From positions 121,365 to 185,364 of IMG/VR virus record IMGVR_UViG_2645727757_000001: a DNA stretch of 64,000 nt; one strand, written 5' to 3'. This document shows, one piece after another, positions 1 to 64,000 of this stretch. The notes beneath the pieces are model-generated. The model searched no databases and was not told where the DNA came from. It saw nothing but the letters and a program-made list of their open reading frames with translations. Both the position numbers and the translations under genes were made by a program. Origin of the DNA: a virus (taxonomy: Duplodnaviria; Caudoviricetes). Every line of letters begins with the position of its first letter. Position 1 is the first letter of the stretch.

Positions 1-1600
1 TTCTTAATCTTGAATTACCATCTATAGCTATCTTTAAAGTTGCTAAATTTAAATCTTTATATGCTTCTAAGAAGTAATCTAATTCAGCTTTACTCATTAA
101 TCCTAAATCCTCTGTAGCTTTAGCTAAAAATTCAACTGTAGCAGATGCTTGACCATCACAAGCTGTATTACAGATATAGTTATCTCTAATGAATTTAGGG
201 ATTAATTTTTCACATAAATAGCCATCTGGTAACATGAATCTATTTAATTTAGATTTTAAATCATAATTTCCAGTTTCAGTTTTCTTTAATATAACATCAC
301 CAAATGGTTTTATTATTTCCTCTGGAATTATGCAAGTAGATTCAGCTATTTCAACGTTATCTTTAATAACTTTAATCATAGGTTTTAGTGAAGTTGATTT
401 TGAGTTAGTAGCAGCTAGAGCTTTACGTCCATCATATTTACTAACATTACATTTACCATTTTCATCTAATATAGCACTAGGATCACCGCATAATAGTCTA
501 TTAGCAACAGTTGTCCATTTTTCTGATGAATAAGTTATTCTACTTTGTCTAGCTTGTGAGAAACTTCTAGAACAAGGATTAAAATGTCTATTAAGTTCTT
601 CATCGTAATATCCTTCCATTATAATGAATTTTACTTTTTCTAAAAGTATTTCTTTTGATTCTTCAAAGCAAGTCTTTCTTTCAGCTTTAGATAAATCCTT
701 ATATACGTATCCTCTTGATTTAATATTATCCATTACCATTCTATTAGTTACACTTCCATTGAAAGTTGAGAAGTTGTATAGTTGATATTGAACTGTTCCA
801 TCTTCTAAAGTAACCTTAGAACCAAATTCTCTAGCTAATCTTGATTCAGATATTTTTTCTTTACATTTAGCTTCTTTAGGTAATACATATTTTCCGTTTT
901 TGAATACTATATCATCAATAGTAAACATCTTAGTGTGATATTGGTTTTTCTTAATCCTAGGTCTGTTTATATAGTATTCAGCTAATGATTTAATGCTATC
1001 TAATTCGATGTAGTTCATTAATCTTACAGCTTCGCTATTGAATATGAATATATCGTTATTTGCCCCGTATAGGGAATCTTCTGTGTCTACTTCGACTGAT
1101 TCTCTTATGAACTTTTTATCGAATGTTACACCATCAACGTATCTTGCCATTTTCTTAAAGTTTATGGCAGTAACAACTGAACAACCTTCTACATATTCAC
1201 TATCTTCATTTGGTACAACTGTTCCAAAGATTTTCTTTATTAATTTATAATCATCAGTATTAGTTATTTTGATTATATTACCTTCGTTCTTTAATATTAA
1301 GAAACCTTCAACTGTTCCTTCGATTATTCCTCTCTTGTATTTTCTAACTAGTGAAGGTCTTTTTCCAGAGTACTTTTTAGTAACTAAACCGCCTTGTGGT
1401 AATACAGTTATACCGTTGCTTATTTTATAGTTAACTGTATTTTGAGAAGAGCTTAAAAGAGATTTGTTCAATAACATACTATTGAATCTTTCCATTAAAG
1501 CATTAATCATTGTTTCCTTAGTATTAGTAGCATCCATACCTGTTAATGAACATAATTCTTCCTTGTTTAATCTCTTTAATAAATTTTCTAATTTTTTCAT
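1..1600 (-). CDS. Partial (runs off window) YonO-like / RdRP-like single-subunit DNA-dependent RNA polymerase
   Basis: Manual translation from ATG at 1600 (RBS AAGGAG upstream) is open to position 1 (about 533 codons, MKKLENLLKRLNKEELCS...). Ordered motifs SRSFSQARQSRITY, SKYDGRKALAATNS and NTACDGQASAT match the SxSQxR, KxxxRxxLxxS and DGxG motifs of RdRP/YonO two-barrel polymerases. The catalytic DxDGD would lie outside the window. Confidence 0.62.
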   Translation of the reverse strand, partial: MKKLENLLKRLNKEELCSLTGMDATNTKETMINALMERFNSMLLNKSLLSSSQNTVNYKISNGITVLPQGGLVTKKYSGKRPSLVRKYKRGIIEGTVEGFLILKNEGNIIKITNTDDYKLIKKIFGTVVPNEDSEYVEGCSVVTAINFKKMARYVDGVTFDKKFIRESVEVDTEDSLYGANNDIFIFNSEAVRLMNYIELDSIKSLAEYYINRPRIKKNQYHTKMFTIDDIVFKNGKYVLPKEAKCKEKISESRLAREFGSKVTLEDGTVQYQLYNFSTFNGSVTNRMVMDNIKSRGYVYKDLSKAERKTCFEESKEILLEKVKFIIMEGYYDEELNRHFNPCSRSFSQARQSRITYSSEKWTTVANRLLCGDPSAILDENGKCNVSKYDGRKALAATNSKSTSLKPMIKVIKDNVEIAESTCIIPEEIIKPFGDVILKKTETGNYDLKSKLNRFMLPDGYLCEKLIPKFIRDNYICNTACDGQASATVEFLAKATEDLGLMSKAELDYFLEAYKDLNLATLKIAIDGNSRLR

Positions 1601-1704
1601 AATTTTAACACTCCTTTTATTCAAATCATAATTTTTATAAAGCACTTAGTAATAAAGCAATAAAAAAGAGGAAGCCAATTTTTTTGACTTCCACTTAGTA
1701 AAAC

Positions 1705-2064
1705 CTATTTAATTAACTTAGATAGATTTTCTCCAATTTCAAAATCTATTTTCTTATTAGTTTTCTTATCAATAATCCTTAGTTTATTATCATATACCAA
1801 AGTATAATTACTTTTGTCATTAGTTAATATAGAATCATTAGTTTTACTCTCATTTTTAGCTTTAGTTACTTTAGGTTCTTTTTCAATTATATCTGGAATA
1901 AAATCCACTTCTATAACTTCAACTTCCTTTTTATTGCTTAGTGTATAAAAGTCTTTTAGTAAGTTTTTTAGTGAATTAAAATTTTCTTTTGTATAATTAT
2001 CCTTTGATGCATTAAGAGCAACTGCAAGATCATATATTGCTTTATTCATTTTATCCATATACAA
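1705..2064 (-). CDS. Hypothetical protein
   Basis: 119-aa ORF with GGAGG RBS, in leftward operon. Confidence 0.7.
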   Translation of the reverse strand: MYMDKMNKAIYDLAVALNASKDNYTKENFNSLKNLLKDFYTLSNKKEVEVIEVDFIPDIIEKEPKVTKAKNESKTNDSILTNDKSNYTLVYDNKLRIIDKKTNKKIDFEIGENLSKLIK

Positions 2065-2069
2065 ACCTC

Positions 2070-2540
2070 CTAATAAATTGATGAATTAAAGTATTTTCTT
2101 TGGCAAGTATAACAATAATACTTACCTTCATGTTTAGTTCCTTCTGCTTTGTGCATATGCCTTTCTATGAAGTCAACTGTTCTCTTTTGTAATCTCTTTC
2201 CACACAAATCACAATGTTTATTACTAAGGGTTTTATCTTTGCTAAAGTTATCATTATAATTATCTTTACAGTAAAGTTTTTCTAGAGCTATATCTGTACA
2301 ATTAATAACTTCAACCTTGTTATCTATGATAAGAACTAAACTAGGTTTACCGTTTATTTCTCTTATATCCAATATAGGTTTAGATACAGCTTTTACTTCT
2401 TCAATAACGTTAACCTCTATATTATCTTTATCTTTGTGAATAAGGTCAGGTATACTATCGAAAGTACACCCTTCTTCTTCTTTTAGTATGAAGTTATCCA
2501 ATATATCAAGATCATCTAAGGAAATATCGAATTCATTCAT
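2070..2540 (-). CDS. Hypothetical protein with C-terminal CxxC...CxxC zinc finger
   Basis: HCDLCG and YCYTCQ motifs; overlaps upstream stop. Confidence 0.7.
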   Translation of the reverse strand: MNEFDISLDDLDILDNFILKEEEGCTFDSIPDLIHKDKDNIEVNVIEEVKAVSKPILDIREINGKPSLVLIIDNKVEVINCTDIALEKLYCKDNYNDNFSKDKTLSNKHCDLCGKRLQKRTVDFIERHMHKAEGTKHEGKYYCYTCQRKYFNSSIY

Positions 2541-3424
2541 TATTTATCTTCCTCCATTTCTTCTAATCTTTTTCTTAATTTAGAAATTAATTCTTCATTT
2601 CTCTTTATTGCATCTTCTGTTTCCTTCTTAGATACTTCAACTTTAAAAGCATCCTTTTTGTTTAATATATTGTGGTCGAAGCTTCTCTTAATACTCTTAC
2701 AAGCTCCTACAGTTTCTTTGCAAGTGTTATAACCAACTCTAACTATTAAAGTAACGCCAACTACTAAAGTATTTACAGCAAACTTAGCAATACCTAGAAA
2801 TACAGCAGCTAATCCTATAACAAATATTCCAAATTTAGCGAAGATATTTATTATTGTTGGGTGCATTTCCTCGATATTGTATGCTTTCTCTTCTAAACTA
2901 GCTTTTAAATCTTTCAACATTTTTGAAGACTTGTTTTCTTCTCCATCAGTTATTTCTTCAACTTCCTTAATTCTTTTGTTTAATGCTGTTATTAATTCGT
3001 AGTAACCTGCTTCTGGAGTTGAGTTTAATATCTTTTCTACTCTAGTTTTTCCAATGAATCTAAATGATTTATTAACATCACCTTCTAATATCTTTAAATC
3101 TTCCTCTAGTTTCTTAACTTCCTCTTCTGTAGCTTGTCTTTCTTTCGCTTCTTCTTCTGCCTTTACTTCTTTTGCAGCTTCTGTAAATAACTTATCAAAG
3201 AAATCTTTATCTAGGTCTTCCTCATTTTCAGCTACTTCGTATTTTCTTCCCATTTCTTTTAGTACCTCTTCAAAGTCTTTGTCTTCTTCATCAACTATAA
3301 CAACAGCATCTTTAAATTTGCTGAATAGATATAGCATAGCTTTTCTGATGTTTTCTTCATTTCTGTCAAGGTTGAATTTAACAGTTTTTTCCATTGAGTT
3401 TGTAGTGAATTTCATTTTGAACAT
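2540..3424 (-). CDS. Coiled-coil protein with a hydrophobic, possibly membrane-spanning segment
   Basis: 294 aa, E/K-rich, hydrophobic stretch IFAKFGIFVIGLAAVFLGIAKFAVNTLVVGVTLIV; RBS GGAGGTG. Confidence 0.7.
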   Translation of the reverse strand: MFKMKFTTNSMEKTVKFNLDRNEENIRKAMLYLFSKFKDAVVIVDEEDKDFEEVLKEMGRKYEVAENEEDLDKDFFDKLFTEAAKEVKAEEEAKERQATEEEVKKLEEDLKILEGDVNKSFRFIGKTRVEKILNSTPEAGYYELITALNKRIKEVEEITDGEENKSSKMLKDLKASLEEKAYNIEEMHPTIINIFAKFGIFVIGLAAVFLGIAKFAVNTLVVGVTLIVRVGYNTCKETVGACKSIKRSFDHNILNKKDAFKVEVSKKETEDAIKRNEELISKLRKRLEEMEEDK

Positions 3425-3713
3425 AAAGCACCTCCATTGAGCGGGTAGGTCATTGCCTATATATCCACATACTCTGTGCCAAAAAACATTTCAAAAGATA
3501 AACTCCATATAGTAGGGGTACCCCATGAAACATTTTTTTATTTCAAGGGTTATATATATAGGTACTGCCAGAAAATATATCTAATTTTTTTGGGCTAGGG
3601 TGATCCAAATTAACGGTCATTTTGAAGTGATAAGGCGGGGTTTGGGCGCAAAAAAAATATACTAGCTTAGAAAAGCTAGTATATATAACTAAATTTTTTG
3701 GTACATAACATAG

Positions 3714-3756
3714 AAATGTTACAAATTTAAAGTTTTCTGGAGTATATAAAGAGGTA
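3714..3756 (+). promoter_or_regulatory. Conserved 43-bp upstream motif, copy 1 (candidate phage-specific promoter)
   Basis: aaatgttacaaatttaaagttttctggagtatataaagaggta; 37/43 identical to 13685..13727. Confidence 0.6.
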
Positions 3757-3826
3757 TAGGAGCTAAATATATCAAAACAAAGTTTTGCTATATTAGCAAT
3801 AATATAAATGCTAGGAGGTATAGCTT

Positions 3827-4093
3827 ATGGCAATTAAAATGGTAGTTGATGAAATAAGGCGTTTAAGCCAAGAAGAAGGCTTAAACGATTTGGAAATAGC
3901 CAAGATACTAGGATGCTCCCAGTCAACTGTGAGCCGAGCGAGATCTTCTAACAATATACCAAGGTATAATGTTAGAAATCGAAAGGATAAGAGCTATGTA
4001 TGTCTTTCCTGCAATAAAGAAATCTTTATAGCACGAAAGGAAAAAGTTAAGCTTTATTGTCCTGAATGTAAAGAAAAAAGGCAGAAAAAATAG
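3827..4093 (+). CDS. HTH DNA-binding protein with C-terminal zinc ribbon
   Basis: GLNDLEIAKILGCSQSTVSR HTH; CLSC...CPEC. Confidence 0.75.
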   Translation: MAIKMVVDEIRRLSQEEGLNDLEIAKILGCSQSTVSRARSSNNIPRYNVRNRKDKSYVCLSCNKEIFIARKEKVKLYCPECKEKRQKK

Positions 4094-4097
4094 CTAA

Positions 4098-4291
4098 AAA
4101 AAAAATTTTGGCCCCTGGCTAAAAATAGCCAAGGGCCGTGTTATAAAATAAAAAAGGTAAAATAGTAATGTAATATATTTAAAAGAGGAAAGCCGAGTTA
4201 AAAACTCGACTACAACTCTACAATAACACTTTTCTAAGTAGATTCCATAAATATTCTCGAAGTAAATGGAGGAGCCATGAGTAAGGTCCCC
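4098..4291 (-). ncRNA. Putative ~190-nt small RNA (may encode 14-aa peptide MAPPFTSRIFMEST)
   Basis: Minus-strand TTTACA(4326-4321)-17 bp-TAAAAT(4303-4298) promoter; ends at the 4109-4137 hairpin followed by a T tract; internal hairpins. Confidence 0.5.
4109..4137. terminator. Probable bidirectional intrinsic terminator
   Basis: ggcccctggcta-aaaa-tagccaagggcc hairpin with flanking A tract. Confidence 0.65.
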
Positions 4292-4333
4292 AAAAGTATT
4301 TTATCTTATTTTTACAATTTTGTAAATAATTTT

Positions 4334-5359
4334 TTAAGTAATATATTTATTTTTATAAGAGGAATTTTCAACCTTGCTTCTAATTGCATCGCTACAATCA
4401 AGTAGAATTTGTATGGCCATCTTGCTATAAATAATAACAACAAATGGTTTCTTATAATATGCTTTTATTACATATCTACGCATTAGGTAATCACCTATAA
4501 ATTCCATTACTATTTTGTCTTTGCATGATATTGTTAATCCCATTCTTGTAATATTAGCTGATTTTTCAAAAATCCCTTCAATAAAAGCATCTTGGTACTC
4601 TATTGGTATATTTAAGCCTTTGTTCGTAATGAAAGATTTAAAATCATTTATCAAATTAACGTCCCTTGATTTCATTAAATATGATGTTTGTCCCGATTTT
4701 ATAATTGTTGGTTTAATTAAAAATACTTCATCAACAATTAACTCTAATAATTCCACTTGCTTTATAGGTAAAGTAAATGTTATTTCATATTTGTTTACAG
4801 CTACATTTTTTATATTGTAAGTAGAAAACATTACACCTAAAATATAAGCCTTGCTATTGTCAAGTTTATTAAAATATCCTATTTTATAAGGTGCTTTAAC
4901 TGAATTTAAAAGTGTTCTAATTTTTTTATGATGTAGTATTCTTTCTACTTTTCTATTACTTAAATTTACCTCTTTAGCTATATCTGGAACTTTTTTACCA
5001 CCAATATAATCATTAACTATAATATTAACTATATTTTTATCAAGTTCATCAATAAATAAAAGTTCTTTTTTTCTTGAATTAATTATTGTATTAATAGTTG
5101 AATATGATAATCCATATCTTTCTGCTATTTTTCTTGTTGCACACCCATCTAAATATTCTTTATATATTTTATCTTTTTCCTTTTCGGAAGCTCTTCTAAA
5201 CTTCCCATTAGCTACTTTATCGCCTAAATTTCTTTTTATAGTTTCAGCAGAAACCTCATAAAGTTCTCCAATTTCTTTGAGGCTCATTCCAGATTCATAC
5301 ATATTTTTTATAGTTTCTATATCTTCAAATGATATTTTCCTTTTTCCCATGTTCCTCAC
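4334..5359 (-). CDS. Multi-HTH plus degenerate LAGLIDADG-like protein, paralogue 1
   Basis: Three HTH repeats (e.g. GMSLKEIGELYEVSAETIKR); YFNKLDNSKAYILGVMFST and IPIEYQDAFIEGIFEKS align to the LAGLIDADG helices but lack DG. Confidence 0.7.
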   Translation of the reverse strand: MRNMGKRKISFEDIETIKNMYESGMSLKEIGELYEVSAETIKRNLGDKVANGKFRRASEKEKDKIYKEYLDGCATRKIAERYGLSYSTINTIINSRKKELLFIDELDKNIVNIIVNDYIGGKKVPDIAKEVNLSNRKVERILHHKKIRTLLNSVKAPYKIGYFNKLDNSKAYILGVMFSTYNIKNVAVNKYEITFTLPIKQVELLELIVDEVFLIKPTIIKSGQTSYLMKSRDVNLINDFKSFITNKGLNIPIEYQDAFIEGIFEKSANITRMGLTISCKDKIVMEFIGDYLMRRYVIKAYYKKPFVVIIYSKMAIQILLDCSDAIRSKVENSSYKNKYIT

Positions 5360-5360
5360 C

Positions 5361-6395
5361 TTATATGTTTAGTTTTTCATAATATTCTCTATAATTACTA
5401 TTTAAAGCACGATCGATAAGTTCTGGATGCTCTCTTAATAAGCTTTCTATACTTTTTTTATTTATTACAAGAACACTATTCTTTGTTATAGTACTGTGTA
5501 TTATTTCTAATTTATCAAAGTAATTTAATATACCATTTAAATAATTTTGATCTTTAAATAGTATTCTTATTCCAGGTCTAACGATTCTTAAAGAATACAT
5601 AAAGTAACCTTTAAAGAATGAATGTAAATATTTTTCTGGTATATTAATATCACCTTCCATTCCATAACTGATTAGATCATCAAGTATTTCTTTGCTATTA
5701 AATTTTGCAATAAAATTATTATCATGGCATTTATGGATATTAATAGTTCCTACTGATGTTAATTCATCTAGCAGCTCTCTTACAACAGGAATCATTTCTT
5801 TAGTCAATGAAAAACATACACAATGTTTTCTATATGCATGTTTTGATATGCATGACATAGAAAATATTAATCCCATATTATAAGCTTTTTTATCATCTAA
5901 ATTTTTAAAATAATCCGCTTTCAATACAACGCCTCGTGTATTTTCCAAGTTATTATATTGAATTATTTTATGAATAGTGCCATATGCTAATTTATATTTT
6001 TTAGCTATTTTTGCAATGGCAAGATTGTTTTTGTAATCTTCTTTTATTCCCTCTAATATTTCATTATCTAAATTTGAAATAAATTCTGTGTGATTAGATT
6101 TAAATTTAATTGTCTGTACTATTGTTTCCATAGAAGTGTTATATTCTTTACTTAAATCTTCAACACTTTTTCCAGCTAAATAGTCTTTGTATAATCTATT
6201 TTTATCTGATATTGATAAATAATCACACCCTCTTTTTTTAATTGAGTTATTTATTCCATAGTCTTCTCTTTTTAACCAATAATATATTGTTGTTCTTGTT
6301 ACATCAAACATATTAGCTATTTCAACTATAGAAAGACCACTATCATATAAAGTCTTTATAGTTAATAAATCTTCTTCGTCTATCTTGTTACGCAT
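5361..6395 (-). CDS. Multi-HTH plus degenerate LAGLIDADG-like protein, paralogue 2
   Basis: GLSIVEIANMFDVTRTTIYYWL; YFKNLDDKKAYNMGLIFSM; IPEKYLHSFFKGYFMYS. Confidence 0.7.
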   Translation of the reverse strand: MRNKIDEEDLLTIKTLYDSGLSIVEIANMFDVTRTTIYYWLKREDYGINNSIKKRGCDYLSISDKNRLYKDYLAGKSVEDLSKEYNTSMETIVQTIKFKSNHTEFISNLDNEILEGIKEDYKNNLAIAKIAKKYKLAYGTIHKIIQYNNLENTRGVVLKADYFKNLDDKKAYNMGLIFSMSCISKHAYRKHCVCFSLTKEMIPVVRELLDELTSVGTINIHKCHDNNFIAKFNSKEILDDLISYGMEGDINIPEKYLHSFFKGYFMYSLRIVRPGIRILFKDQNYLNGILNYFDKLEIIHSTITKNSVLVINKKSIESLLREHPELIDRALNSNYREYYEKLNI

Positions 6396-6416
6396 TCCCT
6401 AACCTCTCCCATATTG

Positions 6417-7418
6417 TTAATTGTATAATTTAATAAAACTCTTAATGTTTTCTTCCCCTTCTATCTTTGCACATTTTGATTTTACTTTTGTTGCAACAAT
6501 TCCATTTTCAGCTAAGTATTCTAATATAAAATCTTTTGTACCAGTATTTTTATATTTTATATTTACAACATCTTCTTTAATTTCACATGAATATTCCAAA
6601 TAACCTTTTACAAATTGTTTTATAAGATTATTTGGAATTTTTGGAGTACCTAAAATATCAAATTTATTTATTAAATCATCAATAAATTTTGGACTCCTTA
6701 CCCTAAGATAACAAGATCTTTTGTTTGCAATAGGCTTAGGATAAGTAGTTAAATATATAGACTTTCCTATCTCGTCAAGTAAGTAACGGTATTTATTTGA
6801 TACTGTCAGCACAAGCATACTTTCTTCTTTACCGTAGTCATTTTGGAATTTAAATGTTGAGTATATAATGCCTAGTATATATGCCTTGTGCTCGTCTAGG
6901 TTATCAAAATAATTTTTTACTAACCTATTTTTAGCTTCTCTTACACCAGTAAAATCTTTAGAGCCAACTTGTACAAGTATAATGTTTAATGTTTCCTCAC
7001 AAATATTAAATTTTTTAGAAATATCTTTAATTGTTGCATTATTTTCATAGTCTTTTATAATGTCATCTAATACATCATTATACTTTGTTAGTGTTTTCTC
7101 TCTTAAAAATCCCTTATTCTTTCTTGCATATCTATATATGCTAGAAATAGGAACATTGTATTTTTTAGACAACCTTTCAAATGGTATACCCTTTAAAAAT
7201 TCTTTATATATTAATTCATATTTTTCTTTTTCAATCTTTCTTTGGTTTCTAATAATGTCCTTGTCATATTTTCCAATCCAATACATTATAGTTCTTCTGT
7301 CTACCTCGTACATTTTTCCTATTTCAGAAGCACTAAGACCTTCCTTGTATAGATTAACAATATTAATAGCATCATCTTCTGTTATTTTTCTATTACTTTT
7401 CACAATAAAACACCTCAA
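6417..7418 (-). CDS. Multi-HTH plus degenerate LAGLIDADG-like protein, paralogue 3
   Basis: GLSASEIGKMYEVDRRTIMYWI; YFDNLDEHKAYILGIIYST; IPNNLIKQFVKGYLEYS. Confidence 0.7.
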   Translation of the reverse strand: MRCFIVKSNRKITEDDAINIVNLYKEGLSASEIGKMYEVDRRTIMYWIGKYDKDIIRNQRKIEKEKYELIYKEFLKGIPFERLSKKYNVPISSIYRYARKNKGFLREKTLTKYNDVLDDIIKDYENNATIKDISKKFNICEETLNIILVQVGSKDFTGVREAKNRLVKNYFDNLDEHKAYILGIIYSTFKFQNDYGKEESMLVLTVSNKYRYLLDEIGKSIYLTTYPKPIANKRSCYLRVRSPKFIDDLINKFDILGTPKIPNNLIKQFVKGYLEYSCEIKEDVVNIKYKNTGTKDFILEYLAENGIVATKVKSKCAKIEGEENIKSFIKLYN

Positions 7419-7429
7419 TTAAATAAAAT

Positions 7430-8464
7430 TTAAGCCAGTAAATTTTTATAATATTCCTTATCCTCGCCTTTTAGTGCTCTTTCTTTTAGTATCTTAACTT
7501 TATTTAATATAAGTCTTCTAGAACCCCTTTTAGATATGACAATTGATTTAGCTCTAATTTTGTAATCTTCTATTCCTATACCTGTAAGGTATTTTTTGAA
7601 AAATTCTAAATAAATATTATTTTTAACTGATATATACACACAGTATCTTTCAATTCTACTTGCATACATACAATATCCATTTACGAAACTATCTAAATAT
7701 TTTTCTGGTATATTAATACTTGATTCCATTCCGTATTTAAGTAAATCTTTACTTATCTTTCCTTTTGGTAGTCTAAATTTATAACCTTTATCCTCTCCAC
7801 CATTTATTGAAGGTTTACAGTTATTAAAAAGTTCTTCAACAACCTTTTCTAATAAATACTTATATTTAGCTCCAACGGAAAACATTACTACCTTTTCATT
7901 TGAATAATCTGGTGTAAATTTTGCTGTGCTAAAAATAATTCCTAAAATTTCTGCTTTATTATTATTTAAAGTTTTAAAATAATCGTGATTAGTAACTAAC
8001 TTTATAGTTGTCTTTTCTATAAGATTTAGTTCCATAAGGAAAATTTTTAATATAGGCTTTGATATCCTATATTTTTTAAGCATATCGTTAAATTCAACTT
8101 TATTATTAAAATCTTCAACTAGATTATCTTTTATTTTTTCAAACTTAGCTCTTGATTTTTCACTTATTATACCTAATTTGCAATATAATCTATATGATAT
8201 TGTTAGCTTACTTAGGCTTGTGCTTCTTTCAATTTCAGATATACTGTATCCATCTCTGTACAATTCAGCAACTAATTCTTCCTCTTCTTCGATGTTAGTA
8301 TTAGTATCTTTTAACGGAAAATCAAAATTGTATCTGTTAACCCAGTATATAATTTTAGATTTTGTGATATCGTACATATCTGCAACTTCTTGTAACGAAT
8401 ATCCGTTTTCCCTAAACTGTTTCATGCACTTTAAATCATCAATGTCTATTTTTACATTTCCCAT
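7430..8464 (-). CDS. Multi-HTH plus degenerate LAGLIDADG-like protein, paralogue 4
   Basis: GYSLQEVADMYDITKSKIIYWV; YFKTLNNNKAEILGIIFST; IPEKYLDSFVNGYCMYA. Confidence 0.7.
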   Translation of the reverse strand: MGNVKIDIDDLKCMKQFRENGYSLQEVADMYDITKSKIIYWVNRYNFDFPLKDTNTNIEEEEELVAELYRDGYSISEIERSTSLSKLTISYRLYCKLGIISEKSRAKFEKIKDNLVEDFNNKVEFNDMLKKYRISKPILKIFLMELNLIEKTTIKLVTNHDYFKTLNNNKAEILGIIFSTAKFTPDYSNEKVVMFSVGAKYKYLLEKVVEELFNNCKPSINGGEDKGYKFRLPKGKISKDLLKYGMESSINIPEKYLDSFVNGYCMYASRIERYCVYISVKNNIYLEFFKKYLTGIGIEDYKIRAKSIVISKRGSRRLILNKVKILKERALKGEDKEYYKNLLA

Positions 8465-8571
8465 ATCTTTCCTCCCTAAGTATATCTTAAAACAAATATT
8501 CCACTGTATAATTTTATATATTTATCCATACAGTTCTTTTATTCCCATTACATCACAATTTTACAATATGA

Positions 8572-8671
8572 AAAAAAATAAGGCAAATTATTAAATAAAA
8601 TAATTTGCCTTGAACTAGGAATACAACTAGGAATGCATCATGCACTGTAATATTTTTACAGTAGGTTTTGT
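8572..8671 (-). ncRNA. Putative ~100-nt small RNA
   Basis: Minus-strand TTTACT(8706-8701)-17-TAATAT(8683-8678) with TG extension; terminator aaggcaaatta...taatttgcctt plus T tract; no convincing ORF. Confidence 0.45.
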
Positions 8672-8758
8672 ATATATATATTAACATTTTATTGAAAAAT
8701 AGTAAATTATTTTTTTGCATAACCTTTACAACATTTATTTCATGTTATAAAATGGAAG

Positions 8759-8960
8759 TGTAATATTACTTACAGGATTATTTATTGGGTTTTTTATTTT
8801 TTTAATGTATAGTGAGCCGATTTGCTTCCTTGTATAATCTTTTCGTGATTTTTTTCCCAATAAAATTCTCCTGAAGTAATTCTTTGTGTATTGCATAATA
8901 AGTATATACAAAATATAAGCACCATCAGAAACCTAATGTTAACGCATTGGGTTTTCTCTA
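8759..8960 (+). ncRNA. Putative ~200-nt structured RNA (rod with central bubble)
   Basis: TTTACA(8725-30)-17-TAAAAT(8748-53); 8765-8789 pairs with 8856-8880; terminator-like gaaacctaatg/cattgggtttt near 8927-8958. Confidence 0.5.
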
Positions 8961-9016
8961 TTTAGTAATTAAAATAAAGAAAAAATTATTATAAAAAATG
9001 AAAAATTATAATATAC

Positions 9017-9295
9017 AAGCCAATGATGGCAATATAATTTTATTAAAAAAACGCAGAAAAATTTTCGACTGCAAAAAATTTAAAAATTCCCATAGGGTGT
9101 GACCGCAGGTTGTGCGTACCGATGAGCCGCGGAGTGCAGGGCCCCGCCCGAAGCGCAGAGCGAAGCGGCGGCGAAGAGGTTAAGCTAAGACCAAGGGAAT
9201 ATCCCGAAGGGGATTTTTAATATTTTTTTGCACAAAGAAAAATTTAAACTGCGTTTTTTAAAAAATAAAATTATTATAATTGCCATTATTGGCTT
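9017..9295. other. Long imperfect inverted repeat enclosing a GC-rich core (candidate single-strand origin or priming signal)
   Basis: Arms 9017-9091 and 9210-9295 (aagccaatgatggcaat/attgccattattggctt, aaaaaacgcag/ctgcgtttttt); GC-rich core 9092-9209 with triloop mini-hairpins. Confidence 0.6.
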
Positions 9296-9313
9296 TTGTT
9301 TTTTAAAAAAAAG

Positions 9314-9834
9314 GTGTGGTATCTAGTGAACCTTTTTACTTATCACATGTGGTATCTAATCAACCTTTTTACTTATATTACCCTGTGTCATTGAGTACGC
9401 CAATTTTTAAAAAAATCTTTACAAATGGCTTCGTTGTCGCATTTGTGATAACTATTAAAGTAGTGGTATCTAATCAACCAGTAATGTAATCTAATACGCT
9501 TTTTAAGTTAGATTACAATGGATAGATAATGTAATCTAATGAGCTATTAGAGTTATTAGATAGTGGTATCTAATGCACCACTTTTTAAAATCAAACCTCT
9601 ACAAATGGCTTATTCACTAGCATTAGTAAGAATTTTTATATAAGTAATTACCTGTGTCATTAAGTGAGCTAATATAATGTAATTGAGTAAGCTAATGTAT
9701 TTTAATGATAATGTAATCGAGTAAGCTAAAATAAAATAAAAAGTACTTATAAATGGCTATATTGCTTAATTTACAAGTACTTTTTATATATAAATTAGTA
9801 GTGGTATCTAATCAACCACTAATGTAATCGAATC
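9314..9834 (+). repeat. Repeat array A: about 12 degenerate 15-17-bp direct repeats
   Basis: gtggtatctaatcaacc / tgtaatctaatacgc / tgtcattgagtacgc / tgtaatcgagtaagc variants, plus 3 copies of aaatggct. Confidence 0.75.
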
Positions 9835-11008
9835 ATCTTTTATATAATTTACTTGGATCATATTCTTCTTCGCCTAGTGCCATTTGCTCTAGTGCTTCAA
9901 AATCATAGTTCCTTTGTTCAAAATCATTAAATCTATTATAATTATTATCGCTAATTATATAATTATTATTCCAGTCAACTTCAATAGCTTTTAATAATGC
10001 TCCTAGATAGTTTCTATCATCTATCCTTTTGCCACTAAGATATTTTTTAACTATATTAACCTTTTCTTTTATATAATCAACTACTCCTATTCCATTATCT
10101 TCGTTTTCTTTTTTATTTTCTATTGCTGTTAGTGCAGTTGTAAGTATAGTTTTTGCTTCACCAGCTTTAACTTGAATACCTATTATATTTGAAATCATAC
10201 TTATTATGTATTCCTCTTCCTGCGTATGTACAACTGGATGTGTTTCATCGAAAATATCTAATTGTTTGCAATCTTTTTTTCGTATTATATATCTGAATTT
10301 AGTAACTTTTCTATTTTTCTTTTCAAGAGGAACATATTCTAAGTTTAAGTCAGTATGATTATTAATATCTTTTATTGATGAATCTATAACACTCCTTTTA
10401 AAATCAGCAAAAGTTTTATATTCTCCATCACGTAAATCCAATTTGAATCTATAATCATCTACATAAAAATCTCTATATCCATATTTAAGATATTGCTTAC
10501 ATAATTCATAAGTTCTAAAAGAATGTTTTCTCTTTATCTTGTTAGCAAAATCATCAAAAATCATCTTTGTATATTCTGATTTAAAAACTAGCAAATCAGC
10601 AATAAGGTCAGGATGGAATTGTAACGCAATACTTTTTTTATCGTTATTATATCTGCAAGTTATAACCCATCTTTTTCTTGATACATCTAAATTTTCATTA
10701 ACATAAATTATTTCTGAATCATACAGCTCTGTTGCTATTTTTTCAAGTTCTTTATAAACATTATTGCTTTTTATATTAAATTTATTTTTGTAAGTTGCAA
10801 CATCAATTTCTATAAGATCAAAAGTACTATGATTTATCATATCCTCAACTTTTTTAATGTTTAAATTCCTATCAAGTATTATTCTTTCTAGTTTTGTCAT
10901 AGCAAGATATAAAATTCTATTTTGAGCTGTAGTTAAGTTATAACATGATTCTATAAGCCTATTAGATTTATATATTGCATTGGAATAATTAAAGCTAAGT
11001 TTATCCAT
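9833..11008 (-). CDS. Plasmid replication initiator, Rep_3 (RepB-type) family
   Basis: N-terminal IYKSNRLIESCYNLTTAQNRILYLAM, YELCKQY, FADFKRSVIDSSIKDIN, C-terminal FNDFEQRNYDFEALE; adjacent iterons. Confidence 0.88.
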   Translation of the reverse strand: MDKLSFNYSNAIYKSNRLIESCYNLTTAQNRILYLAMTKLERIILDRNLNIKKVEDMINHSTFDLIEIDVATYKNKFNIKSNNVYKELEKIATELYDSEIIYVNENLDVSRKRWVITCRYNNDKKSIALQFHPDLIADLLVFKSEYTKMIFDDFANKIKRKHSFRTYELCKQYLKYGYRDFYVDDYRFKLDLRDGEYKTFADFKRSVIDSSIKDINNHTDLNLEYVPLEKKNRKVTKFRYIIRKKDCKQLDIFDETHPVVHTQEEEYIISMISNIIGIQVKAGEAKTILTTALTAIENKKENEDNGIGVVDYIKEKVNIVKKYLSGKRIDDRNYLGALLKAIEVDWNNNYIISDNNYNRFNDFEQRNYDFEALEQMALGEEEYDPSKLYKR

Positions 11009-11097
11009 GATTGCATATCACCTCTTATGTATTTTCAAAATGTTATCTCTTAGTTATAGAGAAATTATAGAACATATTTTAATAAAACGTAAGGGGA

Positions 11098-11412
11098 TTT
11101 TCCCAAAACATTCTTACAACTTTACCAAAATGCTCTTATAAAAAATACAATAAAACAATACATTTTCCCAAAATACTCGTACAACTCTCCCAAAATACTC
11201 TCTTAAATTTATTACAAATCAATATATTTTCCCAAAACACTCTTATAAAAAATTATAAAATTTTGTAAAAAATCAATACATTTTCCCAAAATGCTCGTAT
11301 AACTTTCCCAAAACGCTCTTACTAAAATTGCATTGAAATTTTTTACATTTCCCCAAAATGCTCGTACAACTTTCCCAAAACGCTCGTACAACTCTCCCAA
11401 AATGCTCTTACT
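11098..11412 (+). repeat. Iteron array B-left: 10 copies of tttcccaaaaYRctcKta
   Basis: Doublets and a triplet with 22-bp period directly upstream of the Rep_3 gene. Confidence 0.88.
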
Positions 11413-11524
11413 AATTAGCAAAAATTCTAATAAAAATCATTAAAAAAATACCTTATATAAATCCCTTAAAGCATTGATATAACTAGGTTTATAGGGTATT
11501 GTAAATATATGTAAAATAATCACT

Positions 11525-11815
11525 ATATATAATTATATATATACTCTATTTAAATAAAAATAAAAGTAAATATAAATATTATTATATATAGATATATACT
11601 ATAAATTTTAATAATAAATATATATAAATAGATAAATAATATATATATAAATAATATTTAAATATATTATATATATATTTAATAATAATATATATTAATA
11701 TATATAAATATATATTAATTATTATATTATTATATTATATTATATTATTAATTATTATATTATTATATTATATTATATTATTAATTATTATATTAAATTT
11801 AATTATATGTTATAT
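11525..11815. other. Near-pure AT block (candidate DNA-unwinding element of the origin)
   Basis: Almost no G/C; tattatat tandem units; lies between two oppositely oriented iteron arrays. Confidence 0.7.
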
Positions 11816-11821
11816 AGCAAA

Positions 11822-11990
11822 TAAGAGTGTTTTGGGAAAACGACACTTAAAGTACGAGCGTTTTGGGAAAATTAATTATAAGTACGACTGTTTTGGGAAA
11901 ACAAAAACTAAAAGAGAGTGTTTTGGGAAAATGAAACACAAATACGAGCGTTTTGGGAAAATAAAATCTTAAAGAGAGCGTTTTGGGAAT
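11822..11990 (-). repeat. Iteron array B-right: 6 inverted copies at about 30-bp period
   Basis: gagYgttttgggaaa repeated near 11825, 11855, 11885, 11915, 11945, 11975; reverse complement of array B-left. Confidence 0.88.
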
Positions 11991-12426
11991 GCATATATAA
12001 ACTATAAAAATAAAACTACATCGCAGAAAGCTTTAAAATGCGTTTATAGAGGTTTTAAGTTTAATTAGACTAATTGCTCTAAATATATATTTAAAAGCTA
12101 TTACAAGCTAATTTTGAGCCATATAGAACTATACACATAAGATAGCTTGTATATGTATTTAAATTATTATAGTGAAATATATATATTGCATAAAGAATTT
12201 GCATGATAGGTTTACAAAGCTCAAAATTGCGTTCTAAGGCTATTTAAATTTTAGACATAAAAAACTACACCAACATATCTACTCAACGCTTAGAAGTCAA
12301 AAATAAGCGTTCTATAGGTAATGCTGGTGTTTCTTTCAGTAATAATTCAATAAGGCATTATATCTTTCGATATTATGTTATGCAGATAAGATGTTTTTAT
12401 GTATGGAATTTTTGAGAAATGAATTA

Positions 12427-12455
12427 TAGACAATAAAAAAGCAAAATGCTATTAT
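12427..12455 (+). promoter_or_regulatory. sigmaA-type promoter for the 12711 gene (long leader)
   Basis: TAGACA-17 bp-TATTAT. Confidence 0.5.
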
Positions 12456-12487
12456 AGTAAGTAATACAACGTTATCACTATAAAGTT

Positions 12488-12614
12488 CCAAAAAAGTAGA
12501 AAACCACTTCTGCAAAAGTGGTTTCGAGATAAAAAATTAAATTTAGTTGTAATGTTGTCATAACTATTGACATATGTATAAAGTTTTTTAAAAAAATTAA
12601 AAATCGTTTCTTTA
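12488..12614 (-). ncRNA. Putative countertranscript (antisense RNA) in the leader of the second rep-like gene
   Basis: Minus-strand TTGACA(12649-44)-17-TAGAAT(12626-21); ends at gaaaaccact/agtggtttc hairpin (12499-12525) followed by a T tract on the minus strand. Confidence 0.55.
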
Positions 12615-12710
12615 TTCTTAATTCTATAATGACTTTTTTACGATGTCAATATTTTGTCGAAAAATAAAATAAATAATTGATGGAGGAAGAAGTTATGGGG
12701 GAATTAAGGG

Positions 12711-13163
12711 ATGGACGAAAAATTATTTAATGAGAAATTCAAAGAAGTAAAAGAATCCTTGGTTGTTGATACTAACGAGCATCCATTTTATATGCTTAAT
12801 GTAAAGTTCTTTAGAAATACAGAGGATTATTCTCTGTATGAAAGATTAGTTTACATTGATCTTGCTTGTTACGCTGGTCAAAAGAAAAATACAGCATATC
12901 CAAGTACATCAACAATAGCAAAGAATTTAGGTATTAGCAGAAGAACTGTTTTTAACACATTAAAATCATTAGAAGAAAAAGGAGCTATATTAACAATCAA
13001 TAGAATATGGGAAAATAAATCTAAAACATCAAATATGTATGTATTAGCATCTATTGATTTAAATACAGGAAAGATTATTAAGGAATCCTTAGAGCCTTTT
13101 ATAAAATTCAAAAAAGAAGTAATCAAAAGAGGTGCTGTTAAAGTATCTAAAGATAAAAAATAA
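12711..13163 (+). CDS. Winged-HTH (HTH_36-like) protein, probable replication initiator
   Basis: SLYERLVYIDLACYA...AYPSTSTIAKNLGISRRTVFNTLKSLEEKGAI...SNMY; followed by DnaA boxes and 24-bp repeats. Confidence 0.7.
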   Translation: MDEKLFNEKFKEVKESLVVDTNEHPFYMLNVKFFRNTEDYSLYERLVYIDLACYAGQKKNTAYPSTSTIAKNLGISRRTVFNTLKSLEEKGAILTINRIWENKSKTSNMYVLASIDLNTGKIIKESLEPFIKFKKEVIKRGAVKVSKDKK

Positions 13164-13169
13164 ATTTAT

Positions 13170-13202
13170 GATAAGTCGATTTTATATCGGCTTATTTTTT
13201 TT
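13170..13202 (+). terminator. Intrinsic terminator
   Basis: ataagtcgat-ttt-atatcggcttat plus T run. Confidence 0.65.
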
Positions 13203-13209
13203 GGAAAAG

Positions 13210-13665
13210 TTATCCACAGGTAGTATATATAGAATAGAATAGAAGTTTAGTTCAGTTAATCTATTCTCTATTTATTATTATTCTCTAATTATTATATATT
13301 CTATATATTATTATAATTCTCTATTTATTATTATTCTAGATGTGCATTTGGTGCATATACCCCATATGCATTCTGTGCATATACCCCATGTGCATCTGGT
13401 GCATATACCCCATGTGCATCCTGTGCATATACCCTATGTGCACCTGGTGCATATGGTACGATACCAATTAAGCTAATGTAGTTGTGGATAACTATTCTTA
13501 AATTCCATACTATACAGCTTGTACAAATACTTTCATATATGTTAACAACCTGTTAGTAATATGTGGAAATAATGTGGAAAATATGTGGAAAACTTGTACA
13601 AGCCATCACATCAAAATTTCTTTTAATATCTTAAAATAAATAATCCAATGGATAATTGTGGATTA
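13210..13665. promoter_or_regulatory. DnaA-box cluster
   Basis: Consensus TTATCCACA at 13210-18, TGTGGATAA at 13483-91, near-matches TGTGGAAA x3 at 13562-13590 and TGTGGATTA near 13657. Confidence 0.65.
13341..13454 (+). repeat. Repeat array C: 4.75 tandem 24-bp repeats (iteron-like)
   Basis: tgtgcatctggtgcatatacccca units at 13341, 13365, 13389, 13413, 13437. Confidence 0.9.
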
Positions 13666-13684
13666 TTCCTAAAACATTCTACTA

Positions 13685-13727
13685 AAATGTTACAAACATA
13701 AAGATTTATGAAGTATATAAAAAGGTA
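13685..13727 (+). promoter_or_regulatory. Conserved 43-bp upstream motif, copy 2, at the head of the virion operon
   Basis: aaatgttacaaacataaagatttatgaagtatataaaaaggta; 37/43 identical to 3714..3756. Confidence 0.6.
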
Positions 13728-13748
13728 AGAGGTTCTGTAAAAAATGAG

Positions 13749-14018
13749 GTGTGTTTTATGAATCATTTACTGATTGCTGAAAGGGTAAAAGCAGAAGAGG
13801 AAATAAAGAAACAAAAACATTTAAATTCATTAATGAAAAATAAAATAAAAAGCGAAAAAGAATCTATATATGATATTGTCGGAGAACAAAGAGCTATACT
13901 TAATCCAGAAGTTATAGGGGATAGTACTTATACTTACGACAAGTTAAAAAGCAAAATCATATATAACAAAGGCGGAGATAAATACCTAACAAGAGGTAAG
14001 AATCTAATAGTACGGTAG
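13749..14018 (+). CDS. Hypothetical protein
   Basis: First ORF of rightward structural operon. Confidence 0.6.
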   Translation: MCFMNHLLIAERVKAEEEIKKQKHLNSLMKNKIKSEKESIYDIVGEQRAILNPEVIGDSTYTYDKLKSKIIYNKGGDKYLTRGKNLIVR

Positions 14019-14021
14019 GGG

Positions 14022-14660
14022 GTGCATATTTTGAGTGATTATGATGTTTGGGATGTAGATAAGGATATAGCAGAAAAAGCATCAAGAAAAATAAAATTAA
14101 AACATGGAATGTTTGCATCTGTACCATTAGTATGCAAAGGTAAAAATTGTCCTTATTTAGAAGTTTGTTCTATAGATGAAGAAAATTTAAAACCTGGTGG
14201 CAGATGTCCTATTGAAGCAGGTGCAATTGTTGAAAGATTTAAAACTTGGTGTGAACATTTTGCCATTGATATTAATGGAGAAACTATAAAGAGAGAAGAT
14301 ATAGCAGACGTTAGTTTAGTTAAAGACTTAGTAGAAAATGAAATACAGATAATAAGAGCCGAAAATAAAATAGCACTTAATGGTGATTTTTTAGCTTTAA
14401 CTATAGTAGATGTAGACAAATATGGTGACGAACACAAAGAACTTGCAGCTACACCAGAAGTTAAATACAAAATGGAGTTGCAAGATAAAAGATATAAAAT
14501 ATTACAGCTTTTAAATGCAACACGTAAAGATAAAATAAAAGAGGCAAATGGAGCAACTAATGTAAGTGCAAAGGGATTAGCGGTTATTGAAAAAATAGAT
14601 AAAAAACTTGAAGAAATGAATAAACTTAAAGGTTCTTTGAATAAACAAGGAGGTGAATAA
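14022..14660 (+). CDS. Probable terminase small subunit
   Basis: KHGMFA motif, Cys cluster, C-terminal LQLLNATRKDK; upstream of the large terminase. Confidence 0.5.
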   Translation: MHILSDYDVWDVDKDIAEKASRKIKLKHGMFASVPLVCKGKNCPYLEVCSIDEENLKPGGRCPIEAGAIVERFKTWCEHFAIDINGETIKREDIADVSLVKDLVENEIQIIRAENKIALNGDFLALTIVDVDKYGDEHKELAATPEVKYKMELQDKRYKILQLLNATRKDKIKEANGATNVSAKGLAVIEKIDKKLEEMNKLKGSLNKQGGE

Positions 14661-14663
14661 ATT

Positions 14664-15206
14664 TTGGCTAACACATCTGTAAAACAAATGGGTGTATTTA
14701 AAAAGGCATTAAATTTACTAAGTCCTGCAAATGCAAAAGAAGCTGGGTTTAGAGCTGTACAGGAAAATATAAATGCAAGAAAAGCTATGCTTAATAATAT
14801 TGATTCAGCTTTTAAAACTGTCATTACAGACAGTTCAAAAGAAGCTAGTGAGAAAGCAATGAAAACTCTTAAAAATCATGGCTTTAGACCTAAAGACGGA
14901 GAAGATATTGTTGAAGCAGCTACAGCATTTCAAGCTAAAGCACAATCTTTTAAACCAGATGAAAAATTATTTAAATCTAATAGAAAAGAGTTTCTTAAAA
15001 AAGATCATTTGTCTAAACCAGATTTTGTTGCTGGAGCAGCCAAAGATTATTTAACCAATGGAAGTAAAGCAGAGTTAGCAGCTAGATATGGAACAATGGC
15101 TGGTGGATATATAGGTGCTTCTCTTGGAACTAGATATGCGACAGGTGGAACTGCAACTAGAAATAGTAAAGGTGAAAGAGATATTGCAGGTGTTCCATTT
15201 ATCTAA
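14664..15206 (+). CDS. Ala/Gly-rich hypothetical (possible virion) protein
   Basis: 180 aa, Gly-rich C-terminus. Confidence 0.6.
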   Translation: MANTSVKQMGVFKKALNLLSPANAKEAGFRAVQENINARKAMLNNIDSAFKTVITDSSKEASEKAMKTLKNHGFRPKDGEDIVEAATAFQAKAQSFKPDEKLFKSNRKEFLKKDHLSKPDFVAGAAKDYLTNGSKAELAARYGTMAGGYIGASLGTRYATGGTATRNSKGERDIAGVPFI

Positions 15207-15213
15207 ATAGAGG

Positions 15214-15687
15214 GTGATATATATGAGTTTTATGGATACATTGAAAATTATAGCAAACGCTGGAATAAACAGAGGCGAAGAGGTTTTAAAAGCAAGTAAA
15301 ATGAAGTTTAAAAATAAACCAGATAAAATTTTAGGTGGATTATTTGAGAAGGTTGATGGAAAAAATGCAACTGAAATGTATGAAAAAATATCTGGTTACA
15401 AATTAAACAAAACTGCTGGAATTGTGGGAGCTTTAGGTGTTACTGGTTTAGCAGCTACATCTATAGGATTTAAGGCTTATCATAAGGGAAGTCTTGGGTA
15501 CATAAGTGGTGGTGAGTTACCTAATACAGTAAATCAAAGTAGAACTCCTAAACTTATGCAAGACCTAGAAAAAATAGGAACTCCAGAGGGAGCGGGAATT
15601 CAAGGAGAATTAGAAGAATCTATGAATCTGTCCCAAGAAGGAGTTGAACCAGAAATAGTCTTCGCTCTACATCAATTAAGGAATTAG
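15214..15687 (+). CDS. Gly-rich hypothetical protein with hydrophobic segment
   Basis: AGIVGALGVTGLAATSIG. Confidence 0.6.
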   Translation: MIYMSFMDTLKIIANAGINRGEEVLKASKMKFKNKPDKILGGLFEKVDGKNATEMYEKISGYKLNKTAGIVGALGVTGLAATSIGFKAYHKGSLGYISGGELPNTVNQSRTPKLMQDLEKIGTPEGAGIQGELEESMNLSQEGVEPEIVFALHQLRN

Positions 15688-16122
15688 GTGAATTGTATGG
15701 GAAAGGGAACAGGATTATATAAAAAGACAATAGGCAAATGGGGAGCATTAAATACAGGATTTATGGTCTTAGGTGGTATAGGATCATACTCATATTCAAG
15801 ACAGGAGGGACATGGGGTAGCTTATAGCCTTGGAAAAACAGTAGTTGATGAAATATTTTATTCAACTCCAGTTGGTAAGGCAGCTTTTGCAGCTCAATTA
15901 GTTGGTATGGGAGCTGGTTTTGTTATGGATAACGGACGTAAAAATGCAAGAGTAAGCCATAATGCCTATAGAAGTAATTTTGGAGGAAATTATTCTCAAA
16001 GCAAAAATGGCTATACTATGAGGCAAAGAGGTTTAAATGCTATAAACAACGCTGGTGTAAATGCACAACAAGCTCTAGGTTCAGAAGCTAGAACATTCCA
16101 TAGATCACACTATTATGATTAA
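15688..16122 (+). CDS. Gly-rich hypothetical protein with hydrophobic segments
   Basis: 144 aa, overlaps terminase start. Confidence 0.6.
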   Translation: MNCMGKGTGLYKKTIGKWGALNTGFMVLGGIGSYSYSRQEGHGVAYSLGKTVVDEIFYSTPVGKAAFAAQLVGMGAGFVMDNGRKNARVSHNAYRSNFGGNYSQSKNGYTMRQRGLNAINNAGVNAQQALGSEARTFHRSHYYD

Positions 16123-17989
16123 TTCAATATTAGATTTCAATAATTTACAGATAGATAGCTTAGTTGAGGAATTATCTAAGCTTGATAAATCTATTGATAA
16201 AGAGTTAAAGGAGCTTTTAGATGTACTAGATGTTACAAAGCAAGAAGCTTTAGAGTATCTAGTAAGCAATGATCCTAAACTATGGGCTAAAGTTTATTTA
16301 GATTGGGAAGCTAGAGATTACCAGATAACCATATTAGACCAAGGTAAAAAATCTAAGAAATTAGTTCTAAGATTAGGAAGAAGACTTGGGAAGACAGAAT
16401 GTATGTGTATCTTGATTTTATGGTACGCATATAGACAGATAAATGCTTGTGAAGAAGGAAGATATGACATACTAATAATCACTCCATATGAAGCACAAGT
16501 TGACCTTATTTTCGATAGATTGAAGCAATTAATAGATGCTTCACCTCTATTAAAAGGAATGGTTACAAGAGATGTTTACCATAGAATTGAGCTATCAAAT
16601 GGAACTAAGATTAAAGGGATGACAGCAGGTTCAAAAAGTGGTTCTGGCGCAGCAAGTAGTAGAGGACAACACGCTGATTTATTGGTATTAGATGAAGTAG
16701 ATTACATGGGTTCAAGTCAAATCACAAATATTCTAAACATTAGAAATGAAAACCCAGAAAAGATACGTCTTTTAACAGCTTCAACTCCTTGTGGAAAACA
16801 TGAAGAATATTGGGAATGGTGTATGAAAGCATCCCGAACCTATTACCCATCAAAAGAAGATATTGAAAATTATCAATTTAATGGTTATCAATGTGATGAA
16901 AGAAAAGATGGTAACGGTTGGGTACAAGTATATTCTCCATCCACAGTTAACAAGGAACTTCTAAAAATCAATGAAGATACTAATAGAACTTATATTGAGG
17001 ATATTAGAAGTGAGTTATCTGAAATGAGATTCCTTCAAGAAGTTATGGCAGAGTTTGGAGAAGAAGAGGCTGGTGTTTATCGTAAAGAATTTATTGAAGC
17101 AGCAGTTGAAGAAGGAAAAAGAATAAACCATAGATACATCTTAGATAAAGGCGATGATTATGTAAGAGAATATTGCAAGAGTAAGGTACATTCCAAATTC
17201 TTACTCGGTGTTGACTGGGATAAATATGCAGCGGGTACAAATATTGCCTGTATTGAATATGATCCTTATTTTAAAAATAAATTTGGAATGAGAGAGCCTA
17301 AATTTATTGTTTTATTTAGAGTAGAAATACCTAAATCAAGGTTTACTTATACAGAAGCAGTTAATAAAATAATTGAATTAAATGATTTGGTAAACTTTGA
17401 TCATATTGCCATAGATAGGGGGTACGGAGAAGTACAGCTAGAAATGTTAAAAAAGTACGGAATAGCTAACCCTACATCTGGTTTGGATGAAAAGGTTATT
17501 GGATACCAATTCGGACAAAAGATTTCTGTAAGGGACCCACATACAGGAAAGAAGGATGAAAAACCGCTTAAACCATTTATGGTAAATAATTCAGTTATAA
17601 CATTTGAAAAACAAAAAATAGTATTTGATCCTACAGATGAAGAGATTGTAAGACAGTTTGGAGCGTATATTGTAGAAAACGTAAGCTCTACTGGTATTCC
17701 TATATTCTCTAGCAAAGATGAACATATCATTGATGCTGTTAATCTAGCACTATTAGTATTTGAACAAAACTATAGTGATTTAATGAGAATAATAAGAACT
17801 TCAAAAGTATCTATATTAGGACCAATCTTAGGTAGAGAAGATTCAGTTATTAAGGAAAGAGATTTTACAAATTATGAAAATAGCTATGAGTATCTTGAAA
17901 GGGACTATGCTAAAGCAAAAGTCATAAGAGGAAGTAAAAGTTTTAATGGAGGATATAGAAAGTTTAATTTTGACAGGAGGTCTTTTTAA
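16115..17989 (+). CDS. terL: Terminase large subunit
   Basis: Walker A LGRRLGKT, Walker B LLVLDEVDY, motif III ASTP, nuclease LGVDWD and HIIDA. Confidence 0.92.
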   Translation: MINSILDFNNLQIDSLVEELSKLDKSIDKELKELLDVLDVTKQEALEYLVSNDPKLWAKVYLDWEARDYQITILDQGKKSKKLVLRLGRRLGKTECMCILILWYAYRQINACEEGRYDILIITPYEAQVDLIFDRLKQLIDASPLLKGMVTRDVYHRIELSNGTKIKGMTAGSKSGSGAASSRGQHADLLVLDEVDYMGSSQITNILNIRNENPEKIRLLTASTPCGKHEEYWEWCMKASRTYYPSKEDIENYQFNGYQCDERKDGNGWVQVYSPSTVNKELLKINEDTNRTYIEDIRSELSEMRFLQEVMAEFGEEEAGVYRKEFIEAAVEEGKRINHRYILDKGDDYVREYCKSKVHSKFLLGVDWDKYAAGTNIACIEYDPYFKNKFGMREPKFIVLFRVEIPKSRFTYTEAVNKIIELNDLVNFDHIAIDRGYGEVQLEMLKKYGIANPTSGLDEKVIGYQFGQKISVRDPHTGKKDEKPLKPFMVNNSVITFEKQKIVFDPTDEEIVRQFGAYIVENVSSTGIPIFSSKDEHIIDAVNLALLVFEQNYSDLMRIIRTSKVSILGPILGREDSVIKERDFTNYENSYEYLERDYAKAKVIRGSKSFNGGYRKFNFDRRSF

Positions 17990-18960
17990 TGGATATAGCG
18001 TCAGAGATATTATCATATAGACCTAAAATAAAACAACATAGGAATAAATCTATTGAACATATAACAATAGAAAATATATCTGGAGATACATCATCTTATT
18101 GTTTTAATTCGGCTTTTGATAATAAGCCTAGTGTTACAATACAAAGCATAAAAAATGATATTTTATATTGCAAAGATGTGTTAAATGATTTAGAGCTTAA
18201 AGCAGTTAATAAGTATGGTGGAAGTGGCTTTAATGATAAGCTAGATGATTTGATTAAGGAAAATGATTGCATAGGTGGAGATAATGTTTATGAGGTATAC
18301 AAAATAGTAAGGGATGACTACAAGGCATTATCAAGTTTATACGATACTTATGTCAATCTCTTATTTGGATATGATGATCCTAAGACCATAGAAAATAATT
18401 TATTACAACAAATAACTGAATTAGAAACAGGAGAGTATGAAGATAGGGAATGTATAAATTACACTCTTATGGCTTATGATTCACTTGTAAGTTCAGTTTT
18501 AATAAATTATTCATCATCTATATCAAGGTTGACAAAGGAATTTTACGATACTATTGATAAAAATATTGATGATGAAATAACAAATCATTCAGATAGCATG
18601 GCAAGAATATTTAAAGAAAAATTTGAAAGAGCTAATAAAAACAATATAGCAAGAAGAGAACAATGCAATTCTGATAATCTTATTAAAATAAATAATATTT
18701 TATGCAACATATTTGAACAAAGGGACATTATAGAAGATGTACAAGCAACATATGTTGACATAGATAAGAGCAATCCATCTGACTATATAACTATATTAAT
18801 TCAAGCATTGAATGATGAAATTAATCTAGGTTTTGATATGATAAACGATTTAATAAAAACAACAATTCTTACCGTTGTTAGCAGGGAAGAATATAATAAA
18901 ATTTTATGTGAAAAAGAAAATTTAAATATATACTATGAAAAAATAATCGGAGGTGTATAA
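17989..18960 (+). CDS. Hypothetical helical protein
   Basis: 323-aa ORF coupled to terL. Confidence 0.7.
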   Translation: MDIASEILSYRPKIKQHRNKSIEHITIENISGDTSSYCFNSAFDNKPSVTIQSIKNDILYCKDVLNDLELKAVNKYGGSGFNDKLDDLIKENDCIGGDNVYEVYKIVRDDYKALSSLYDTYVNLLFGYDDPKTIENNLLQQITELETGEYEDRECINYTLMAYDSLVSSVLINYSSSISRLTKEFYDTIDKNIDDEITNHSDSMARIFKEKFERANKNNIARREQCNSDNLIKINNILCNIFEQRDIIEDVQATYVDIDKSNPSDYITILIQALNDEINLGFDMINDLIKTTILTVVSREEYNKILCEKENLNIYYEKIIGGV

Positions 18961-18962
18961 AA

Positions 18963-19022
18963 ATGGGTTGTAAAACTAAGAAAACTACAAAAAAGAAAAC
19001 TACAAAAAAGAAAGGAAAATAG
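18963..19022 (+). CDS. 19-aa lysine-rich peptide MGCKTKKTTKKKTTKKKGK
   Basis: Strong RBS GGAGGTG before ATG; fills the gap between two ORFs. Confidence 0.5.
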   Translation: MGCKTKKTTKKKTTKKKGK

Positions 19023-19025
19023 TAT

Positions 19026-19259
19026 ATGGCTGTTAAGAGAAGAAGAGAAAAGAAAAATAAAATGAAAGAGCTTATCAAAAATAGTAGAAAGATAAAATGC
19101 TGTTTCTGTGATGCAAAAGAAAATTGCAAAAGAAGAGCATACAAGGAGAAAAGCGAAGAAATGGGTATAAATACTTATTGCAGCATTACTCCTAATAAGA
19201 AAAAGAAAGTTAAAAAGAAAAAGAAGAGCTTTATGGAAAAAGCAATTTTTAGCTTATAA
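19026..19259 (+). CDS. Basic Cys-containing hypothetical protein
   Basis: CCFCDAKENC...YC; very K/R-rich. Confidence 0.6.
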   Translation: MAVKRRREKKNKMKELIKNSRKIKCCFCDAKENCKRRAYKEKSEEMGINTYCSITPNKKKKVKKKKKSFMEKAIFSL

Positions 19260-19776
19260 ACTTATATTTCTATAGAAATATATAATTATACTTATATAAT
19301 TTAATATTTTTATATAAATATATTTATATAAAAATATAGATATATAAAAATATACAAATTTAAATATATAAAATTATAGATATATAAATATATAGATATA
19401 TAGATATATAGATATATAAAATTATATTTTAAAAAGTATATTTTAAAAAGTATATAAAAGCTAATAAATGTAGGATAATACCCTATATTTATATATTTTT
19501 TAACTTTCAGAGGAATATTTAACCATATATAGATAAAAATTACTATGGAATTTTTATCGTGTAGATTATTAATTGTTTTTATAAGAGATATAAATTTATA
19601 AATAATATATTTATATCTCTATAAAACAATAAATATATTATTTATTAAAAATATATTTTTATAATTATATAAAACAATATAAATATAATTTTATATTTAT
19701 AAAATTTAATAAATAAATAATTATATAAAAATATAAATTTATATTTATATATGTATATAAATATTGATTTATATGT

Positions 19777-20730
19777 TTGGGAGGGGAATTTATGATAGAC
19801 GTTGGACTTAAAAAAGCACTTAAAGTAGCTGTTCGTGGTGGTCATAATAAATTAGTACCTGGTTCTAATGGCTTAATAAATGAAGTTACAGAGGACAGAT
19901 TAGTAAAAAATGAAGTAGTAGCATTACTTAAAAATATTAAGAATGTAAGTGTACTTGATGTAACTTCTGAAACTTCTAATACTATTAATTCAGATTTAGC
20001 ATATGGAGTTTCAAAAGCTAATTCATGGGGTGCTCATACATTTGTATCTATTCACTTTAATAATGCCTACAAAACATATAAAGGTGCTATAGGACATGAA
20101 ACATTAGTCTATGGAACAGCATCAGCTAGAGCAAAGGCTATTCAAAAAAATATTGTTTCACTTGGTTTTAAAGATAGAGGTGTAAAGAAAAGACCTGATT
20201 TATATGAACTTAGAATGACAGATATGGAAGCTATGATTGTTGAAGTATGCTTCGTAGAAGCTACAGAAGATGTTGCTTTATATAAGAAAGTAGGATATAA
20301 AGCTATAGCTAAAAAAATAGTAGAAGGTATAGTCGGTGCAAAAATAGATGAAGCACAAAAACCAGTACCATCAAAACCAGCACCATCAAAACCTAAAGAG
20401 ACTTGGGAAAATTATATTACAGGAGAAGATGTTAAGTCTCTTCAAAAAGAATTAAATTCTCAATTCAATGCAGGACTAAGTGTTGATGGTTACTTTGGAG
20501 ATAATACAATAGCTAAACTAGTAATTGTAAAAAGAGGTGCTAGTGGAAGCATAACTAAAATAATTCAAAAGAGATTAACAGCTAAAAAATTCAATGTCGG
20601 CAAAGCTGGATGTGATGGAGTTTTTGGAGCTGGTACTGAAACTGCTGTAAAGGAAATCCAAAAAGTTAATAAGCTAACTATAGATGGGATAGTTGGAACT
20701 AACACTTGGAAAGCTTTATATAGAAAATAA
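19777..20730 (+). CDS. Endolysin: N-acetylmuramoyl-L-alanine amidase (Amidase_3) with two peptidoglycan-binding domains
   Basis: GGH...E, FVSIHFN, IVEVCFV; VDGYFGDNT and IDGIVGTNTW PG_binding_1 motifs. Confidence 0.9.
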   Translation: MGGEFMIDVGLKKALKVAVRGGHNKLVPGSNGLINEVTEDRLVKNEVVALLKNIKNVSVLDVTSETSNTINSDLAYGVSKANSWGAHTFVSIHFNNAYKTYKGAIGHETLVYGTASARAKAIQKNIVSLGFKDRGVKKRPDLYELRMTDMEAMIVEVCFVEATEDVALYKKVGYKAIAKKIVEGIVGAKIDEAQKPVPSKPAPSKPKETWENYITGEDVKSLQKELNSQFNAGLSVDGYFGDNTIAKLVIVKRGASGSITKIIQKRLTAKKFNVGKAGCDGVFGAGTETAVKEIQKVNKLTIDGIVGTNTWKALYRK

Positions 20731-20750
20731 TCAAGAAAGGGGGGAAACGT

Positions 20751-20960
20751 ATGAAAGACAGACTTAAAAATATAGGATTTTGGACATCATTAATCGCATT
20801 AATTCCAATAGTAGGAATGATGTTTTTTGATTATTCATTCCCACCGGAATACGAGGCATTTGGAAATTCCTTAGTAGCTTTACTAGTTGCTTTAGGAATA
20901 GTAAACAACCCTACAACTAGAAACAAAGGATTCTTTGATGATAAGAAAGATAAGCAATGA
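20751..20960 (+). CDS. Holin
   Basis: Two TM segments, RLKNIGFW and LGIVNNPTT motifs, charged C-terminus, next to endolysin. Confidence 0.85.
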   Translation: MKDRLKNIGFWTSLIALIPIVGMMFFDYSFPPEYEAFGNSLVALLVALGIVNNPTTRNKGFFDDKKDKQ

Positions 20961-22756
20961 TAATTACAGATAAAATAAAGAAATGGATGATGAAAAGCCT
21001 ATTTAATATAGGTGTAAAAGCTGGGTATGAAGCATCTGTAAAAGATGCTTCAACTCAATCTTATGATGAGATTTCTGGTATAGTCGGAAGGGTTGGGCTA
21101 AGAAACGGGGATTCTCAAAGTAATGATTTTGAGGAAGCTGAATATGACTTAGAAGTTATAAGTAATGCTTACGATGGTGATGCGTATATAAGACAAGGTG
21201 TCGATAAATACGTTGACCAAGTATTTAAAGAAGGACATGGGTTTTATGGAAAAGATGAAGGTGCTGTTGAGTATATAAAAGCTAGATTCCAGTATATGTC
21301 TGAAACAACAAAAGTTCCTACAGAACAATTATTAATAGAAATAGTTGAGGATGTAGTTAAATTCTCGAATGCTATGGTAGTTAAAGTTAGAATGAAAGAC
21401 CAAAAGGAGTTACCACAAGGTTATAACATAACTGGAATAAACGGTAATGAGCCTACGGTTGGGCTTTTCTGTATTAACCCAACAACATTAACTGTAAAAA
21501 GAGATAAATATGGAACAGTAAAGCAATGGCAACAAGAAGTTGATGGTTCTGATACTAAAGCTAAGTTTAATGCAGCAGATGTTGTACATTTCTATTATAA
21601 GAGAGAAAGGGGTAATGCCTTTGGAACACCTTTCTTACATTCTGTATTAGATGATGTAAGAGCTTTAAGACAAGCAGAAGAAAATGCATTAAAAATGCTT
21701 TATAGAAATGTTTATCCTTTAATCCATGCACAAATAGGAGATAAAGAAAAAACAGGAACAAAAAAAGAAATAAGTGAATTTACAGATACAGCTAACAGTA
21801 TGGATGTTGAAACTGGAATCTTAGTTACAAGTGAAAGAGTTAATCTTAAACCAATAGCAACTGACCAAGTTGTAGAGAGTGCTCCTTATTTGGAGTATCT
21901 AGAACAAAGAGTTTTCTCTGGAATGGGTATACCAGCTATTTTATTTGGTAGAGGTGAAGGTGCTAGTAGAAGTACTGGTGACAATATGACTACAGAAATG
22001 GCTGGAAGAGTTAGAGCTATACAAAGAACAATAGAAATGTTCTTTAATGGTTTTATAATAAGAGAAATGCTATTAGAAGGTGGCTATGATCCACTATTAA
22101 ATCCAGATCACAACGTTGAATTTAGATTCAAGGAAAATGATGTTGATACATTAATTAAAAAAGATGTACACGCAGTATACCTATATGAACATAATGCTAT
22201 AGATGAAAATGAAATGAGGTCATTACTTGGAAGAGATCCTGTAACGGATAGAAGTTTAATGCACCAAAACCTAATAACAAACGAAAATTACGAGGTACAA
22301 GCCGAAATAGATGCTAGATATGAGAATAGCACATCTACAAGTACTAGCACATCTACAAGTACTAGTAACTCTACTGCAAGTAAAACTAGTGAAACTGACT
22401 CAAAAGAAACTCCAACAAATCAACACGGAACAAAAAGCTCACCTAAAAAACAAACAAATTCCCAATTAGATATGTTAGAAGGAATAATAAAAGATGAATT
22501 TGACAATGTAATAGATCACTCCAGAGGAAAAAACGGAGAAAGATTGTCATTTGAAATAAAAAACTTATATGATTCTATAAAAATAATGTCAGAAATGTTA
22601 CAAATTTACAATTCGGAAGAGTATATAAAAAGAGTAGAAGGATATTTAAATTCAAAAGCAGATTATATTAGTCAAATAAATAATTATGAAGAGAATTTAA
22701 ATACATTAGCTTCTATGAAAGAAGAAGTTGTAAATATTTTGAGAAAGGAGATATAA
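20957..22756 (+). CDS. Portal protein
   Basis: DVVHFYY...AFGTPFL, GMGIPAILFG, NEMRSLLGRDP; position before protease/capsid. Confidence 0.8.
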   Translation: MIITDKIKKWMMKSLFNIGVKAGYEASVKDASTQSYDEISGIVGRVGLRNGDSQSNDFEEAEYDLEVISNAYDGDAYIRQGVDKYVDQVFKEGHGFYGKDEGAVEYIKARFQYMSETTKVPTEQLLIEIVEDVVKFSNAMVVKVRMKDQKELPQGYNITGINGNEPTVGLFCINPTTLTVKRDKYGTVKQWQQEVDGSDTKAKFNAADVVHFYYKRERGNAFGTPFLHSVLDDVRALRQAEENALKMLYRNVYPLIHAQIGDKEKTGTKKEISEFTDTANSMDVETGILVTSERVNLKPIATDQVVESAPYLEYLEQRVFSGMGIPAILFGRGEGASRSTGDNMTTEMAGRVRAIQRTIEMFFNGFIIREMLLEGGYDPLLNPDHNVEFRFKENDVDTLIKKDVHAVYLYEHNAIDENEMRSLLGRDPVTDRSLMHQNLITNENYEVQAEIDARYENSTSTSTSTSTSTSNSTASKTSETDSKETPTNQHGTKSSPKKQTNSQLDMLEGIIKDEFDNVIDHSRGKNGERLSFEIKNLYDSIKIMSEMLQIYNSEEYIKRVEGYLNSKADYISQINNYEENLNTLASMKEEVVNILRKEI

Positions 22757-22758
22757 GG

Positions 22759-24333
22759 TTGAAAGATATTAGAAAATTAAAACCTGCTATTGCTGGATTA
22801 ACTATGTCTTTAACTGATTCAACTAGTAATACAAATATTGTTACATTAACTGATGCTAACAATAAAGAATTTAATATAGATATTAATAATTTATCTCATA
22901 TAGTTGAAGATGCTGAAAATGATAACTGCAATATTCAAGACAATGAAAATCCAATAATTAATTTTGAGCCTAGTATTACAGATTCAGAAGGAAAAGACAT
23001 TAATATATCTGACGCAATATCAAGTATTAATTCTGGTAACGGAGAAATAGTTGCTGTAGATGCGTTAATAGAAGTTACACACTCTGGACTAAATGATAAT
23101 AATTTTGTTTACAATTCAGAAGATTTAGAAGAAGGAGTAACAACTTGGCTAACTCCATTTAAAAAGCCATTATTAAAAAATCATGATTTAGATAGTGAGC
23201 CTGTTGGAAGAGTTATAGACGCTTATCATGGCAAATCAGATATTGCAAATGATAGAGATACTTTAAATGTTACATTTAGAGTTACAGATAAAGATGCAAT
23301 GGTTAAGCTACTTGATAAAAGATATAAGACTGTTTCGATAGGAGCTAGTGCTGGTAAAGTCAAATGTAATGTGTGCGGAAAAGACATATTAAAGGATGGA
23401 GCATTTAAATTCTGTGGCCATTATAAAGGTGAAATTTACAACGGAGAGAAAGCTACTTGGACAGCTTCTATGTTTAATTTTAAAGAATGTTCAATAGTAA
23501 ATAATCCTGCTGATAAATATGCACAAATTAAAAATATCAAGCTTGTTAAAAAGCAAGACATTGATACTCCTGGTGTTAATGATAGCGATAATGAACCAGA
23601 CATATTAGATGCATTAGATGATGCAATAAAAAACTCTAATGTAAATGATTCTGTAGATAACGCTGACAATAATGAAACACCAGAAAATAATAATCCAGAT
23701 ATTAATGATAATAATAACCCATCAAATGATGAACCAGATAATCAAGATGGTAATAATAATGAAGATATTACTGATACTGAATATAAAGAAAAGTATGAAA
23801 AAGCATTATCAGATTTAAATGATGCAAATACAAATATTGCAACTTTAAATGATTCTGTAACTGAAAAAGATAATGAGATAAATACTTTAAATGATTCTAT
23901 ATCTGAAAAGAATAATAAGATTAACTCATTAAACAATGAATTATCAGTTGTTAGAGATGAATTAAATAAGAGCAAGGAAAACTTCTTATCAGTATCAATT
24001 TTATACAAGCAATCTTTAATTGATTATATAGTTAGCAAAAAAGTGGCTAATAACTTAATAGATGAAAAAGATATAGATAGTGAAAAAGCTAGTCTATTAA
24101 TTCATTCAACTAAAGAGTTAAAAAATATTAATGATGAATTGAAGATTGAAAACAGTATTAAAAATACTGTTAAAGATACTTCTATACCTACAGTTACAAA
24201 TCCATCTTTAGCTGATAACACTAATGGTAATGTTATCGAAGATGAAAATGAAGATGAATTAAATGTTAAGGATGATAAAAAGAAACCTATAACATTAAAA
24301 GATATAGAAGAAAAATATTTAGAAATATTATAA
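22759..24333 (+). CDS. Prohead protease / scaffold fusion
   Basis: PLLKNHD...PVGRV, YKTVSIG, ECSIVNNPAD; acidic linker and coiled-coil C-terminus. Confidence 0.78.
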   Translation: MKDIRKLKPAIAGLTMSLTDSTSNTNIVTLTDANNKEFNIDINNLSHIVEDAENDNCNIQDNENPIINFEPSITDSEGKDINISDAISSINSGNGEIVAVDALIEVTHSGLNDNNFVYNSEDLEEGVTTWLTPFKKPLLKNHDLDSEPVGRVIDAYHGKSDIANDRDTLNVTFRVTDKDAMVKLLDKRYKTVSIGASAGKVKCNVCGKDILKDGAFKFCGHYKGEIYNGEKATWTASMFNFKECSIVNNPADKYAQIKNIKLVKKQDIDTPGVNDSDNEPDILDALDDAIKNSNVNDSVDNADNNETPENNNPDINDNNNPSNDEPDNQDGNNNEDITDTEYKEKYEKALSDLNDANTNIATLNDSVTEKDNEINTLNDSISEKNNKINSLNNELSVVRDELNKSKENFLSVSILYKQSLIDYIVSKKVANNLIDEKDIDSEKASLLIHSTKELKNINDELKIENSIKNTVKDTSIPTVTNPSLADNTNGNVIEDENEDELNVKDDKKKPITLKDIEEKYLEIL

Positions 24334-24347
24334 AGGGAGGAAGCGAA

Positions 24348-25547
24348 ATGGCTTTATTTCAAGGAACTGAAAGAATAAACGGTTCAAGATCACATACTAA
24401 GCTAGTTGTATCTGGTCACGATTCACCAGCACAAGATTGGCTTATAGATCCAACATTTATGGATGCAACAATGAAGGCTGCATTTGATGAAGGAGTATTA
24501 TTCCACTACGATTACGGTGGTCCTGGAATGGAAGATGTTGTTATACCAATGGGAAGAGTTGTTGGTGTTGCAGCTCCAGTAAAAGACTTCACACAAGGAG
24601 TTTATAAGACTACTTTATCTCTACCAGGAATAGCTACAGATAATAATACTGTAGGGGTAGCTCCTTATAACTTCTGTAAAGATTATTTCCAACAAGATAG
24701 ATTTGGAGGAAATAAACCTTCTATTATAACAACTAACTATTTATCTCTTCCTTATATTCCATCAGTAGAACCTGCATCATCTTTTGATAAAGCTGGTTTA
24801 TTAGATGAAGAAAAGAGAATATCAAAAGATTTAAAGATGCCTTGGGGCGCAGTAATAGGAGCTGGAGTTACAGAAGGTTGCTATTTAAAATCAACTCCAT
24901 CTGGAAGATTAACTAAATGGAAAAAAGGAACAGATGATTTTGTTGATGTAGTAGGACAAGTACTTGCTACTGACTTCAACTCTGAACCATTCGGTTGGGA
25001 AAAATGGATGTTATGGGACCCATCAGTAAGACATGAAGATGATATGTATATCAATAGAAGTGGTTCTTCTGATCTTCCATCAGATTCAGGCTATCCATTC
25101 AGTCCAGAATATGCAGAAGGAAATACAGTATTCCAAAGTTATCAATCTCAAACTGTAAATAATCCAACTGGTATTCCAGGATTACACGATGGTAGCGGTA
25201 ATTTCACAGGATTCGGTAAAAATGATACTGAATACAAGAACATAGCTTTAGGTAAAGTTCCTACAATTGAAGTAGACGATACAGTTATCGTTATAAATGC
25301 TAAAGACTATGCAGGTGGAAACCTTAAAAACCTTCAAGAAGATTCAGTTGAAATAAAAGTAAATGATGTAAAAGTTACAGAAGGTCTATCAATAGATTAT
25401 GAAGAAGGTACTATATCATTCCCTGTAAAGACATCTCAAACAGGACAAGCAATAACAGGAAGCTATAAAGCTTTCCATTATGGAACACCAACATACCTAG
25501 ACTTTAAAGGCGTTGTTGGAGCAGTATTCGTACTGTTAAAGAAATAA
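24348..25547 (+). CDS. Probable capsid decoration / head structural protein
   Basis: Between protease and major capsid; VVIPMGRVV motif. Confidence 0.55.
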   Translation: MALFQGTERINGSRSHTKLVVSGHDSPAQDWLIDPTFMDATMKAAFDEGVLFHYDYGGPGMEDVVIPMGRVVGVAAPVKDFTQGVYKTTLSLPGIATDNNTVGVAPYNFCKDYFQQDRFGGNKPSIITTNYLSLPYIPSVEPASSFDKAGLLDEEKRISKDLKMPWGAVIGAGVTEGCYLKSTPSGRLTKWKKGTDDFVDVVGQVLATDFNSEPFGWEKWMLWDPSVRHEDDMYINRSGSSDLPSDSGYPFSPEYAEGNTVFQSYQSQTVNNPTGIPGLHDGSGNFTGFGKNDTEYKNIALGKVPTIEVDDTVIVINAKDYAGGNLKNLQEDSVEIKVNDVKVTEGLSIDYEEGTISFPVKTSQTGQAITGSYKAFHYGTPTYLDFKGVVGAVFVLLKK

Positions 25548-25561
25548 TAGGGGGAGAGATT

Positions 25562-26749
25562 ATGTCAATAATTTTATTAGATAAAATTAAAGAAGCTAAA
25601 AAGAGAATGCAAGAAGACATAGAAGGTAAATTAGCTAATAATGGTAATATAACTGACTATGATACTTCTGTATATGAGTTAAGTGACGAAGATGCCGAAA
25701 TAATGGATTACTTCGTTAGATCACAAAATGGAGAAACTGTTCCAGGATTTAATTTACAAGATTTCTTAGGAACTCCACAAGCTAAAGTGTTAATTCCTAG
25801 AGTTTTAATAGGAACAATGAGAAAGGCGCAAGAACCTTATTATGTAGCAAGTGAATTCTTCAAAAAAGTAAGATTAAAAAATAGTTCAAGTATAATTTTA
25901 CCATCTATAGGGGTAATGAAAGCTCATGATATACCAGAAGGAGCTGAAATTCCAGCAGAAACACTAGACTGGCAAAAACACAAAAATAAACACATTTACG
26001 CTACTAAGAGCGGTATCAGATTACAATATAGTGAAGATACAATGAAAGAGTGTGAATTTGATTTATTAAACATTATGGTTTCAGAAGCTGGTCGTGCACT
26101 TGTAAGACACGCAGAACAAAAAGCATTTATAGAATTACTAAAACATGGTCATCCAGTATTCGATAATGCTTTAAGAGCAAAAGATCCTAAGACTTGGGCT
26201 GCTGCTGGAACAACAGGAATGGACTTTAATGGAAACTTCAATGATACATTATCAATTGATGATTTACTTGATATTTGCATTGCTATTTTAAATAATGAAT
26301 ACACACCTACTGATATGGTTATTCATAGTTTAGCTTGGACTGCTTTCGCTAAATCTGGATTAACTGGTGCTTTCACAGCATTAAAGGAAAAAGATACTAA
26401 GGCTGAAAATCCAGTAAAAGGATTCAAGCTTGGACCAGAAAGTATGCAAGGAAGATTACCATTCTCATTTAACGTAAAATTATCACCATTTGCACCTATC
26501 AACAAGAAAGCACGTAGATTCGATACTATTTGCGTTGATAAGAACAATGTTGGTGTTAAGATTATAAAATATGACCTAAAGACAGAAGAGTTTAGAGATC
26601 CTGCTAGAGATATTCAAAACTTAAAAATGGTAGAAGCTTATGGATACGGAACATACAACGAAGGAAGAGCAGTAGCTTTAGCTAGAAATATTTCAATGGC
26701 TAGATCATGGGCTTATCCAGACAGAGTTGTTAATATCCAAACTAAATAA
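25562..26749 (+). CDS. Major capsid protein (HK97-like)
   Basis: AHDIPEGAEIP, KSGIRLQYSED, EAGRALVRHAEQKAF, YTPTDMVIH; synteny. Confidence 0.82.
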   Translation: MSIILLDKIKEAKKRMQEDIEGKLANNGNITDYDTSVYELSDEDAEIMDYFVRSQNGETVPGFNLQDFLGTPQAKVLIPRVLIGTMRKAQEPYYVASEFFKKVRLKNSSSIILPSIGVMKAHDIPEGAEIPAETLDWQKHKNKHIYATKSGIRLQYSEDTMKECEFDLLNIMVSEAGRALVRHAEQKAFIELLKHGHPVFDNALRAKDPKTWAAAGTTGMDFNGNFNDTLSIDDLLDICIAILNNEYTPTDMVIHSLAWTAFAKSGLTGAFTALKEKDTKAENPVKGFKLGPESMQGRLPFSFNVKLSPFAPINKKARRFDTICVDKNNVGVKIIKYDLKTEEFRDPARDIQNLKMVEAYGYGTYNEGRAVALARNISMARSWAYPDRVVNIQTK

Positions 26750-26779
26750 TCTTTGATATTAAAATAATACGTTAAGTAT

Positions 26780-27178
26780 ATGAAAAGGAGAAAGAAGATG
26801 GGTAAGCATACTTTAAAGCTAGATACTACTATAAGGGAAAATTACTCATTCTTCTGTCCCGATTCTGGGCTACATTTAGACTTACTAAGACCAGAAGCAA
26901 CTATTGAATTAGAAAGTCTAACTCCTTCTATAAGAAGAGCTATTGATTCTAAAACATTAATATATGTAGATGGTGAATTTGTATTTGAAAATTGTCCTTC
27001 ATGCGGATATTTAGAAGAATCAATTCCAGAGCCACCACCAGAGCCACCATTAGAGAGCGATAGTGGACTTGGAGGACCAGAAGAGGACGGAATGGAAGAG
27101 TTAGCTTCTTTAGAAGTAAAAGAAGTTAAAAAAGAAAGTAAAACTAAAAAAGCTGCAACAAGAACAAAGAAAAAATAA
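26780..27178 (+). CDS. Hypothetical head-associated protein
   Basis: ORF after capsid; proline- and lysine-rich tail. Confidence 0.6.
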   Translation: MKRRKKMGKHTLKLDTTIRENYSFFCPDSGLHLDLLRPEATIELESLTPSIRRAIDSKTLIYVDGEFVFENCPSCGYLEESIPEPPPEPPLESDSGLGGPEEDGMEELASLEVKEVKKESKTKKAATRTKKK

Positions 27179-27193
27179 TTGGAGGTGATGTAA

Positions 27194-28699
27194 ATGGTAA
27201 ATACAGTAGAAACTGTAGGAATAGTTGTAAATTCTATATATCCATTAAAAAAATCAACTGATGTTCCTATAGATACAATAATAGAATTAGAGTTTAATAC
27301 AGATTTAAAAATAGGTTCCTTATTTGATTCAGTTAAGCTTTATAAAAGTTTAGATGAAGATTTCAAGCATTTTGAAGAGTTAAAAGGTGAAATAACATAT
27401 TCAAGTAGGGTTATTAAATTTAAACCTAGTGAAAATCTTGAATCTAATACTTTATATAAAGTATCTATAGAAGAAGGGATTTTAAAGGATATAAACAATA
27501 ACACTATGCTAGTTCCATTTACATCATCTTTTAAAACAGCTAGAAATGAAAATATATCATATATAAATATTAATTATCCTAAAAATAATTCTATATTAAA
27601 TAAACTTGAATACATTAATATTTCATCTGACAAATTCTCTAGATATGATGTTCAAATTTCAAGTAAAAATGATTTTACTTCTATAGTATTTGAAAAATCA
27701 TATATTCCACAGGATGGAGATTATGATTCTATAACTATAATGCTAGATGATTTAAAACTTGAAGAAAGAAATTATTATATAAGAGTAGTTGATAAGGAAA
27801 ATAATATTTGTTCAAATCAAATTCAGATAGGAATATCAGATGTTAAAGAGTTTGATGAATTTGAAGAAACAGATTCATTCTTTGATGATATAGCATTAGT
27901 AAAAACTTTCCCTAGTAATGGTGCAATAAATGTAAGTAGGAAAATTAATCATGTTTATATTATAGTAACTGGAAATGTAAAGAAAGAAGATATAAATGAT
28001 TTTAATATTGAATATGTATCTCTTTCTGATGAAGATTCCAATGATTATTTAGAAATAAATCTTGATAATCTTATACTTGAATATAATAAGGAGAATGACA
28101 CAACTAGTATTTTTTATAAATTAAATACTGGAAATTCAGAATCAGTAACTAGAAAAAATAGTAATTCTTTTAATTATGGTCAAGTAGAAACTATAGAAGA
28201 AAACATGATATATAAAATTACAGCTAACATAAAGAATATTGATATATCATATCAATTTGTTAGTTATGTAAATCCTAAGTATTGTACTGTAAACCAAATA
28301 AGATTAGAAGCTGGGGAGTTTTTAGCAAGTATATCTGATATAGATATTATTAAAAAAATACATGAATATAGTTTAGAAGGATTGGAGCTTTACGAAGATC
28401 AAGTTGAATCTGATGTACCAACTAGAGCATTGAAAAGATGGGTTAAGTATTCTGTTCTAATAGATTTATGTAATAAAGCTTATATAGAGATAGCTGGAAA
28501 CAATGGTTCACAAAGCAAATCCATAGGTGATATTAACATATCTATTTCAAGGAGAATACCATATCTATCAGAAATCTTGAAACTATTCAAACAAGAACTT
28601 CAAGATGCTTTAGACAGTATGGACGATGATAGTATGTTTGCTACAGCACCTAGAGCTGGAAGTACAACTTATCCTTTAGATTCGAGGGTGGGGTTCTAA
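27194..28699 (+). CDS. Ig-like (Big_5) domain protein with probable head-tail connector C-terminus
   Basis: YPLKKSTDVPIDTIIELEFN, IKFKPSENLESNTLYKV; C-terminal SKSIGDINIS. Confidence 0.6.
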   Translation: MVNTVETVGIVVNSIYPLKKSTDVPIDTIIELEFNTDLKIGSLFDSVKLYKSLDEDFKHFEELKGEITYSSRVIKFKPSENLESNTLYKVSIEEGILKDINNNTMLVPFTSSFKTARNENISYININYPKNNSILNKLEYINISSDKFSRYDVQISSKNDFTSIVFEKSYIPQDGDYDSITIMLDDLKLEERNYYIRVVDKENNICSNQIQIGISDVKEFDEFEETDSFFDDIALVKTFPSNGAINVSRKINHVYIIVTGNVKKEDINDFNIEYVSLSDEDSNDYLEINLDNLILEYNKENDTTSIFYKLNTGNSESVTRKNSNSFNYGQVETIEENMIYKITANIKNIDISYQFVSYVNPKYCTVNQIRLEAGEFLASISDIDIIKKIHEYSLEGLELYEDQVESDVPTRALKRWVKYSVLIDLCNKAYIEIAGNNGSQSKSIGDINISISRRIPYLSEILKLFKQELQDALDSMDDDSMFATAPRAGSTTYPLDSRVGF

Positions 28700-28702
28700 T
28701 AT

Positions 28703-29245
28703 ATGATTTATAGAGATTTAATAGATTTAGAAGAACAATTTAATTATTTATTAAATAAGTTTGGAAGCAATATTATATATGTTAGACACAGCGAAATTAT
28801 GAAATGTGATTGTTATAATGAATTATTTAAAAAAGGTGATCCTAATTGTAATAATTGTTTAGGAAGTGGAAAAGCACTTGGACTTAGGATGTCTAAAATT
28901 ATAATAAAAAATAGTTTAGGTGATTATAAAGAAATGACTAGTGGATTTGAAATATCAAAATCGACTACATTATATATGCCTAATACTTATAAACCTAAAG
29001 CTGGAGATTACATTCTATTTGCTGAATATGATAAAAATGGTTATGTAGATAACGTAACCGATGTATATGAAGTTTCTTGTCCTAATGAAACAAGAGGCGA
29101 TAATGGAAAAATTGAATTCTTTAGTTTAAAAGGTATTTTAAGAAAAGATAAAACTATTTCATTCAACAAACTTATTAAAAATATGAATTCTTTTAAGAAA
29201 AAATTACTAAAGGATGGTAGGTGTATAGATGCTAGAAGGATTTGA
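28703..29245 (+). CDS. Probable head-closure / neck protein
   Basis: CDC...CNNCLGSG zinc motif, PKAGDYI; synteny. Confidence 0.5.
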   Translation: MIYRDLIDLEEQFNYLLNKFGSNIIYVRHSEIMKCDCYNELFKKGDPNCNNCLGSGKALGLRMSKIIIKNSLGDYKEMTSGFEISKSTTLYMPNTYKPKAGDYILFAEYDKNGYVDNVTDVYEVSCPNETRGDNGKIEFFSLKGILRKDKTISFNKLIKNMNSFKKKLLKDGRCIDARRI

Positions 29246-30716
29246 AAATATACAAGAACTATCTGATAGTATAAATGAAAAAAAGAATATATTTTTTATT
29301 GGAACATCAGAGTTTGGAGAAGTTAATGTTCCAACGTATATTCCAGATTTAGCGTATTTGTATGCTACATTTGGAAGAAGAGGAACGTTAATAGAAACAA
29401 TTGAAAATATATTAGATGATGAATTTAAAATAAATAATATTTATGTAGTTAAAACAACAGGTTCTCATTCTAAAGCATTACTTGATGTAAATGTAATAGG
29501 AAGAGAAATAATAGATTCTGGAGTTATTATAAAAGCTAAACATTCATCAGAAAAGTTTGATGATATTAAAGTATCATTAACTGAAAAAGATATATCTTTT
29601 TCTATGAATGAAGAGAACAATATATCTTACAAGTATGAAGATTATATTACTATAAATAATTTAGCAAATAAAATAAATAAAGATACCAACAATGGTGATA
29701 ACTATGTGTATATGGAAACATATGTTGATGATAGTGTCAAACTTGCAGGAGCATTAAGTACAGTAAACAGTAATGAATTTTATCTACATACTGGTAGCTC
29801 TGGACTTAGCACTAGTAAAAATAAATATTATATATCTTTAAAAAATACTTTAGAATTGCTTGAAGGATATGAAATTGATGTGTTAGTTCCATTAGGAGCG
29901 TATCTTGATGATATATGCTATGAGGAAGATGTTGTAAGCCATACTGATAAACTTACAATAAAAATAAATAATAAAAGTACTTCCTTTTATGAGTTGATAA
30001 CAGATTTTATACATCTACAATTTAATTCTGGAATTACTACCATAGGAGTACTTGGTTTTAATCATAAAAGCGATTTAAGTATTGATGAAAAGATTTTAGT
30101 TTTAGAAAAAAATAAAGAAAATGTGCAAGATAGAATAAGCAACTCTTTTATATGTATATCTAGTAACAATCTTTATAATTCTAAATTAAATAGAGTAACA
30201 AACGGACAAGCAGAGCTTGGATGTTTAATACGAAATACCATTCCAACTGAATCAATAACATTCAAAAGTCTACCTAAATTTTACAGTCCTGTAGAATTAT
30301 TTACCAATGATAAATTAATAAAATTAGCTGATAACCACCTAGTAGCTTTTAGATATAGCTATTACAAGAAAAAAACTGTAGTTTCTACCTCAATGACTAC
30401 ATCTTCTTGTAAGGAAAAGGGTTATCACTATATGCAAAATATAATAACTTTACAATTTATAACTAAAATATTGAACCTATTATGCGAAAAATACATAGGC
30501 GAAGATATAAATAAAGTTATAAAAAGTAAGCAATTAGAAAATGAATTTAAAAAAATATTATCTGAACTTAGGGTTGTTCAATATATTCAAGATTATGAAG
30601 TCAGCTTGGAAAGAGTATCAACTGATGAAGTTGAAATTCGTACAAAAGTTCAAAGTATATTCACCTTAGATTTTTTAGAAATATTAAATAAATTAAAGAT
30701 TGAGGATATGGTGTAA
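29229..30716 (+). CDS. Tail sheath-like protein (divergent paralogue)
   Basis: FFIGTSEFGEVNVP, LELLEGYEIDVLVPLGAYLD, CEKYIGE parallel motifs of 31445..33889. Confidence 0.6.
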   Translation: MLEGFENIQELSDSINEKKNIFFIGTSEFGEVNVPTYIPDLAYLYATFGRRGTLIETIENILDDEFKINNIYVVKTTGSHSKALLDVNVIGREIIDSGVIIKAKHSSEKFDDIKVSLTEKDISFSMNEENNISYKYEDYITINNLANKINKDTNNGDNYVYMETYVDDSVKLAGALSTVNSNEFYLHTGSSGLSTSKNKYYISLKNTLELLEGYEIDVLVPLGAYLDDICYEEDVVSHTDKLTIKINNKSTSFYELITDFIHLQFNSGITTIGVLGFNHKSDLSIDEKILVLEKNKENVQDRISNSFICISSNNLYNSKLNRVTNGQAELGCLIRNTIPTESITFKSLPKFYSPVELFTNDKLIKLADNHLVAFRYSYYKKKTVVSTSMTTSSCKEKGYHYMQNIITLQFITKILNLLCEKYIGEDINKVIKSKQLENEFKKILSELRVVQYIQDYEVSLERVSTDEVEIRTKVQSIFTLDFLEILNKLKIEDMV

Positions 30717-31419
30717 AATGGATAGATTTGATGAAGTTATGAATGACTATTTTGGAATAAAAAATGAAGAAAAAGTTTATAAAGAAGAAACTAAAACAGA
30801 AGTTAAAAAAGATTTAAATGAATACAAAGTAGGCAGATATACAAGCGAAGGAAATATAAGTACCATAGATGAACTAGCTGACATTATAAAAATAATTTTA
30901 GATACAGCTTTGGGTGACGGATGGGGAAGCTTTAAGCCGAAGCTTGAAAAAACTGACACTATAGAAACAATGGATGGTCCAATCATAACATATGACATTA
31001 ACCACAGGGAAGTTAGTGAGAATACTAACATCAAACCACAGCTTATGGATACCATAAAAGAAGAGGTTGATGGCGTATTGACAGGTGATGCTATAAATGT
31101 GTACAGGCAATGGTTTGACTGCATTGTTGAATTTGATATATGGGGTAGAAATTCACTTGAAACAAGAATTTTAAGTGAAAAATTTGAGAGATTACTTAAT
31201 GCTTATATTGGAAATATAAAGAAACATGGAATATCTGAAATGTTCTTTATGAATGAAGTTCCAGCAACTATATCAGTAAATTACAGAAAAGATATAGCTA
31301 TGAGGCCAATTATGTATTTTGTAAAGCTTGAAAGAATACAAACAGTAAGGGTAAGCACAATTAACAAAATTGAAACGAAGGTTAATGCCTTTATTAATAA
31401 AAGAAATGCTAGTAAATAG
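30700..31419 (+). CDS. Probable tail terminator / neck protein (likely start near 30718)
   Basis: QWFDCIVEFDIWG; immediately before sheath. Confidence 0.5.
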   Translation: MRIWCKMDRFDEVMNDYFGIKNEEKVYKEETKTEVKKDLNEYKVGRYTSEGNISTIDELADIIKIILDTALGDGWGSFKPKLEKTDTIETMDGPIITYDINHREVSENTNIKPQLMDTIKEEVDGVLTGDAINVYRQWFDCIVEFDIWGRNSLETRILSEKFERLLNAYIGNIKKHGISEMFFMNEVPATISVNYRKDIAMRPIMYFVKLERIQTVRVSTINKIETKVNAFINKRNASK

Positions 31420-31444
31420 CAACATCGGGAGGTAAAGAGATAAT

Positions 31445-33889
31445 ATGGTTGATTTCACTAAAAAATATGAAAATTTACCAGGTATGCTAATCGAGTACAA
31501 AGATGGTGGAATGGCTTTAAAGAAAAATACTTCAACTGTAAAAACTGATAGCATCTTGATATTAGGTACAGCATTAGACGGTCCTGTAATGGAACCTGTA
31601 GCTGTTGACGATGATAGTGCATATGCTCTATTCGGAGAATCAACTGATGCTTTAGGTGCTTCAAATGGTGCGACACTTTTAAAAGCTTATGCACAAGCAA
31701 GAAATATTGGGTGTACTGATATTAGACTAATGAGAGTTACAGGAAAAACTGCAAAAACTCAAATCAAGAGTGCTGCTAAAGAAGTAACTGAACTTGTTAG
31801 AATCGAAGAAGATTTCGCAACTGTATCTGGAAATGATGAAACAGTTATAACATTATCTAATGACAATATAAATGTTGAATCATTAAAGGTATATGTAAAA
31901 GGTGTTCTATTAAAAGGTGGATATGCTTTAAATGGTAAAAAACTTACTATTGAAGCTGGAGTTGCAGATGCTAACGCTGCTGTAACTGTTCAATATGCAC
32001 ATACAAGAAAAGTTCTTGTAAATGATGAAATGCATGAAGTAAGTTCAAACAAAACTATTACTTTAAATGCAACACCTAAAGAGGGTACTATTTTAATTTC
32101 AAATAATGAACAAGAAGTTGCAAGTTCAAAATATACTGTTGAAGGAAAATTAATTACTTTCACAGATGAAACAGTAAATCCTGCTGACATTTTAGCTGTT
32201 GATTATGAGTTACTTGAAGGTGAGGTTGTTCTTGTTACTGAAAACGGAACTCCAGAAGCTCCATTCTTAACTGCAACATCAAAAATCAAAAAACTTTTAA
32301 AAGAACAACCAAAGGAAGGTTCTATAAAACTTTATGTAAATGGTGTTCTATTTGATAACGATAAAGTTATTGAAGTAGGAGATGGAGAAGAAGGAAGCGA
32401 TGCTGAAATCTTACATGGTGGTAGTTTCGATGATGAATCAACTGAAACTATTCACGGAGGAACATTCGATGGCAAAAATAGAGCTATTCTAGTTAGAGTT
32501 AATCCTACAAGAAAGACTGTATTAGTTGACAAGAAGTACTTTAAAAGAGGCGATGAAATTACAGTTGAGTATTTAAATGAAAAAGTATCTAATGTAGAAC
32601 CAGTTATAGAATTTGAATCATATTTCGGTGGAGAAGTATATAACCAAGGATATGTTACTGTAAAGAATATAGTTAGTTCAAGCAGCGATAATGTAATTGG
32701 TAAAAAAGTTGTTATAACTGTTCCAGATACAAAATCTGTAGGTGCTACAGCAACATTAGAATATAGCTCACTTGACTATAAAACTTTTGGAGCTTTAGTA
32801 CAAGCTATCAACCAAGATGCCAATAATGGAGTATATAAAGCAACAACTTTATATGATGATGAATACACTATGGATTTAACATTATCTAGTTCATACTTTG
32901 TAGATGGGGAAGATGGTCTAAATCCTACTCCACAAGAAATGTTTGAAGCATTAACTGGAACAAAGGATAATGAAGGATTACTTCTAGAAAGTGGAGCTTT
33001 CCAACTTTTAGAAGGTTATCAAGTAGATTCTATAGTAGTAACTGGAGTTTATGCTGACCAAATCTTAGTAGGAAAGTTTAATAACTTTGCTTATGAATTA
33101 GCTTTATTATGTGCTGTTTTATCACATAGAAATAAAGCTACAATTGGATTTATAAGTGTATCTCCATGTAAGGACACATCATTAAGAGGCGTACAAGAAT
33201 ATACAGAAAAATTAGTTGCTATGAATAACTTATACTTCCTAAAAGATCAAAGTGGAAATATTATAAAAGATTCTAATGGCGATCCAATGGATTTAGGTAA
33301 ATTCATAAGTGTAGTAGCAGGACCAGAAATAGAACATACTGATTCTAAAATCGGTAGATTCTGGGGTAATCCAGCTGTTGACTACGCAGCTAAGAACTCA
33401 TTACTAGCTCCACAATCAGCTCCAACAAACAAGAAGATTGATGGAGTTAAGAAGTTAAAATTCAATTTCTCTAACTATCAATTAGATAGAATAACAGGAA
33501 ATAGAATAATAACATTCAGAAGTAAATTATCTGGAAATACAAATAATGTTGTAATCGTTGATGGTGTTACATCAGCACATCCAAATTCAGATTATACAAG
33601 AATAACTACTCAAAGAGTTATGAGATATGTTTCAGATGAAATAAGAGAAGCAGGTGAACCATTCCTTGGGGAACCAAATACAATAGAACAAAGAAATGCT
33701 CTAGCAAGTGCGATTTCTAAGAAATTATCTACTTGTAAAGAAGGTGGAGTAATAATTGATTATGCTTTCCAAATACTTTCAGATGCAAAATCTCAATTAT
33801 TAGGTGAAGCAAACATTGAATTATCAATAATTCCACCACAAGAATTAAGAAAAATTACAGCAGTAATGGGACTAAAAGCAAGTCTATAA
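31445..33889 (+). CDS. Contractile tail sheath protein
   Basis: NLPGMLIE, LILGTALDGP, RITTQRVM...EPFLGEPN, IIPPQELRKI. Confidence 0.85.
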   Translation: MVDFTKKYENLPGMLIEYKDGGMALKKNTSTVKTDSILILGTALDGPVMEPVAVDDDSAYALFGESTDALGASNGATLLKAYAQARNIGCTDIRLMRVTGKTAKTQIKSAAKEVTELVRIEEDFATVSGNDETVITLSNDNINVESLKVYVKGVLLKGGYALNGKKLTIEAGVADANAAVTVQYAHTRKVLVNDEMHEVSSNKTITLNATPKEGTILISNNEQEVASSKYTVEGKLITFTDETVNPADILAVDYELLEGEVVLVTENGTPEAPFLTATSKIKKLLKEQPKEGSIKLYVNGVLFDNDKVIEVGDGEEGSDAEILHGGSFDDESTETIHGGTFDGKNRAILVRVNPTRKTVLVDKKYFKRGDEITVEYLNEKVSNVEPVIEFESYFGGEVYNQGYVTVKNIVSSSSDNVIGKKVVITVPDTKSVGATATLEYSSLDYKTFGALVQAINQDANNGVYKATTLYDDEYTMDLTLSSSYFVDGEDGLNPTPQEMFEALTGTKDNEGLLLESGAFQLLEGYQVDSIVVTGVYADQILVGKFNNFAYELALLCAVLSHRNKATIGFISVSPCKDTSLRGVQEYTEKLVAMNNLYFLKDQSGNIIKDSNGDPMDLGKFISVVAGPEIEHTDSKIGRFWGNPAVDYAAKNSLLAPQSAPTNKKIDGVKKLKFNFSNYQLDRITGNRIITFRSKLSGNTNNVVIVDGVTSAHPNSDYTRITTQRVMRYVSDEIREAGEPFLGEPNTIEQRNALASAISKKLSTCKEGGVIIDYAFQILSDAKSQLLGEANIELSIIPPQELRKITAVMGLKASL

Positions 33890-33947
33890 TTTTAAAATAT
33901 TAATTCCTCCCTCTTCTTGGGGGAGGGTAAAGGAGATGTGAAACAGT

Positions 33948-35788
33948 ATGGCAAGTCCAACTATGAGTACATTAACAAGTTTTAGTGGTTCAGACCTTTT
34001 AGTAAGTTTCGCTAATAGAGTAGTAGGAGAACTACAAGCCTTATCTTGGGGTATTGAACGTGAATGTGCACCAATATTCACATTAGGTTCAGCAGATGCA
34101 AGATCATTCAGTAGAGGTTAGCTTTAGCCTCCTTCATACGGTGACGTGTGATGTAAAACTTCGTTAATTGCTGGGAAGTCCTAAAGCTCACAACACTACA
34201 AAGTAAGGATGAAATAAGCCTAAGCTTGAATGTTACGAAAGTAGAAAAAAGGTGTGAGATAGCAATAAGGTTAAATCCTAAGTTGCTTTATAATGGATAA
34301 TCAGCAGGAAAGTCCCGAATAGGGAAATCTTCAACGACTATCCCTTGGTATCTGAAATGGTACAATAGGAGTAGGGCTTAATACTATGTATTAAGTAGGT
34401 GAGAATCCTTTAAATCGAAATGCGAAGGGAGTTTGTTATGGCAACTAAGTTATTTGAAAAGAAATATACATTTAATGAAAAATTCCTATACACAGATAGT
34501 AATGAGCTATGGTACTTCTTAGGATTAGTAGCAGCAGATGGTTATGTTACTGAAGAAAGAATGGAATTAGTATTAAATGAAAAAGATTTACACATACTGG
34601 AGTTTTTTCAGAATATAATACAACCAGATAAACCTATATATCATAGAAAAAGTGTAAATGCTTATAAAATTGCAATAGATGATTATAAATTTGCAAAGCA
34701 TTTAAAGAAAATATTCTCTATGGAATCAAATAAAAAACATGAGGAATTAGTTTTTCCAGATGTTCCTAAAGAATATATAAAAGATTTTATAAGAGGATAT
34801 ATAGATGGTGATGGATGTATAACTAAATGTTCTGGTCAAAGAAATTTTCCGAAGTTAGGATATAAAAAAATATATCGAGGTGTAGAGTTAAAAATTTTAG
34901 GAAACGAAAATTTTCTACTTGAAATGGTAAATAAGCTACAAGAGATATATCCTAACAAAACAAAGAGTATAAGAAAAAAAGGAAAAGAAAATGTGTATGT
35001 TGTAAATTATAATTTCAAAGTTGCAGAGGGTATATTAAATGAATTATATAAAGATAGTAAAGTTCATTTAAAGAGGAAATATGAGAGATTTATATACCTT
35101 AAAAATAACAAAGTCTGTGATGTAGTCTATTCCCCTTAAAAATATCGGGAAACCGAGGGTGTAAAAGAAAAGAGCTATTGCTGGAAATATGCAATTCGCT
35201 ATGTTTGACCAAGATGCTGTAGTAAATGCACTACAAATGGTATGGGATAAAATAGCACCACCTGCAATGTATACAGCTGCCGGAAATCTAGCACTTAGAA
35301 AATCAGAAGATTTTTCAACAGTATTAGATTTATTAAACTGGAATAAGAAATCATCTGAAACAACTAATATAAGTGAAAATTCAGAAGCGTATGGTTTCTC
35401 TGGAACTAGTGCAATTAAACCTGGTTTAGTTGAAGGTTCAAATGGAGCACCAATAATTAATAATAATGAAATTACTGGATGGAATAAAGGTGATTCAGTT
35501 CACGTACCAGCAGGATTCTCACCAATTAGAGGGGAAAACATTCTTTATGCTGATACTCTTCCAGCATTTGATGTTACTATGACATATGCCAATGAATTTG
35601 GACAATGTGCGTTCCAAAAAATATATGATGTAACTATCCTTAATGAAAGCTCTGGTGTATCAGTTGATACCATAGTGACAGAAAAGAAATATACTTATGT
35701 TGCTAGAAGATTATCACCATTAATAAAAGGAATATACTCTAGAGAAGAAGGCGGCTTAATGAAGGGAATGTCACCTACAGGAGTTTAA
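33948..35788 (+). CDS. Tail tube protein, spliced (exon 1 33948..34118, exon 2 35168..35788; 263 aa)
   Basis: Exon 1 MASPTMSTLTSFSGSDL...APIFTLGSADARSFSRG joins in frame to KRAIAGNMQFAMFD; similar to the tube-like paralogue at 41923 (RGTRVVAGTMIF; DELPIFD vs DTLPAFD). Confidence 0.8.
34119..35167 (+). mobile_element. Group I self-splicing intron
   Basis: 5' exon ends in U with P1 GAGGU/GCCUC (U-G wobble); core elements AATTGCTGGGAA, AATCAGCAG, TCAACGACTA, GTAGTCT; ends in G at 35167; removal restores the frame. Confidence 0.9.
34420..35139 (+). CDS. Intron-encoded LAGLIDADG homing endonuclease (likely start 34438)
   Basis: Intact motifs YFLGLVAADG and FIRGYIDGDG. Confidence 0.9.
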   Translation: MRREFVMATKLFEKKYTFNEKFLYTDSNELWYFLGLVAADGYVTEERMELVLNEKDLHILEFFQNIIQPDKPIYHRKSVNAYKIAIDDYKFAKHLKKIFSMESNKKHEELVFPDVPKEYIKDFIRGYIDGDGCITKCSGQRNFPKLGYKKIYRGVELKILGNENFLLEMVNKLQEIYPNKTKSIRKKGKENVYVVNYNFKVAEGILNELYKDSKVHLKRKYERFIYLKNNKVCDVVYSP

Positions 35789-35794
35789 AAACAA

Positions 35795-35828
35795 AATCCA
35801 AGTATAGTTATTATACTTGGATTTTATT
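35795..35828 (+). terminator. Intrinsic terminator
   Basis: aatccaagtatag-tta-ttatacttggatt plus T run. Confidence 0.65.
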
Positions 35829-35891
35829 TTGAAAAATAAGGTAATATAAATAAAAAATTTATTAAATGTTTTTGTTAGGAGTGTAGTTTAC

Positions 35892-37043
35892 GTGGCAAAA
35901 AATTTTTTAGAAGAATTAAGCAATAGTTATGTAATACCAACTCAAATAGGTATTCAAAGTAAAAACAAACCATTAGATATGAGGGATAATTGTGATACTG
36001 TTGAAGATTTTGATACTGTAGCACAAAAAGGTATGGATATTAAATATCATGGTCTTATTACTACTGAAAAACAAACAGGACTAACTAAGGTATGTAAACT
36101 AGTAGAAGATGCTTATGTTTGGGAAGTGCTTGGAGCAAAAGGAGAAAAAGGTGATACTGGTGAACAAGGACCAATAGGACCTAAAGGGGAACAAGGAATA
36201 CAAGGCTTAAAAGGAGAAACTGGTGAAGTTGGACCACAAGGACCAGCAGGAGAGCAAGGTTTACAAGGACCTAAAGGAGATACTGGTGAACAAGGACCTA
36301 AAGGTGAAACAGGCGAACAAGGTCCACAAGGTTTAAAAGGTGAACCAGGTACAAACGGAAAAGAAGTAGTTATTCAGAAAGGTTTAACTCACATACAATG
36401 GAAATATGCAGATGAAGAAGAGTGGAAAGATGTCGTTGCTTTAACTGAATTAACTGGAGCACAAGGGCCTAAGGGTGAAAAAGGAGATGTAGGAATACAA
36501 GGACCTAAAGGAGATCAAGGTCTTAAAGGTGAAACTGGGGAAATTGGACCACAAGGGCCTAAAGGAGAGATTGGACCACAAGGACCTAAAGGTGATAAGG
36601 GTGATCCAGTTCAAGTTGATGATAACCTAACATCATCATCTAGTGTAAATGCTTTAAGCTCTAATCAAGGTAAAATTTTAAAAGAAAAAATTGATGCTGT
36701 AGAAAAAATGCTTGGTGGAAAATCATTAAAATATACTACACAAGCAGAATACGATTTATTACCAGAAGAACAAAAAACAGATGTAAATACTGTATGGAAT
36801 ATAACTGATAAACCAGAACCAATACTTAAAGGTGAAGGAGCACCAGTTAGTACGCCTAACTTTATTGGTCAAGTATATATGGATTTAACTGATAAAAAGC
36901 AATATTTAGCTTTTGGAACTAGTAACGCAGAAGATTGGATAATCCAAGGAGTACAAGCTGGACCTGCATTATGGACTGGTACTCAACAAGAATATGATGC
37001 TATAGAAGCCAAAGATGAAAATACATTGTATTTTATAAAATAA
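35892..37043 (+). CDS. Collagen-like fibre protein
   Basis: Long Gly-X-Y tracts, HIQWKY module, DNLTS...[21 protein letters not shown]. Confidence 0.8.
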
Positions 37044-37049
37044 AAACAC

Positions 37050-37083
37050 AAGTTAGCCTATTATGAAAAAATAGGCTAACTTA
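37050..37083 (+). terminator. Intrinsic terminator
   Basis: aagttagcctatt...aataggctaactt. Confidence 0.6.
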
Positions 37084-37107
37084 TATATATTAATTTGGAG
37101 TGAATTT

Positions 37108-39282
37108 ATGATTGAAAGAGTTTATAATGGAGAATCTTATATAGATGCCATATCACAAGGAACAGATACTATTAAATATAATATTAAAAAAGAATTAGGA
37201 GATCATTTAAAACTTCTTACTCATTCTGGATTATACAACTTAGATTATAATTTAAATATGATTGATTGTGAATTTAATAAAGGCTTAGAGTATGAAGTTG
37301 AAGAGGTTTGTTATTCTACTGATAATTATGTATATGTATTAAGCGGAGAACGTACTGTAAGAAAACTTTCTAAAGACTTAGAAGAAATTGCAGTATATAG
37401 GTCAGATAAACAAGTAAATAGAATAACAATTGATGATAAAAACAATGTGTATGTATATGGAGGAAACTACTTAATTAAGTTAAATAATAATTTAGAACTT
37501 ATAAAATCAACGTATTATGAAAGAATTAATAATCTTATATATGCTGGTAATAATAAGTTATTCTTAACTGTAAGTAGTGGTATGTGCTATATAATAGATG
37601 CAGATACATTACAATATTCAAAAAGTTATTCTTTTTTTGAAATAGTAAGAAATGCGTATATAGATAGTGAAGGAAACTACTATGTAAATAGTGATGATAA
37701 AGTAGCTAAATTGGATAAAGATTTTACTCTTATAAAAAAAGTAACAGTAGAATCAACTTCTCTATATATTAAAGACGCTAACACATTTTATGCTATAAAA
37801 ACTGGTGGTAATTTTAAAATATCTAAGTTAAATGAAAATCTAGAAGTAGTAGCTTCATATGATTCTCCAATTAGAGGTGATTTATATAAAGTAAAGGACG
37901 GATATTTTATGTTCTGCGATATGGGTGGAATTACAAAATTAAATGAGAATTTAGAACTTATTAATAAATTAGAAAGATATGTGTCGCAATGTGATATAGA
38001 TGAAAACCTAAATGTATATATTTATGGAAGTGGCGTTATTTGTAAATATAATGATAATCTTGAAAAAGTTAAAGAGATAGCTATTAATGATTATCCCGAC
38101 ATATTATACTGTCTTAATAATAAATTATATGTACCGTCATCAGATGGAGTTAAGATTTATAATGAAAACTTAGAGTTGGTAAAAGAAATAGATTATATAT
38201 TATCTGTTAGAAATATATTCAGCAATTTAGGTGAAGTATATACAGTTACTTCCAATTATAACCTATATAAAATAAATGAAGGTCTTGATGACATAAAATC
38301 ATTAGTCAAACTAGGAGAAAGATATATAGGATTATTATATGATGGAAGAGTATACACTCTAAACTACGATAACAAAATAAGAAGATTTAATAATAATGCC
38401 GAAGAAGTTAGCTCATTAGATTTAAAGCCAAGAAGAATTGATTATTTTGTTATTACTGATAATATATATGTTCAAACAGATTATACAAAAATCAGTAAAG
38501 TTGATAAAGGATTATCTAAAATTAATATTTATACAGCTAAAAGCGATATAGACAAGCTACATTGTATGAAAGGTACTAATAATATTCTTATACAAGATTA
38601 TGATAGTGCTCTTACTGTAATAAATTCAAAACTTGAAAAAGTAGCAGAATATAAATACACAGGAACAGCATCCCCAGAATACTATGTAAATGATTATATT
38701 TATTGTGTTGATGAACATTCGATTACTAAATTAGATAATTCGCTTAATATTATAGCAACATATACTCTTGAAAATATAGATGATTCTATAAATAGAAACC
38801 AAGTTCTTTTTTTAGATGATGGTTCTGTATTTGTAATATTCAACGATACTCAAGTAATCAATTTAAATAGTGAGTTAAAAGAAGTAAAAAGATATGTGAG
38901 TACTGAAAACGTGTATGAATTATATGATCTTAAAAATGGAAATATTGCCATAAGCTGTAGTAAGATTATTAAGAAATTAAGTAGCAATTTAGAAGAAATT
39001 GCATCTATGGAAAATTCAAGTGTTAATTCTATACTTACATTAAATGAATATCATTATATAATAACTGTCAGTGGAATAACTAAAGTAGATAGCAATTTAG
39101 AAACAATAAAGGAAATAAGTTGTGATAGTATTAATCAAGTATTTAGATTCGCTGATGGTATATATGTTAAAAGCAATTATTCTTTAATTAAATATGATGA
39201 AAATTTAGAAAAAGTAAATGCAGTAAACGGTATTTATTTTAAAGATTTAATTAATGTTCTTTCAGCTCATGTTAAGAAATAA
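37108..39282 (+). CDS. Repeat protein, probable multi-bladed beta-propeller (receptor-binding candidate)
   Basis: About 37-aa repeats with recurring KL(N/D)xNLE and D-N-VYV motifs. Confidence 0.6.
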   Translation: MIERVYNGESYIDAISQGTDTIKYNIKKELGDHLKLLTHSGLYNLDYNLNMIDCEFNKGLEYEVEEVCYSTDNYVYVLSGERTVRKLSKDLEEIAVYRSDKQVNRITIDDKNNVYVYGGNYLIKLNNNLELIKSTYYERINNLIYAGNNKLFLTVSSGMCYIIDADTLQYSKSYSFFEIVRNAYIDSEGNYYVNSDDKVAKLDKDFTLIKKVTVESTSLYIKDANTFYAIKTGGNFKISKLNENLEVVASYDSPIRGDLYKVKDGYFMFCDMGGITKLNENLELINKLERYVSQCDIDENLNVYIYGSGVICKYNDNLEKVKEIAINDYPDILYCLNNKLYVPSSDGVKIYNENLELVKEIDYILSVRNIFSNLGEVYTVTSNYNLYKINEGLDDIKSLVKLGERYIGLLYDGRVYTLNYDNKIRRFNNNAEEVSSLDLKPRRIDYFVITDNIYVQTDYTKISKVDKGLSKINIYTAKSDIDKLHCMKGTNNILIQDYDSALTVINSKLEKVAEYKYTGTASPEYYVNDYIYCVDEHSITKLDNSLNIIATYTLENIDDSINRNQVLFLDDGSVFVIFNDTQVINLNSELKEVKRYVSTENVYELYDLKNGNIAISCSKIIKKLSSNLEEIASMENSSVNSILTLNEYHYIITVSGITKVDSNLETIKEISCDSINQVFRFADGIYVKSNYSLIKYDENLEKVNAVNGIYFKDLINVLSAHVKK

Positions 39283-39342
39283 ATATTAATAACTAATAAT
39301 ATAATCTAAAAAATAGATTCATTAAAATTTTAAGGTGATATT

Positions 39343-40278
39343 ATGGCTATAAAATTCCAAAAAATTATTATGAAAAATGGTAATAAAGAAAAATTACCAG
39401 AACTAGATATTGCAGAAGTTGGTATCTGTAACGATACAGAAGAATTTTTCTTTGGTTCTTCAAGCGGAAATGTGGAACTAGCCAAAAAAGATTTTGTCAA
39501 ACAAATTGAAGAAACTTTAAATGGAAAAATAGAAACTTCTGTTAAAGGAGAAAAAGGAGATAAAGGTGATCCAGGAGAAGCAGGACCACAAGGACCACAA
39601 GGTATTAATGGAACAGATGGTAAACAAATAGAACTTCAAAAAAGTGCAACACATTTACAATGGAGATATGCAGGTATAGGAGAATGGGCTGACCTTATAG
39701 CTTTAAGTGAATTAAAGGGAGAACAAGGTGTTAAAGGTGAAAAAGGAGAAACAGGATTACAAGGATCAAAGGGGGATAAAGGTGAAACTGGAGAACAAGG
39801 AGCTAAAGGCGAAAAAGGTGATCCAGGTATTGCACCAGAAGAAATTACAGCTATTTTAAATAGAATAACTGAATTAGAGAAAAAGGTTGCTGAATTGGGT
39901 GGAGGAAGTTCGCCAGAAGAATCATCTAGTAAACCTAATTTCTTAGGAATAATAGACTATAAAAATATAAATACAATAACTTATGAAGATTTAAATGTTA
40001 GTACAGTAAAAAAAGGACAAGTAGCTAAACCAGAAACAGTATATACACATACTGGAGGAACTATGCTAAATAAATCATCTATAATAGCTTTTCCTAAAGA
40101 ATACGGATCAATAACTGGAGTAGTTGATGGAGCTGGTATTTCAATAGCAGCAACATATGAATGGGCTGATGTTACATTGAATATACCAGAAATTGGAGAA
40201 GTTCAGTATGTAATAGGCGGAACTAAAGAGGAACTAGCTTACACTGATTCAGTAGCAGTTAAATGGCAAATCTCATAA
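39343..40278 (+). CDS. Collagen-like fibre protein 2
   Basis: [22 protein letters not shown]-terminal module, Gly-X-Y tracts, HLQWRY module. Confidence 0.75.
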
Positions 40279-40292
40279 ATAACATTATTTTA

Positions 40293-40332
40293 ATATGGTA
40301 CTGTAAATATAAACATACAGTACCATATTTTT
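40293..40332 (+). terminator. Intrinsic terminator
   Basis: atatggtactgta...tacagtaccatat plus T run. Confidence 0.65.
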
Positions 40333-40335
40333 ATA

Positions 40336-41190
40336 TTGTTTGGTATACTAAGGATGATTATATATAAAAAGGTGATGAAGATGGGAAATAAAATAAATGA
40401 ACCTTATGTTGGCAAATTAGTCAAGGAAAAGCAAAGAGAACGCTTTGAGGAAGATTTAAACCATGCTATTAAAATATATAAAAATAATGGTAAAATAACT
40501 GAAGAGTTATTCGATATTTGTTCAATTTTTGAAGATAAACATAAAAATACTTATTTAAATTGCGATGATATGTATATAAAAATGATGGATTTATATGATA
40601 CAGTAGCAAATAAAGAAATACCAGAAAAAATACCAAGTGTTTTTTTTGATGAATATAGTTCATTTTCATTTAGTATACTTAGAGAACATTTTATTAAGAT
40701 ACAAGGTTATCCATTCGTAACCAAGGAATGGATTAAAGAACTCTCAAAGTTGCTACGTGGAAAAAAAGTTTTAGAAGTTATGTGTGGATTAGGAACAATT
40801 TCATATGCTTTAAAAAATGAAGGAATAGATATAATAGCAACTGATGATTTATCTTGGAAAGAAACATGGAAAAATGAATATAATCACTATTGCGAAATAG
40901 AAGAATTAGATGCTATAAAAGCTATAGAAAAATACGGAAAAGATATTGATTATATAATAATGTCATGGCCACCATATGAAGATCCGATTGCGTATAAAGT
41001 GTTACAAAAAATGCGTGAAGTAAATAAAAATGCAGCTATTATTTATTTAGGAGAAGGAGATGGAGGATGCACAGGAGATAGATTATTTCATTATAGAGCT
41101 AATATAATAGAAAATGATATTATAGATAGTGTTAATTCAATTTATAAACCTTGGAAAATGATACATGATAGATTTATTTTAATTAAATAA
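40336..41190 (+). CDS. SAM-dependent methyltransferase-like protein (likely start 40381)
   Basis: VLEVMCGLG motif I, IATDD, MSWPPY, YLGEGDGGCTG. Confidence 0.7.
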   Translation: MFGILRMIIYKKVMKMGNKINEPYVGKLVKEKQRERFEEDLNHAIKIYKNNGKITEELFDICSIFEDKHKNTYLNCDDMYIKMMDLYDTVANKEIPEKIPSVFFDEYSSFSFSILREHFIKIQGYPFVTKEWIKELSKLLRGKKVLEVMCGLGTISYALKNEGIDIIATDDLSWKETWKNEYNHYCEIEELDAIKAIEKYGKDIDYIIMSWPPYEDPIAYKVLQKMREVNKNAAIIYLGEGDGGCTGDRLFHYRANIIENDIIDSVNSIYKPWKMIHDRFILIK

Positions 41191-41198
41191 GGGATGGA

Positions 41199-41354
41199 AA
41201 TGAAATATAAAATTTGGTTTAGTAAGTATATATCAGATAGATTAAGTGATGTTCTATCTTCTAGAGTTGTAATAGCTGATTCTAAAGAAGAGGCAATAAA
41301 AAAAATAAAAGCAATAACAAATGTTAATTATATTATAAGTATTGATGGATTTTA
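41199..41354 (+). CDS. Small hypothetical protein (about 51 aa), paralogue of the ORF at 53106
   Basis: MKYKIWFSKY...ADSKEEAIKKIKAITNVNYII resembles AKDEEAAIKKLREIRNVNYIL. Confidence 0.55.
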
Positions 41355-41392
41355 ATATTTACAAATATTATTAATAATGGTATATTATAATT

Positions 41393-41490
41393 GTTTCGTA
41401 TCTGTGTTGATTAGAACACGATTTTTTAAACTTAACTTTATGTATATAGAATACACCTGTATTAATAAATGCAGGTGTATTCTTATTTTT
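41393..41490 (+). ncRNA. sRNA array unit 1
   Basis: TTTACA(41358)-17-TATATT with TG extension; terminator agaatacacctgtatt/aatgcaggtgtattct plus T tract. Confidence 0.6.
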
Positions 41491-41540
41491 GAAATAAATC
41501 CCATATTGAAAAATATTTGGAAATATATTATAATTAATTA

Positions 41541-41637
41541 AGCCGATTTGTTAAAAATTATTTACCTTTTTTGTTTAGTATTATGCACCTACACCAACGC
41601 TTGGATAATGAAAATATTTCATAGTCTGGGCGTTTTT
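41541..41637 (+). ncRNA. sRNA array unit 2
   Basis: TTGAAA(41506)-17-TATAAT; terminator aacgcttgga...tctgggcgtt plus T tract. Confidence 0.6.
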
Positions 41638-41674
41638 GTATTGACAAAATTAACCAACTGATATAAAATAAATA

Positions 41675-41772
41675 TGATTTATTATCGTCTATGTTTTTTA
41701 AAGAATATTTCCCATGTGTTCTTTGAAGGCCTATTTAGTATTTTTATAAAAAATTTACTAAATAGGTTTTTT
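41675..41772 (+). ncRNA. sRNA array unit 3
   Basis: TTGACA(41641)-17-TAAAAT; hairpin with UUCCCAU loop; terminator cctatttagta/tactaaatagg plus T tract. Confidence 0.62.
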
Positions 41773-41808
41773 ACTTGAAAAAATTTACATTTTAATATAT
41801 AATCTAGG

Positions 41809-41890
41809 TAAGCTTGTACGTTATTTCCTAGAAACTCTTAATGAAGACTCCGCTAGATAATTAATTTTATCTGGCGGAGTTTTCATTTTT
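41809..41890 (+). ncRNA. sRNA array unit 4
   Basis: TTGAAA(41775)-17-TATAAT; terminator gaagactccgctagataa/ttatctggcggagttttc plus T tract. Confidence 0.62.
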
Positions 41891-41922
41891 AGGATATTAA
41901 TATAATAGGTAAATATTGTATA

Positions 41923-43197
41923 ATGTATATATATGGAACAACCATATTATTTAGAAATAAGGATTTTGATAATATGTTATATAACAAAAATAAGACATTT
42001 ACCGGAACAGATACTTTAGTATTTATAATTTTTCCTAATACAAAACCTATACTATTAGGGAGTTTAACTACTTTATCCTATTCATTATATAGACATAAAA
42101 CTCCTGTACCTCTTCTTGGTAGAATAAGCACAGGTGGATGCACTAGAGGAACTAGAGTTGTAGCTGGAACTATGATATTCACTCTTATAAATCAACATTG
42201 GGTTAATGAATTAGCTAATAAAGTAGGGTATATATCACAGTATAATAAAATAAAAGCAGATGAACTACCTATTTTCGATCTTATGATAGTAAGTGCAAAT
42301 GAATTCGGAAGTTCAGCAAGTGCATTTATTTATGGAGTTGATTTTACAGAAGAAGCTGGAGTTGTTTCTATTGAAGATTTAATGATGGAAAATACATTTA
42401 AATTTGTAGCAAGAGATATTGATATGTTCTACGAAAATGACTTTAACCAAGTAGAAAATAAAAGATTTGCTAATATAAATTCAATAATTGGCTATAGAGA
42501 AATGGAAGCAGCTAAAGAAATATATGTAGAACCTAAGAATATACAACTAGCTTTAATAGAAAAAGGATTTAATGTAAAACTTACTGGAACATATGATACT
42601 CAAACAATGGAAGCTGTAAGAACTATGCAAAAAAAAGCAGGGTTGCTACAAACTGGAGCAATAGATTCTTTCACAAGAAATTATTTATTTGAAAATAATA
42701 AAGCTCCTATTATAAATAAGAATAAAGAAGATGTAAATGTAAAAGATGAATACGGAAATACAATAGATTATATTAAGTACGGAGATTCAGTTTCAAATTA
42801 TATAGAAAATGAAAACAAACTAATAATCCATGATGGCTATATAGAATCTAATGAATTAATAGAAGAAAATTTTGCTATATCTTCAAATATGCAAGAAGGT
42901 AGTTTAAAGATAAATTATATTGAAATGATTAAAGGCATTTTAAAATTCAAAATAAGAAGTGATCTACCTGTAGAAGTAAGCTTAACTGGAATAAGCATAT
43001 TTAATAACGGAAATATAAGCATAACTAAAAAAAGTTTTAATTGTTTAGATTTATTATCAATAAACTCTTCAAGTATAAGTGAAGCTTTTATCTATAATGC
43101 AGAAAATAAATCTCTTCCTAGTAAAGTTGAAGTTATTCTTAGTATAGGTAATAAAAAGCACTTAAAATTTATTATAACTAATACGGGGAGGAACTAA
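41923..43197 (+). CDS. Tail tube-like domain fused to a peptidoglycan-binding domain (baseplate / tube initiator candidate)
   Basis: N-half parallels the tail tube (TFTGTD, LSYS, RGTRVVAGTMIF, DELPIFD, ANEFG, FVARD); LTGTYDTQTMEAVRTMQKKAGLLQTGAID PG-binding motif. Confidence 0.65.
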   Translation: MYIYGTTILFRNKDFDNMLYNKNKTFTGTDTLVFIIFPNTKPILLGSLTTLSYSLYRHKTPVPLLGRISTGGCTRGTRVVAGTMIFTLINQHWVNELANKVGYISQYNKIKADELPIFDLMIVSANEFGSSASAFIYGVDFTEEAGVVSIEDLMMENTFKFVARDIDMFYENDFNQVENKRFANINSIIGYREMEAAKEIYVEPKNIQLALIEKGFNVKLTGTYDTQTMEAVRTMQKKAGLLQTGAIDSFTRNYLFENNKAPIINKNKEDVNVKDEYGNTIDYIKYGDSVSNYIENENKLIIHDGYIESNELIEENFAISSNMQEGSLKINYIEMIKGILKFKIRSDLPVEVSLTGISIFNNGNISITKKSFNCLDLLSINSSSISEAFIYNAENKSLPSKVEVILSIGNKKHLKFIITNTGRN

Positions 43198-43199
43198 TT

Positions 43200-43781
43200 A
43201 TGGGCCAACAGACTACTCAAAAATATATTCCTACGGAATACGCAAGAGAAAAAAATACTTATGTAGAAGAATTTTTTAGTGCTCCAGATGTTGAGATAAC
43301 AATAAATGATGAAAATATTAAGTACATTAATGCAATACAATTCGCAATAAATGAACAATTAAAACCAGTCTATGGGTATCAATCAAGAACATATGATGAT
43401 GTTGCTGTAGGTACTAGACTTGTTACTGGCGTTATTAAAGTTCCTGTTAAGAATAATCGTGAAAATGAGTTAGCAGACTGGAAAGATACTGTTCCAACTT
43501 TACTTACAGAAGAGGAAGTTAAAAACAAAAGACCTTCTTGGGTTATAGATACATCACTTTTAGCTGATGTTCATTATAGAAAGTCAGTAGATAATGAAAA
43601 AATATACGGTAAATTATTATCAGATGCTTATGTATTTTTAGAACCAACATTAGATAATATTATCGGGTTATATGATGAAAATACAATGATAGAAATTTCA
43701 AATGAATTTGATAATTGCTATGCCATAAAAAATGATAACTTAGCAGGTTATATTGATAAAAGAAATATTAAAAGAATTTAA
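43200..43781 (+). CDS. Tube-like / baseplate protein with C-terminal SH3-like domain
   Basis: FFSAPDV, PVYGYQSRTYDDVAVGTRLVTG; C-terminal AGYIDK. Confidence 0.5.
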   Translation: MGQQTTQKYIPTEYAREKNTYVEEFFSAPDVEITINDENIKYINAIQFAINEQLKPVYGYQSRTYDDVAVGTRLVTGVIKVPVKNNRENELADWKDTVPTLLTEEEVKNKRPSWVIDTSLLADVHYRKSVDNEKIYGKLLSDAYVFLEPTLDNIIGLYDENTMIEISNEFDNCYAIKNDNLAGYIDKRNIKRI

Positions 43782-43795
43782 ATAAAGGTGATATT

Positions 43796-44269
43796 ATGTA
43801 TAAGTTAGATATAGATAACCCTATGAATGGAAGTGAGATTTATTTAATCAAAAAAAGATTAGAATTTTTAGGGTATTTAAATGAAGTAAATAATGATATT
43901 TATGATAATGACACTAAAGCTGCAATAAAAAAATATCAAAGTGACAATAAAATAAGCGTTACAGGAGCAGTCGATAATGATACTTATAACTTACTATTTA
44001 AAGAAATAAGCATAGCAAATGTTGATGTAAGTAATTTTTCATTATTAAGAAGTGGCGATCAGCAACAACAGGAAGAAGAAAAGTTCTTTGATGAAAGTAA
44101 AAGTGATTTATTTAGAAAAGGTAATTTAGAAATAAAAATAAAATATGGTAAAGGACAAGTTATAACTCTTCAAAAAGTTAAGCTATATAATAAAGACCAA
44201 ATGATAGATTCTAATGGAGAACCTATATATGATGTATACCAATTTATAGCACAGGATATTAAAGAGTAA
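43796..44269 (+). CDS. Peptidoglycan-binding domain protein
   Basis: RLEFLGY...YDNDTKAAIKKYQSDNKISVTGAVD. Confidence 0.7.
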   Translation: MYKLDIDNPMNGSEIYLIKKRLEFLGYLNEVNNDIYDNDTKAAIKKYQSDNKISVTGAVDNDTYNLLFKEISIANVDVSNFSLLRSGDQQQQEEEKFFDESKSDLFRKGNLEIKIKYGKGQVITLQKVKLYNKDQMIDSNGEPIYDVYQFIAQDIKE

Positions 44270-44476
44270 AAATATTTTTTGGAGTGATTTAATGAATAGA
44301 AAACAAAAAATGGTCAGAAAAATGTGGAAAAGTTACTGTCATAATTGTAAAATTATGAATACAAAGCCTTTAGTAAATTATAATGTTTATAGAAATGTTT
44401 ATATAAAAGATTCTTTTGATTATATATACAAAATAAAAGAATGGTATAAAGAAACTAGGATAAAGGGGTAAGAGTT

Positions 44477-44689
44477 ATGGAGAAAGAATTTGAATTTATT
44501 GGTGTTCCAAGTGGAGATCATGAAGCATTTTGCTGGGATGTTACTAGAGAAGTTTTTATAAAAATTAAACAAACATTACCTAGAAAATATGATGAAAGCT
44601 ATTTTAATAAAGGATTATATAGGCTTTATCCAGAGGATTTATACAAAGGTAAAGGAAAATGTAAAACAACTATAAAGATAATAAAATAA
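44477..44689 (+). CDS. Hypothetical protein
   Basis: ORF with RBS. Confidence 0.6.
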   Translation: MEKEFEFIGVPSGDHEAFCWDVTREVFIKIKQTLPRKYDESYFNKGLYRLYPEDLYKGKGKCKTTIKIIK

Positions 44690-44778
44690 TATATTAAATT
44701 ATTAGTATATTTTTATTGAAAAGCTAATATCTATATGATATAAAACAAATATTAATATTATTAACTAAGGAGAAAAGC

Positions 44779-44970
44779 ATGAAAAAAGAACTAGATAGAA
44801 ATGGAAGACCTTTAAATGGTACCGCTGAATGGCTTAGAATGCTATCAAAAGAAGGTGGTCTTAAAAAGCACGATGAAAATATCAAAAAAAAAGCTAAAGA
44901 AAAAAAGAAAGACGAAGAAAAAGATAAAAAAACAAGACCATTATTTAAAAAGACTATAACTAAATTTTAA
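44779..44970 (+). CDS. Basic hypothetical protein in its own promoter-terminator unit
   Basis: RBS AAGGAG; terminator aataccgtatattc/gaatatgcggtatt at about 44989-45022. Confidence 0.6.
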   Translation: MKKELDRNGRPLNGTAEWLRMLSKEGGLKKHDENIKKKAKEKKKDEEKDKKTRPLFKKTITKF

Positions 44971-45108
44971 TATTATAATAACTATTTCAATACCGTATAT
45001 TCTTATGAATATGCGGTATTTTAGTACAAAAAATATTTTAATTAAAATTTAGCAATGTAAGTGAAAGGTATTATTTGCATTTTGTAGAATAGTATATGTG
45101 TAATAAAT

Positions 45109-45477
45109 ATGAGGGAGGTATGGTTAATGAATATAGCTAATAAAAAATTAGACGAAGAAATAAATAGATTATATAAAAAAATTGAAGATGGAACAATGGA
45201 ACAAAACAGCATAGAGCTATTTACTTATATGTGGTTATCGGAATTAAGGGATAGAAGAAATGAAGAGGATAATATTAATTACTACAAAGCAGATGTATAT
45301 TTGAATAAAAATGAAATATTACATTTTGAATCAAGAACTAAAGAAACTTTAATTGATAGTGTTAAATGTACATTATCAGATGATAGATTTAAAAACGATA
45401 AAGTAAATGAGGCTTATATATATGCTGTAAAACAAATAGATAGGCTATCATGTGAAGAACTAGAGGAAGGAAGATAA
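45109..45477 (+). CDS. Hypothetical protein (likely start 45127)
   Basis: ORF, RBS GGGAGG. Confidence 0.6.
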   Translation: MREVWLMNIANKKLDEEINRLYKKIEDGTMEQNSIELFTYMWLSELRDRRNEEDNINYYKADVYLNKNEILHFESRTKETLIDSVKCTLSDDRFKNDKVNEAYIYAVKQIDRLSCEELEEGR

Positions 45478-45481
45478 TAAA

Positions 45482-45757
45482 ATGACAACAAAACTTTGTA
45501 TGAAATGTAAGAAAGAATATAGTGGAAATGAAATACTATGTGAATGTGGTTCAAGATATTTCATTTCTGGTGATAAGATAAGTTTAGATGAAAATGGAGT
45601 TATATGTGATTGTGGAAGTAGGAAATTCCGTTCTACATCATTTATGGATTATACAGATAAAGCTGTAAACGGATATGTATGTATTGAGTGTGGTAATCCA
45701 GTAACAACAATTCAAAATAGGGATAAAGAAGATTATATGTATTGGGAAGATAAATAA
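45482..45757 (+). CDS. Zinc-ribbon protein
   Basis: CMKC, CECG, CDCG, CIECG. Confidence 0.65.
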   Translation: MTTKLCMKCKKEYSGNEILCECGSRYFISGDKISLDENGVICDCGSRKFRSTSFMDYTDKAVNGYVCIECGNPVTTIQNRDKEDYMYWEDK

Positions 45758-45790
45758 TAATAAATTAATAATTAAAATATATGGTAATAA

Positions 45791-46474
45791 TTGGGAGGAA
45801 TGAAAATGAGCCATTTTTCAGTAGGGGTTTTATTAAAAAAAGGTGGAAAGGAATTAGAGCAATTACTAGCTCCATACCAAGAGAACAATATGGGTGATTG
45901 TCCTGTTGAATATTTAGAATTTGAAGATTGTACAAAAGAAGTTTTAGAGAATTATGAAGAACATAAAGAAGAATATACTGATGTAGATACATTCGCTAAA
46001 GATTATTATGGATATAAAAAGCATGAAGATAAATATGGATATTGGGAAAATCCTAACGCTAAGTGGGATTGGTATTTAATAGGCGGAAGATGGAGTGAAT
46101 CATTGATAGATAAGAAAGGTAAAAAGGTTAGCTTTGCGTTATTAAAAGATATAGATTGGGACAAAATGAGAGAACAAGCTAAAAAAGTAGCAGAGTATAT
46201 GTGGGATAATACACCAGAAGGAATTGAAAGATTTTTTGCTGGTATAACTAAAGAAGATACTAGAGAAAGCTTTATAAAAAGACAAACTGAATTTTCAACT
46301 TATGCTGTAGTTACACCAGATGGTGTTTGGCATTCAAAGGGAACTATGGGATGGTTTGGACTGTCAAAAGAAAATGATAACGCAGCTAACACTTGGTCAA
46401 ATAACTTCTATGATACTTTTATAAAAAATGAAGATCAAGAAACAATGCTTGTAATTGTAGACTGCCATATTTAA
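45791..46474 (+). CDS. Phage hypothetical protein
   Basis: MSHFSVGV...NPNAKWDWYLIGGRWS...YAVVTPDGVWH...IVDCHI. Confidence 0.75.
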   Translation: MGGMKMSHFSVGVLLKKGGKELEQLLAPYQENNMGDCPVEYLEFEDCTKEVLENYEEHKEEYTDVDTFAKDYYGYKKHEDKYGYWENPNAKWDWYLIGGRWSESLIDKKGKKVSFALLKDIDWDKMREQAKKVAEYMWDNTPEGIERFFAGITKEDTRESFIKRQTEFSTYAVVTPDGVWHSKGTMGWFGLSKENDNAANTWSNNFYDTFIKNEDQETMLVIVDCHI

Positions 46475-46480
46475 AAAGGG

Positions 46481-46861
46481 GTGAGTGCTTTGAAAAATTA
46501 TAAAGAATCTAGAAACTTTTGTATGAATATATCTTTAGAAGAACTAATTAAATACAATAAAACTTGCAAAATTAATACAAATTCAAAACATCATTTTGAA
46601 ACTTATGAAGGAATATTAATATATGTTTCTTATCCAGGTAAAGAAGAAAAATTTACTGTAGAGCTTGGCGTGGATGATGATGGAATAATGTACGAAGGTG
46701 ATTATGGTTGTTGCCAAGAATATTTCAAAGAAATTCCAATAGAAGAGGGGTTAAAAATATTAACTAAGTTTAGAGAACTTTTAATAGCTAAATTTGATTT
46801 AGAATATTCTTTATTAAGTAACAAATTAAATAATGATGTTATTAAAATACAAATAATGTAA
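46481..46861 (+). CDS. Hypothetical protein
   Basis: ORF in cluster. Confidence 0.55.
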   Translation: MSALKNYKESRNFCMNISLEELIKYNKTCKINTNSKHHFETYEGILIYVSYPGKEEKFTVELGVDDDGIMYEGDYGCCQEYFKEIPIEEGLKILTKFRELLIAKFDLEYSLLSNKLNNDVIKIQIM

Positions 46862-46887
46862 TTAATAATATTAAAGATATTTTAAAA

Positions 46888-47226
46888 GTGGATGTGATGG
46901 ATATGAAGGTTAAAGATATAAATATATATAATGAATGGAAAGAAAAAAATAATGATATGTACGGATCATGTGTATTTAGATACGTTGAAAAATGGGCTGA
47001 TATGATGGAGGAAGAGATTTCTAAAGGTTCTAAAATACACGAAATAGCTGGTGAATTATCATTTAAAACCAATATAGATATAACAGGTTTTATGTATGGA
47101 TGTGCTGTAAGTATACTTGCTGAATGCTGGATATACGGAGAAGAATTAAGACAATGGCATAATAAAGAATATAATTATGATGGTGATGGTACAGTCAATC
47201 CAGCGGTACTAATAATAAATAAATAA
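46888..47226 (+). CDS. Phage hypothetical protein
   Basis: ITGFMYGCAVSILAECWIYGEELRQWHN...NPAV. Confidence 0.7.
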   Translation: MDVMDMKVKDINIYNEWKEKNNDMYGSCVFRYVEKWADMMEEEISKGSKIHEIAGELSFKTNIDITGFMYGCAVSILAECWIYGEELRQWHNKEYNYDGDGTVNPAVLIINK

Positions 47227-47244
47227 TATAAGGACAATATTTTT

Positions 47245-47487
47245 ATGGAAATGAAGAATTTATTGAGTTGCAAAGCAAAATTAAATGGAGAAGTTAAAGA
47301 AAAAGGTAAGGTAAGTATAGAGTTTTATAAAGAAGGAAAACCACAGTATTACTGCTATGGTTGGAATGATAGTAGTACAAATGAACTTATAAAAACTTGT
47401 AAAAATTGCAAAGAAAACGTGATATACGCTCAAAATGATTTAGAGAATATGCAATTCACAATACTAAAAAATGGGAAACAAGTATGA
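47245..47487 (+). CDS. Hypothetical protein
   Basis: ORF; YYCYG...CKNC. Confidence 0.55.
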   Translation: MEMKNLLSCKAKLNGEVKEKGKVSIEFYKEGKPQYYCYGWNDSSTNELIKTCKNCKENVIYAQNDLENMQFTILKNGKQV

Positions 47488-47899
47488 GTAGAAAAAAATT
47501 AATATTAAAGATAATAAAAATAAATGAAATTGCGCTTAGATATATGAAAAGATGTAATCAAACTTTCAAAAGTAAAGGTTTTGGTGACTATATGTTTCTT
47601 GTAGAGAAAAAGGAAAAACATATAAAGAGATTAAGAAGTATAAAAAACAATTATAAAAAATAGGTTCGCAATACCAAGAAGATGTGAAAAGAGGTTGGGT
47701 AATGAATAAGATAGAAGAAGCTGTTATGTTTTGTAAATTTAAAAAAATAAATAAGGAAAAGTTTCACAGCACTTATCTAGATTGTATTTTAACTAGAAAA
47801 GAGTTCAATAGAATTTATGATAATGAAGAATTATATAAGGAATATCTTAAAAATGATATAGAAGGTAAATAGTTCATAATAGCAAGAAAAGGTGATTGT

Positions 47900-48331
47900 A
47901 TGAAGGGAAAAGTAACAGAAAATATTCGAGAATATATGAATTCTATGAGTAAAAGAAATTTTTCATACTTACAAGTAAGTGCTATAGCTAATGCTATCAA
48001 GGAAGAATATTATGATAGGAAAAAATTAGGGATAATTATAAAAACTAAAACAAAAGAAGGTAGAGAAGAGCTAAACAAGAGAGCAGCTGATATTGCTAAT
48101 AGAAAGTTAAATATCAAAAATATAACAAAAGATGATGTTAGATTATATAAAAAATGTTTGGCAGAAGAATATACAAATAGAACTGGAAAATGTGCATGGG
48201 GATTTAAGGAACTAAGAAGTAGATTAGGATATGATCCTGAAACTGCATTGGAGATAAGATGTTAATCTAAAGATTGTGGAGAATGCGAATGGAAACATGG
48301 AATTTTAAGGTGGTTAAAAAGAGAAAATTAA
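47900..48331 (+). pseudogene. Hypothetical gene with an in-frame TAA at 48263-65
   Basis: Frame continues EIRC*SKDCGECEWKHGILRWLKREN* to the junction motif, completing a Cys cluster. Confidence 0.4.
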
Positions 48332-48361
48332 GTCCATAATACCAAGAAAGGAATAATCAGG

Positions 48362-48538
48362 ATGAATACTATTCATATATGTGGAAATTTTGCTAAAGAA
48401 GGTGAGTGTGGTACTTGTAAGCATATGCTTTTAGCAGGGTGTGTTACAGGGGTTTGTGAAGCTAATGAATATGAGGATTGTATAACTACAAATAAGTGTA
48501 TTTGTGGTAAATATGAAGAAGGACAACCACAGGATTAA
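48362..48538 (+). CDS. Small Cys-rich protein (58 aa)
   Basis: MNTIHICGNFAKEGECGTCKH...; bounded by two junction motifs. Confidence 0.5.
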   Translation: MNTIHICGNFAKEGECGTCKHMLLAGCVTGVCEANEYEDCITTNKCICGKYEEGQPQD

Positions 48539-48839
48539 GTTCACATTAGCAAGAAAAAGAGAGGTAATTTACTTGAAGAGAAATAAAAAAAGTTTTCCAA
48601 TGATAAAAAAATTTAGACCTATAATCTTTTGGTATGAATGTAAATTCTGCAAAAGGGAATTTAAAATGGAAACGGGATTTAAGATTATTGATAAAAAAGT
48701 ATGCTATAGAGCAGGAACTAACCCATTTATTAATAATTATTGTTGTAATGAATGTGCTAAAAATGAAAAAGAGGTAAAAGAATTAATAAAGAAAAATAAA
48801 GCAACATTTTTACCACCTAGACTAAGACCTTTAAAATAA
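48504..48839 (+). CDS. Zinc-finger hypothetical protein (likely start TTG 48573)
   Basis: CKFCKREF...CCNECA. Confidence 0.55.
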   Translation: MVNMKKDNHRIKFTLARKREVIYLKRNKKSFPMIKKFRPIIFWYECKFCKREFKMETGFKIIDKKVCYRAGTNPFINNYCCNECAKNEKEVKELIKKNKATFLPPRLRPLK

Positions 48840-51078
48840 GTTATCAATTTTAAACATGAGAAAAAGGAGAATAGGTATGAAGATAGATATTGAAGAAATT
48901 AATGAAATTATTAATAAAGAAATTGAATTTGCTAAACAAGTAAATCCAGTAATGGCTTTAGGTATGGAACAAATAAGAAGAGTTTTAAATGAATATAATT
49001 ATGAATTAGATAAAAAAGCAGACAAGTAATTTTAATTTACAATAGTAATATTAAACAAAGAAAGGTGATAAGTAAATGTATTACAGAGCTGAAATATATA
49101 ATGGTTCTATAGTTAGAAATAGTTTTATTGCAGGAAGTATAGAAGTTTTGAAAGATAAGTCAGAACCTTATGTAAAAGATGATAAAGTTACACAAATTAA
49201 AGTATCTAAAGTTGAAGATATTGGATTTTTTAAAGTCCCTTCTGAATTTGAAGAATATTTGAAAGATGAATTATTATAATAGAAATTCTAATAAAATATA
49301 TAATACAAGAAAGGCGTAAATAAAATGAAAGTTAATAATATCGACTTATATAAAAAAATGTTATTCACTCCAAGACTAAATCTAAAATGTGATGGAGTTA
49401 AAATAAGACTAGCTTATGTTACTAATGATACAGGTAATGGATGGCTAATTGAAAATCTCGAAAATGATGGAGAAACTAAGTGGCACAAAGGTATAAAAAC
49501 TAAAGAGATTGTTGATACAATAACTGGAAGATATAAAGATATTAACATAACATGGAGTAGAAAGTTATAACTTTAAACATAATGAAAGGGTAAAAACAAA
49601 AATGAAAAGATGGTATTTATATAGGGAGTGGAATAATTTAATATTTAAAAAAATAGATTTTGTTGATTTTTATACCAATGAGAAAGTAGCTAAGAAAGAG
49701 TATGAAAACTATAAAAAATATGGTTGCGATGAATTTAGTTATATTTTAAAAGAAATTAATTATTAGATTTATAATATTAGAATTAAGTAAAATAAGGAGT
49801 AAGAATGGTAGATAAATTAGTTATAAAAAAAGATAAAAAAGATATATTAAATGGAGTTCAAGCATTAATAAATAGATGGAATTACATCAACTATGTTTTA
49901 AACGAGAAATCAGCTTATACAGAAGAGGAAACAAAAGAAAGACTTAGATATATTCAAGAGAAAAGGCTTATAGAAATTATATTCAAAGAAATGAATATAC
50001 GAAGTTCTGAAATAAAATCAGAATTTGTTAGGATTGAAATAAATTAGGTTAACAATACCAAGATTAAGTAAAAGAGGTGAAATAAATGAAAGATCAATGT
50101 ATGCAATGTGAAAATACAATTAAAGATAAAGAAAGGGATGTTGTTTTATCTTGTAAACTATCTGCCGCATTAAATAACCCATCCTTGATTGTACTTGGTA
50201 TAAAAGGTTGCTGTCCGTATCATAAGTATCCTGAATATTATGGATTTAAATAGTTAGTAATACTAATGTTAGGCGGAGGAGAAAGTAAATGAAAAGAATG
50301 TTTTTAGTTGAAATTAATTATGAAGAATTAGATGAAAATATAGATAATAAAACAGAGGTATTACAAGAAACAGCTATTGAAATAGCTTTAGAAGATTTAA
50401 TTAGTGGATATGTTGATACTAATTCTATAAAAGGAAACTATTATTCTATAGACGTTAGAGAATTAAATTAAGAGAGGTTACATTCATATGAATAAAAAAG
50501 GTTGTACTGGATGTGCAAGACTTCTTGTTGTAATAAACATAGGAACAGACGGTCAAAAATTCTGTACAGAAAAAGAGGGAGTTTTGTATTTAGTAGATAA
50601 TGAGTTTTATTTAAAAGGTTGCGATGAATATTGTGACAAATTTACCTTAAATGGTGTTGACTGGAAATAGAATACAGTAAATAATTATAAGAGAATATTA
50701 GATAAGGATATTAAAATGGATAGAAAAACAGTGTTGTTAATGGCTTGTAGAGATTTATTAAAAAAGCAAATTAATTCTATATATATACTAGATTTATTAA
50801 GTGAAACAGTATTTTACGATGGAGCGGATTGTGATGGATATTGTTTACTTGAAGATATTGAAGCAGAGCTGGATATTCAAGAAGATTAATTTATGATAAC
50901 AAAAACTTAGGAGGTACAGATAAAATGGATTTAGAATTATTTACAGTTTATTTTAAAGAAGATGGAAAAATAAATATAGTAATTAATGAAAATGTTATTA
51001 GTGCATATGGAATGACTTTAGAAGAATTTGAAAAAAAGATTAAATTAGATAATTTATACAAAGGCATAAGAGATTTTT

Positions 51079-51462
51079 GTGAGCCTTTATGGGGAGCATC
51101 AAATGAATAACGTAAGAAGTTTTGATGAATTAAAAAAAGACATAATAAAAGCAATTAATGAGCCTTTAGAATATGGCACTTTTATGGATGATAGTTTTGA
51201 TGTTTGGCTTAAAGAAGAACATGAAAAAGTTTTAAATGAAGAACTTGAAATGCAAGAAAAGGCTAATAATACAAGATATAAAATTAACGATAATGAAAGT
51301 TTAATTATTGCGATAATGAGTACATTACTTTTAAATAAAAGTACAAATAATAGTATTAAAGCTTTTATTGATGATTCAAATGATGATACGTTGCTTGATA
51401 ATGAAATAATTATAGAAACTATTGATAATAAAAGATTTAAAATTAAAGTTGACGAATGCTAA
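51079..51462 (+). CDS. Hypothetical protein
   Basis: ORF in cluster. Confidence 0.55.
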   Translation: MSLYGEHQMNNVRSFDELKKDIIKAINEPLEYGTFMDDSFDVWLKEEHEKVLNEELEMQEKANNTRYKINDNESLIIAIMSTLLLNKSTNNSIKAFIDDSNDDTLLDNEIIIETIDNKRFKIKVDEC

Positions 51463-51749
51463 TACACTTTATATAGATAGGAGAGGTAATATGAAGATAG
51501 AACCAATTTTTACATTACAAATTGAAGATGATTGGTATATTAATGCTGAAACTGGAGTTAATATAACAACAGAAAGGTGCGTTGATAGTTATGTAACAAA
51601 AACCTTTAATGGTTTATTTAAAAGTTGCAATGAAGACGGTATCTTTTTAGAAATTGGAGAAGATGAAAGTCATATTATTTTCATAAACTTTGATGAAATT
51701 ATATGTATAGAAGAGGTATAGATTTTAATACCAAGATTGGGGGAAATAA

Positions 51750-51926
51750 ATGTTATCTGGTGCACTAACTGGATTAATAGTTGCATGGATATTATCTTTA
51801 TTTGGATTCGATGTTATGACCATAGATGCAGCTAAAGAATTTGGGTATAGTATAACAATTAATACTTATTACGTTATATTTATAGTTATTGGAGCTATAG
51901 GTGGAGCATTAAAAGGAGATGATTAA
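51750..51926 (+). CDS. Small two-TM membrane protein (58 aa)
   Basis: MLSGALTGLIVAWILSLFGFD...YYVIFIVIGAIGGAL; RBS GGGGG. Confidence 0.6.
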   Translation: MLSGALTGLIVAWILSLFGFDVMTIDAAKEFGYSITINTYYVIFIVIGAIGGALKGDD

Positions 51927-53279
51927 TCTCTACACAACATAATATAAGGAGGGAAATATTTTTGAAGTTCAAAGAAAGTGATATGAAAAAATATTCATTA
52001 ATAAAAAGCGAAGAAAAAAAGCCTTGTATGATATGTGAAAAAGAAACCATATTTATAGATTACTGTTGTGAAGGAAGATTATGTTCAAGTGAATGTTCTG
52101 AAAAATTTTATAATATGGTTGCAGAGCAAGAATAAAGGAAGGAAAACAAAAATGTATGTGAAAATAGTAAAATGTGATGGGAATGAATGGTATAGAAAAT
52201 GTATAGGAAAAAAGTTTAAAGTACATTCAGAAAGCAGAAAAGGTGGACGAGATAAATATATAGTTAAACTTGAAAAACAAGATAGATGGCTAATGAATGG
52301 TTATATGTATGCTTGGGTAGACAAGAAACATTGCATTTTACTTAAAGCCTTAGAAAACAAAGGAACGCAAATCATTTTTGATGAATTTGCGTTTTAATAA
52401 TTATTAGGGGGGAACTTATGATAATTAAAGGTTCAAATTTAAACTTTAGAAAACAATGTTCATCATGCGTAAACCATAAAAAAGAATATGATAAAAAACC
52501 ATGTTCTGAATGTATAAAAATAATTGGAGATTCATTTATATTTTTTAATTTTAAATCTAATTAAGGAGATAAGATAATTTATGATAAAGCATATATGTGA
52601 TTGTGGGAATGACAATGTAGATATAATGTCAGTTGTTGAAACAGTAAGTGAGGTAAATGGTTGCCAAATATCTGGTGTAGAAATAACATATGTATGTAGT
52701 AGCTGCGGAGCTACTGATAAAGATCACCGTTACTTATACCAACTGGATAAAGTAAGTTTAAAAATATAAAAAAATAATAGAAAAAAAAGGAAAATAGATA
52801 TTTACGGTGAATATAAATATTTATGGTGATTTTATTAACAAAGAAGGTGAAATTTATGAAGTACGCTAAATTTGCGTCACATTGTCCATTTGAATTACAT
52901 GATAATGTGAAAATGATAATAGACAAGAAAAATAATATACTATCAGATGATATATATAAAATAGTTGATATTTTAGCAGTACATTCTGTTAGATATGGTA
53001 CTGTTACTTTTAAGATAGCTATTATAGATTCAAACGGTGTTGAGTTACCTTTAATGAATGTTAGTGATTTAAAACTAATAAAATAAATTATAAGAGAGGG
53101 AGATTATGAAGACGGAGTATGAAATAAATTATAGTAAATTCGTAAACGAAAAATACAATGATGTATGGAGATGGATTAAAATAAAAGCCAAAGATGAAGA
53201 AGCAGCTATAAAAAAGCTAAGAGAAATACGAAATGTAAATTATATATTAAGTTGTACTCCAGTTAAAAATGATTAAATT

Positions 53280-53600
53280 ATGGATAACATTCAAAGAAGA
53301 AAAAACAAAGAAGAGATTTTAACTTATTTATTATTACTAGATGGCAATGAAACTTCATTAATAAGTTATGAAACTTATGAAAAATTTAAAGTTATACTTA
53401 TAGAAGTTGCTAAAATTACGCAAAATATAAGATATTGTAGTAATCCAAATTGCGTATGCCATCCAGAAAGTAAAATTAAAAAAATCTTACTTGATGAAAA
53501 AATAAGAAAATTTTTAAATGAAAATAGGATATTAGAAGATATAGAGGAAATGGTTAATAACTATACTCCCCAAGTATCATTAAAAGTATATTTCAAATAA
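53280..53600 (+). CDS. Hypothetical protein
   Basis: ORF; YCSNPNCVCHPE. Confidence 0.55.
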   Translation: MDNIQRRKNKEEILTYLLLLDGNETSLISYETYEKFKVILIEVAKITQNIRYCSNPNCVCHPESKIKKILLDEKIRKFLNENRILEDIEEMVNNYTPQVSLKVYFK

Positions 53601-53812
53601 ATAGGGGGCTGTTTTTTGGTTAAATTAAGTGATCTTGACAAAAGGATATGTGATTGTGTTGATGGAGCTGAAAATACTGAAACATTTAGAGAATTTATAA
53701 AATCATCAGAAGAGTATTTTTGTTTAACTCCATATGAACCAGCACTAAAAGATGAATATGAATTAAATAATTATATTAATTTTTTAGATTATTTATGGAC
53801 TAAGTAATTAAT

Positions 53813-53852
53813 AAAAATAGGTAGTGATAATATATTATTGCTACCTATTTTT
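53813..53852. terminator. Bidirectional-type terminator
   Basis: aaaaataggtagtgataa...ttattgctacctattttt. Confidence 0.65.
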
Positions 53853-53932
53853 ATACAATAATATACAAAAATATAGAAAAAATACCCATATGTGATATAA
53901 TGAAATTGCATTAAAATATAAAAGGGTAGGTA

Positions 53933-54541
53933 GTGACAATGGAAAACAAAATAAAAAATAAAGAACTTATAGATGAAAGTATAGATAAATTTATAAATGA
54001 TACAAGATGCACATATGAAAGAGAAGGTATAATATTAGAAAATGGAATAGTAGTATACGCATCTCCAAGTCATACAGAAAAGTTAATAAGGATTTCTGAA
54101 ATAGATCAAGATATTGTATATTATGAGCTTATGCCTATGTTTGCATCACCTATTATGTGGTTAACGTACTTTGTTAATTGTTTACCTATATGGAATAATG
54201 GGTATGGTATGACAGATAAAGCAACAGATGAACAAAAATACACTTTAAATGTTTTATTTGAGAAAAAAGCCATTAAAAATAATGTATTTTTTCATGCAAC
54301 AAAAGAAAACTGCAAAGTATTACAAAACACAGAAAGAGAATGTGATGTAAAGAAATTAAATAAAGAAATATGTAAATGTAAAATATGTGGATGGGAGTTC
54401 CCATATATATGCAGGAGAACTTCTATTTTTTCTATAGAAGAAAAAACAATCAGATATTGTCCTTCTTGCGGAGCTAAAATAAAAAATATAAAGCAAGAAA
54501 AGAGAATTGAAGAATTTTATAGATTGGATGATGAAGAATGA
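53933..54541 (+). CDS. Hypothetical protein with C-terminal zinc ribbon
   Basis: YASPSHTEKLI; CKICG...YCPSCGAK. Confidence 0.65.
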   Translation: MTMENKIKNKELIDESIDKFINDTRCTYEREGIILENGIVVYASPSHTEKLIRISEIDQDIVYYELMPMFASPIMWLTYFVNCLPIWNNGYGMTDKATDEQKYTLNVLFEKKAIKNNVFFHATKENCKVLQNTERECDVKKLNKEICKCKICGWEFPYICRRTSIFSIEEKTIRYCPSCGAKIKNIKQEKRIEEFYRLDDEE

Positions 54542-54753
54542 GAAAAATTTCTACTGGAGAGGATAGCACATTAGGTACTTATAGAGAAATAGCTTTTTTT
54601 CTTGGTGGATTTGAAGAAAATGAAGCCACAAGATTTATAGATCAAAAGATAGCTGAATCTCCTAATGGTGAAAATGAAGAAGTTATTGCAGATGAAAGAC
54701 AAGTAATGTATTTAATATTAAGATTAATAAACAAAGAAATTAATAATAAATAA
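54538..54753 (+). CDS. Phage hypothetical protein
   Basis: STGEDSTLGTY...EEVIADERQ. Confidence 0.65.
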   Translation: MRKISTGEDSTLGTYREIAFFLGGFEENEATRFIDQKIAESPNGENEEVIADERQVMYLILRLINKEINNK

Positions 54754-55373
54754 ATATATTTTAGAGGGGTAATTATGGTTACAATTAAAGAAATTAAAAA
54801 GGTTAATAAAGAAGAACGAACTAAAAAATATGTAGTGAGATATGAAGATGGTACTGTAGAAGAAATGGATAGCTGTATGATTTTAGAAATGACTAATGTT
54901 GGTGGTCAATCAGCAATTGAACTTAGAACCTTAAATTTTGGATACAATGACATAGAATATGTAGTAAAAGATTTAGTATATTCAATGCTAGAAAATGATT
55001 CAATGGAGGAACATGAGAATGAGTAAAGAAAAATATTATACTCTTAGTGATTCTAAACCTATAAAAGAAATAGTTGCAATAAATAATGATGGTACAGAAG
55101 AAAAGATTGGCAAGTGTATGGTTGTTCACAAGTACAAGGAAGACAATGAAGATTATCTAACTATATTTTATAATTGTGATAATGTAAATGAAGTGAGTAC
55201 TATAGATTCAGTATTATTCCAATTTGCTGAAAGAAGTGGTATATTGCATAAAGTTCTAGATGAAGTAATTAAATAATTAAAAGGTTAGTATAAATAATGA
55301 TATTATTTTTTTTAATATTGTTTTGGGTTGTAATATTTTATTATTTGTTTTATAAAGAAGAATAGATAATATT

Positions 55374-55413
55374 TAAAGACGTATCTCTACTATAGTAGAG
55401 ATATGTCTTTTTT
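55374..55413 (+). terminator. Intrinsic terminator closing the accessory cluster
   Basis: aaagacgtatctctact/agtagagatatgtcttt plus T run. Confidence 0.65.
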
Positions 55414-55509
55414 ATTTAAAATTAATTACAAAAGTTATCCATTATTGTATAATTTATACATAAGATTATTTATAAAAAATCTTAAATATAATTAAAAAGG
55501 AATGATTTT

Positions 55510-55749
55510 GTGTATCAAAATATCACAAGTACAAATAACTTATATTCTAAAAAAGAATCATGTGAAAATTGTAAGAATAAAATAATATGCAAATATGTAA
55601 AAGAAAAGAGTGAAATAGATAAAAGCATTTCAGATCTTAGAGAAAAAATAACTACTCATATATTTAGTATAAATATTAGATGTTCTTCGTATGTAGAAGA
55701 GCAAAATACTTTTAATTTAAATAATAATTTTAATATAGGTACGAGGTGA
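55510..55749 (+). CDS. Small Cys-containing hypothetical protein
   Basis: CENCKNKIIC...RC. Confidence 0.5.
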   Translation: MYQNITSTNNLYSKKESCENCKNKIICKYVKEKSEIDKSISDLREKITTHIFSINIRCSSYVEEQNTFNLNNNFNIGTR

Positions 55750-55753
55750 GAAA

Positions 55754-56329
55754 ATGGATAAAAATTATGAATTAGATATGTTGGCAAGACAAGCACAGGA
55801 AAGATTAGCTCAACAAAATCAAGCAAATAACCTAGGTGATGTATATACTAGCGAAGAAGACTATTATAATGATTTTTTCGAGGAAGAAGATAATATTAAT
55901 AATGATTATGACACTAGATATGGTGCTGAAACTACAGTTAATCAAGCATCAAACTACAATCCTAATAATAATGTTGAGTATGATATTGATAATACTGGAG
56001 AGGAGCTTTGGAAGAATGGTCCTACAAAATCTATGATTCAGTTATGGAAAAAACAATTTGAAGGACATGATATTTGTTACGTTAATGTGGCTGATTATAA
56101 TTTTATAATTAGAACATTAAATAGACATGAATATAAAAGTATAGTTGCTATTCCTAATTCAAATGCTTTAAATAGAGAAGAAATTATATGTGAAACAGTT
56201 GTATTATTCCCGCAAGAATTTTCATGGAAACAAATGGCGGTACAGAAAGCTGGAGTACCATCAGCACTTGCAGAAGTAATAATGAAAAAATCTGGATTCA
56301 CTAATGAATATATGATAGAGGTTTTATAA
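55754..56329 (+). CDS. Probable tail assembly chaperone 1
   Basis: FIIRTLNRHEY...ICETVVLFP...AGVPSALAEVIMKKSGF; upstream of the giant tail gene. Confidence 0.55.
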   Translation: MDKNYELDMLARQAQERLAQQNQANNLGDVYTSEEDYYNDFFEEEDNINNDYDTRYGAETTVNQASNYNPNNNVEYDIDNTGEELWKNGPTKSMIQLWKKQFEGHDICYVNVADYNFIIRTLNRHEYKSIVAIPNSNALNREEIICETVVLFPQEFSWKQMAVQKAGVPSALAEVIMKKSGFTNEYMIEVL

Positions 56330-57049
56330 ATGCTTACCAATTTACAACTTGCGGTAATTAAAGAATATGCTAAAGGCGAAGATATAATCTATTTAAATAT
56401 TCAAGACAGGGAATTTGTTTTTAGAACTTTAGGAGTAGGAGAATACTTAAATATAAAAAAATGTATAAATACTGAAAAAGATTTTGAAGATGCAGTATGT
56501 CAAGCTACTTTATTATATCCTGAAGATCAAAATATAGTATTTGGTTTATATCCGTTAGCTGGAATATCTTCGATAGCTTGTGAGGAAATAATAAAACATT
56601 CTGGTTTGGATGGAATGGATAATATAAGAGAAAGAATTATCCGTAGAAAAGAGGAAATGAATATTTTCCATAACCAATGTATGAATTTAATTAAAGCTGC
56701 TTTTCCAGAATTGTCATATGAAGAAATTGAACAATATTCTTGGTGTAAATTAGTTGATGTTGCAGTAAGAGCTGAAAGTGTTATGGCAATAAGGGGTAGT
56801 ACCTATAGACTTGCAGATATGAGTAAAGTAAATGATGATGATGTAGAAACTACTGAAATGCAAGAAAACGTTGAAGAAATTAAAGAGAAAACTACTAGAG
56901 ATTATTTAGAAGAAGGCATCGAACCAATGCTATATTATTCAGAAGAATTACTATCAGAAAACGGAAAAGAAATATTGGATAATCCGTTTATCGGTGGTAT
57001 TAGGTGGAACGAGGAAGTGGTAATAAATGAAATCTCAAAACAATTCTGA
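56330..57049 (+). CDS. Probable tail assembly chaperone 2 (paralogue)
   Basis: FVFRTLGVGEY...VCQATLLYP...AGISSIACEEIIKHSG. Confidence 0.55.
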   Translation: MLTNLQLAVIKEYAKGEDIIYLNIQDREFVFRTLGVGEYLNIKKCINTEKDFEDAVCQATLLYPEDQNIVFGLYPLAGISSIACEEIIKHSGLDGMDNIRERIIRRKEEMNIFHNQCMNLIKAAFPELSYEEIEQYSWCKLVDVAVRAESVMAIRGSTYRLADMSKVNDDDVETTEMQENVEEIKEKTTRDYLEEGIEPMLYYSEELLSENGKEILDNPFIGGIRWNEEVVINEISKQF

Positions 57050-60000
57050 ATTTGATTTAACTAGAAAACAAAGAAAAGAAGGATATACAACTGAAAAGGA
57101 AAATTTAGAAGAAAGTCCACTTAAAAAAGCTATAATTGCAGCTATGATTGGTGTTGGTGGTATAGGAGCTTATAAAAGTGGTATGCTTAAAAAACCAATA
57201 AGTAAATTAATTGAATTTGCGGGAGATTATCAAAGTTTATCTCCTGCTGTTGGTACTGCTTTTAAATCTTGGGCTAATGAAACAGATAAATTTCAAAATT
57301 CAGTTTTAAGAAAAAAGTTTAGGCATACCATTTCAGATGCTTTCACAGAAAAAGCACCATTTGGAAAATATGTAGAATCTGTATTTGAAGATACTAAAAA
57401 AGACGTGAAATATTTAAAGAAAACTACAAAAAAGTATGTTGAGAAAAGAATGAAGAAAAATATGAGAGGTGAGTTTTCTTCATTAACCAATACAGAGTTA
57501 TCATATAATATAAACAAAATGGATGAAATAGCTGAAAGATTCGATAATAGAAGTGCAAGAAAAGCTAAAGATATAATGACTAGGGATTTTCTTAAAAATT
57601 TTACTGTATCAGCAGAAGATTCAGCAAAAAAGATGAAAAGAACTGGCTATAGAACAGCAACTATAGATGATATGTTTGAAGTTGGAAGAGCTGACAATGG
57701 TAAGCTATATTTAATAAATAAACATGATAATTTTATGTTTGATATAGATACAAGAAAAAAATTAGCTATATTTTTAAATGAAACAAAAGCTGTAGATAGT
57801 AATGGTAAACATATATTAAATAAAAAGAATATTCCTAAATCAATTTTTGAAACTGGTGATTATAAAAACATAATGATGGATAAAAACCTAGTTATAAATG
57901 AGTTTGGTGAAGTAGCTGATATGAGGCAAAATATCAAGGACATAAATTCTTTTTTAAGAGATGCAGCTAATGAATTTAAAATACCTTTTGTTGGGATAAA
58001 TCCACTAAAATTCTTTGGAGTTGGAAGAGCTGGAGTAAGAGAGCAAATGTTTGAAACATTACATCCTAATACTGTACAACCAGGTATTACTGGTGTTGCT
58101 GGTAGACACAAATTAAAGGATTTAAAAGAATTTGGTAATAAGAGATTATTATTTTCAAATGGAACAGCATATAAATTCAGCAGTGATCTACAGGACTTTG
58201 AAAAAGTAGCTGATGGATTAACTCTTAGAGAATATAATCATAAAAATAATATTGATAGTAAATTAAATGACTTTAGAAAGATGTCTGGAATAGAACTTAG
58301 AAAGTATGAAGAATATACAAGAGAAGATGGAGCATTTAAATATTACAAAGGTAAACTAAGTAAATTCTTAGACTTAGGAAGACAAGACACAAAGAGTAAT
58401 AAATATGAAGAATCACTTATAAATTCTATAAGTCCTAATAATATTATAGAAAAAGCATCTGATAAATTATTTTCTAAATTAAATTTTACTAAGCCAAAAG
58501 TAGAAAACATTGAAATATATTCAGCATTTGGTGATATAGATAATGGAGCTTATAACGAAAAATTATATGTAGCAATTAAAAAACATATAAAATGGAAAGA
58601 TGTTATGGACCCATTAAATAATACAACCATAAAAGAATATTTTTCACAATTCTTTAAAGGCAGAAAAGACGTATCTAATATAACAGAAAGCACATTAGCT
58701 ACATACCATCTTTTTGAGCGTATGAACCAAGCATTTAAACCATTTGGTATAGCACTAGGTTCTGATTCGATGGGAAGCACTAAAGATATTATATCTGGAT
58801 TACTACTAAAAAGATTATTGCCTGTTTATATGGTAGGACAAGGCATAGAGTATATGACATATTTAACAGAGAGAGATGACGGTGAAGGTGGAACTACCAA
58901 TATTAAAAAAGGAGTTGCAAATGTAGTTAAAGATATTGACCTTGGCGTAACTAAGGTTAAAGACGCAACTGGTATAACAAGTTTATTTAAAGGTTTAAAA
59001 GATTCAATGCCAGGTTATGAATCATTCTCTGAATTACCTTTAATTAAAAATCTTGGTCTTGACAGAACATATGAGGAACAAAAAGAATGGTACAATTCTG
59101 GAATGGAAGCTATAAGAAAGGGAAGATATTGGGACTTAGGGAATTGTGTTGTTCCTTGGCAAGAAATACAAACTGGATATGGTGAAATAACTCTTGCAAA
59201 CAATATAAATATAAATGATAATGTAATAACTCACGAAGGAATATTAAGAAAAGTTTTAGAGGTGGTAACAAGATACATGAAAACTAATGAAAAAGCATTA
59301 ACTATAGAAACACACACTACATTTTTAACTAACACAACAACTGACAACCATCCTTACTATGCTGTAAAGAAAAAAAGATGTCCTTCAAGCTCAAATGATG
59401 ATTGTAGACCAGACAGGAAGTCTAAAGAATGTGATAAATGTAGATATAAAGTATGTAATTTAAGATATGAATGGAATCCAGAATGGATTTATGCAAGGGA
59501 TTTAGAAAAAGGTGATTATTTAGCATATCCTAGAATTAAGATAAAAAACGAATATAAATATATAAATGGAAAATTAGCAGATTATGATTTAGGGTATTTA
59601 TTAGGAATATACCTAGCGGAAGGTAACATTCATACTTGGCATAAAAATGGTAATGTTTATGGAATAGAACTTGCATTGAATTCAAGTGAAACTGAAATAG
59701 CAAATAATATTAAAAATATATTAGATAAATATTTCCCAAATACAAATACAAATATATATGATTATAAAGATGGAACAAAAAGAATAAGAGTAAGGAATTT
59801 ATCAAATGAAGTTGCAGAATGGTTTAAAAATACTTTATATAATGATAATAAAGAAAAAATATTCGTTAGAGATATATATAAATATAATGAATCATTTATA
59901 AAAGCTGTAATTACTGGATTAATAGATGGAGATGGTCATTATCAATTTGCTAAAAATTCATTTTCACTACATTATACAAGCTCAAGGATAGAATATGTAA

Positions 60001-63000
60001 TTATGCTTAGAAATATATTATTTACATTTGGAATACCTAATAGTCTGGTAAAACATGACTATAAAGATAAAGATGGAAGCGTGAAGTATAAAGGATATAG
60101 AATATGTGTTACTGGTGATGCAGCTATAGAATTAAATAATATATTAAAATTATATAAAACTAAAAATAATAATTATAATAAAAGAAATATAGTTAGCAAG
60201 TACACTATAGTTGATGATAATTATGTATATATTAGAATAAAAGATATATATGATAGCGGATATAATGGAATAGTTTATGATTACAGAATAGAAGAATCAC
60301 ATTCATTCTGTTCATTGTCATCAATAATGCATAATACAGCATTTATAGGAGGAAAAGTTTCCCATTTTGAGCCTAATTGGTATCGTAGAACAATGGGTGA
60401 TGCAGATTTTTCTGAAAATAAATATGGAAGTAGAAAAGAATATTTTGAAAATACTTGGTATCCTAACCCTGTTAATCCTTTTGCTCCTATAAAACATTTT
60501 TTAACTGACAAGTATCATTATGAAGAGAAACATTATTATGATAGACCTTATCTTCTTACATCACCAGAATTTGAAAATGTTCCTTTAGTTGGGCCAGTAC
60601 TTAGTTCAACTGTTGGAAGAGTAATAAAACCACAAGTTAAGATGCATGAAGAGTATTGGAATAGTCCAAAAGGAACAAACTCTTTAAAACAGGATTCATA
60701 TATTATGGATTATAATACTGATGAAAGAGGAAATGAAAATGTTCTAAATGATTCGGAACTTATAACTAATAATAACATTGAGAATGTTAGTGCAGGAAAT
60801 TCAAATATTTTAAACATTAAACCTAAAGGCTCAACACTTGGAGTTGTTGGCCAAAATTTATCTGATGATGGAAAAGAAATCTATGTTACTAACTCTGGTA
60901 ATATAGGATTTATTGATATAAATAGAGATAACTATACAAAAATAAAAAAAGAATTAAAAACTAAATCTCCAAAAAGTATGTTGAGTATAAACAATGCTCC
61001 TAATAGAGAGCCTATCTATAATTTATTAGGTAGAAATGAAGACGGAGAATTAGTAAACCAAAATGGTGATGTAATAATAAATCCTAATGAACTAAAGAAT
61101 TCATTAAAAGATCAGTATATGGATACTACAAATGTACTAGGTTTATATGGATTCTTAGCCAACACATTTGTTACTGGAAATCTTGGAGAAGATCAGGATA
61201 TTATTGATACTCCATCATATGCTTTTTCTTATAACAAAGAGTTTTGGGATGCAAATATGGGAGGATTAGGTGGAGATATATCTGAAATCTTTAGAAGATT
61301 TATACAGAAAAGAAGAACTGATGTTGACTATTATAATCCTATTAGAAACACTCAACCAGACTTCATGCCTGGCGAAAATTATTTCCAAGATTTCAAACAT
61401 GGCGATCCATTCTCAAAAATTTCCAATGGAGAATTAAGACTTGCAGGAACTCCATATGAAAAAATATGGGGAATAAAAGATCCATTAGAATTAAGAATAG
61501 GTTCTTCATTTTTAGGTAAATCAAAAGATGAAATAGTAGACCATTTCCTTAAAAACGATACTATAACTGATGAAGGTTTAGTTGATATAGTTGAAACTGG
61601 TACTAAAATGCATGAGGAAATTGAACAGGAATGGTTAAAAGACGGTTTTGCAGTTGAAGTTGAAGGAAAAATTGAAGATGAAGAAAATAAAATATTAGGT
61701 TTCTATGATGCGAAAGTAATTGATCCTACAGCAAAAAATGGAGTAGGTATTGTTGATATTAAAACAATATCTGATAAAGGTTTTAATCAGGTAGTAGAAA
61801 CTGGAGAAGCAAAAGACCTTCATAGAAGACAAGTTAATTATTATCTTTGGGCTACTGGTAATGACAAGGGATATGTTCATTATGTAAATAGAGATGATCC
61901 TAATAAGAGATATACTGTAGGATTTGACTATGATGAAGATATGCTTGAAGATAGCTTAAATAATGTTAAGGATGCAAGAAATGAAGTTTTGCAAAGATAT
62001 TATAACAATGAAATATCTAGAGGCGATTTATATAAACCTATAGACCGTTATAGAATACTTGCAGATGTTGCTCCTTGGTCACAAGAATTTTCAGAAATGC
62101 AAAATGTGTTAAGAGCATCTGGTATGGATGAAGAAACTAAAAAAGAATATGATGAAATAAATGAAAGAGTTAAAGTCCAAAAGAAAGCTCATAACACTTA
62201 TGAATATAGATATAAATACGCTGACGTTTCTAGCATAAACGCTAAAATAACTAAAGTGAAAGGGAATCAATTCTACACAGATTATGGTGGAGAAGAAAGA
62301 GCTATAAAATTTGCTGGTATTAATTTAGGTGTTGTTGGAAATGCAGAAGAGAAAAAGATAATTGAGAATATATCTAGTAATATAAAAGAAGGTGCAAGTG
62401 TAAAATTACTTGTAGACGAAGATAGCATAAGAAGAGATAAATCAAAAAGCATTAAAGCTGTTGTTATAGATTCTAAAGGAACTAACCTTAATAAAGAGTT
62501 TTTAAATCAAGGTGTAGCAGAAGAGGACAAGGACGATTGGAGTGCTCCTTCTGTTCATGCAAGATATAGTAAAACGCAAATAGCTTTTGGTTCAATATGG
62601 GAAAGATTTGCACATATGGATACACCTTTTCATACAAAATTCTTGCAAGTAAGAAGTGCAACGGAAGACTATAAGAGAAGAGAAATTTATGGTGTTGATT
62701 TTGCAAGATGGCAAGAACCTATAGAAGACTTCTTAAAACCTGCAATGTATAGTGCTATAGAAAGACCTACTGGAGTTTTATTCGGTGCTTTGCTTGGTAG
62801 TTTGTTTGGAAAAAGAAGATTTGGTAAGTATGCTGGTGCAATAGCTGGTATGGGTGCTGTGTTAGTTGGAAGAGGCGTTGTACAAACAAAAGAAGCTATC
62901 ACAGGAGAAAAGTGGATTCCAGAACCAGTAAGAAAAGAACGTGAACTTGTAGAATATATGGATGTCTTAAAATACGTTAAAAATCAAAATCTCTATAATC

Positions 63001-63989
63001 ATTATAAGAAGAGAGCTTTAGAAGAAGAAAATTTCGATGTTGATGAATATGAAAAGAATATCCAAGAAGAGGCTGACAAAAGAGAGCACATTACTAATTC
63101 TTTAAAAAAGGGAAAGAAATTTATAAAAGAAGATTATGAAGAAGCAAATGAAAAGAAAAAGAATTATGAGGAAAATAAAAAGCCAACTAAACATGAAAAG
63201 ACAGGTAATGAATTCTTAGATAAAATTCTTAATACAAAATATGAGATAAGTAAATTTTTATATGATTTTAGATTAAACAGGCTTACTGAAAAAGCTCGTG
63301 AAAAGAGAGAAGACTTTAGAGAAGTTAATAAAAAGATAAATGGTGTTGAATCTTATAGAAATGTTGATATGCTACCAGAACTAGCAACTAAGGCTTTAGA
63401 ATACAAGGAAAAAGCTGAAAAAACAATATATGGATATGATGTTGGAGAACCACTTACTAATATATTAGCTGCATTACCTAAAATAGATAGAGATAGAATA
63501 AATGACTTTATAAACGCTCCAGAAGAAGAAAGAGAGGAACTTTTAGAGATAGCTCCAGACTATGTTAAAAGAGTTTTACAAAGTTCATGGGGATTAGAAG
63601 TAGATGAAAAACCTTCATTAGAGAAATATTTCAAAAGACATCAACTTCCAGACGAATCTTGGGAAGGTTGGCAAGAGGATGTTGATTTAGAATCAATAAA
63701 AGTAAAAATGATTAATAAAGAAGGGTTAGATTATTCTGATTTTAATGTTTGGGATGATGATGTTGAAAGAGCTGATATGCTTGAAGATATTCCACTTCCA
63801 ACTGTTAATTTTAGAAATAACGCTATAAATATAAAGAACAGATTAAATACGTTGCTAAATGATATTGGAATACAGGATGTGAAAATTGATTATACTTTCA
63901 GCAGTTCTAACGCCAATGTTGATTTGAATATTCAACATAGTAATAGAGATCAAGTTGAAGAAAAAATAAATAATCAAAAGTTCTTGTAG
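57027..63989 (+). CDS. Giant tape-measure-position protein with intein, PD-(D/E)XK nuclease and SNase-like domains
   Basis: 2320 aa after chaperones; hydrophobic Gly-rich segments; GTKMHEEIE...GFYDA...IVDIKT...QVNYY; ITKVKG...IKFAGIN...NLNKEFLNQGVA. Confidence 0.7.
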   Translation: MKSQNNSEFDLTRKQRKEGYTTEKENLEESPLKKAIIAAMIGVGGIGAYKSGMLKKPISKLIEFAGDYQSLSPAVGTAFKSWANETDKFQNSVLRKKFRHTISDAFTEKAPFGKYVESVFEDTKKDVKYLKKTTKKYVEKRMKKNMRGEFSSLTNTELSYNINKMDEIAERFDNRSARKAKDIMTRDFLKNFTVSAEDSAKKMKRTGYRTATIDDMFEVGRADNGKLYLINKHDNFMFDIDTRKKLAIFLNETKAVDSNGKHILNKKNIPKSIFETGDYKNIMMDKNLVINEFGEVADMRQNIKDINSFLRDAANEFKIPFVGINPLKFFGVGRAGVREQMFETLHPNTVQPGITGVAGRHKLKDLKEFGNKRLLFSNGTAYKFSSDLQDFEKVADGLTLREYNHKNNIDSKLNDFRKMSGIELRKYEEYTREDGAFKYYKGKLSKFLDLGRQDTKSNKYEESLINSISPNNIIEKASDKLFSKLNFTKPKVENIEIYSAFGDIDNGAYNEKLYVAIKKHIKWKDVMDPLNNTTIKEYFSQFFKGRKDVSNITESTLATYHLFERMNQAFKPFGIALGSDSMGSTKDIISGLLLKRLLPVYMVGQGIEYMTYLTERDDGEGGTTNIKKGVANVVKDIDLGVTKVKDATGITSLFKGLKDSMPGYESFSELPLIKNLGLDRTYEEQKEWYNSGMEAIRKGRYWDLGNCVVPWQEIQTGYGEITLANNININDNVITHEGILRKVLEVVTRYMKTNEKALTIETHTTFLTNTTTDNHPYYAVKKKRCPSSSNDDCRPDRKSKECDKCRYKVCNLRYEWNPEWIYARDLEKGDYLAYPRIKIKNEYKYINGKLADYDLGYLLGIYLAEGNIHTWHKNGNVYGIELALNSSETEIANNIKNILDKYFPNTNTNIYDYKDGTKRIRVRNLSNEVAEWFKNTLYNDNKEKIFVRDIYKYNESFIKAVITGLIDGDGHYQFAKNSFSLHYTSSRIEYVIMLRNILFTFGIPNSLVKHDYKDKDGSVKYKGYRICVTGDAAIELNNILKLYKTKNNNYNKRNIVSKYTIVDDNYVYIRIKDIYDSGYNGIVYDYRIEESHSFCSLSSIMHNTAFIGGKVSHFEPNWYRRTMGDADFSENKYGSRKEYFENTWYPNPVNPFAPIKHFLTDKYHYEEKHYYDRPYLLTSPEFENVPLVGPVLSSTVGRVIKPQVKMHEEYWNSPKGTNSLKQDSYIMDYNTDERGNENVLNDSELITNNNIENVSAGNSNILNIKPKGSTLGVVGQNLSDDGKEIYVTNSGNIGFIDINRDNYTKIKKELKTKSPKSMLSINNAPNREPIYNLLGRNEDGELVNQNGDVIINPNELKNSLKDQYMDTTNVLGLYGFLANTFVTGNLGEDQDIIDTPSYAFSYNKEFWDANMGGLGGDISEIFRRFIQKRRTDVDYYNPIRNTQPDFMPGENYFQDFKHGDPFSKISNGELRLAGTPYEKIWGIKDPLELRIGSSFLGKSKDEIVDHFLKNDTITDEGLVDIVETGTKMHEEIEQEWLKDGFAVEVEGKIEDEENKILGFYDAKVIDPTAKNGVGIVDIKTISDKGFNQVVETGEAKDLHRRQVNYYLWATGNDKGYVHYVNRDDPNKRYTVGFDYDEDMLEDSLNNVKDARNEVLQRYYNNEISRGDLYKPIDRYRILADVAPWSQEFSEMQNVLRASGMDEETKKEYDEINERVKVQKKAHNTYEYRYKYADVSSINAKITKVKGNQFYTDYGGEERAIKFAGINLGVVGNAEEKKIIENISSNIKEGASVKLLVDEDSIRRDKSKSIKAVVIDSKGTNLNKEFLNQGVAEEDKDDWSAPSVHARYSKTQIAFGSIWERFAHMDTPFHTKFLQVRSATEDYKRREIYGVDFARWQEPIEDFLKPAMYSAIERPTGVLFGALLGSLFGKRRFGKYAGAIAGMGAVLVGRGVVQTKEAITGEKWIPEPVRKERELVEYMDVLKYVKNQNLYNHYKKRALEEENFDVDEYEKNIQEEADKREHITNSLKKGKKFIKEDYEEANEKKKNYEENKKPTKHEKTGNEFLDKILNTKYEISKFLYDFRLNRLTEKAREKREDFREVNKKINGVESYRNVDMLPELATKALEYKEKAEKTIYGYDVGEPLTNILAALPKIDRDRINDFINAPEEEREELLEIAPDYVKRVLQSSWGLEVDEKPSLEKYFKRHQLPDESWEGWQEDVDLESIKVKMINKEGLDYSDFNVWDDDVERADMLEDIPLPTVNFRNNAINIKNRLNTLLNDIGIQDVKIDYTFSSSNANVDLNIQHSNRDQVEEKINNQKFL
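59145..60335 (+). mobile_element. Intein (397 aa) with LAGLIDADG homing endonuclease
   Basis: N-junction N|CVVP, block B TTDNHPYY, YLLGIYLAEG and ITGLIDGDG, block F VYDYRIEESHSF, C-junction MHN|T. Confidence 0.92.
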
Positions 63990-64000
63990 CAAGGGAGTGG

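Follow-up and report, generated by a model that had tools for sequence, protein, structure and literature searches.

Four head-to-tail promoter-to-terminator units ahead of a tail-tube gene: a candidate array of exchangeable small-RNA genes in an apparently plasmid-like phage

To our knowledge, phage-encoded small RNAs are mainly single genes or homologous families described in a few model prophages. Among bacteria, the NsiR1 repeats of cyanobacteria form a tandem small-RNA gene array composed of near-identical copies. In Listeria, the genes LhrC1–4 likewise form a head-to-tail row in which every gene has a promoter and a terminator to itself; passages of PMC4132741 describe them as small RNAs of a low-GC Gram-positive bacterium whose UCCC loop motifs bind ribosome-binding sites, and describe such bacterial arrays as near-identical sibling copies under one regulator. 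The AsxR and AgvB "anti-sRNAs" of EHEC prophages are, in the account given in parts of PMC4104026, genes devoid of an ORF that bring along a promoter and a terminator and occupy a site in the late region where insertions are tolerated. They belong to homologous families, are arranged in convergent pairs, bind Hfq and were proven by crosslinking and Northern blots (same passages).

Two further systems combine strong promoters with terminators near phage late genes. At the lambdoid PR′-tR′ site (6S RNA/StxS), a strong constitutive promoter ahead of the late genes is followed ~100–200 nt on by a terminator; the portions of PMC7547250 consulted present it as a single unit tied to the Q antiterminator and its DNA site, whose promoter-proximal short RNA can gain a small-RNA role and act as a regulator in trans. 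In T4-type phages, promoter-early stem-loops (PeSLs) are composite stem-loop/sigma-70-type promoter cassettes which, according to passages of PMC2839356 and PMC4122927, insulate late virion genes and mediate DNA replacement; they occur in ~50 copies per genome with a recognisable repeated motif, each followed by a Shine–Dalgarno (SD) sequence and an ORF. Small RNAs of phages and prophages, short RNAs terminated close to their promoter and shuffling cassettes made of a terminator and a promoter all have precedents. In the literature searched (open-access papers and preprints), no case was found of four unrelated units, ORF-less and placed head to tail, with a body swap.

The locus described here lies in what we call the window, the whole stretch of 64,000 nucleotides that was analysed (bases 121365–185364 of a virus record of 185,364 bases with an estimated completeness of 86%; ~27% GC). 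The phage setting assumed in the original prediction is borne out by phage protein matches of sheath and tube. Both proteins share 34–40% identity with their counterparts in Bacillus phage 0305phi8-36 and Moorella phage MTATph1 and are, judging by this similarity, distant kin of them. The phage looks temperate and plasmid-like, since its genome codes for an integrase, a ParM-like protein and a Rep3 initiator adjoining iterons. Pfam scans of 151 of the larger proteins of the genome revealed neither a phage RNA polymerase nor a complete sigma factor, an absence that fits use of the host polymerase. The only match of the endolysin in the species-genome collection, a Clostridium perfringens contig (52% identity), hints weakly at a host of Clostridium type.

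Sheath and tube genes stand ~8 kb apart here, compared with a separation of 76 bp in G122, a distant relative (112,616 bp, 50% GC, 51% complete). The interval contains an accessory block, and the array occupies the border between this block and the core tube gene:

Sheath–tube interval: first tube paralogue, interrupted by an intron-like insert with a LAGLIDADG gene
Sheath–tube interval: two collagen-like fibre genes
Sheath–tube interval: gene for a 724-residue protein, the methyltransferase-like gene and the 53-codon gene
40381..41190, + strand: SAM-dependent-methyltransferase-like accessory gene (ORF listed from 40336; likely start 40381)
41194..41355, + strand: small gene, an ORF of 53 (or 51) codons
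41977..43197, + strand: tail-tube-family gene with a C-terminal peptidoglycan-binding domain (phrog_34314, phrog_9206; Pfam PG_binding_1)

The methyltransferase-like protein has phrog_19090 as its only PHROG match and an Atlas feature score of 0.96–0.97 against clusters auto-named SAM-dependent methyltransferase; its Atlas sequence begins at residue 16, and its best PDB match is not significant (E 0.29). The product of the 53-codon gene has a weak match to phrog_278 (E 0.0046), no Pfam family and no named or informative relative. The tube gene, the first late gene 3′ of the array, is kin to ORF141 of 0305phi8-36 and to the "tail tube protein" of KLEB27-3. Homology of its product begins at residue 3–5 of the 41977 reading; an alternative ATG at 41923 sits within the −10 box of a fifth, weaker promoter.

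The gap of ~620 bp between the stop codon of the 53-codon gene (41355) and the tube gene ATG (41977) holds four sigma-A-type promoter-to-terminator units on the same strand. Their components, together with the fifth promoter, are as follows (promoter scores give the number of positions matching the sigma-A-type consensus, out of 12):

41358–41386, + strand: promoter 1, TTTACA, 17-bp spacer, TATATT; 10/12; TG upstream of the −10 box
41393..41490, + strand: predicted RNA 1, ~98 nt; 5′ hairpin, then a U6 run, then terminator 1
41449–41482 (stem 41448–41483), + strand: terminator 1, hairpin and T tract, −20.1 kcal/mol
41506–41534, + strand: promoter 2, TTGAAA, 17-bp spacer, TATAAT; 11/12
41541..41638, + strand: predicted RNA 2, ~98 nt; mostly unpaired U-rich 5′ part containing UUUACCUUUUUU at 41561–41572, then terminator 2
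41598–41632, + strand: terminator 2, hairpin and T tract, −13.6 kcal/mol
41641–41669, + strand: promoter 3, TTGACA, 17-bp spacer, TAAAAT; 11/12
41676..41772, + strand: predicted RNA 3, ~97 nt; 13-bp hairpin at 41696–41728, then terminator 3
41730–41766, + strand: terminator 3, hairpin and T tract, −12.5 kcal/mol
41775–41803, + strand: promoter 4, TTGAAA, 17-bp spacer, TATAAT; 11/12
41810..41889, + strand: predicted RNA 4, ~80 nt; 30-nt unpaired 5′ part containing UUUCCUAG at 41824–41831, then terminator 4
41848–41879 (full stem 41840–41887), + strand: terminator 4, 21-bp hairpin (inverted repeat I5) and T tract, −20.3 kcal/mol
41897–41924, + strand: fifth, weaker promoter, TTAATA, 16-bp spacer, TATAAT; 10/12; precedes the tube gene, with no terminator between them

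The geometry is regular. All four promoters claimed in the original prediction are in place with exact 17-bp spacing and scores of 10–11/12; four + strand hairpins were found, terminator 1 in two scans and terminators 2–4 in one of them, so each unit does end in its own stem-loop and T tract, and the next −35 box indeed lies close behind, starting 8–22 nt after the stem. Successive −35 boxes are 148, 135 and 134 bp apart, and the distance from the end of the −10 box to the end of the stem is 96, 98, 97 and 76 nt in units 1–4. The stop codon of the 53-codon gene lies 3 nt ahead of the promoter 1 −35 box. Terminator 1 probably closes the upstream operon of the methyltransferase-like and 53-codon genes too, and would be its only terminator, because promoter 1 begins 3 nt past the operon stop codon. 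The + strand of the array is T-rich (T 0.42, A 0.34), while neighbouring coding DNA is A-rich (A 0.42, T 0.30). Against 200 shuffles, predicted RNAs 1–4 have folding z-scores of −6.0, −1.8, −5.9 and −8.2: RNAs 1, 3 and 4 fold far better than shuffles, and RNA 2 is weak in this respect.

Compared with the systems above, the locus resembles PeSLs in its composites of a compact terminator stem-loop and a strong host-type promoter, in its plastic surroundings, in the late virion genes that it would shield and in the replacement of flanked DNA between close relatives. It differs from them in having four joints in one place with no motif in common beyond the promoter hexamers, in having no ORFs between the joints, and in belonging to a Firmicute-type phage unrelated to T4. 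BLAST of the array against its own genome yields self matches alone. Unlike the single lambdoid PR′-tR′ unit, the array consists of four heterologous units with no common site, in a genome with no convincing Q homologue. In contrast to the AsxR and AgvB genes, the four predicted units are unrelated and point in the same direction. They share with LhrC1–4 the head-to-tail order, and unit 3 appears to carry a UCCC loop of the ribosome-binding-site-pairing kind (TCCC at 41710, a 4-mer found 0.40 times per kb on this strand), whereas the bodies are unalike. This loop is confined to unit 3; CCU tracts occur in units 2 and 4, and unit 1 has no C-rich tract.

The four-unit promoter/terminator arrangement is not a product of chance. 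Genome-wide, promoters scoring at least 11/12 are no more frequent than expected (22 observed against 13–27 in 10 Markov simulations), yet three of the seven such sites on the + strand fall within 300 bp in the array. None of 3000 dinucleotide shuffles of 41356–41976 gave at least three sites at ≥11/12 (mean 0.067), and none gave at least five at ≥10/12. Of the 24 compact terminator-like hairpins on the + strand of the 185-kb genome, 4 belong to the array, and among them are the two compact T-tract hairpins with the highest stability on that strand. Strict alternation of + strand promoters and terminators was found in just one of the 20 gaps >200 bp genome-wide, the gap of this array, which likewise accounts for 4 of the 13 distinct promoter-to-terminator pairs of the genome.

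The statement in the original prediction that the gap has no convincing ORF is upheld. An SD-like motif precedes 142 of the 213 called genes, against 12% of random 15-mers, and none of the ORFs of at least eight codons inside the predicted transcripts. The longer frames there (30, 29 and 19 codons) pass through the terminator without a stop. Compared with PHROG, six small ORFs of the gap gave at best E 0.056, and an exact look-up of seven small-ORF products found none among ~15 billion predicted proteins.

Known RNAs and repeats were sought as well. The Rfam comparison suggested with the original prediction brought no family match at the gathering score anywhere in the window, which leaves riboswitches, large ornate RNAs, group I introns and known small RNAs rejected at this cut-off. 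The best sub-threshold match in 41150–42050 is NsiR1 (RF02399; 20.3 bits against a cut-off of 39, E 0.22) and lies on terminator 4; the sub-threshold matches of the region are terminator-like only. ARAGORN found no tRNA or tmRNA gene in the window. The original view that the bodies differ, and form neither a tandem repeat nor a CRISPR array, proved sound: pairwise alignment z-scores of the four bodies range from −0.86 to 1.48, there are no direct repeats >12 nt in 41150–42000, and similarity common to the four units is limited to promoter positions. The same absence of direct repeats and dissimilarity of bodies led us to reject type III antitoxin repeats. A replication origin at the array was rejected too, the Rep3 iterons being located elsewhere (11084–12005).

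Close relatives of the phage were found among contigs of four public runs (X1, X2, X3 and X8) compared over 40000–43600. Short contigs of X1 are identical to the window; this run is not independent evidence, as it is possibly the source sample. The other three runs, from three studies, contain relatives at ~92–95% identity, whose contigs keep units 2–4 collinear with the tube gene (units 3–4 in the X8 contig). The X2 contig differs at 121 of 2109 positions over 41492–43600 (5.7%), the X3 contig at 38 of 857 over 41492–42348 (4.4%) and the X8 contig at 14 of 258 over 41669–41926, which covers units 3–4 and the fifth promoter (5.4%). For comparison, divergence is 48/1085 (4.4%) in the tube gene and 54/674 and 69/773 (8.0–8.9%) in the methyltransferase-like gene.

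Unit 1 behaves differently. In one contig each of X2 and X3, 76 other letters stand in place of positions 41390..41491 (joint from 41389 to 41492). The replaced stretch coincides exactly with the predicted transcribed body of unit 1, terminator included; the −10 box ahead of it and the promoter region after it are kept. X8 has a loose end behind 41389, the left edge of this swap. The swap, like the closing of the upstream operon by terminator 1 and the fifth promoter ahead of the tube gene, was not part of the original prediction. The three 1-nt indels listed inside units lie at 41566 and 41831, in unpaired 5′ parts, and at 41863, in a terminator loop; since roughly two thirds of all positions are unpaired, finding all three indels there carries no statistical significance. 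These comparisons can be read in more than one way: the low divergence of the array could reflect a recent recombination tract instead of constraint, and freely replaceable bodies could equally be functionless spacers.

More distant searches were largely negative. No homologue of any body was found in the viral, phage and Clostridium collections, and a distant blastn search of the phage GenBank collection with a 741-bp array query gave no match. In IMG/VR, where records almost identical to the query may be hidden from the search, the tube protein has one relative (G122, at 46% identity), the methyltransferase-like protein and the sheath have none, and three DNA patterns, drawn from terminator 4, unit 3 and unit 2, matched nothing; JGI metagenomes returned the same distant relative as IMG/VR alone, and GTDB genomes no match to the tube protein. 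G122 shows no DNA match to the array, and its sole cluster of three hairpins falls within a 169-codon ORF.

Mimicry of host sequences was sought among Clostridium genomes. One Clostridium perfringens genome gave 16 matches to the array, 21–47 nt long (best E 0.0065). A screen with at most five candidates per genome scored 117 of 121 Clostridium genomes, 50 of which had a match at E ≤0.001. No unit-length homologue was present in that C. perfringens genome or in the 117 scored. Among the 63 matches listed, lengths range from 22 to 101 nt and none spans a unit; 53 of these listed matches fall on promoter 2 or terminator 3/promoter 4 segments, the others being divided among promoter 3 with the beginning of unit 3 (6), terminator 1 (3) and terminator 4 (1). 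The best of those listed (79%, 68 nt) was rejected as an unrelated AT-rich terminator.

The original prediction drew attention to pyrimidine tracts complementary to ribosome-binding sites or start codons. The tracts exist, and UUCCCAU is indeed the apical loop of the unit 3 hairpin (41709–41715). Predicted duplexes with the 213 phage translation start regions are no better than those of shuffled RNAs. For U3 the best energy (−28.0 kcal/mol) was attained by 7 of 120 shuffles, and for U4 (−23.3 kcal/mol) by 1 of 20. Candidate pairings of U3 and U4 involve the start regions of multi-HTH paralogues at 6395 and 8464 and are leads only. The roles first proposed, translation silencer, antitoxin mimic or decoy against host defence, are speculation and find no support, given that there is no Rfam match, no unit-length Clostridium homologue and no pairing better than that of shuffles.

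Our best reading, to which we would give an even chance, is that the array consists of four independent, swappable units served by host sigma-A, and that the predicted ORF-less RNAs are themselves the products. Host sigma-A polymerase would start ~7 nt past each promoter and stop at the unit's own intrinsic terminator, yielding RNAs of ~98, 98, 97 and 80 nt. Each composite joint comprises a hairpin, a T tract and, within 8–22 nt, the next −35 box. Such joints may keep transcription that begins in the accessory block or at any of the strong promoters from reaching the late tail-tube operon, an insulation that would matter for a phage able to persist in a carrier state. They may also serve as conserved flanks for body exchange, a role to which the replacement of body 1 among close relatives points. 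The RNAs themselves could be "RNA morons", acting in trans via their unpaired pyrimidine-rich 5′ parts. What the DNA itself shows is the anatomy of the units, their non-random arrangement, the lack of coding signals and the keeping and swapping of units in relatives; from this we infer that the units are transcribed, where the RNAs end, that they are stable and that they act in trans on targets.

Several points suggest that selection acts on the RNAs. Relatives retain strong promoters that have just ~90 nt to express; the lengths of three bodies differ by no more than 1 nt; divergence of the bodies does not exceed that of the tube gene; and one body has been swapped as an exact module. At the level of sequence, each unit combines the features of a small-RNA gene: its own promoter, an apparent intrinsic terminator and no ORF.

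The main rival explanation accepts the promoters and terminators as genuine regulatory cassettes, located at a plastic junction, and gives bodies and RNAs no role: the ~55-nt bodies would be scars of lost small genes or neutral spacers, and the short RNAs by-products. We consider this a serious possibility, if an unlikely one. It has a precedent in the insulating and DNA-replacing cassettes of T4-type phages (in the passages of PMC2839356 and PMC4122927 cited above), and it accommodates the exchange of body 1 between two promoter regions as well as the position of the array where an accessory block with an intron, fibre genes and a methyltransferase-like gene meets a core gene. The tight spacing of sheath and tube in the distant relative and the failure to find either targets or homologues agree with it. 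On the other hand, three strong same-direction promoters without a product would be costly and expected to decay, yet units 2–4 are retained in relatives at 4.4–5.7% divergence; three bodies of the same length to within 1 nt are unlike random scars; no SD-preceded ORF follows any of the four promoters, as it does in PeSLs; and the cassette motif is not repeated elsewhere in the genome.

Alternatively, the array could act in cis as a gate on the tube gene. Modelled on lambda PR′-tR′, constitutive promoters would be stopped by nearby terminators in the lysogen until an induced antiterminator allowed read-through into the tube gene, with a higher output from four copies than from one. A constitutive, strong promoter that is followed closely by a terminator and stands directly before late genes is the Q-type signature in the consulted part of PMC7547250, and such a pair apparently stands upstream of the late tube gene here, in a phage that looks temperate or plasmid-like (integrase, Rep3 with iterons, ParM-like protein). 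One of four tandem multi-HTH proteins (4337–5359, − strand) even matches Phage_antitermQ (PF06530; 27.2 bits against a cut-off of 26). This match is marginal: no stretch of it passes alone, and the HTH segment also matches eight other HTH families. A site-dependent antiterminator moreover predicts a common element, and no binding or pause element is shared, nothing being conserved beyond the promoter hexamers; the fifth promoter, with no terminator after it, is already positioned ahead of the tube gene. We therefore regard a cis gate as improbable.

It is even harder to believe that the units are coding, be it for micro-proteins or for a type I toxin accompanied by an antisense RNA, and do not specify non-coding RNAs. 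ORFs of 54, 37 and 34 codons on the + strand and of 39, 29 and 21 codons on the − strand do exist; the 37-codon ORF is hydrophobic, and a promoter-like site scoring 11/12 lies on the − strand (41554–41527). Against micro-proteins stand the absence of SD-like motifs, the frames that run through terminators and the failure of the PHROG and exact protein comparisons. A type I toxin–antitoxin system was rejected on the first two of these grounds and because no − strand terminator was detected at the array.

Finally, it is scarcely credible that AT-rich sequence fell into this arrangement by chance or that the assembly is at fault: the count of promoter-like sites at ≥9/12 in the wider region (28 against 27.0 expected at 27% GC) and the agreement of genome-wide ≥11/12 counts with Markov simulations would allow it, but no local shuffle reproduced the promoter count, folding is far more stable than in shuffles for three of the four RNAs, strict alternation is limited to the array, independent contigs of other runs bridge units 2–4, and X1 has short contigs identical to the window.

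Returning to the reading of the RNAs as products, we tentatively put forward a bolder version of it, which we think rather doubtful: the locus may be a "small-RNA cassette rack", in which unrelated RNA genes are held between standard joints that double as recombination linkers, and whole RNA genes are swapped among related phages, like body 1. If so, the locus would do for RNA what moron and anti-defence gene islands do for proteins; host polymerase would express it from a carrier-state phage-plasmid, and its RNAs would reprogram host or phage translation. In any event, the locus offers a compact case that is open to direct test, with a predicted 5′ and 3′ end for each of four RNAs and a single exchange of a cassette that occurred in nature. 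Should the RNAs be inert, it would still be a clear example of stacked insulation before a late structural operon. If the four unrelated, self-contained units are indeed exchangeable RNA genes, phages would collect and shuffle RNA genes in the way they do small accessory protein genes, and terminator–promoter composites would act as shuffling joints beyond the T4 group.

Two pairs of complementary stretches lie in and around unit 1 of the array. The first comprises positions 41355–41383 and 41498–41526, which are 79% reverse-complementary over 29 nt; its arms are the regions of promoters 1 and 2, on either side of the unit 1 body that is swapped. As 51 inverted pairs occur in the 851 AT-rich bases searched, this pairing may be due to chance. 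In the second, the left arm of terminator 1 (41447–41468) is 82% complementary over 22 nt to 41368–41389, a segment that lies ahead of the point where unit 1 starts. This segment would be present only in RNA that enters from the operon upstream, so for such RNA the pairing could make terminator 1 less effective.

In run X2, a public run with contigs of relatives at about 92–95% identity, loose ends are found at 41506 (before promoter 2) and 41541 (behind it). They suggest an additional contig matching promoter 2 only, with unrelated sequence on both sides, and the promoter 2 sequence may be present at a second place in the X2 assembly. Since no listed piece corresponds to such a contig, the ends may instead come from two different records.

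ORF-free promoter-to-terminator pairs also occur singly elsewhere in the genome, one of them immediately upstream of the integrase gene; the chance expectation for such single pairs is about four.

Single ORF-free promoter-to-terminator pairs outside the array
window 12649–12500, minus strand
genome 57849–57693, minus strand
genome 66520–66615, plus strand
genome 77392–77499, plus strand

The first tail-tube paralogue (window 33942–35788, plus strand) appears to be split by an intron-like insert, with three ORFs in its span. An Rfam scan of 33700–35400 returned no intron model at E values up to 1.

ORFs of the first tail-tube paralogue and its insert
33942–34121, plus strand, resembling the tube N-terminus as judged by eye
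34420–35139, plus strand, LAGLIDADG endonuclease ORF within the span of the split paralogue
35189–35788, plus strand, matching tube residues 90–160

Further split genes are located at 2262–4757 and 5852–10232 in L010 numbering, and at window 57027–63986. RecA is encoded by two ORFs with a LAGLIDADG ORF between them, DNA polymerase III alpha by two ORFs adjoined by HNH ORFs, and a 2320-residue protein contains an intein with a LAGLIDADG domain.

The gene at 46888–47223 (plus strand), one of a row of small genes that follow the tail genes, matches Pfam Tad4 (E = 6.8e-38), an inhibitor of type I Thoeris. Window 4337–8464 (minus strand) encodes four paralogous proteins in tandem, about 340 residues each, three of which possess several HTH motifs of the resolvase or sigma region 4 type.

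Two opposed clusters of iterons spaced about 30 bp apart (core TTTTGGGAAAA) occupy window 11084–12005, with an AT-rich stretch between them. They adjoin a Rep3-type initiator gene (9836–11008, minus strand), and together with the AT-rich stretch they probably constitute a plasmid-type replication origin.
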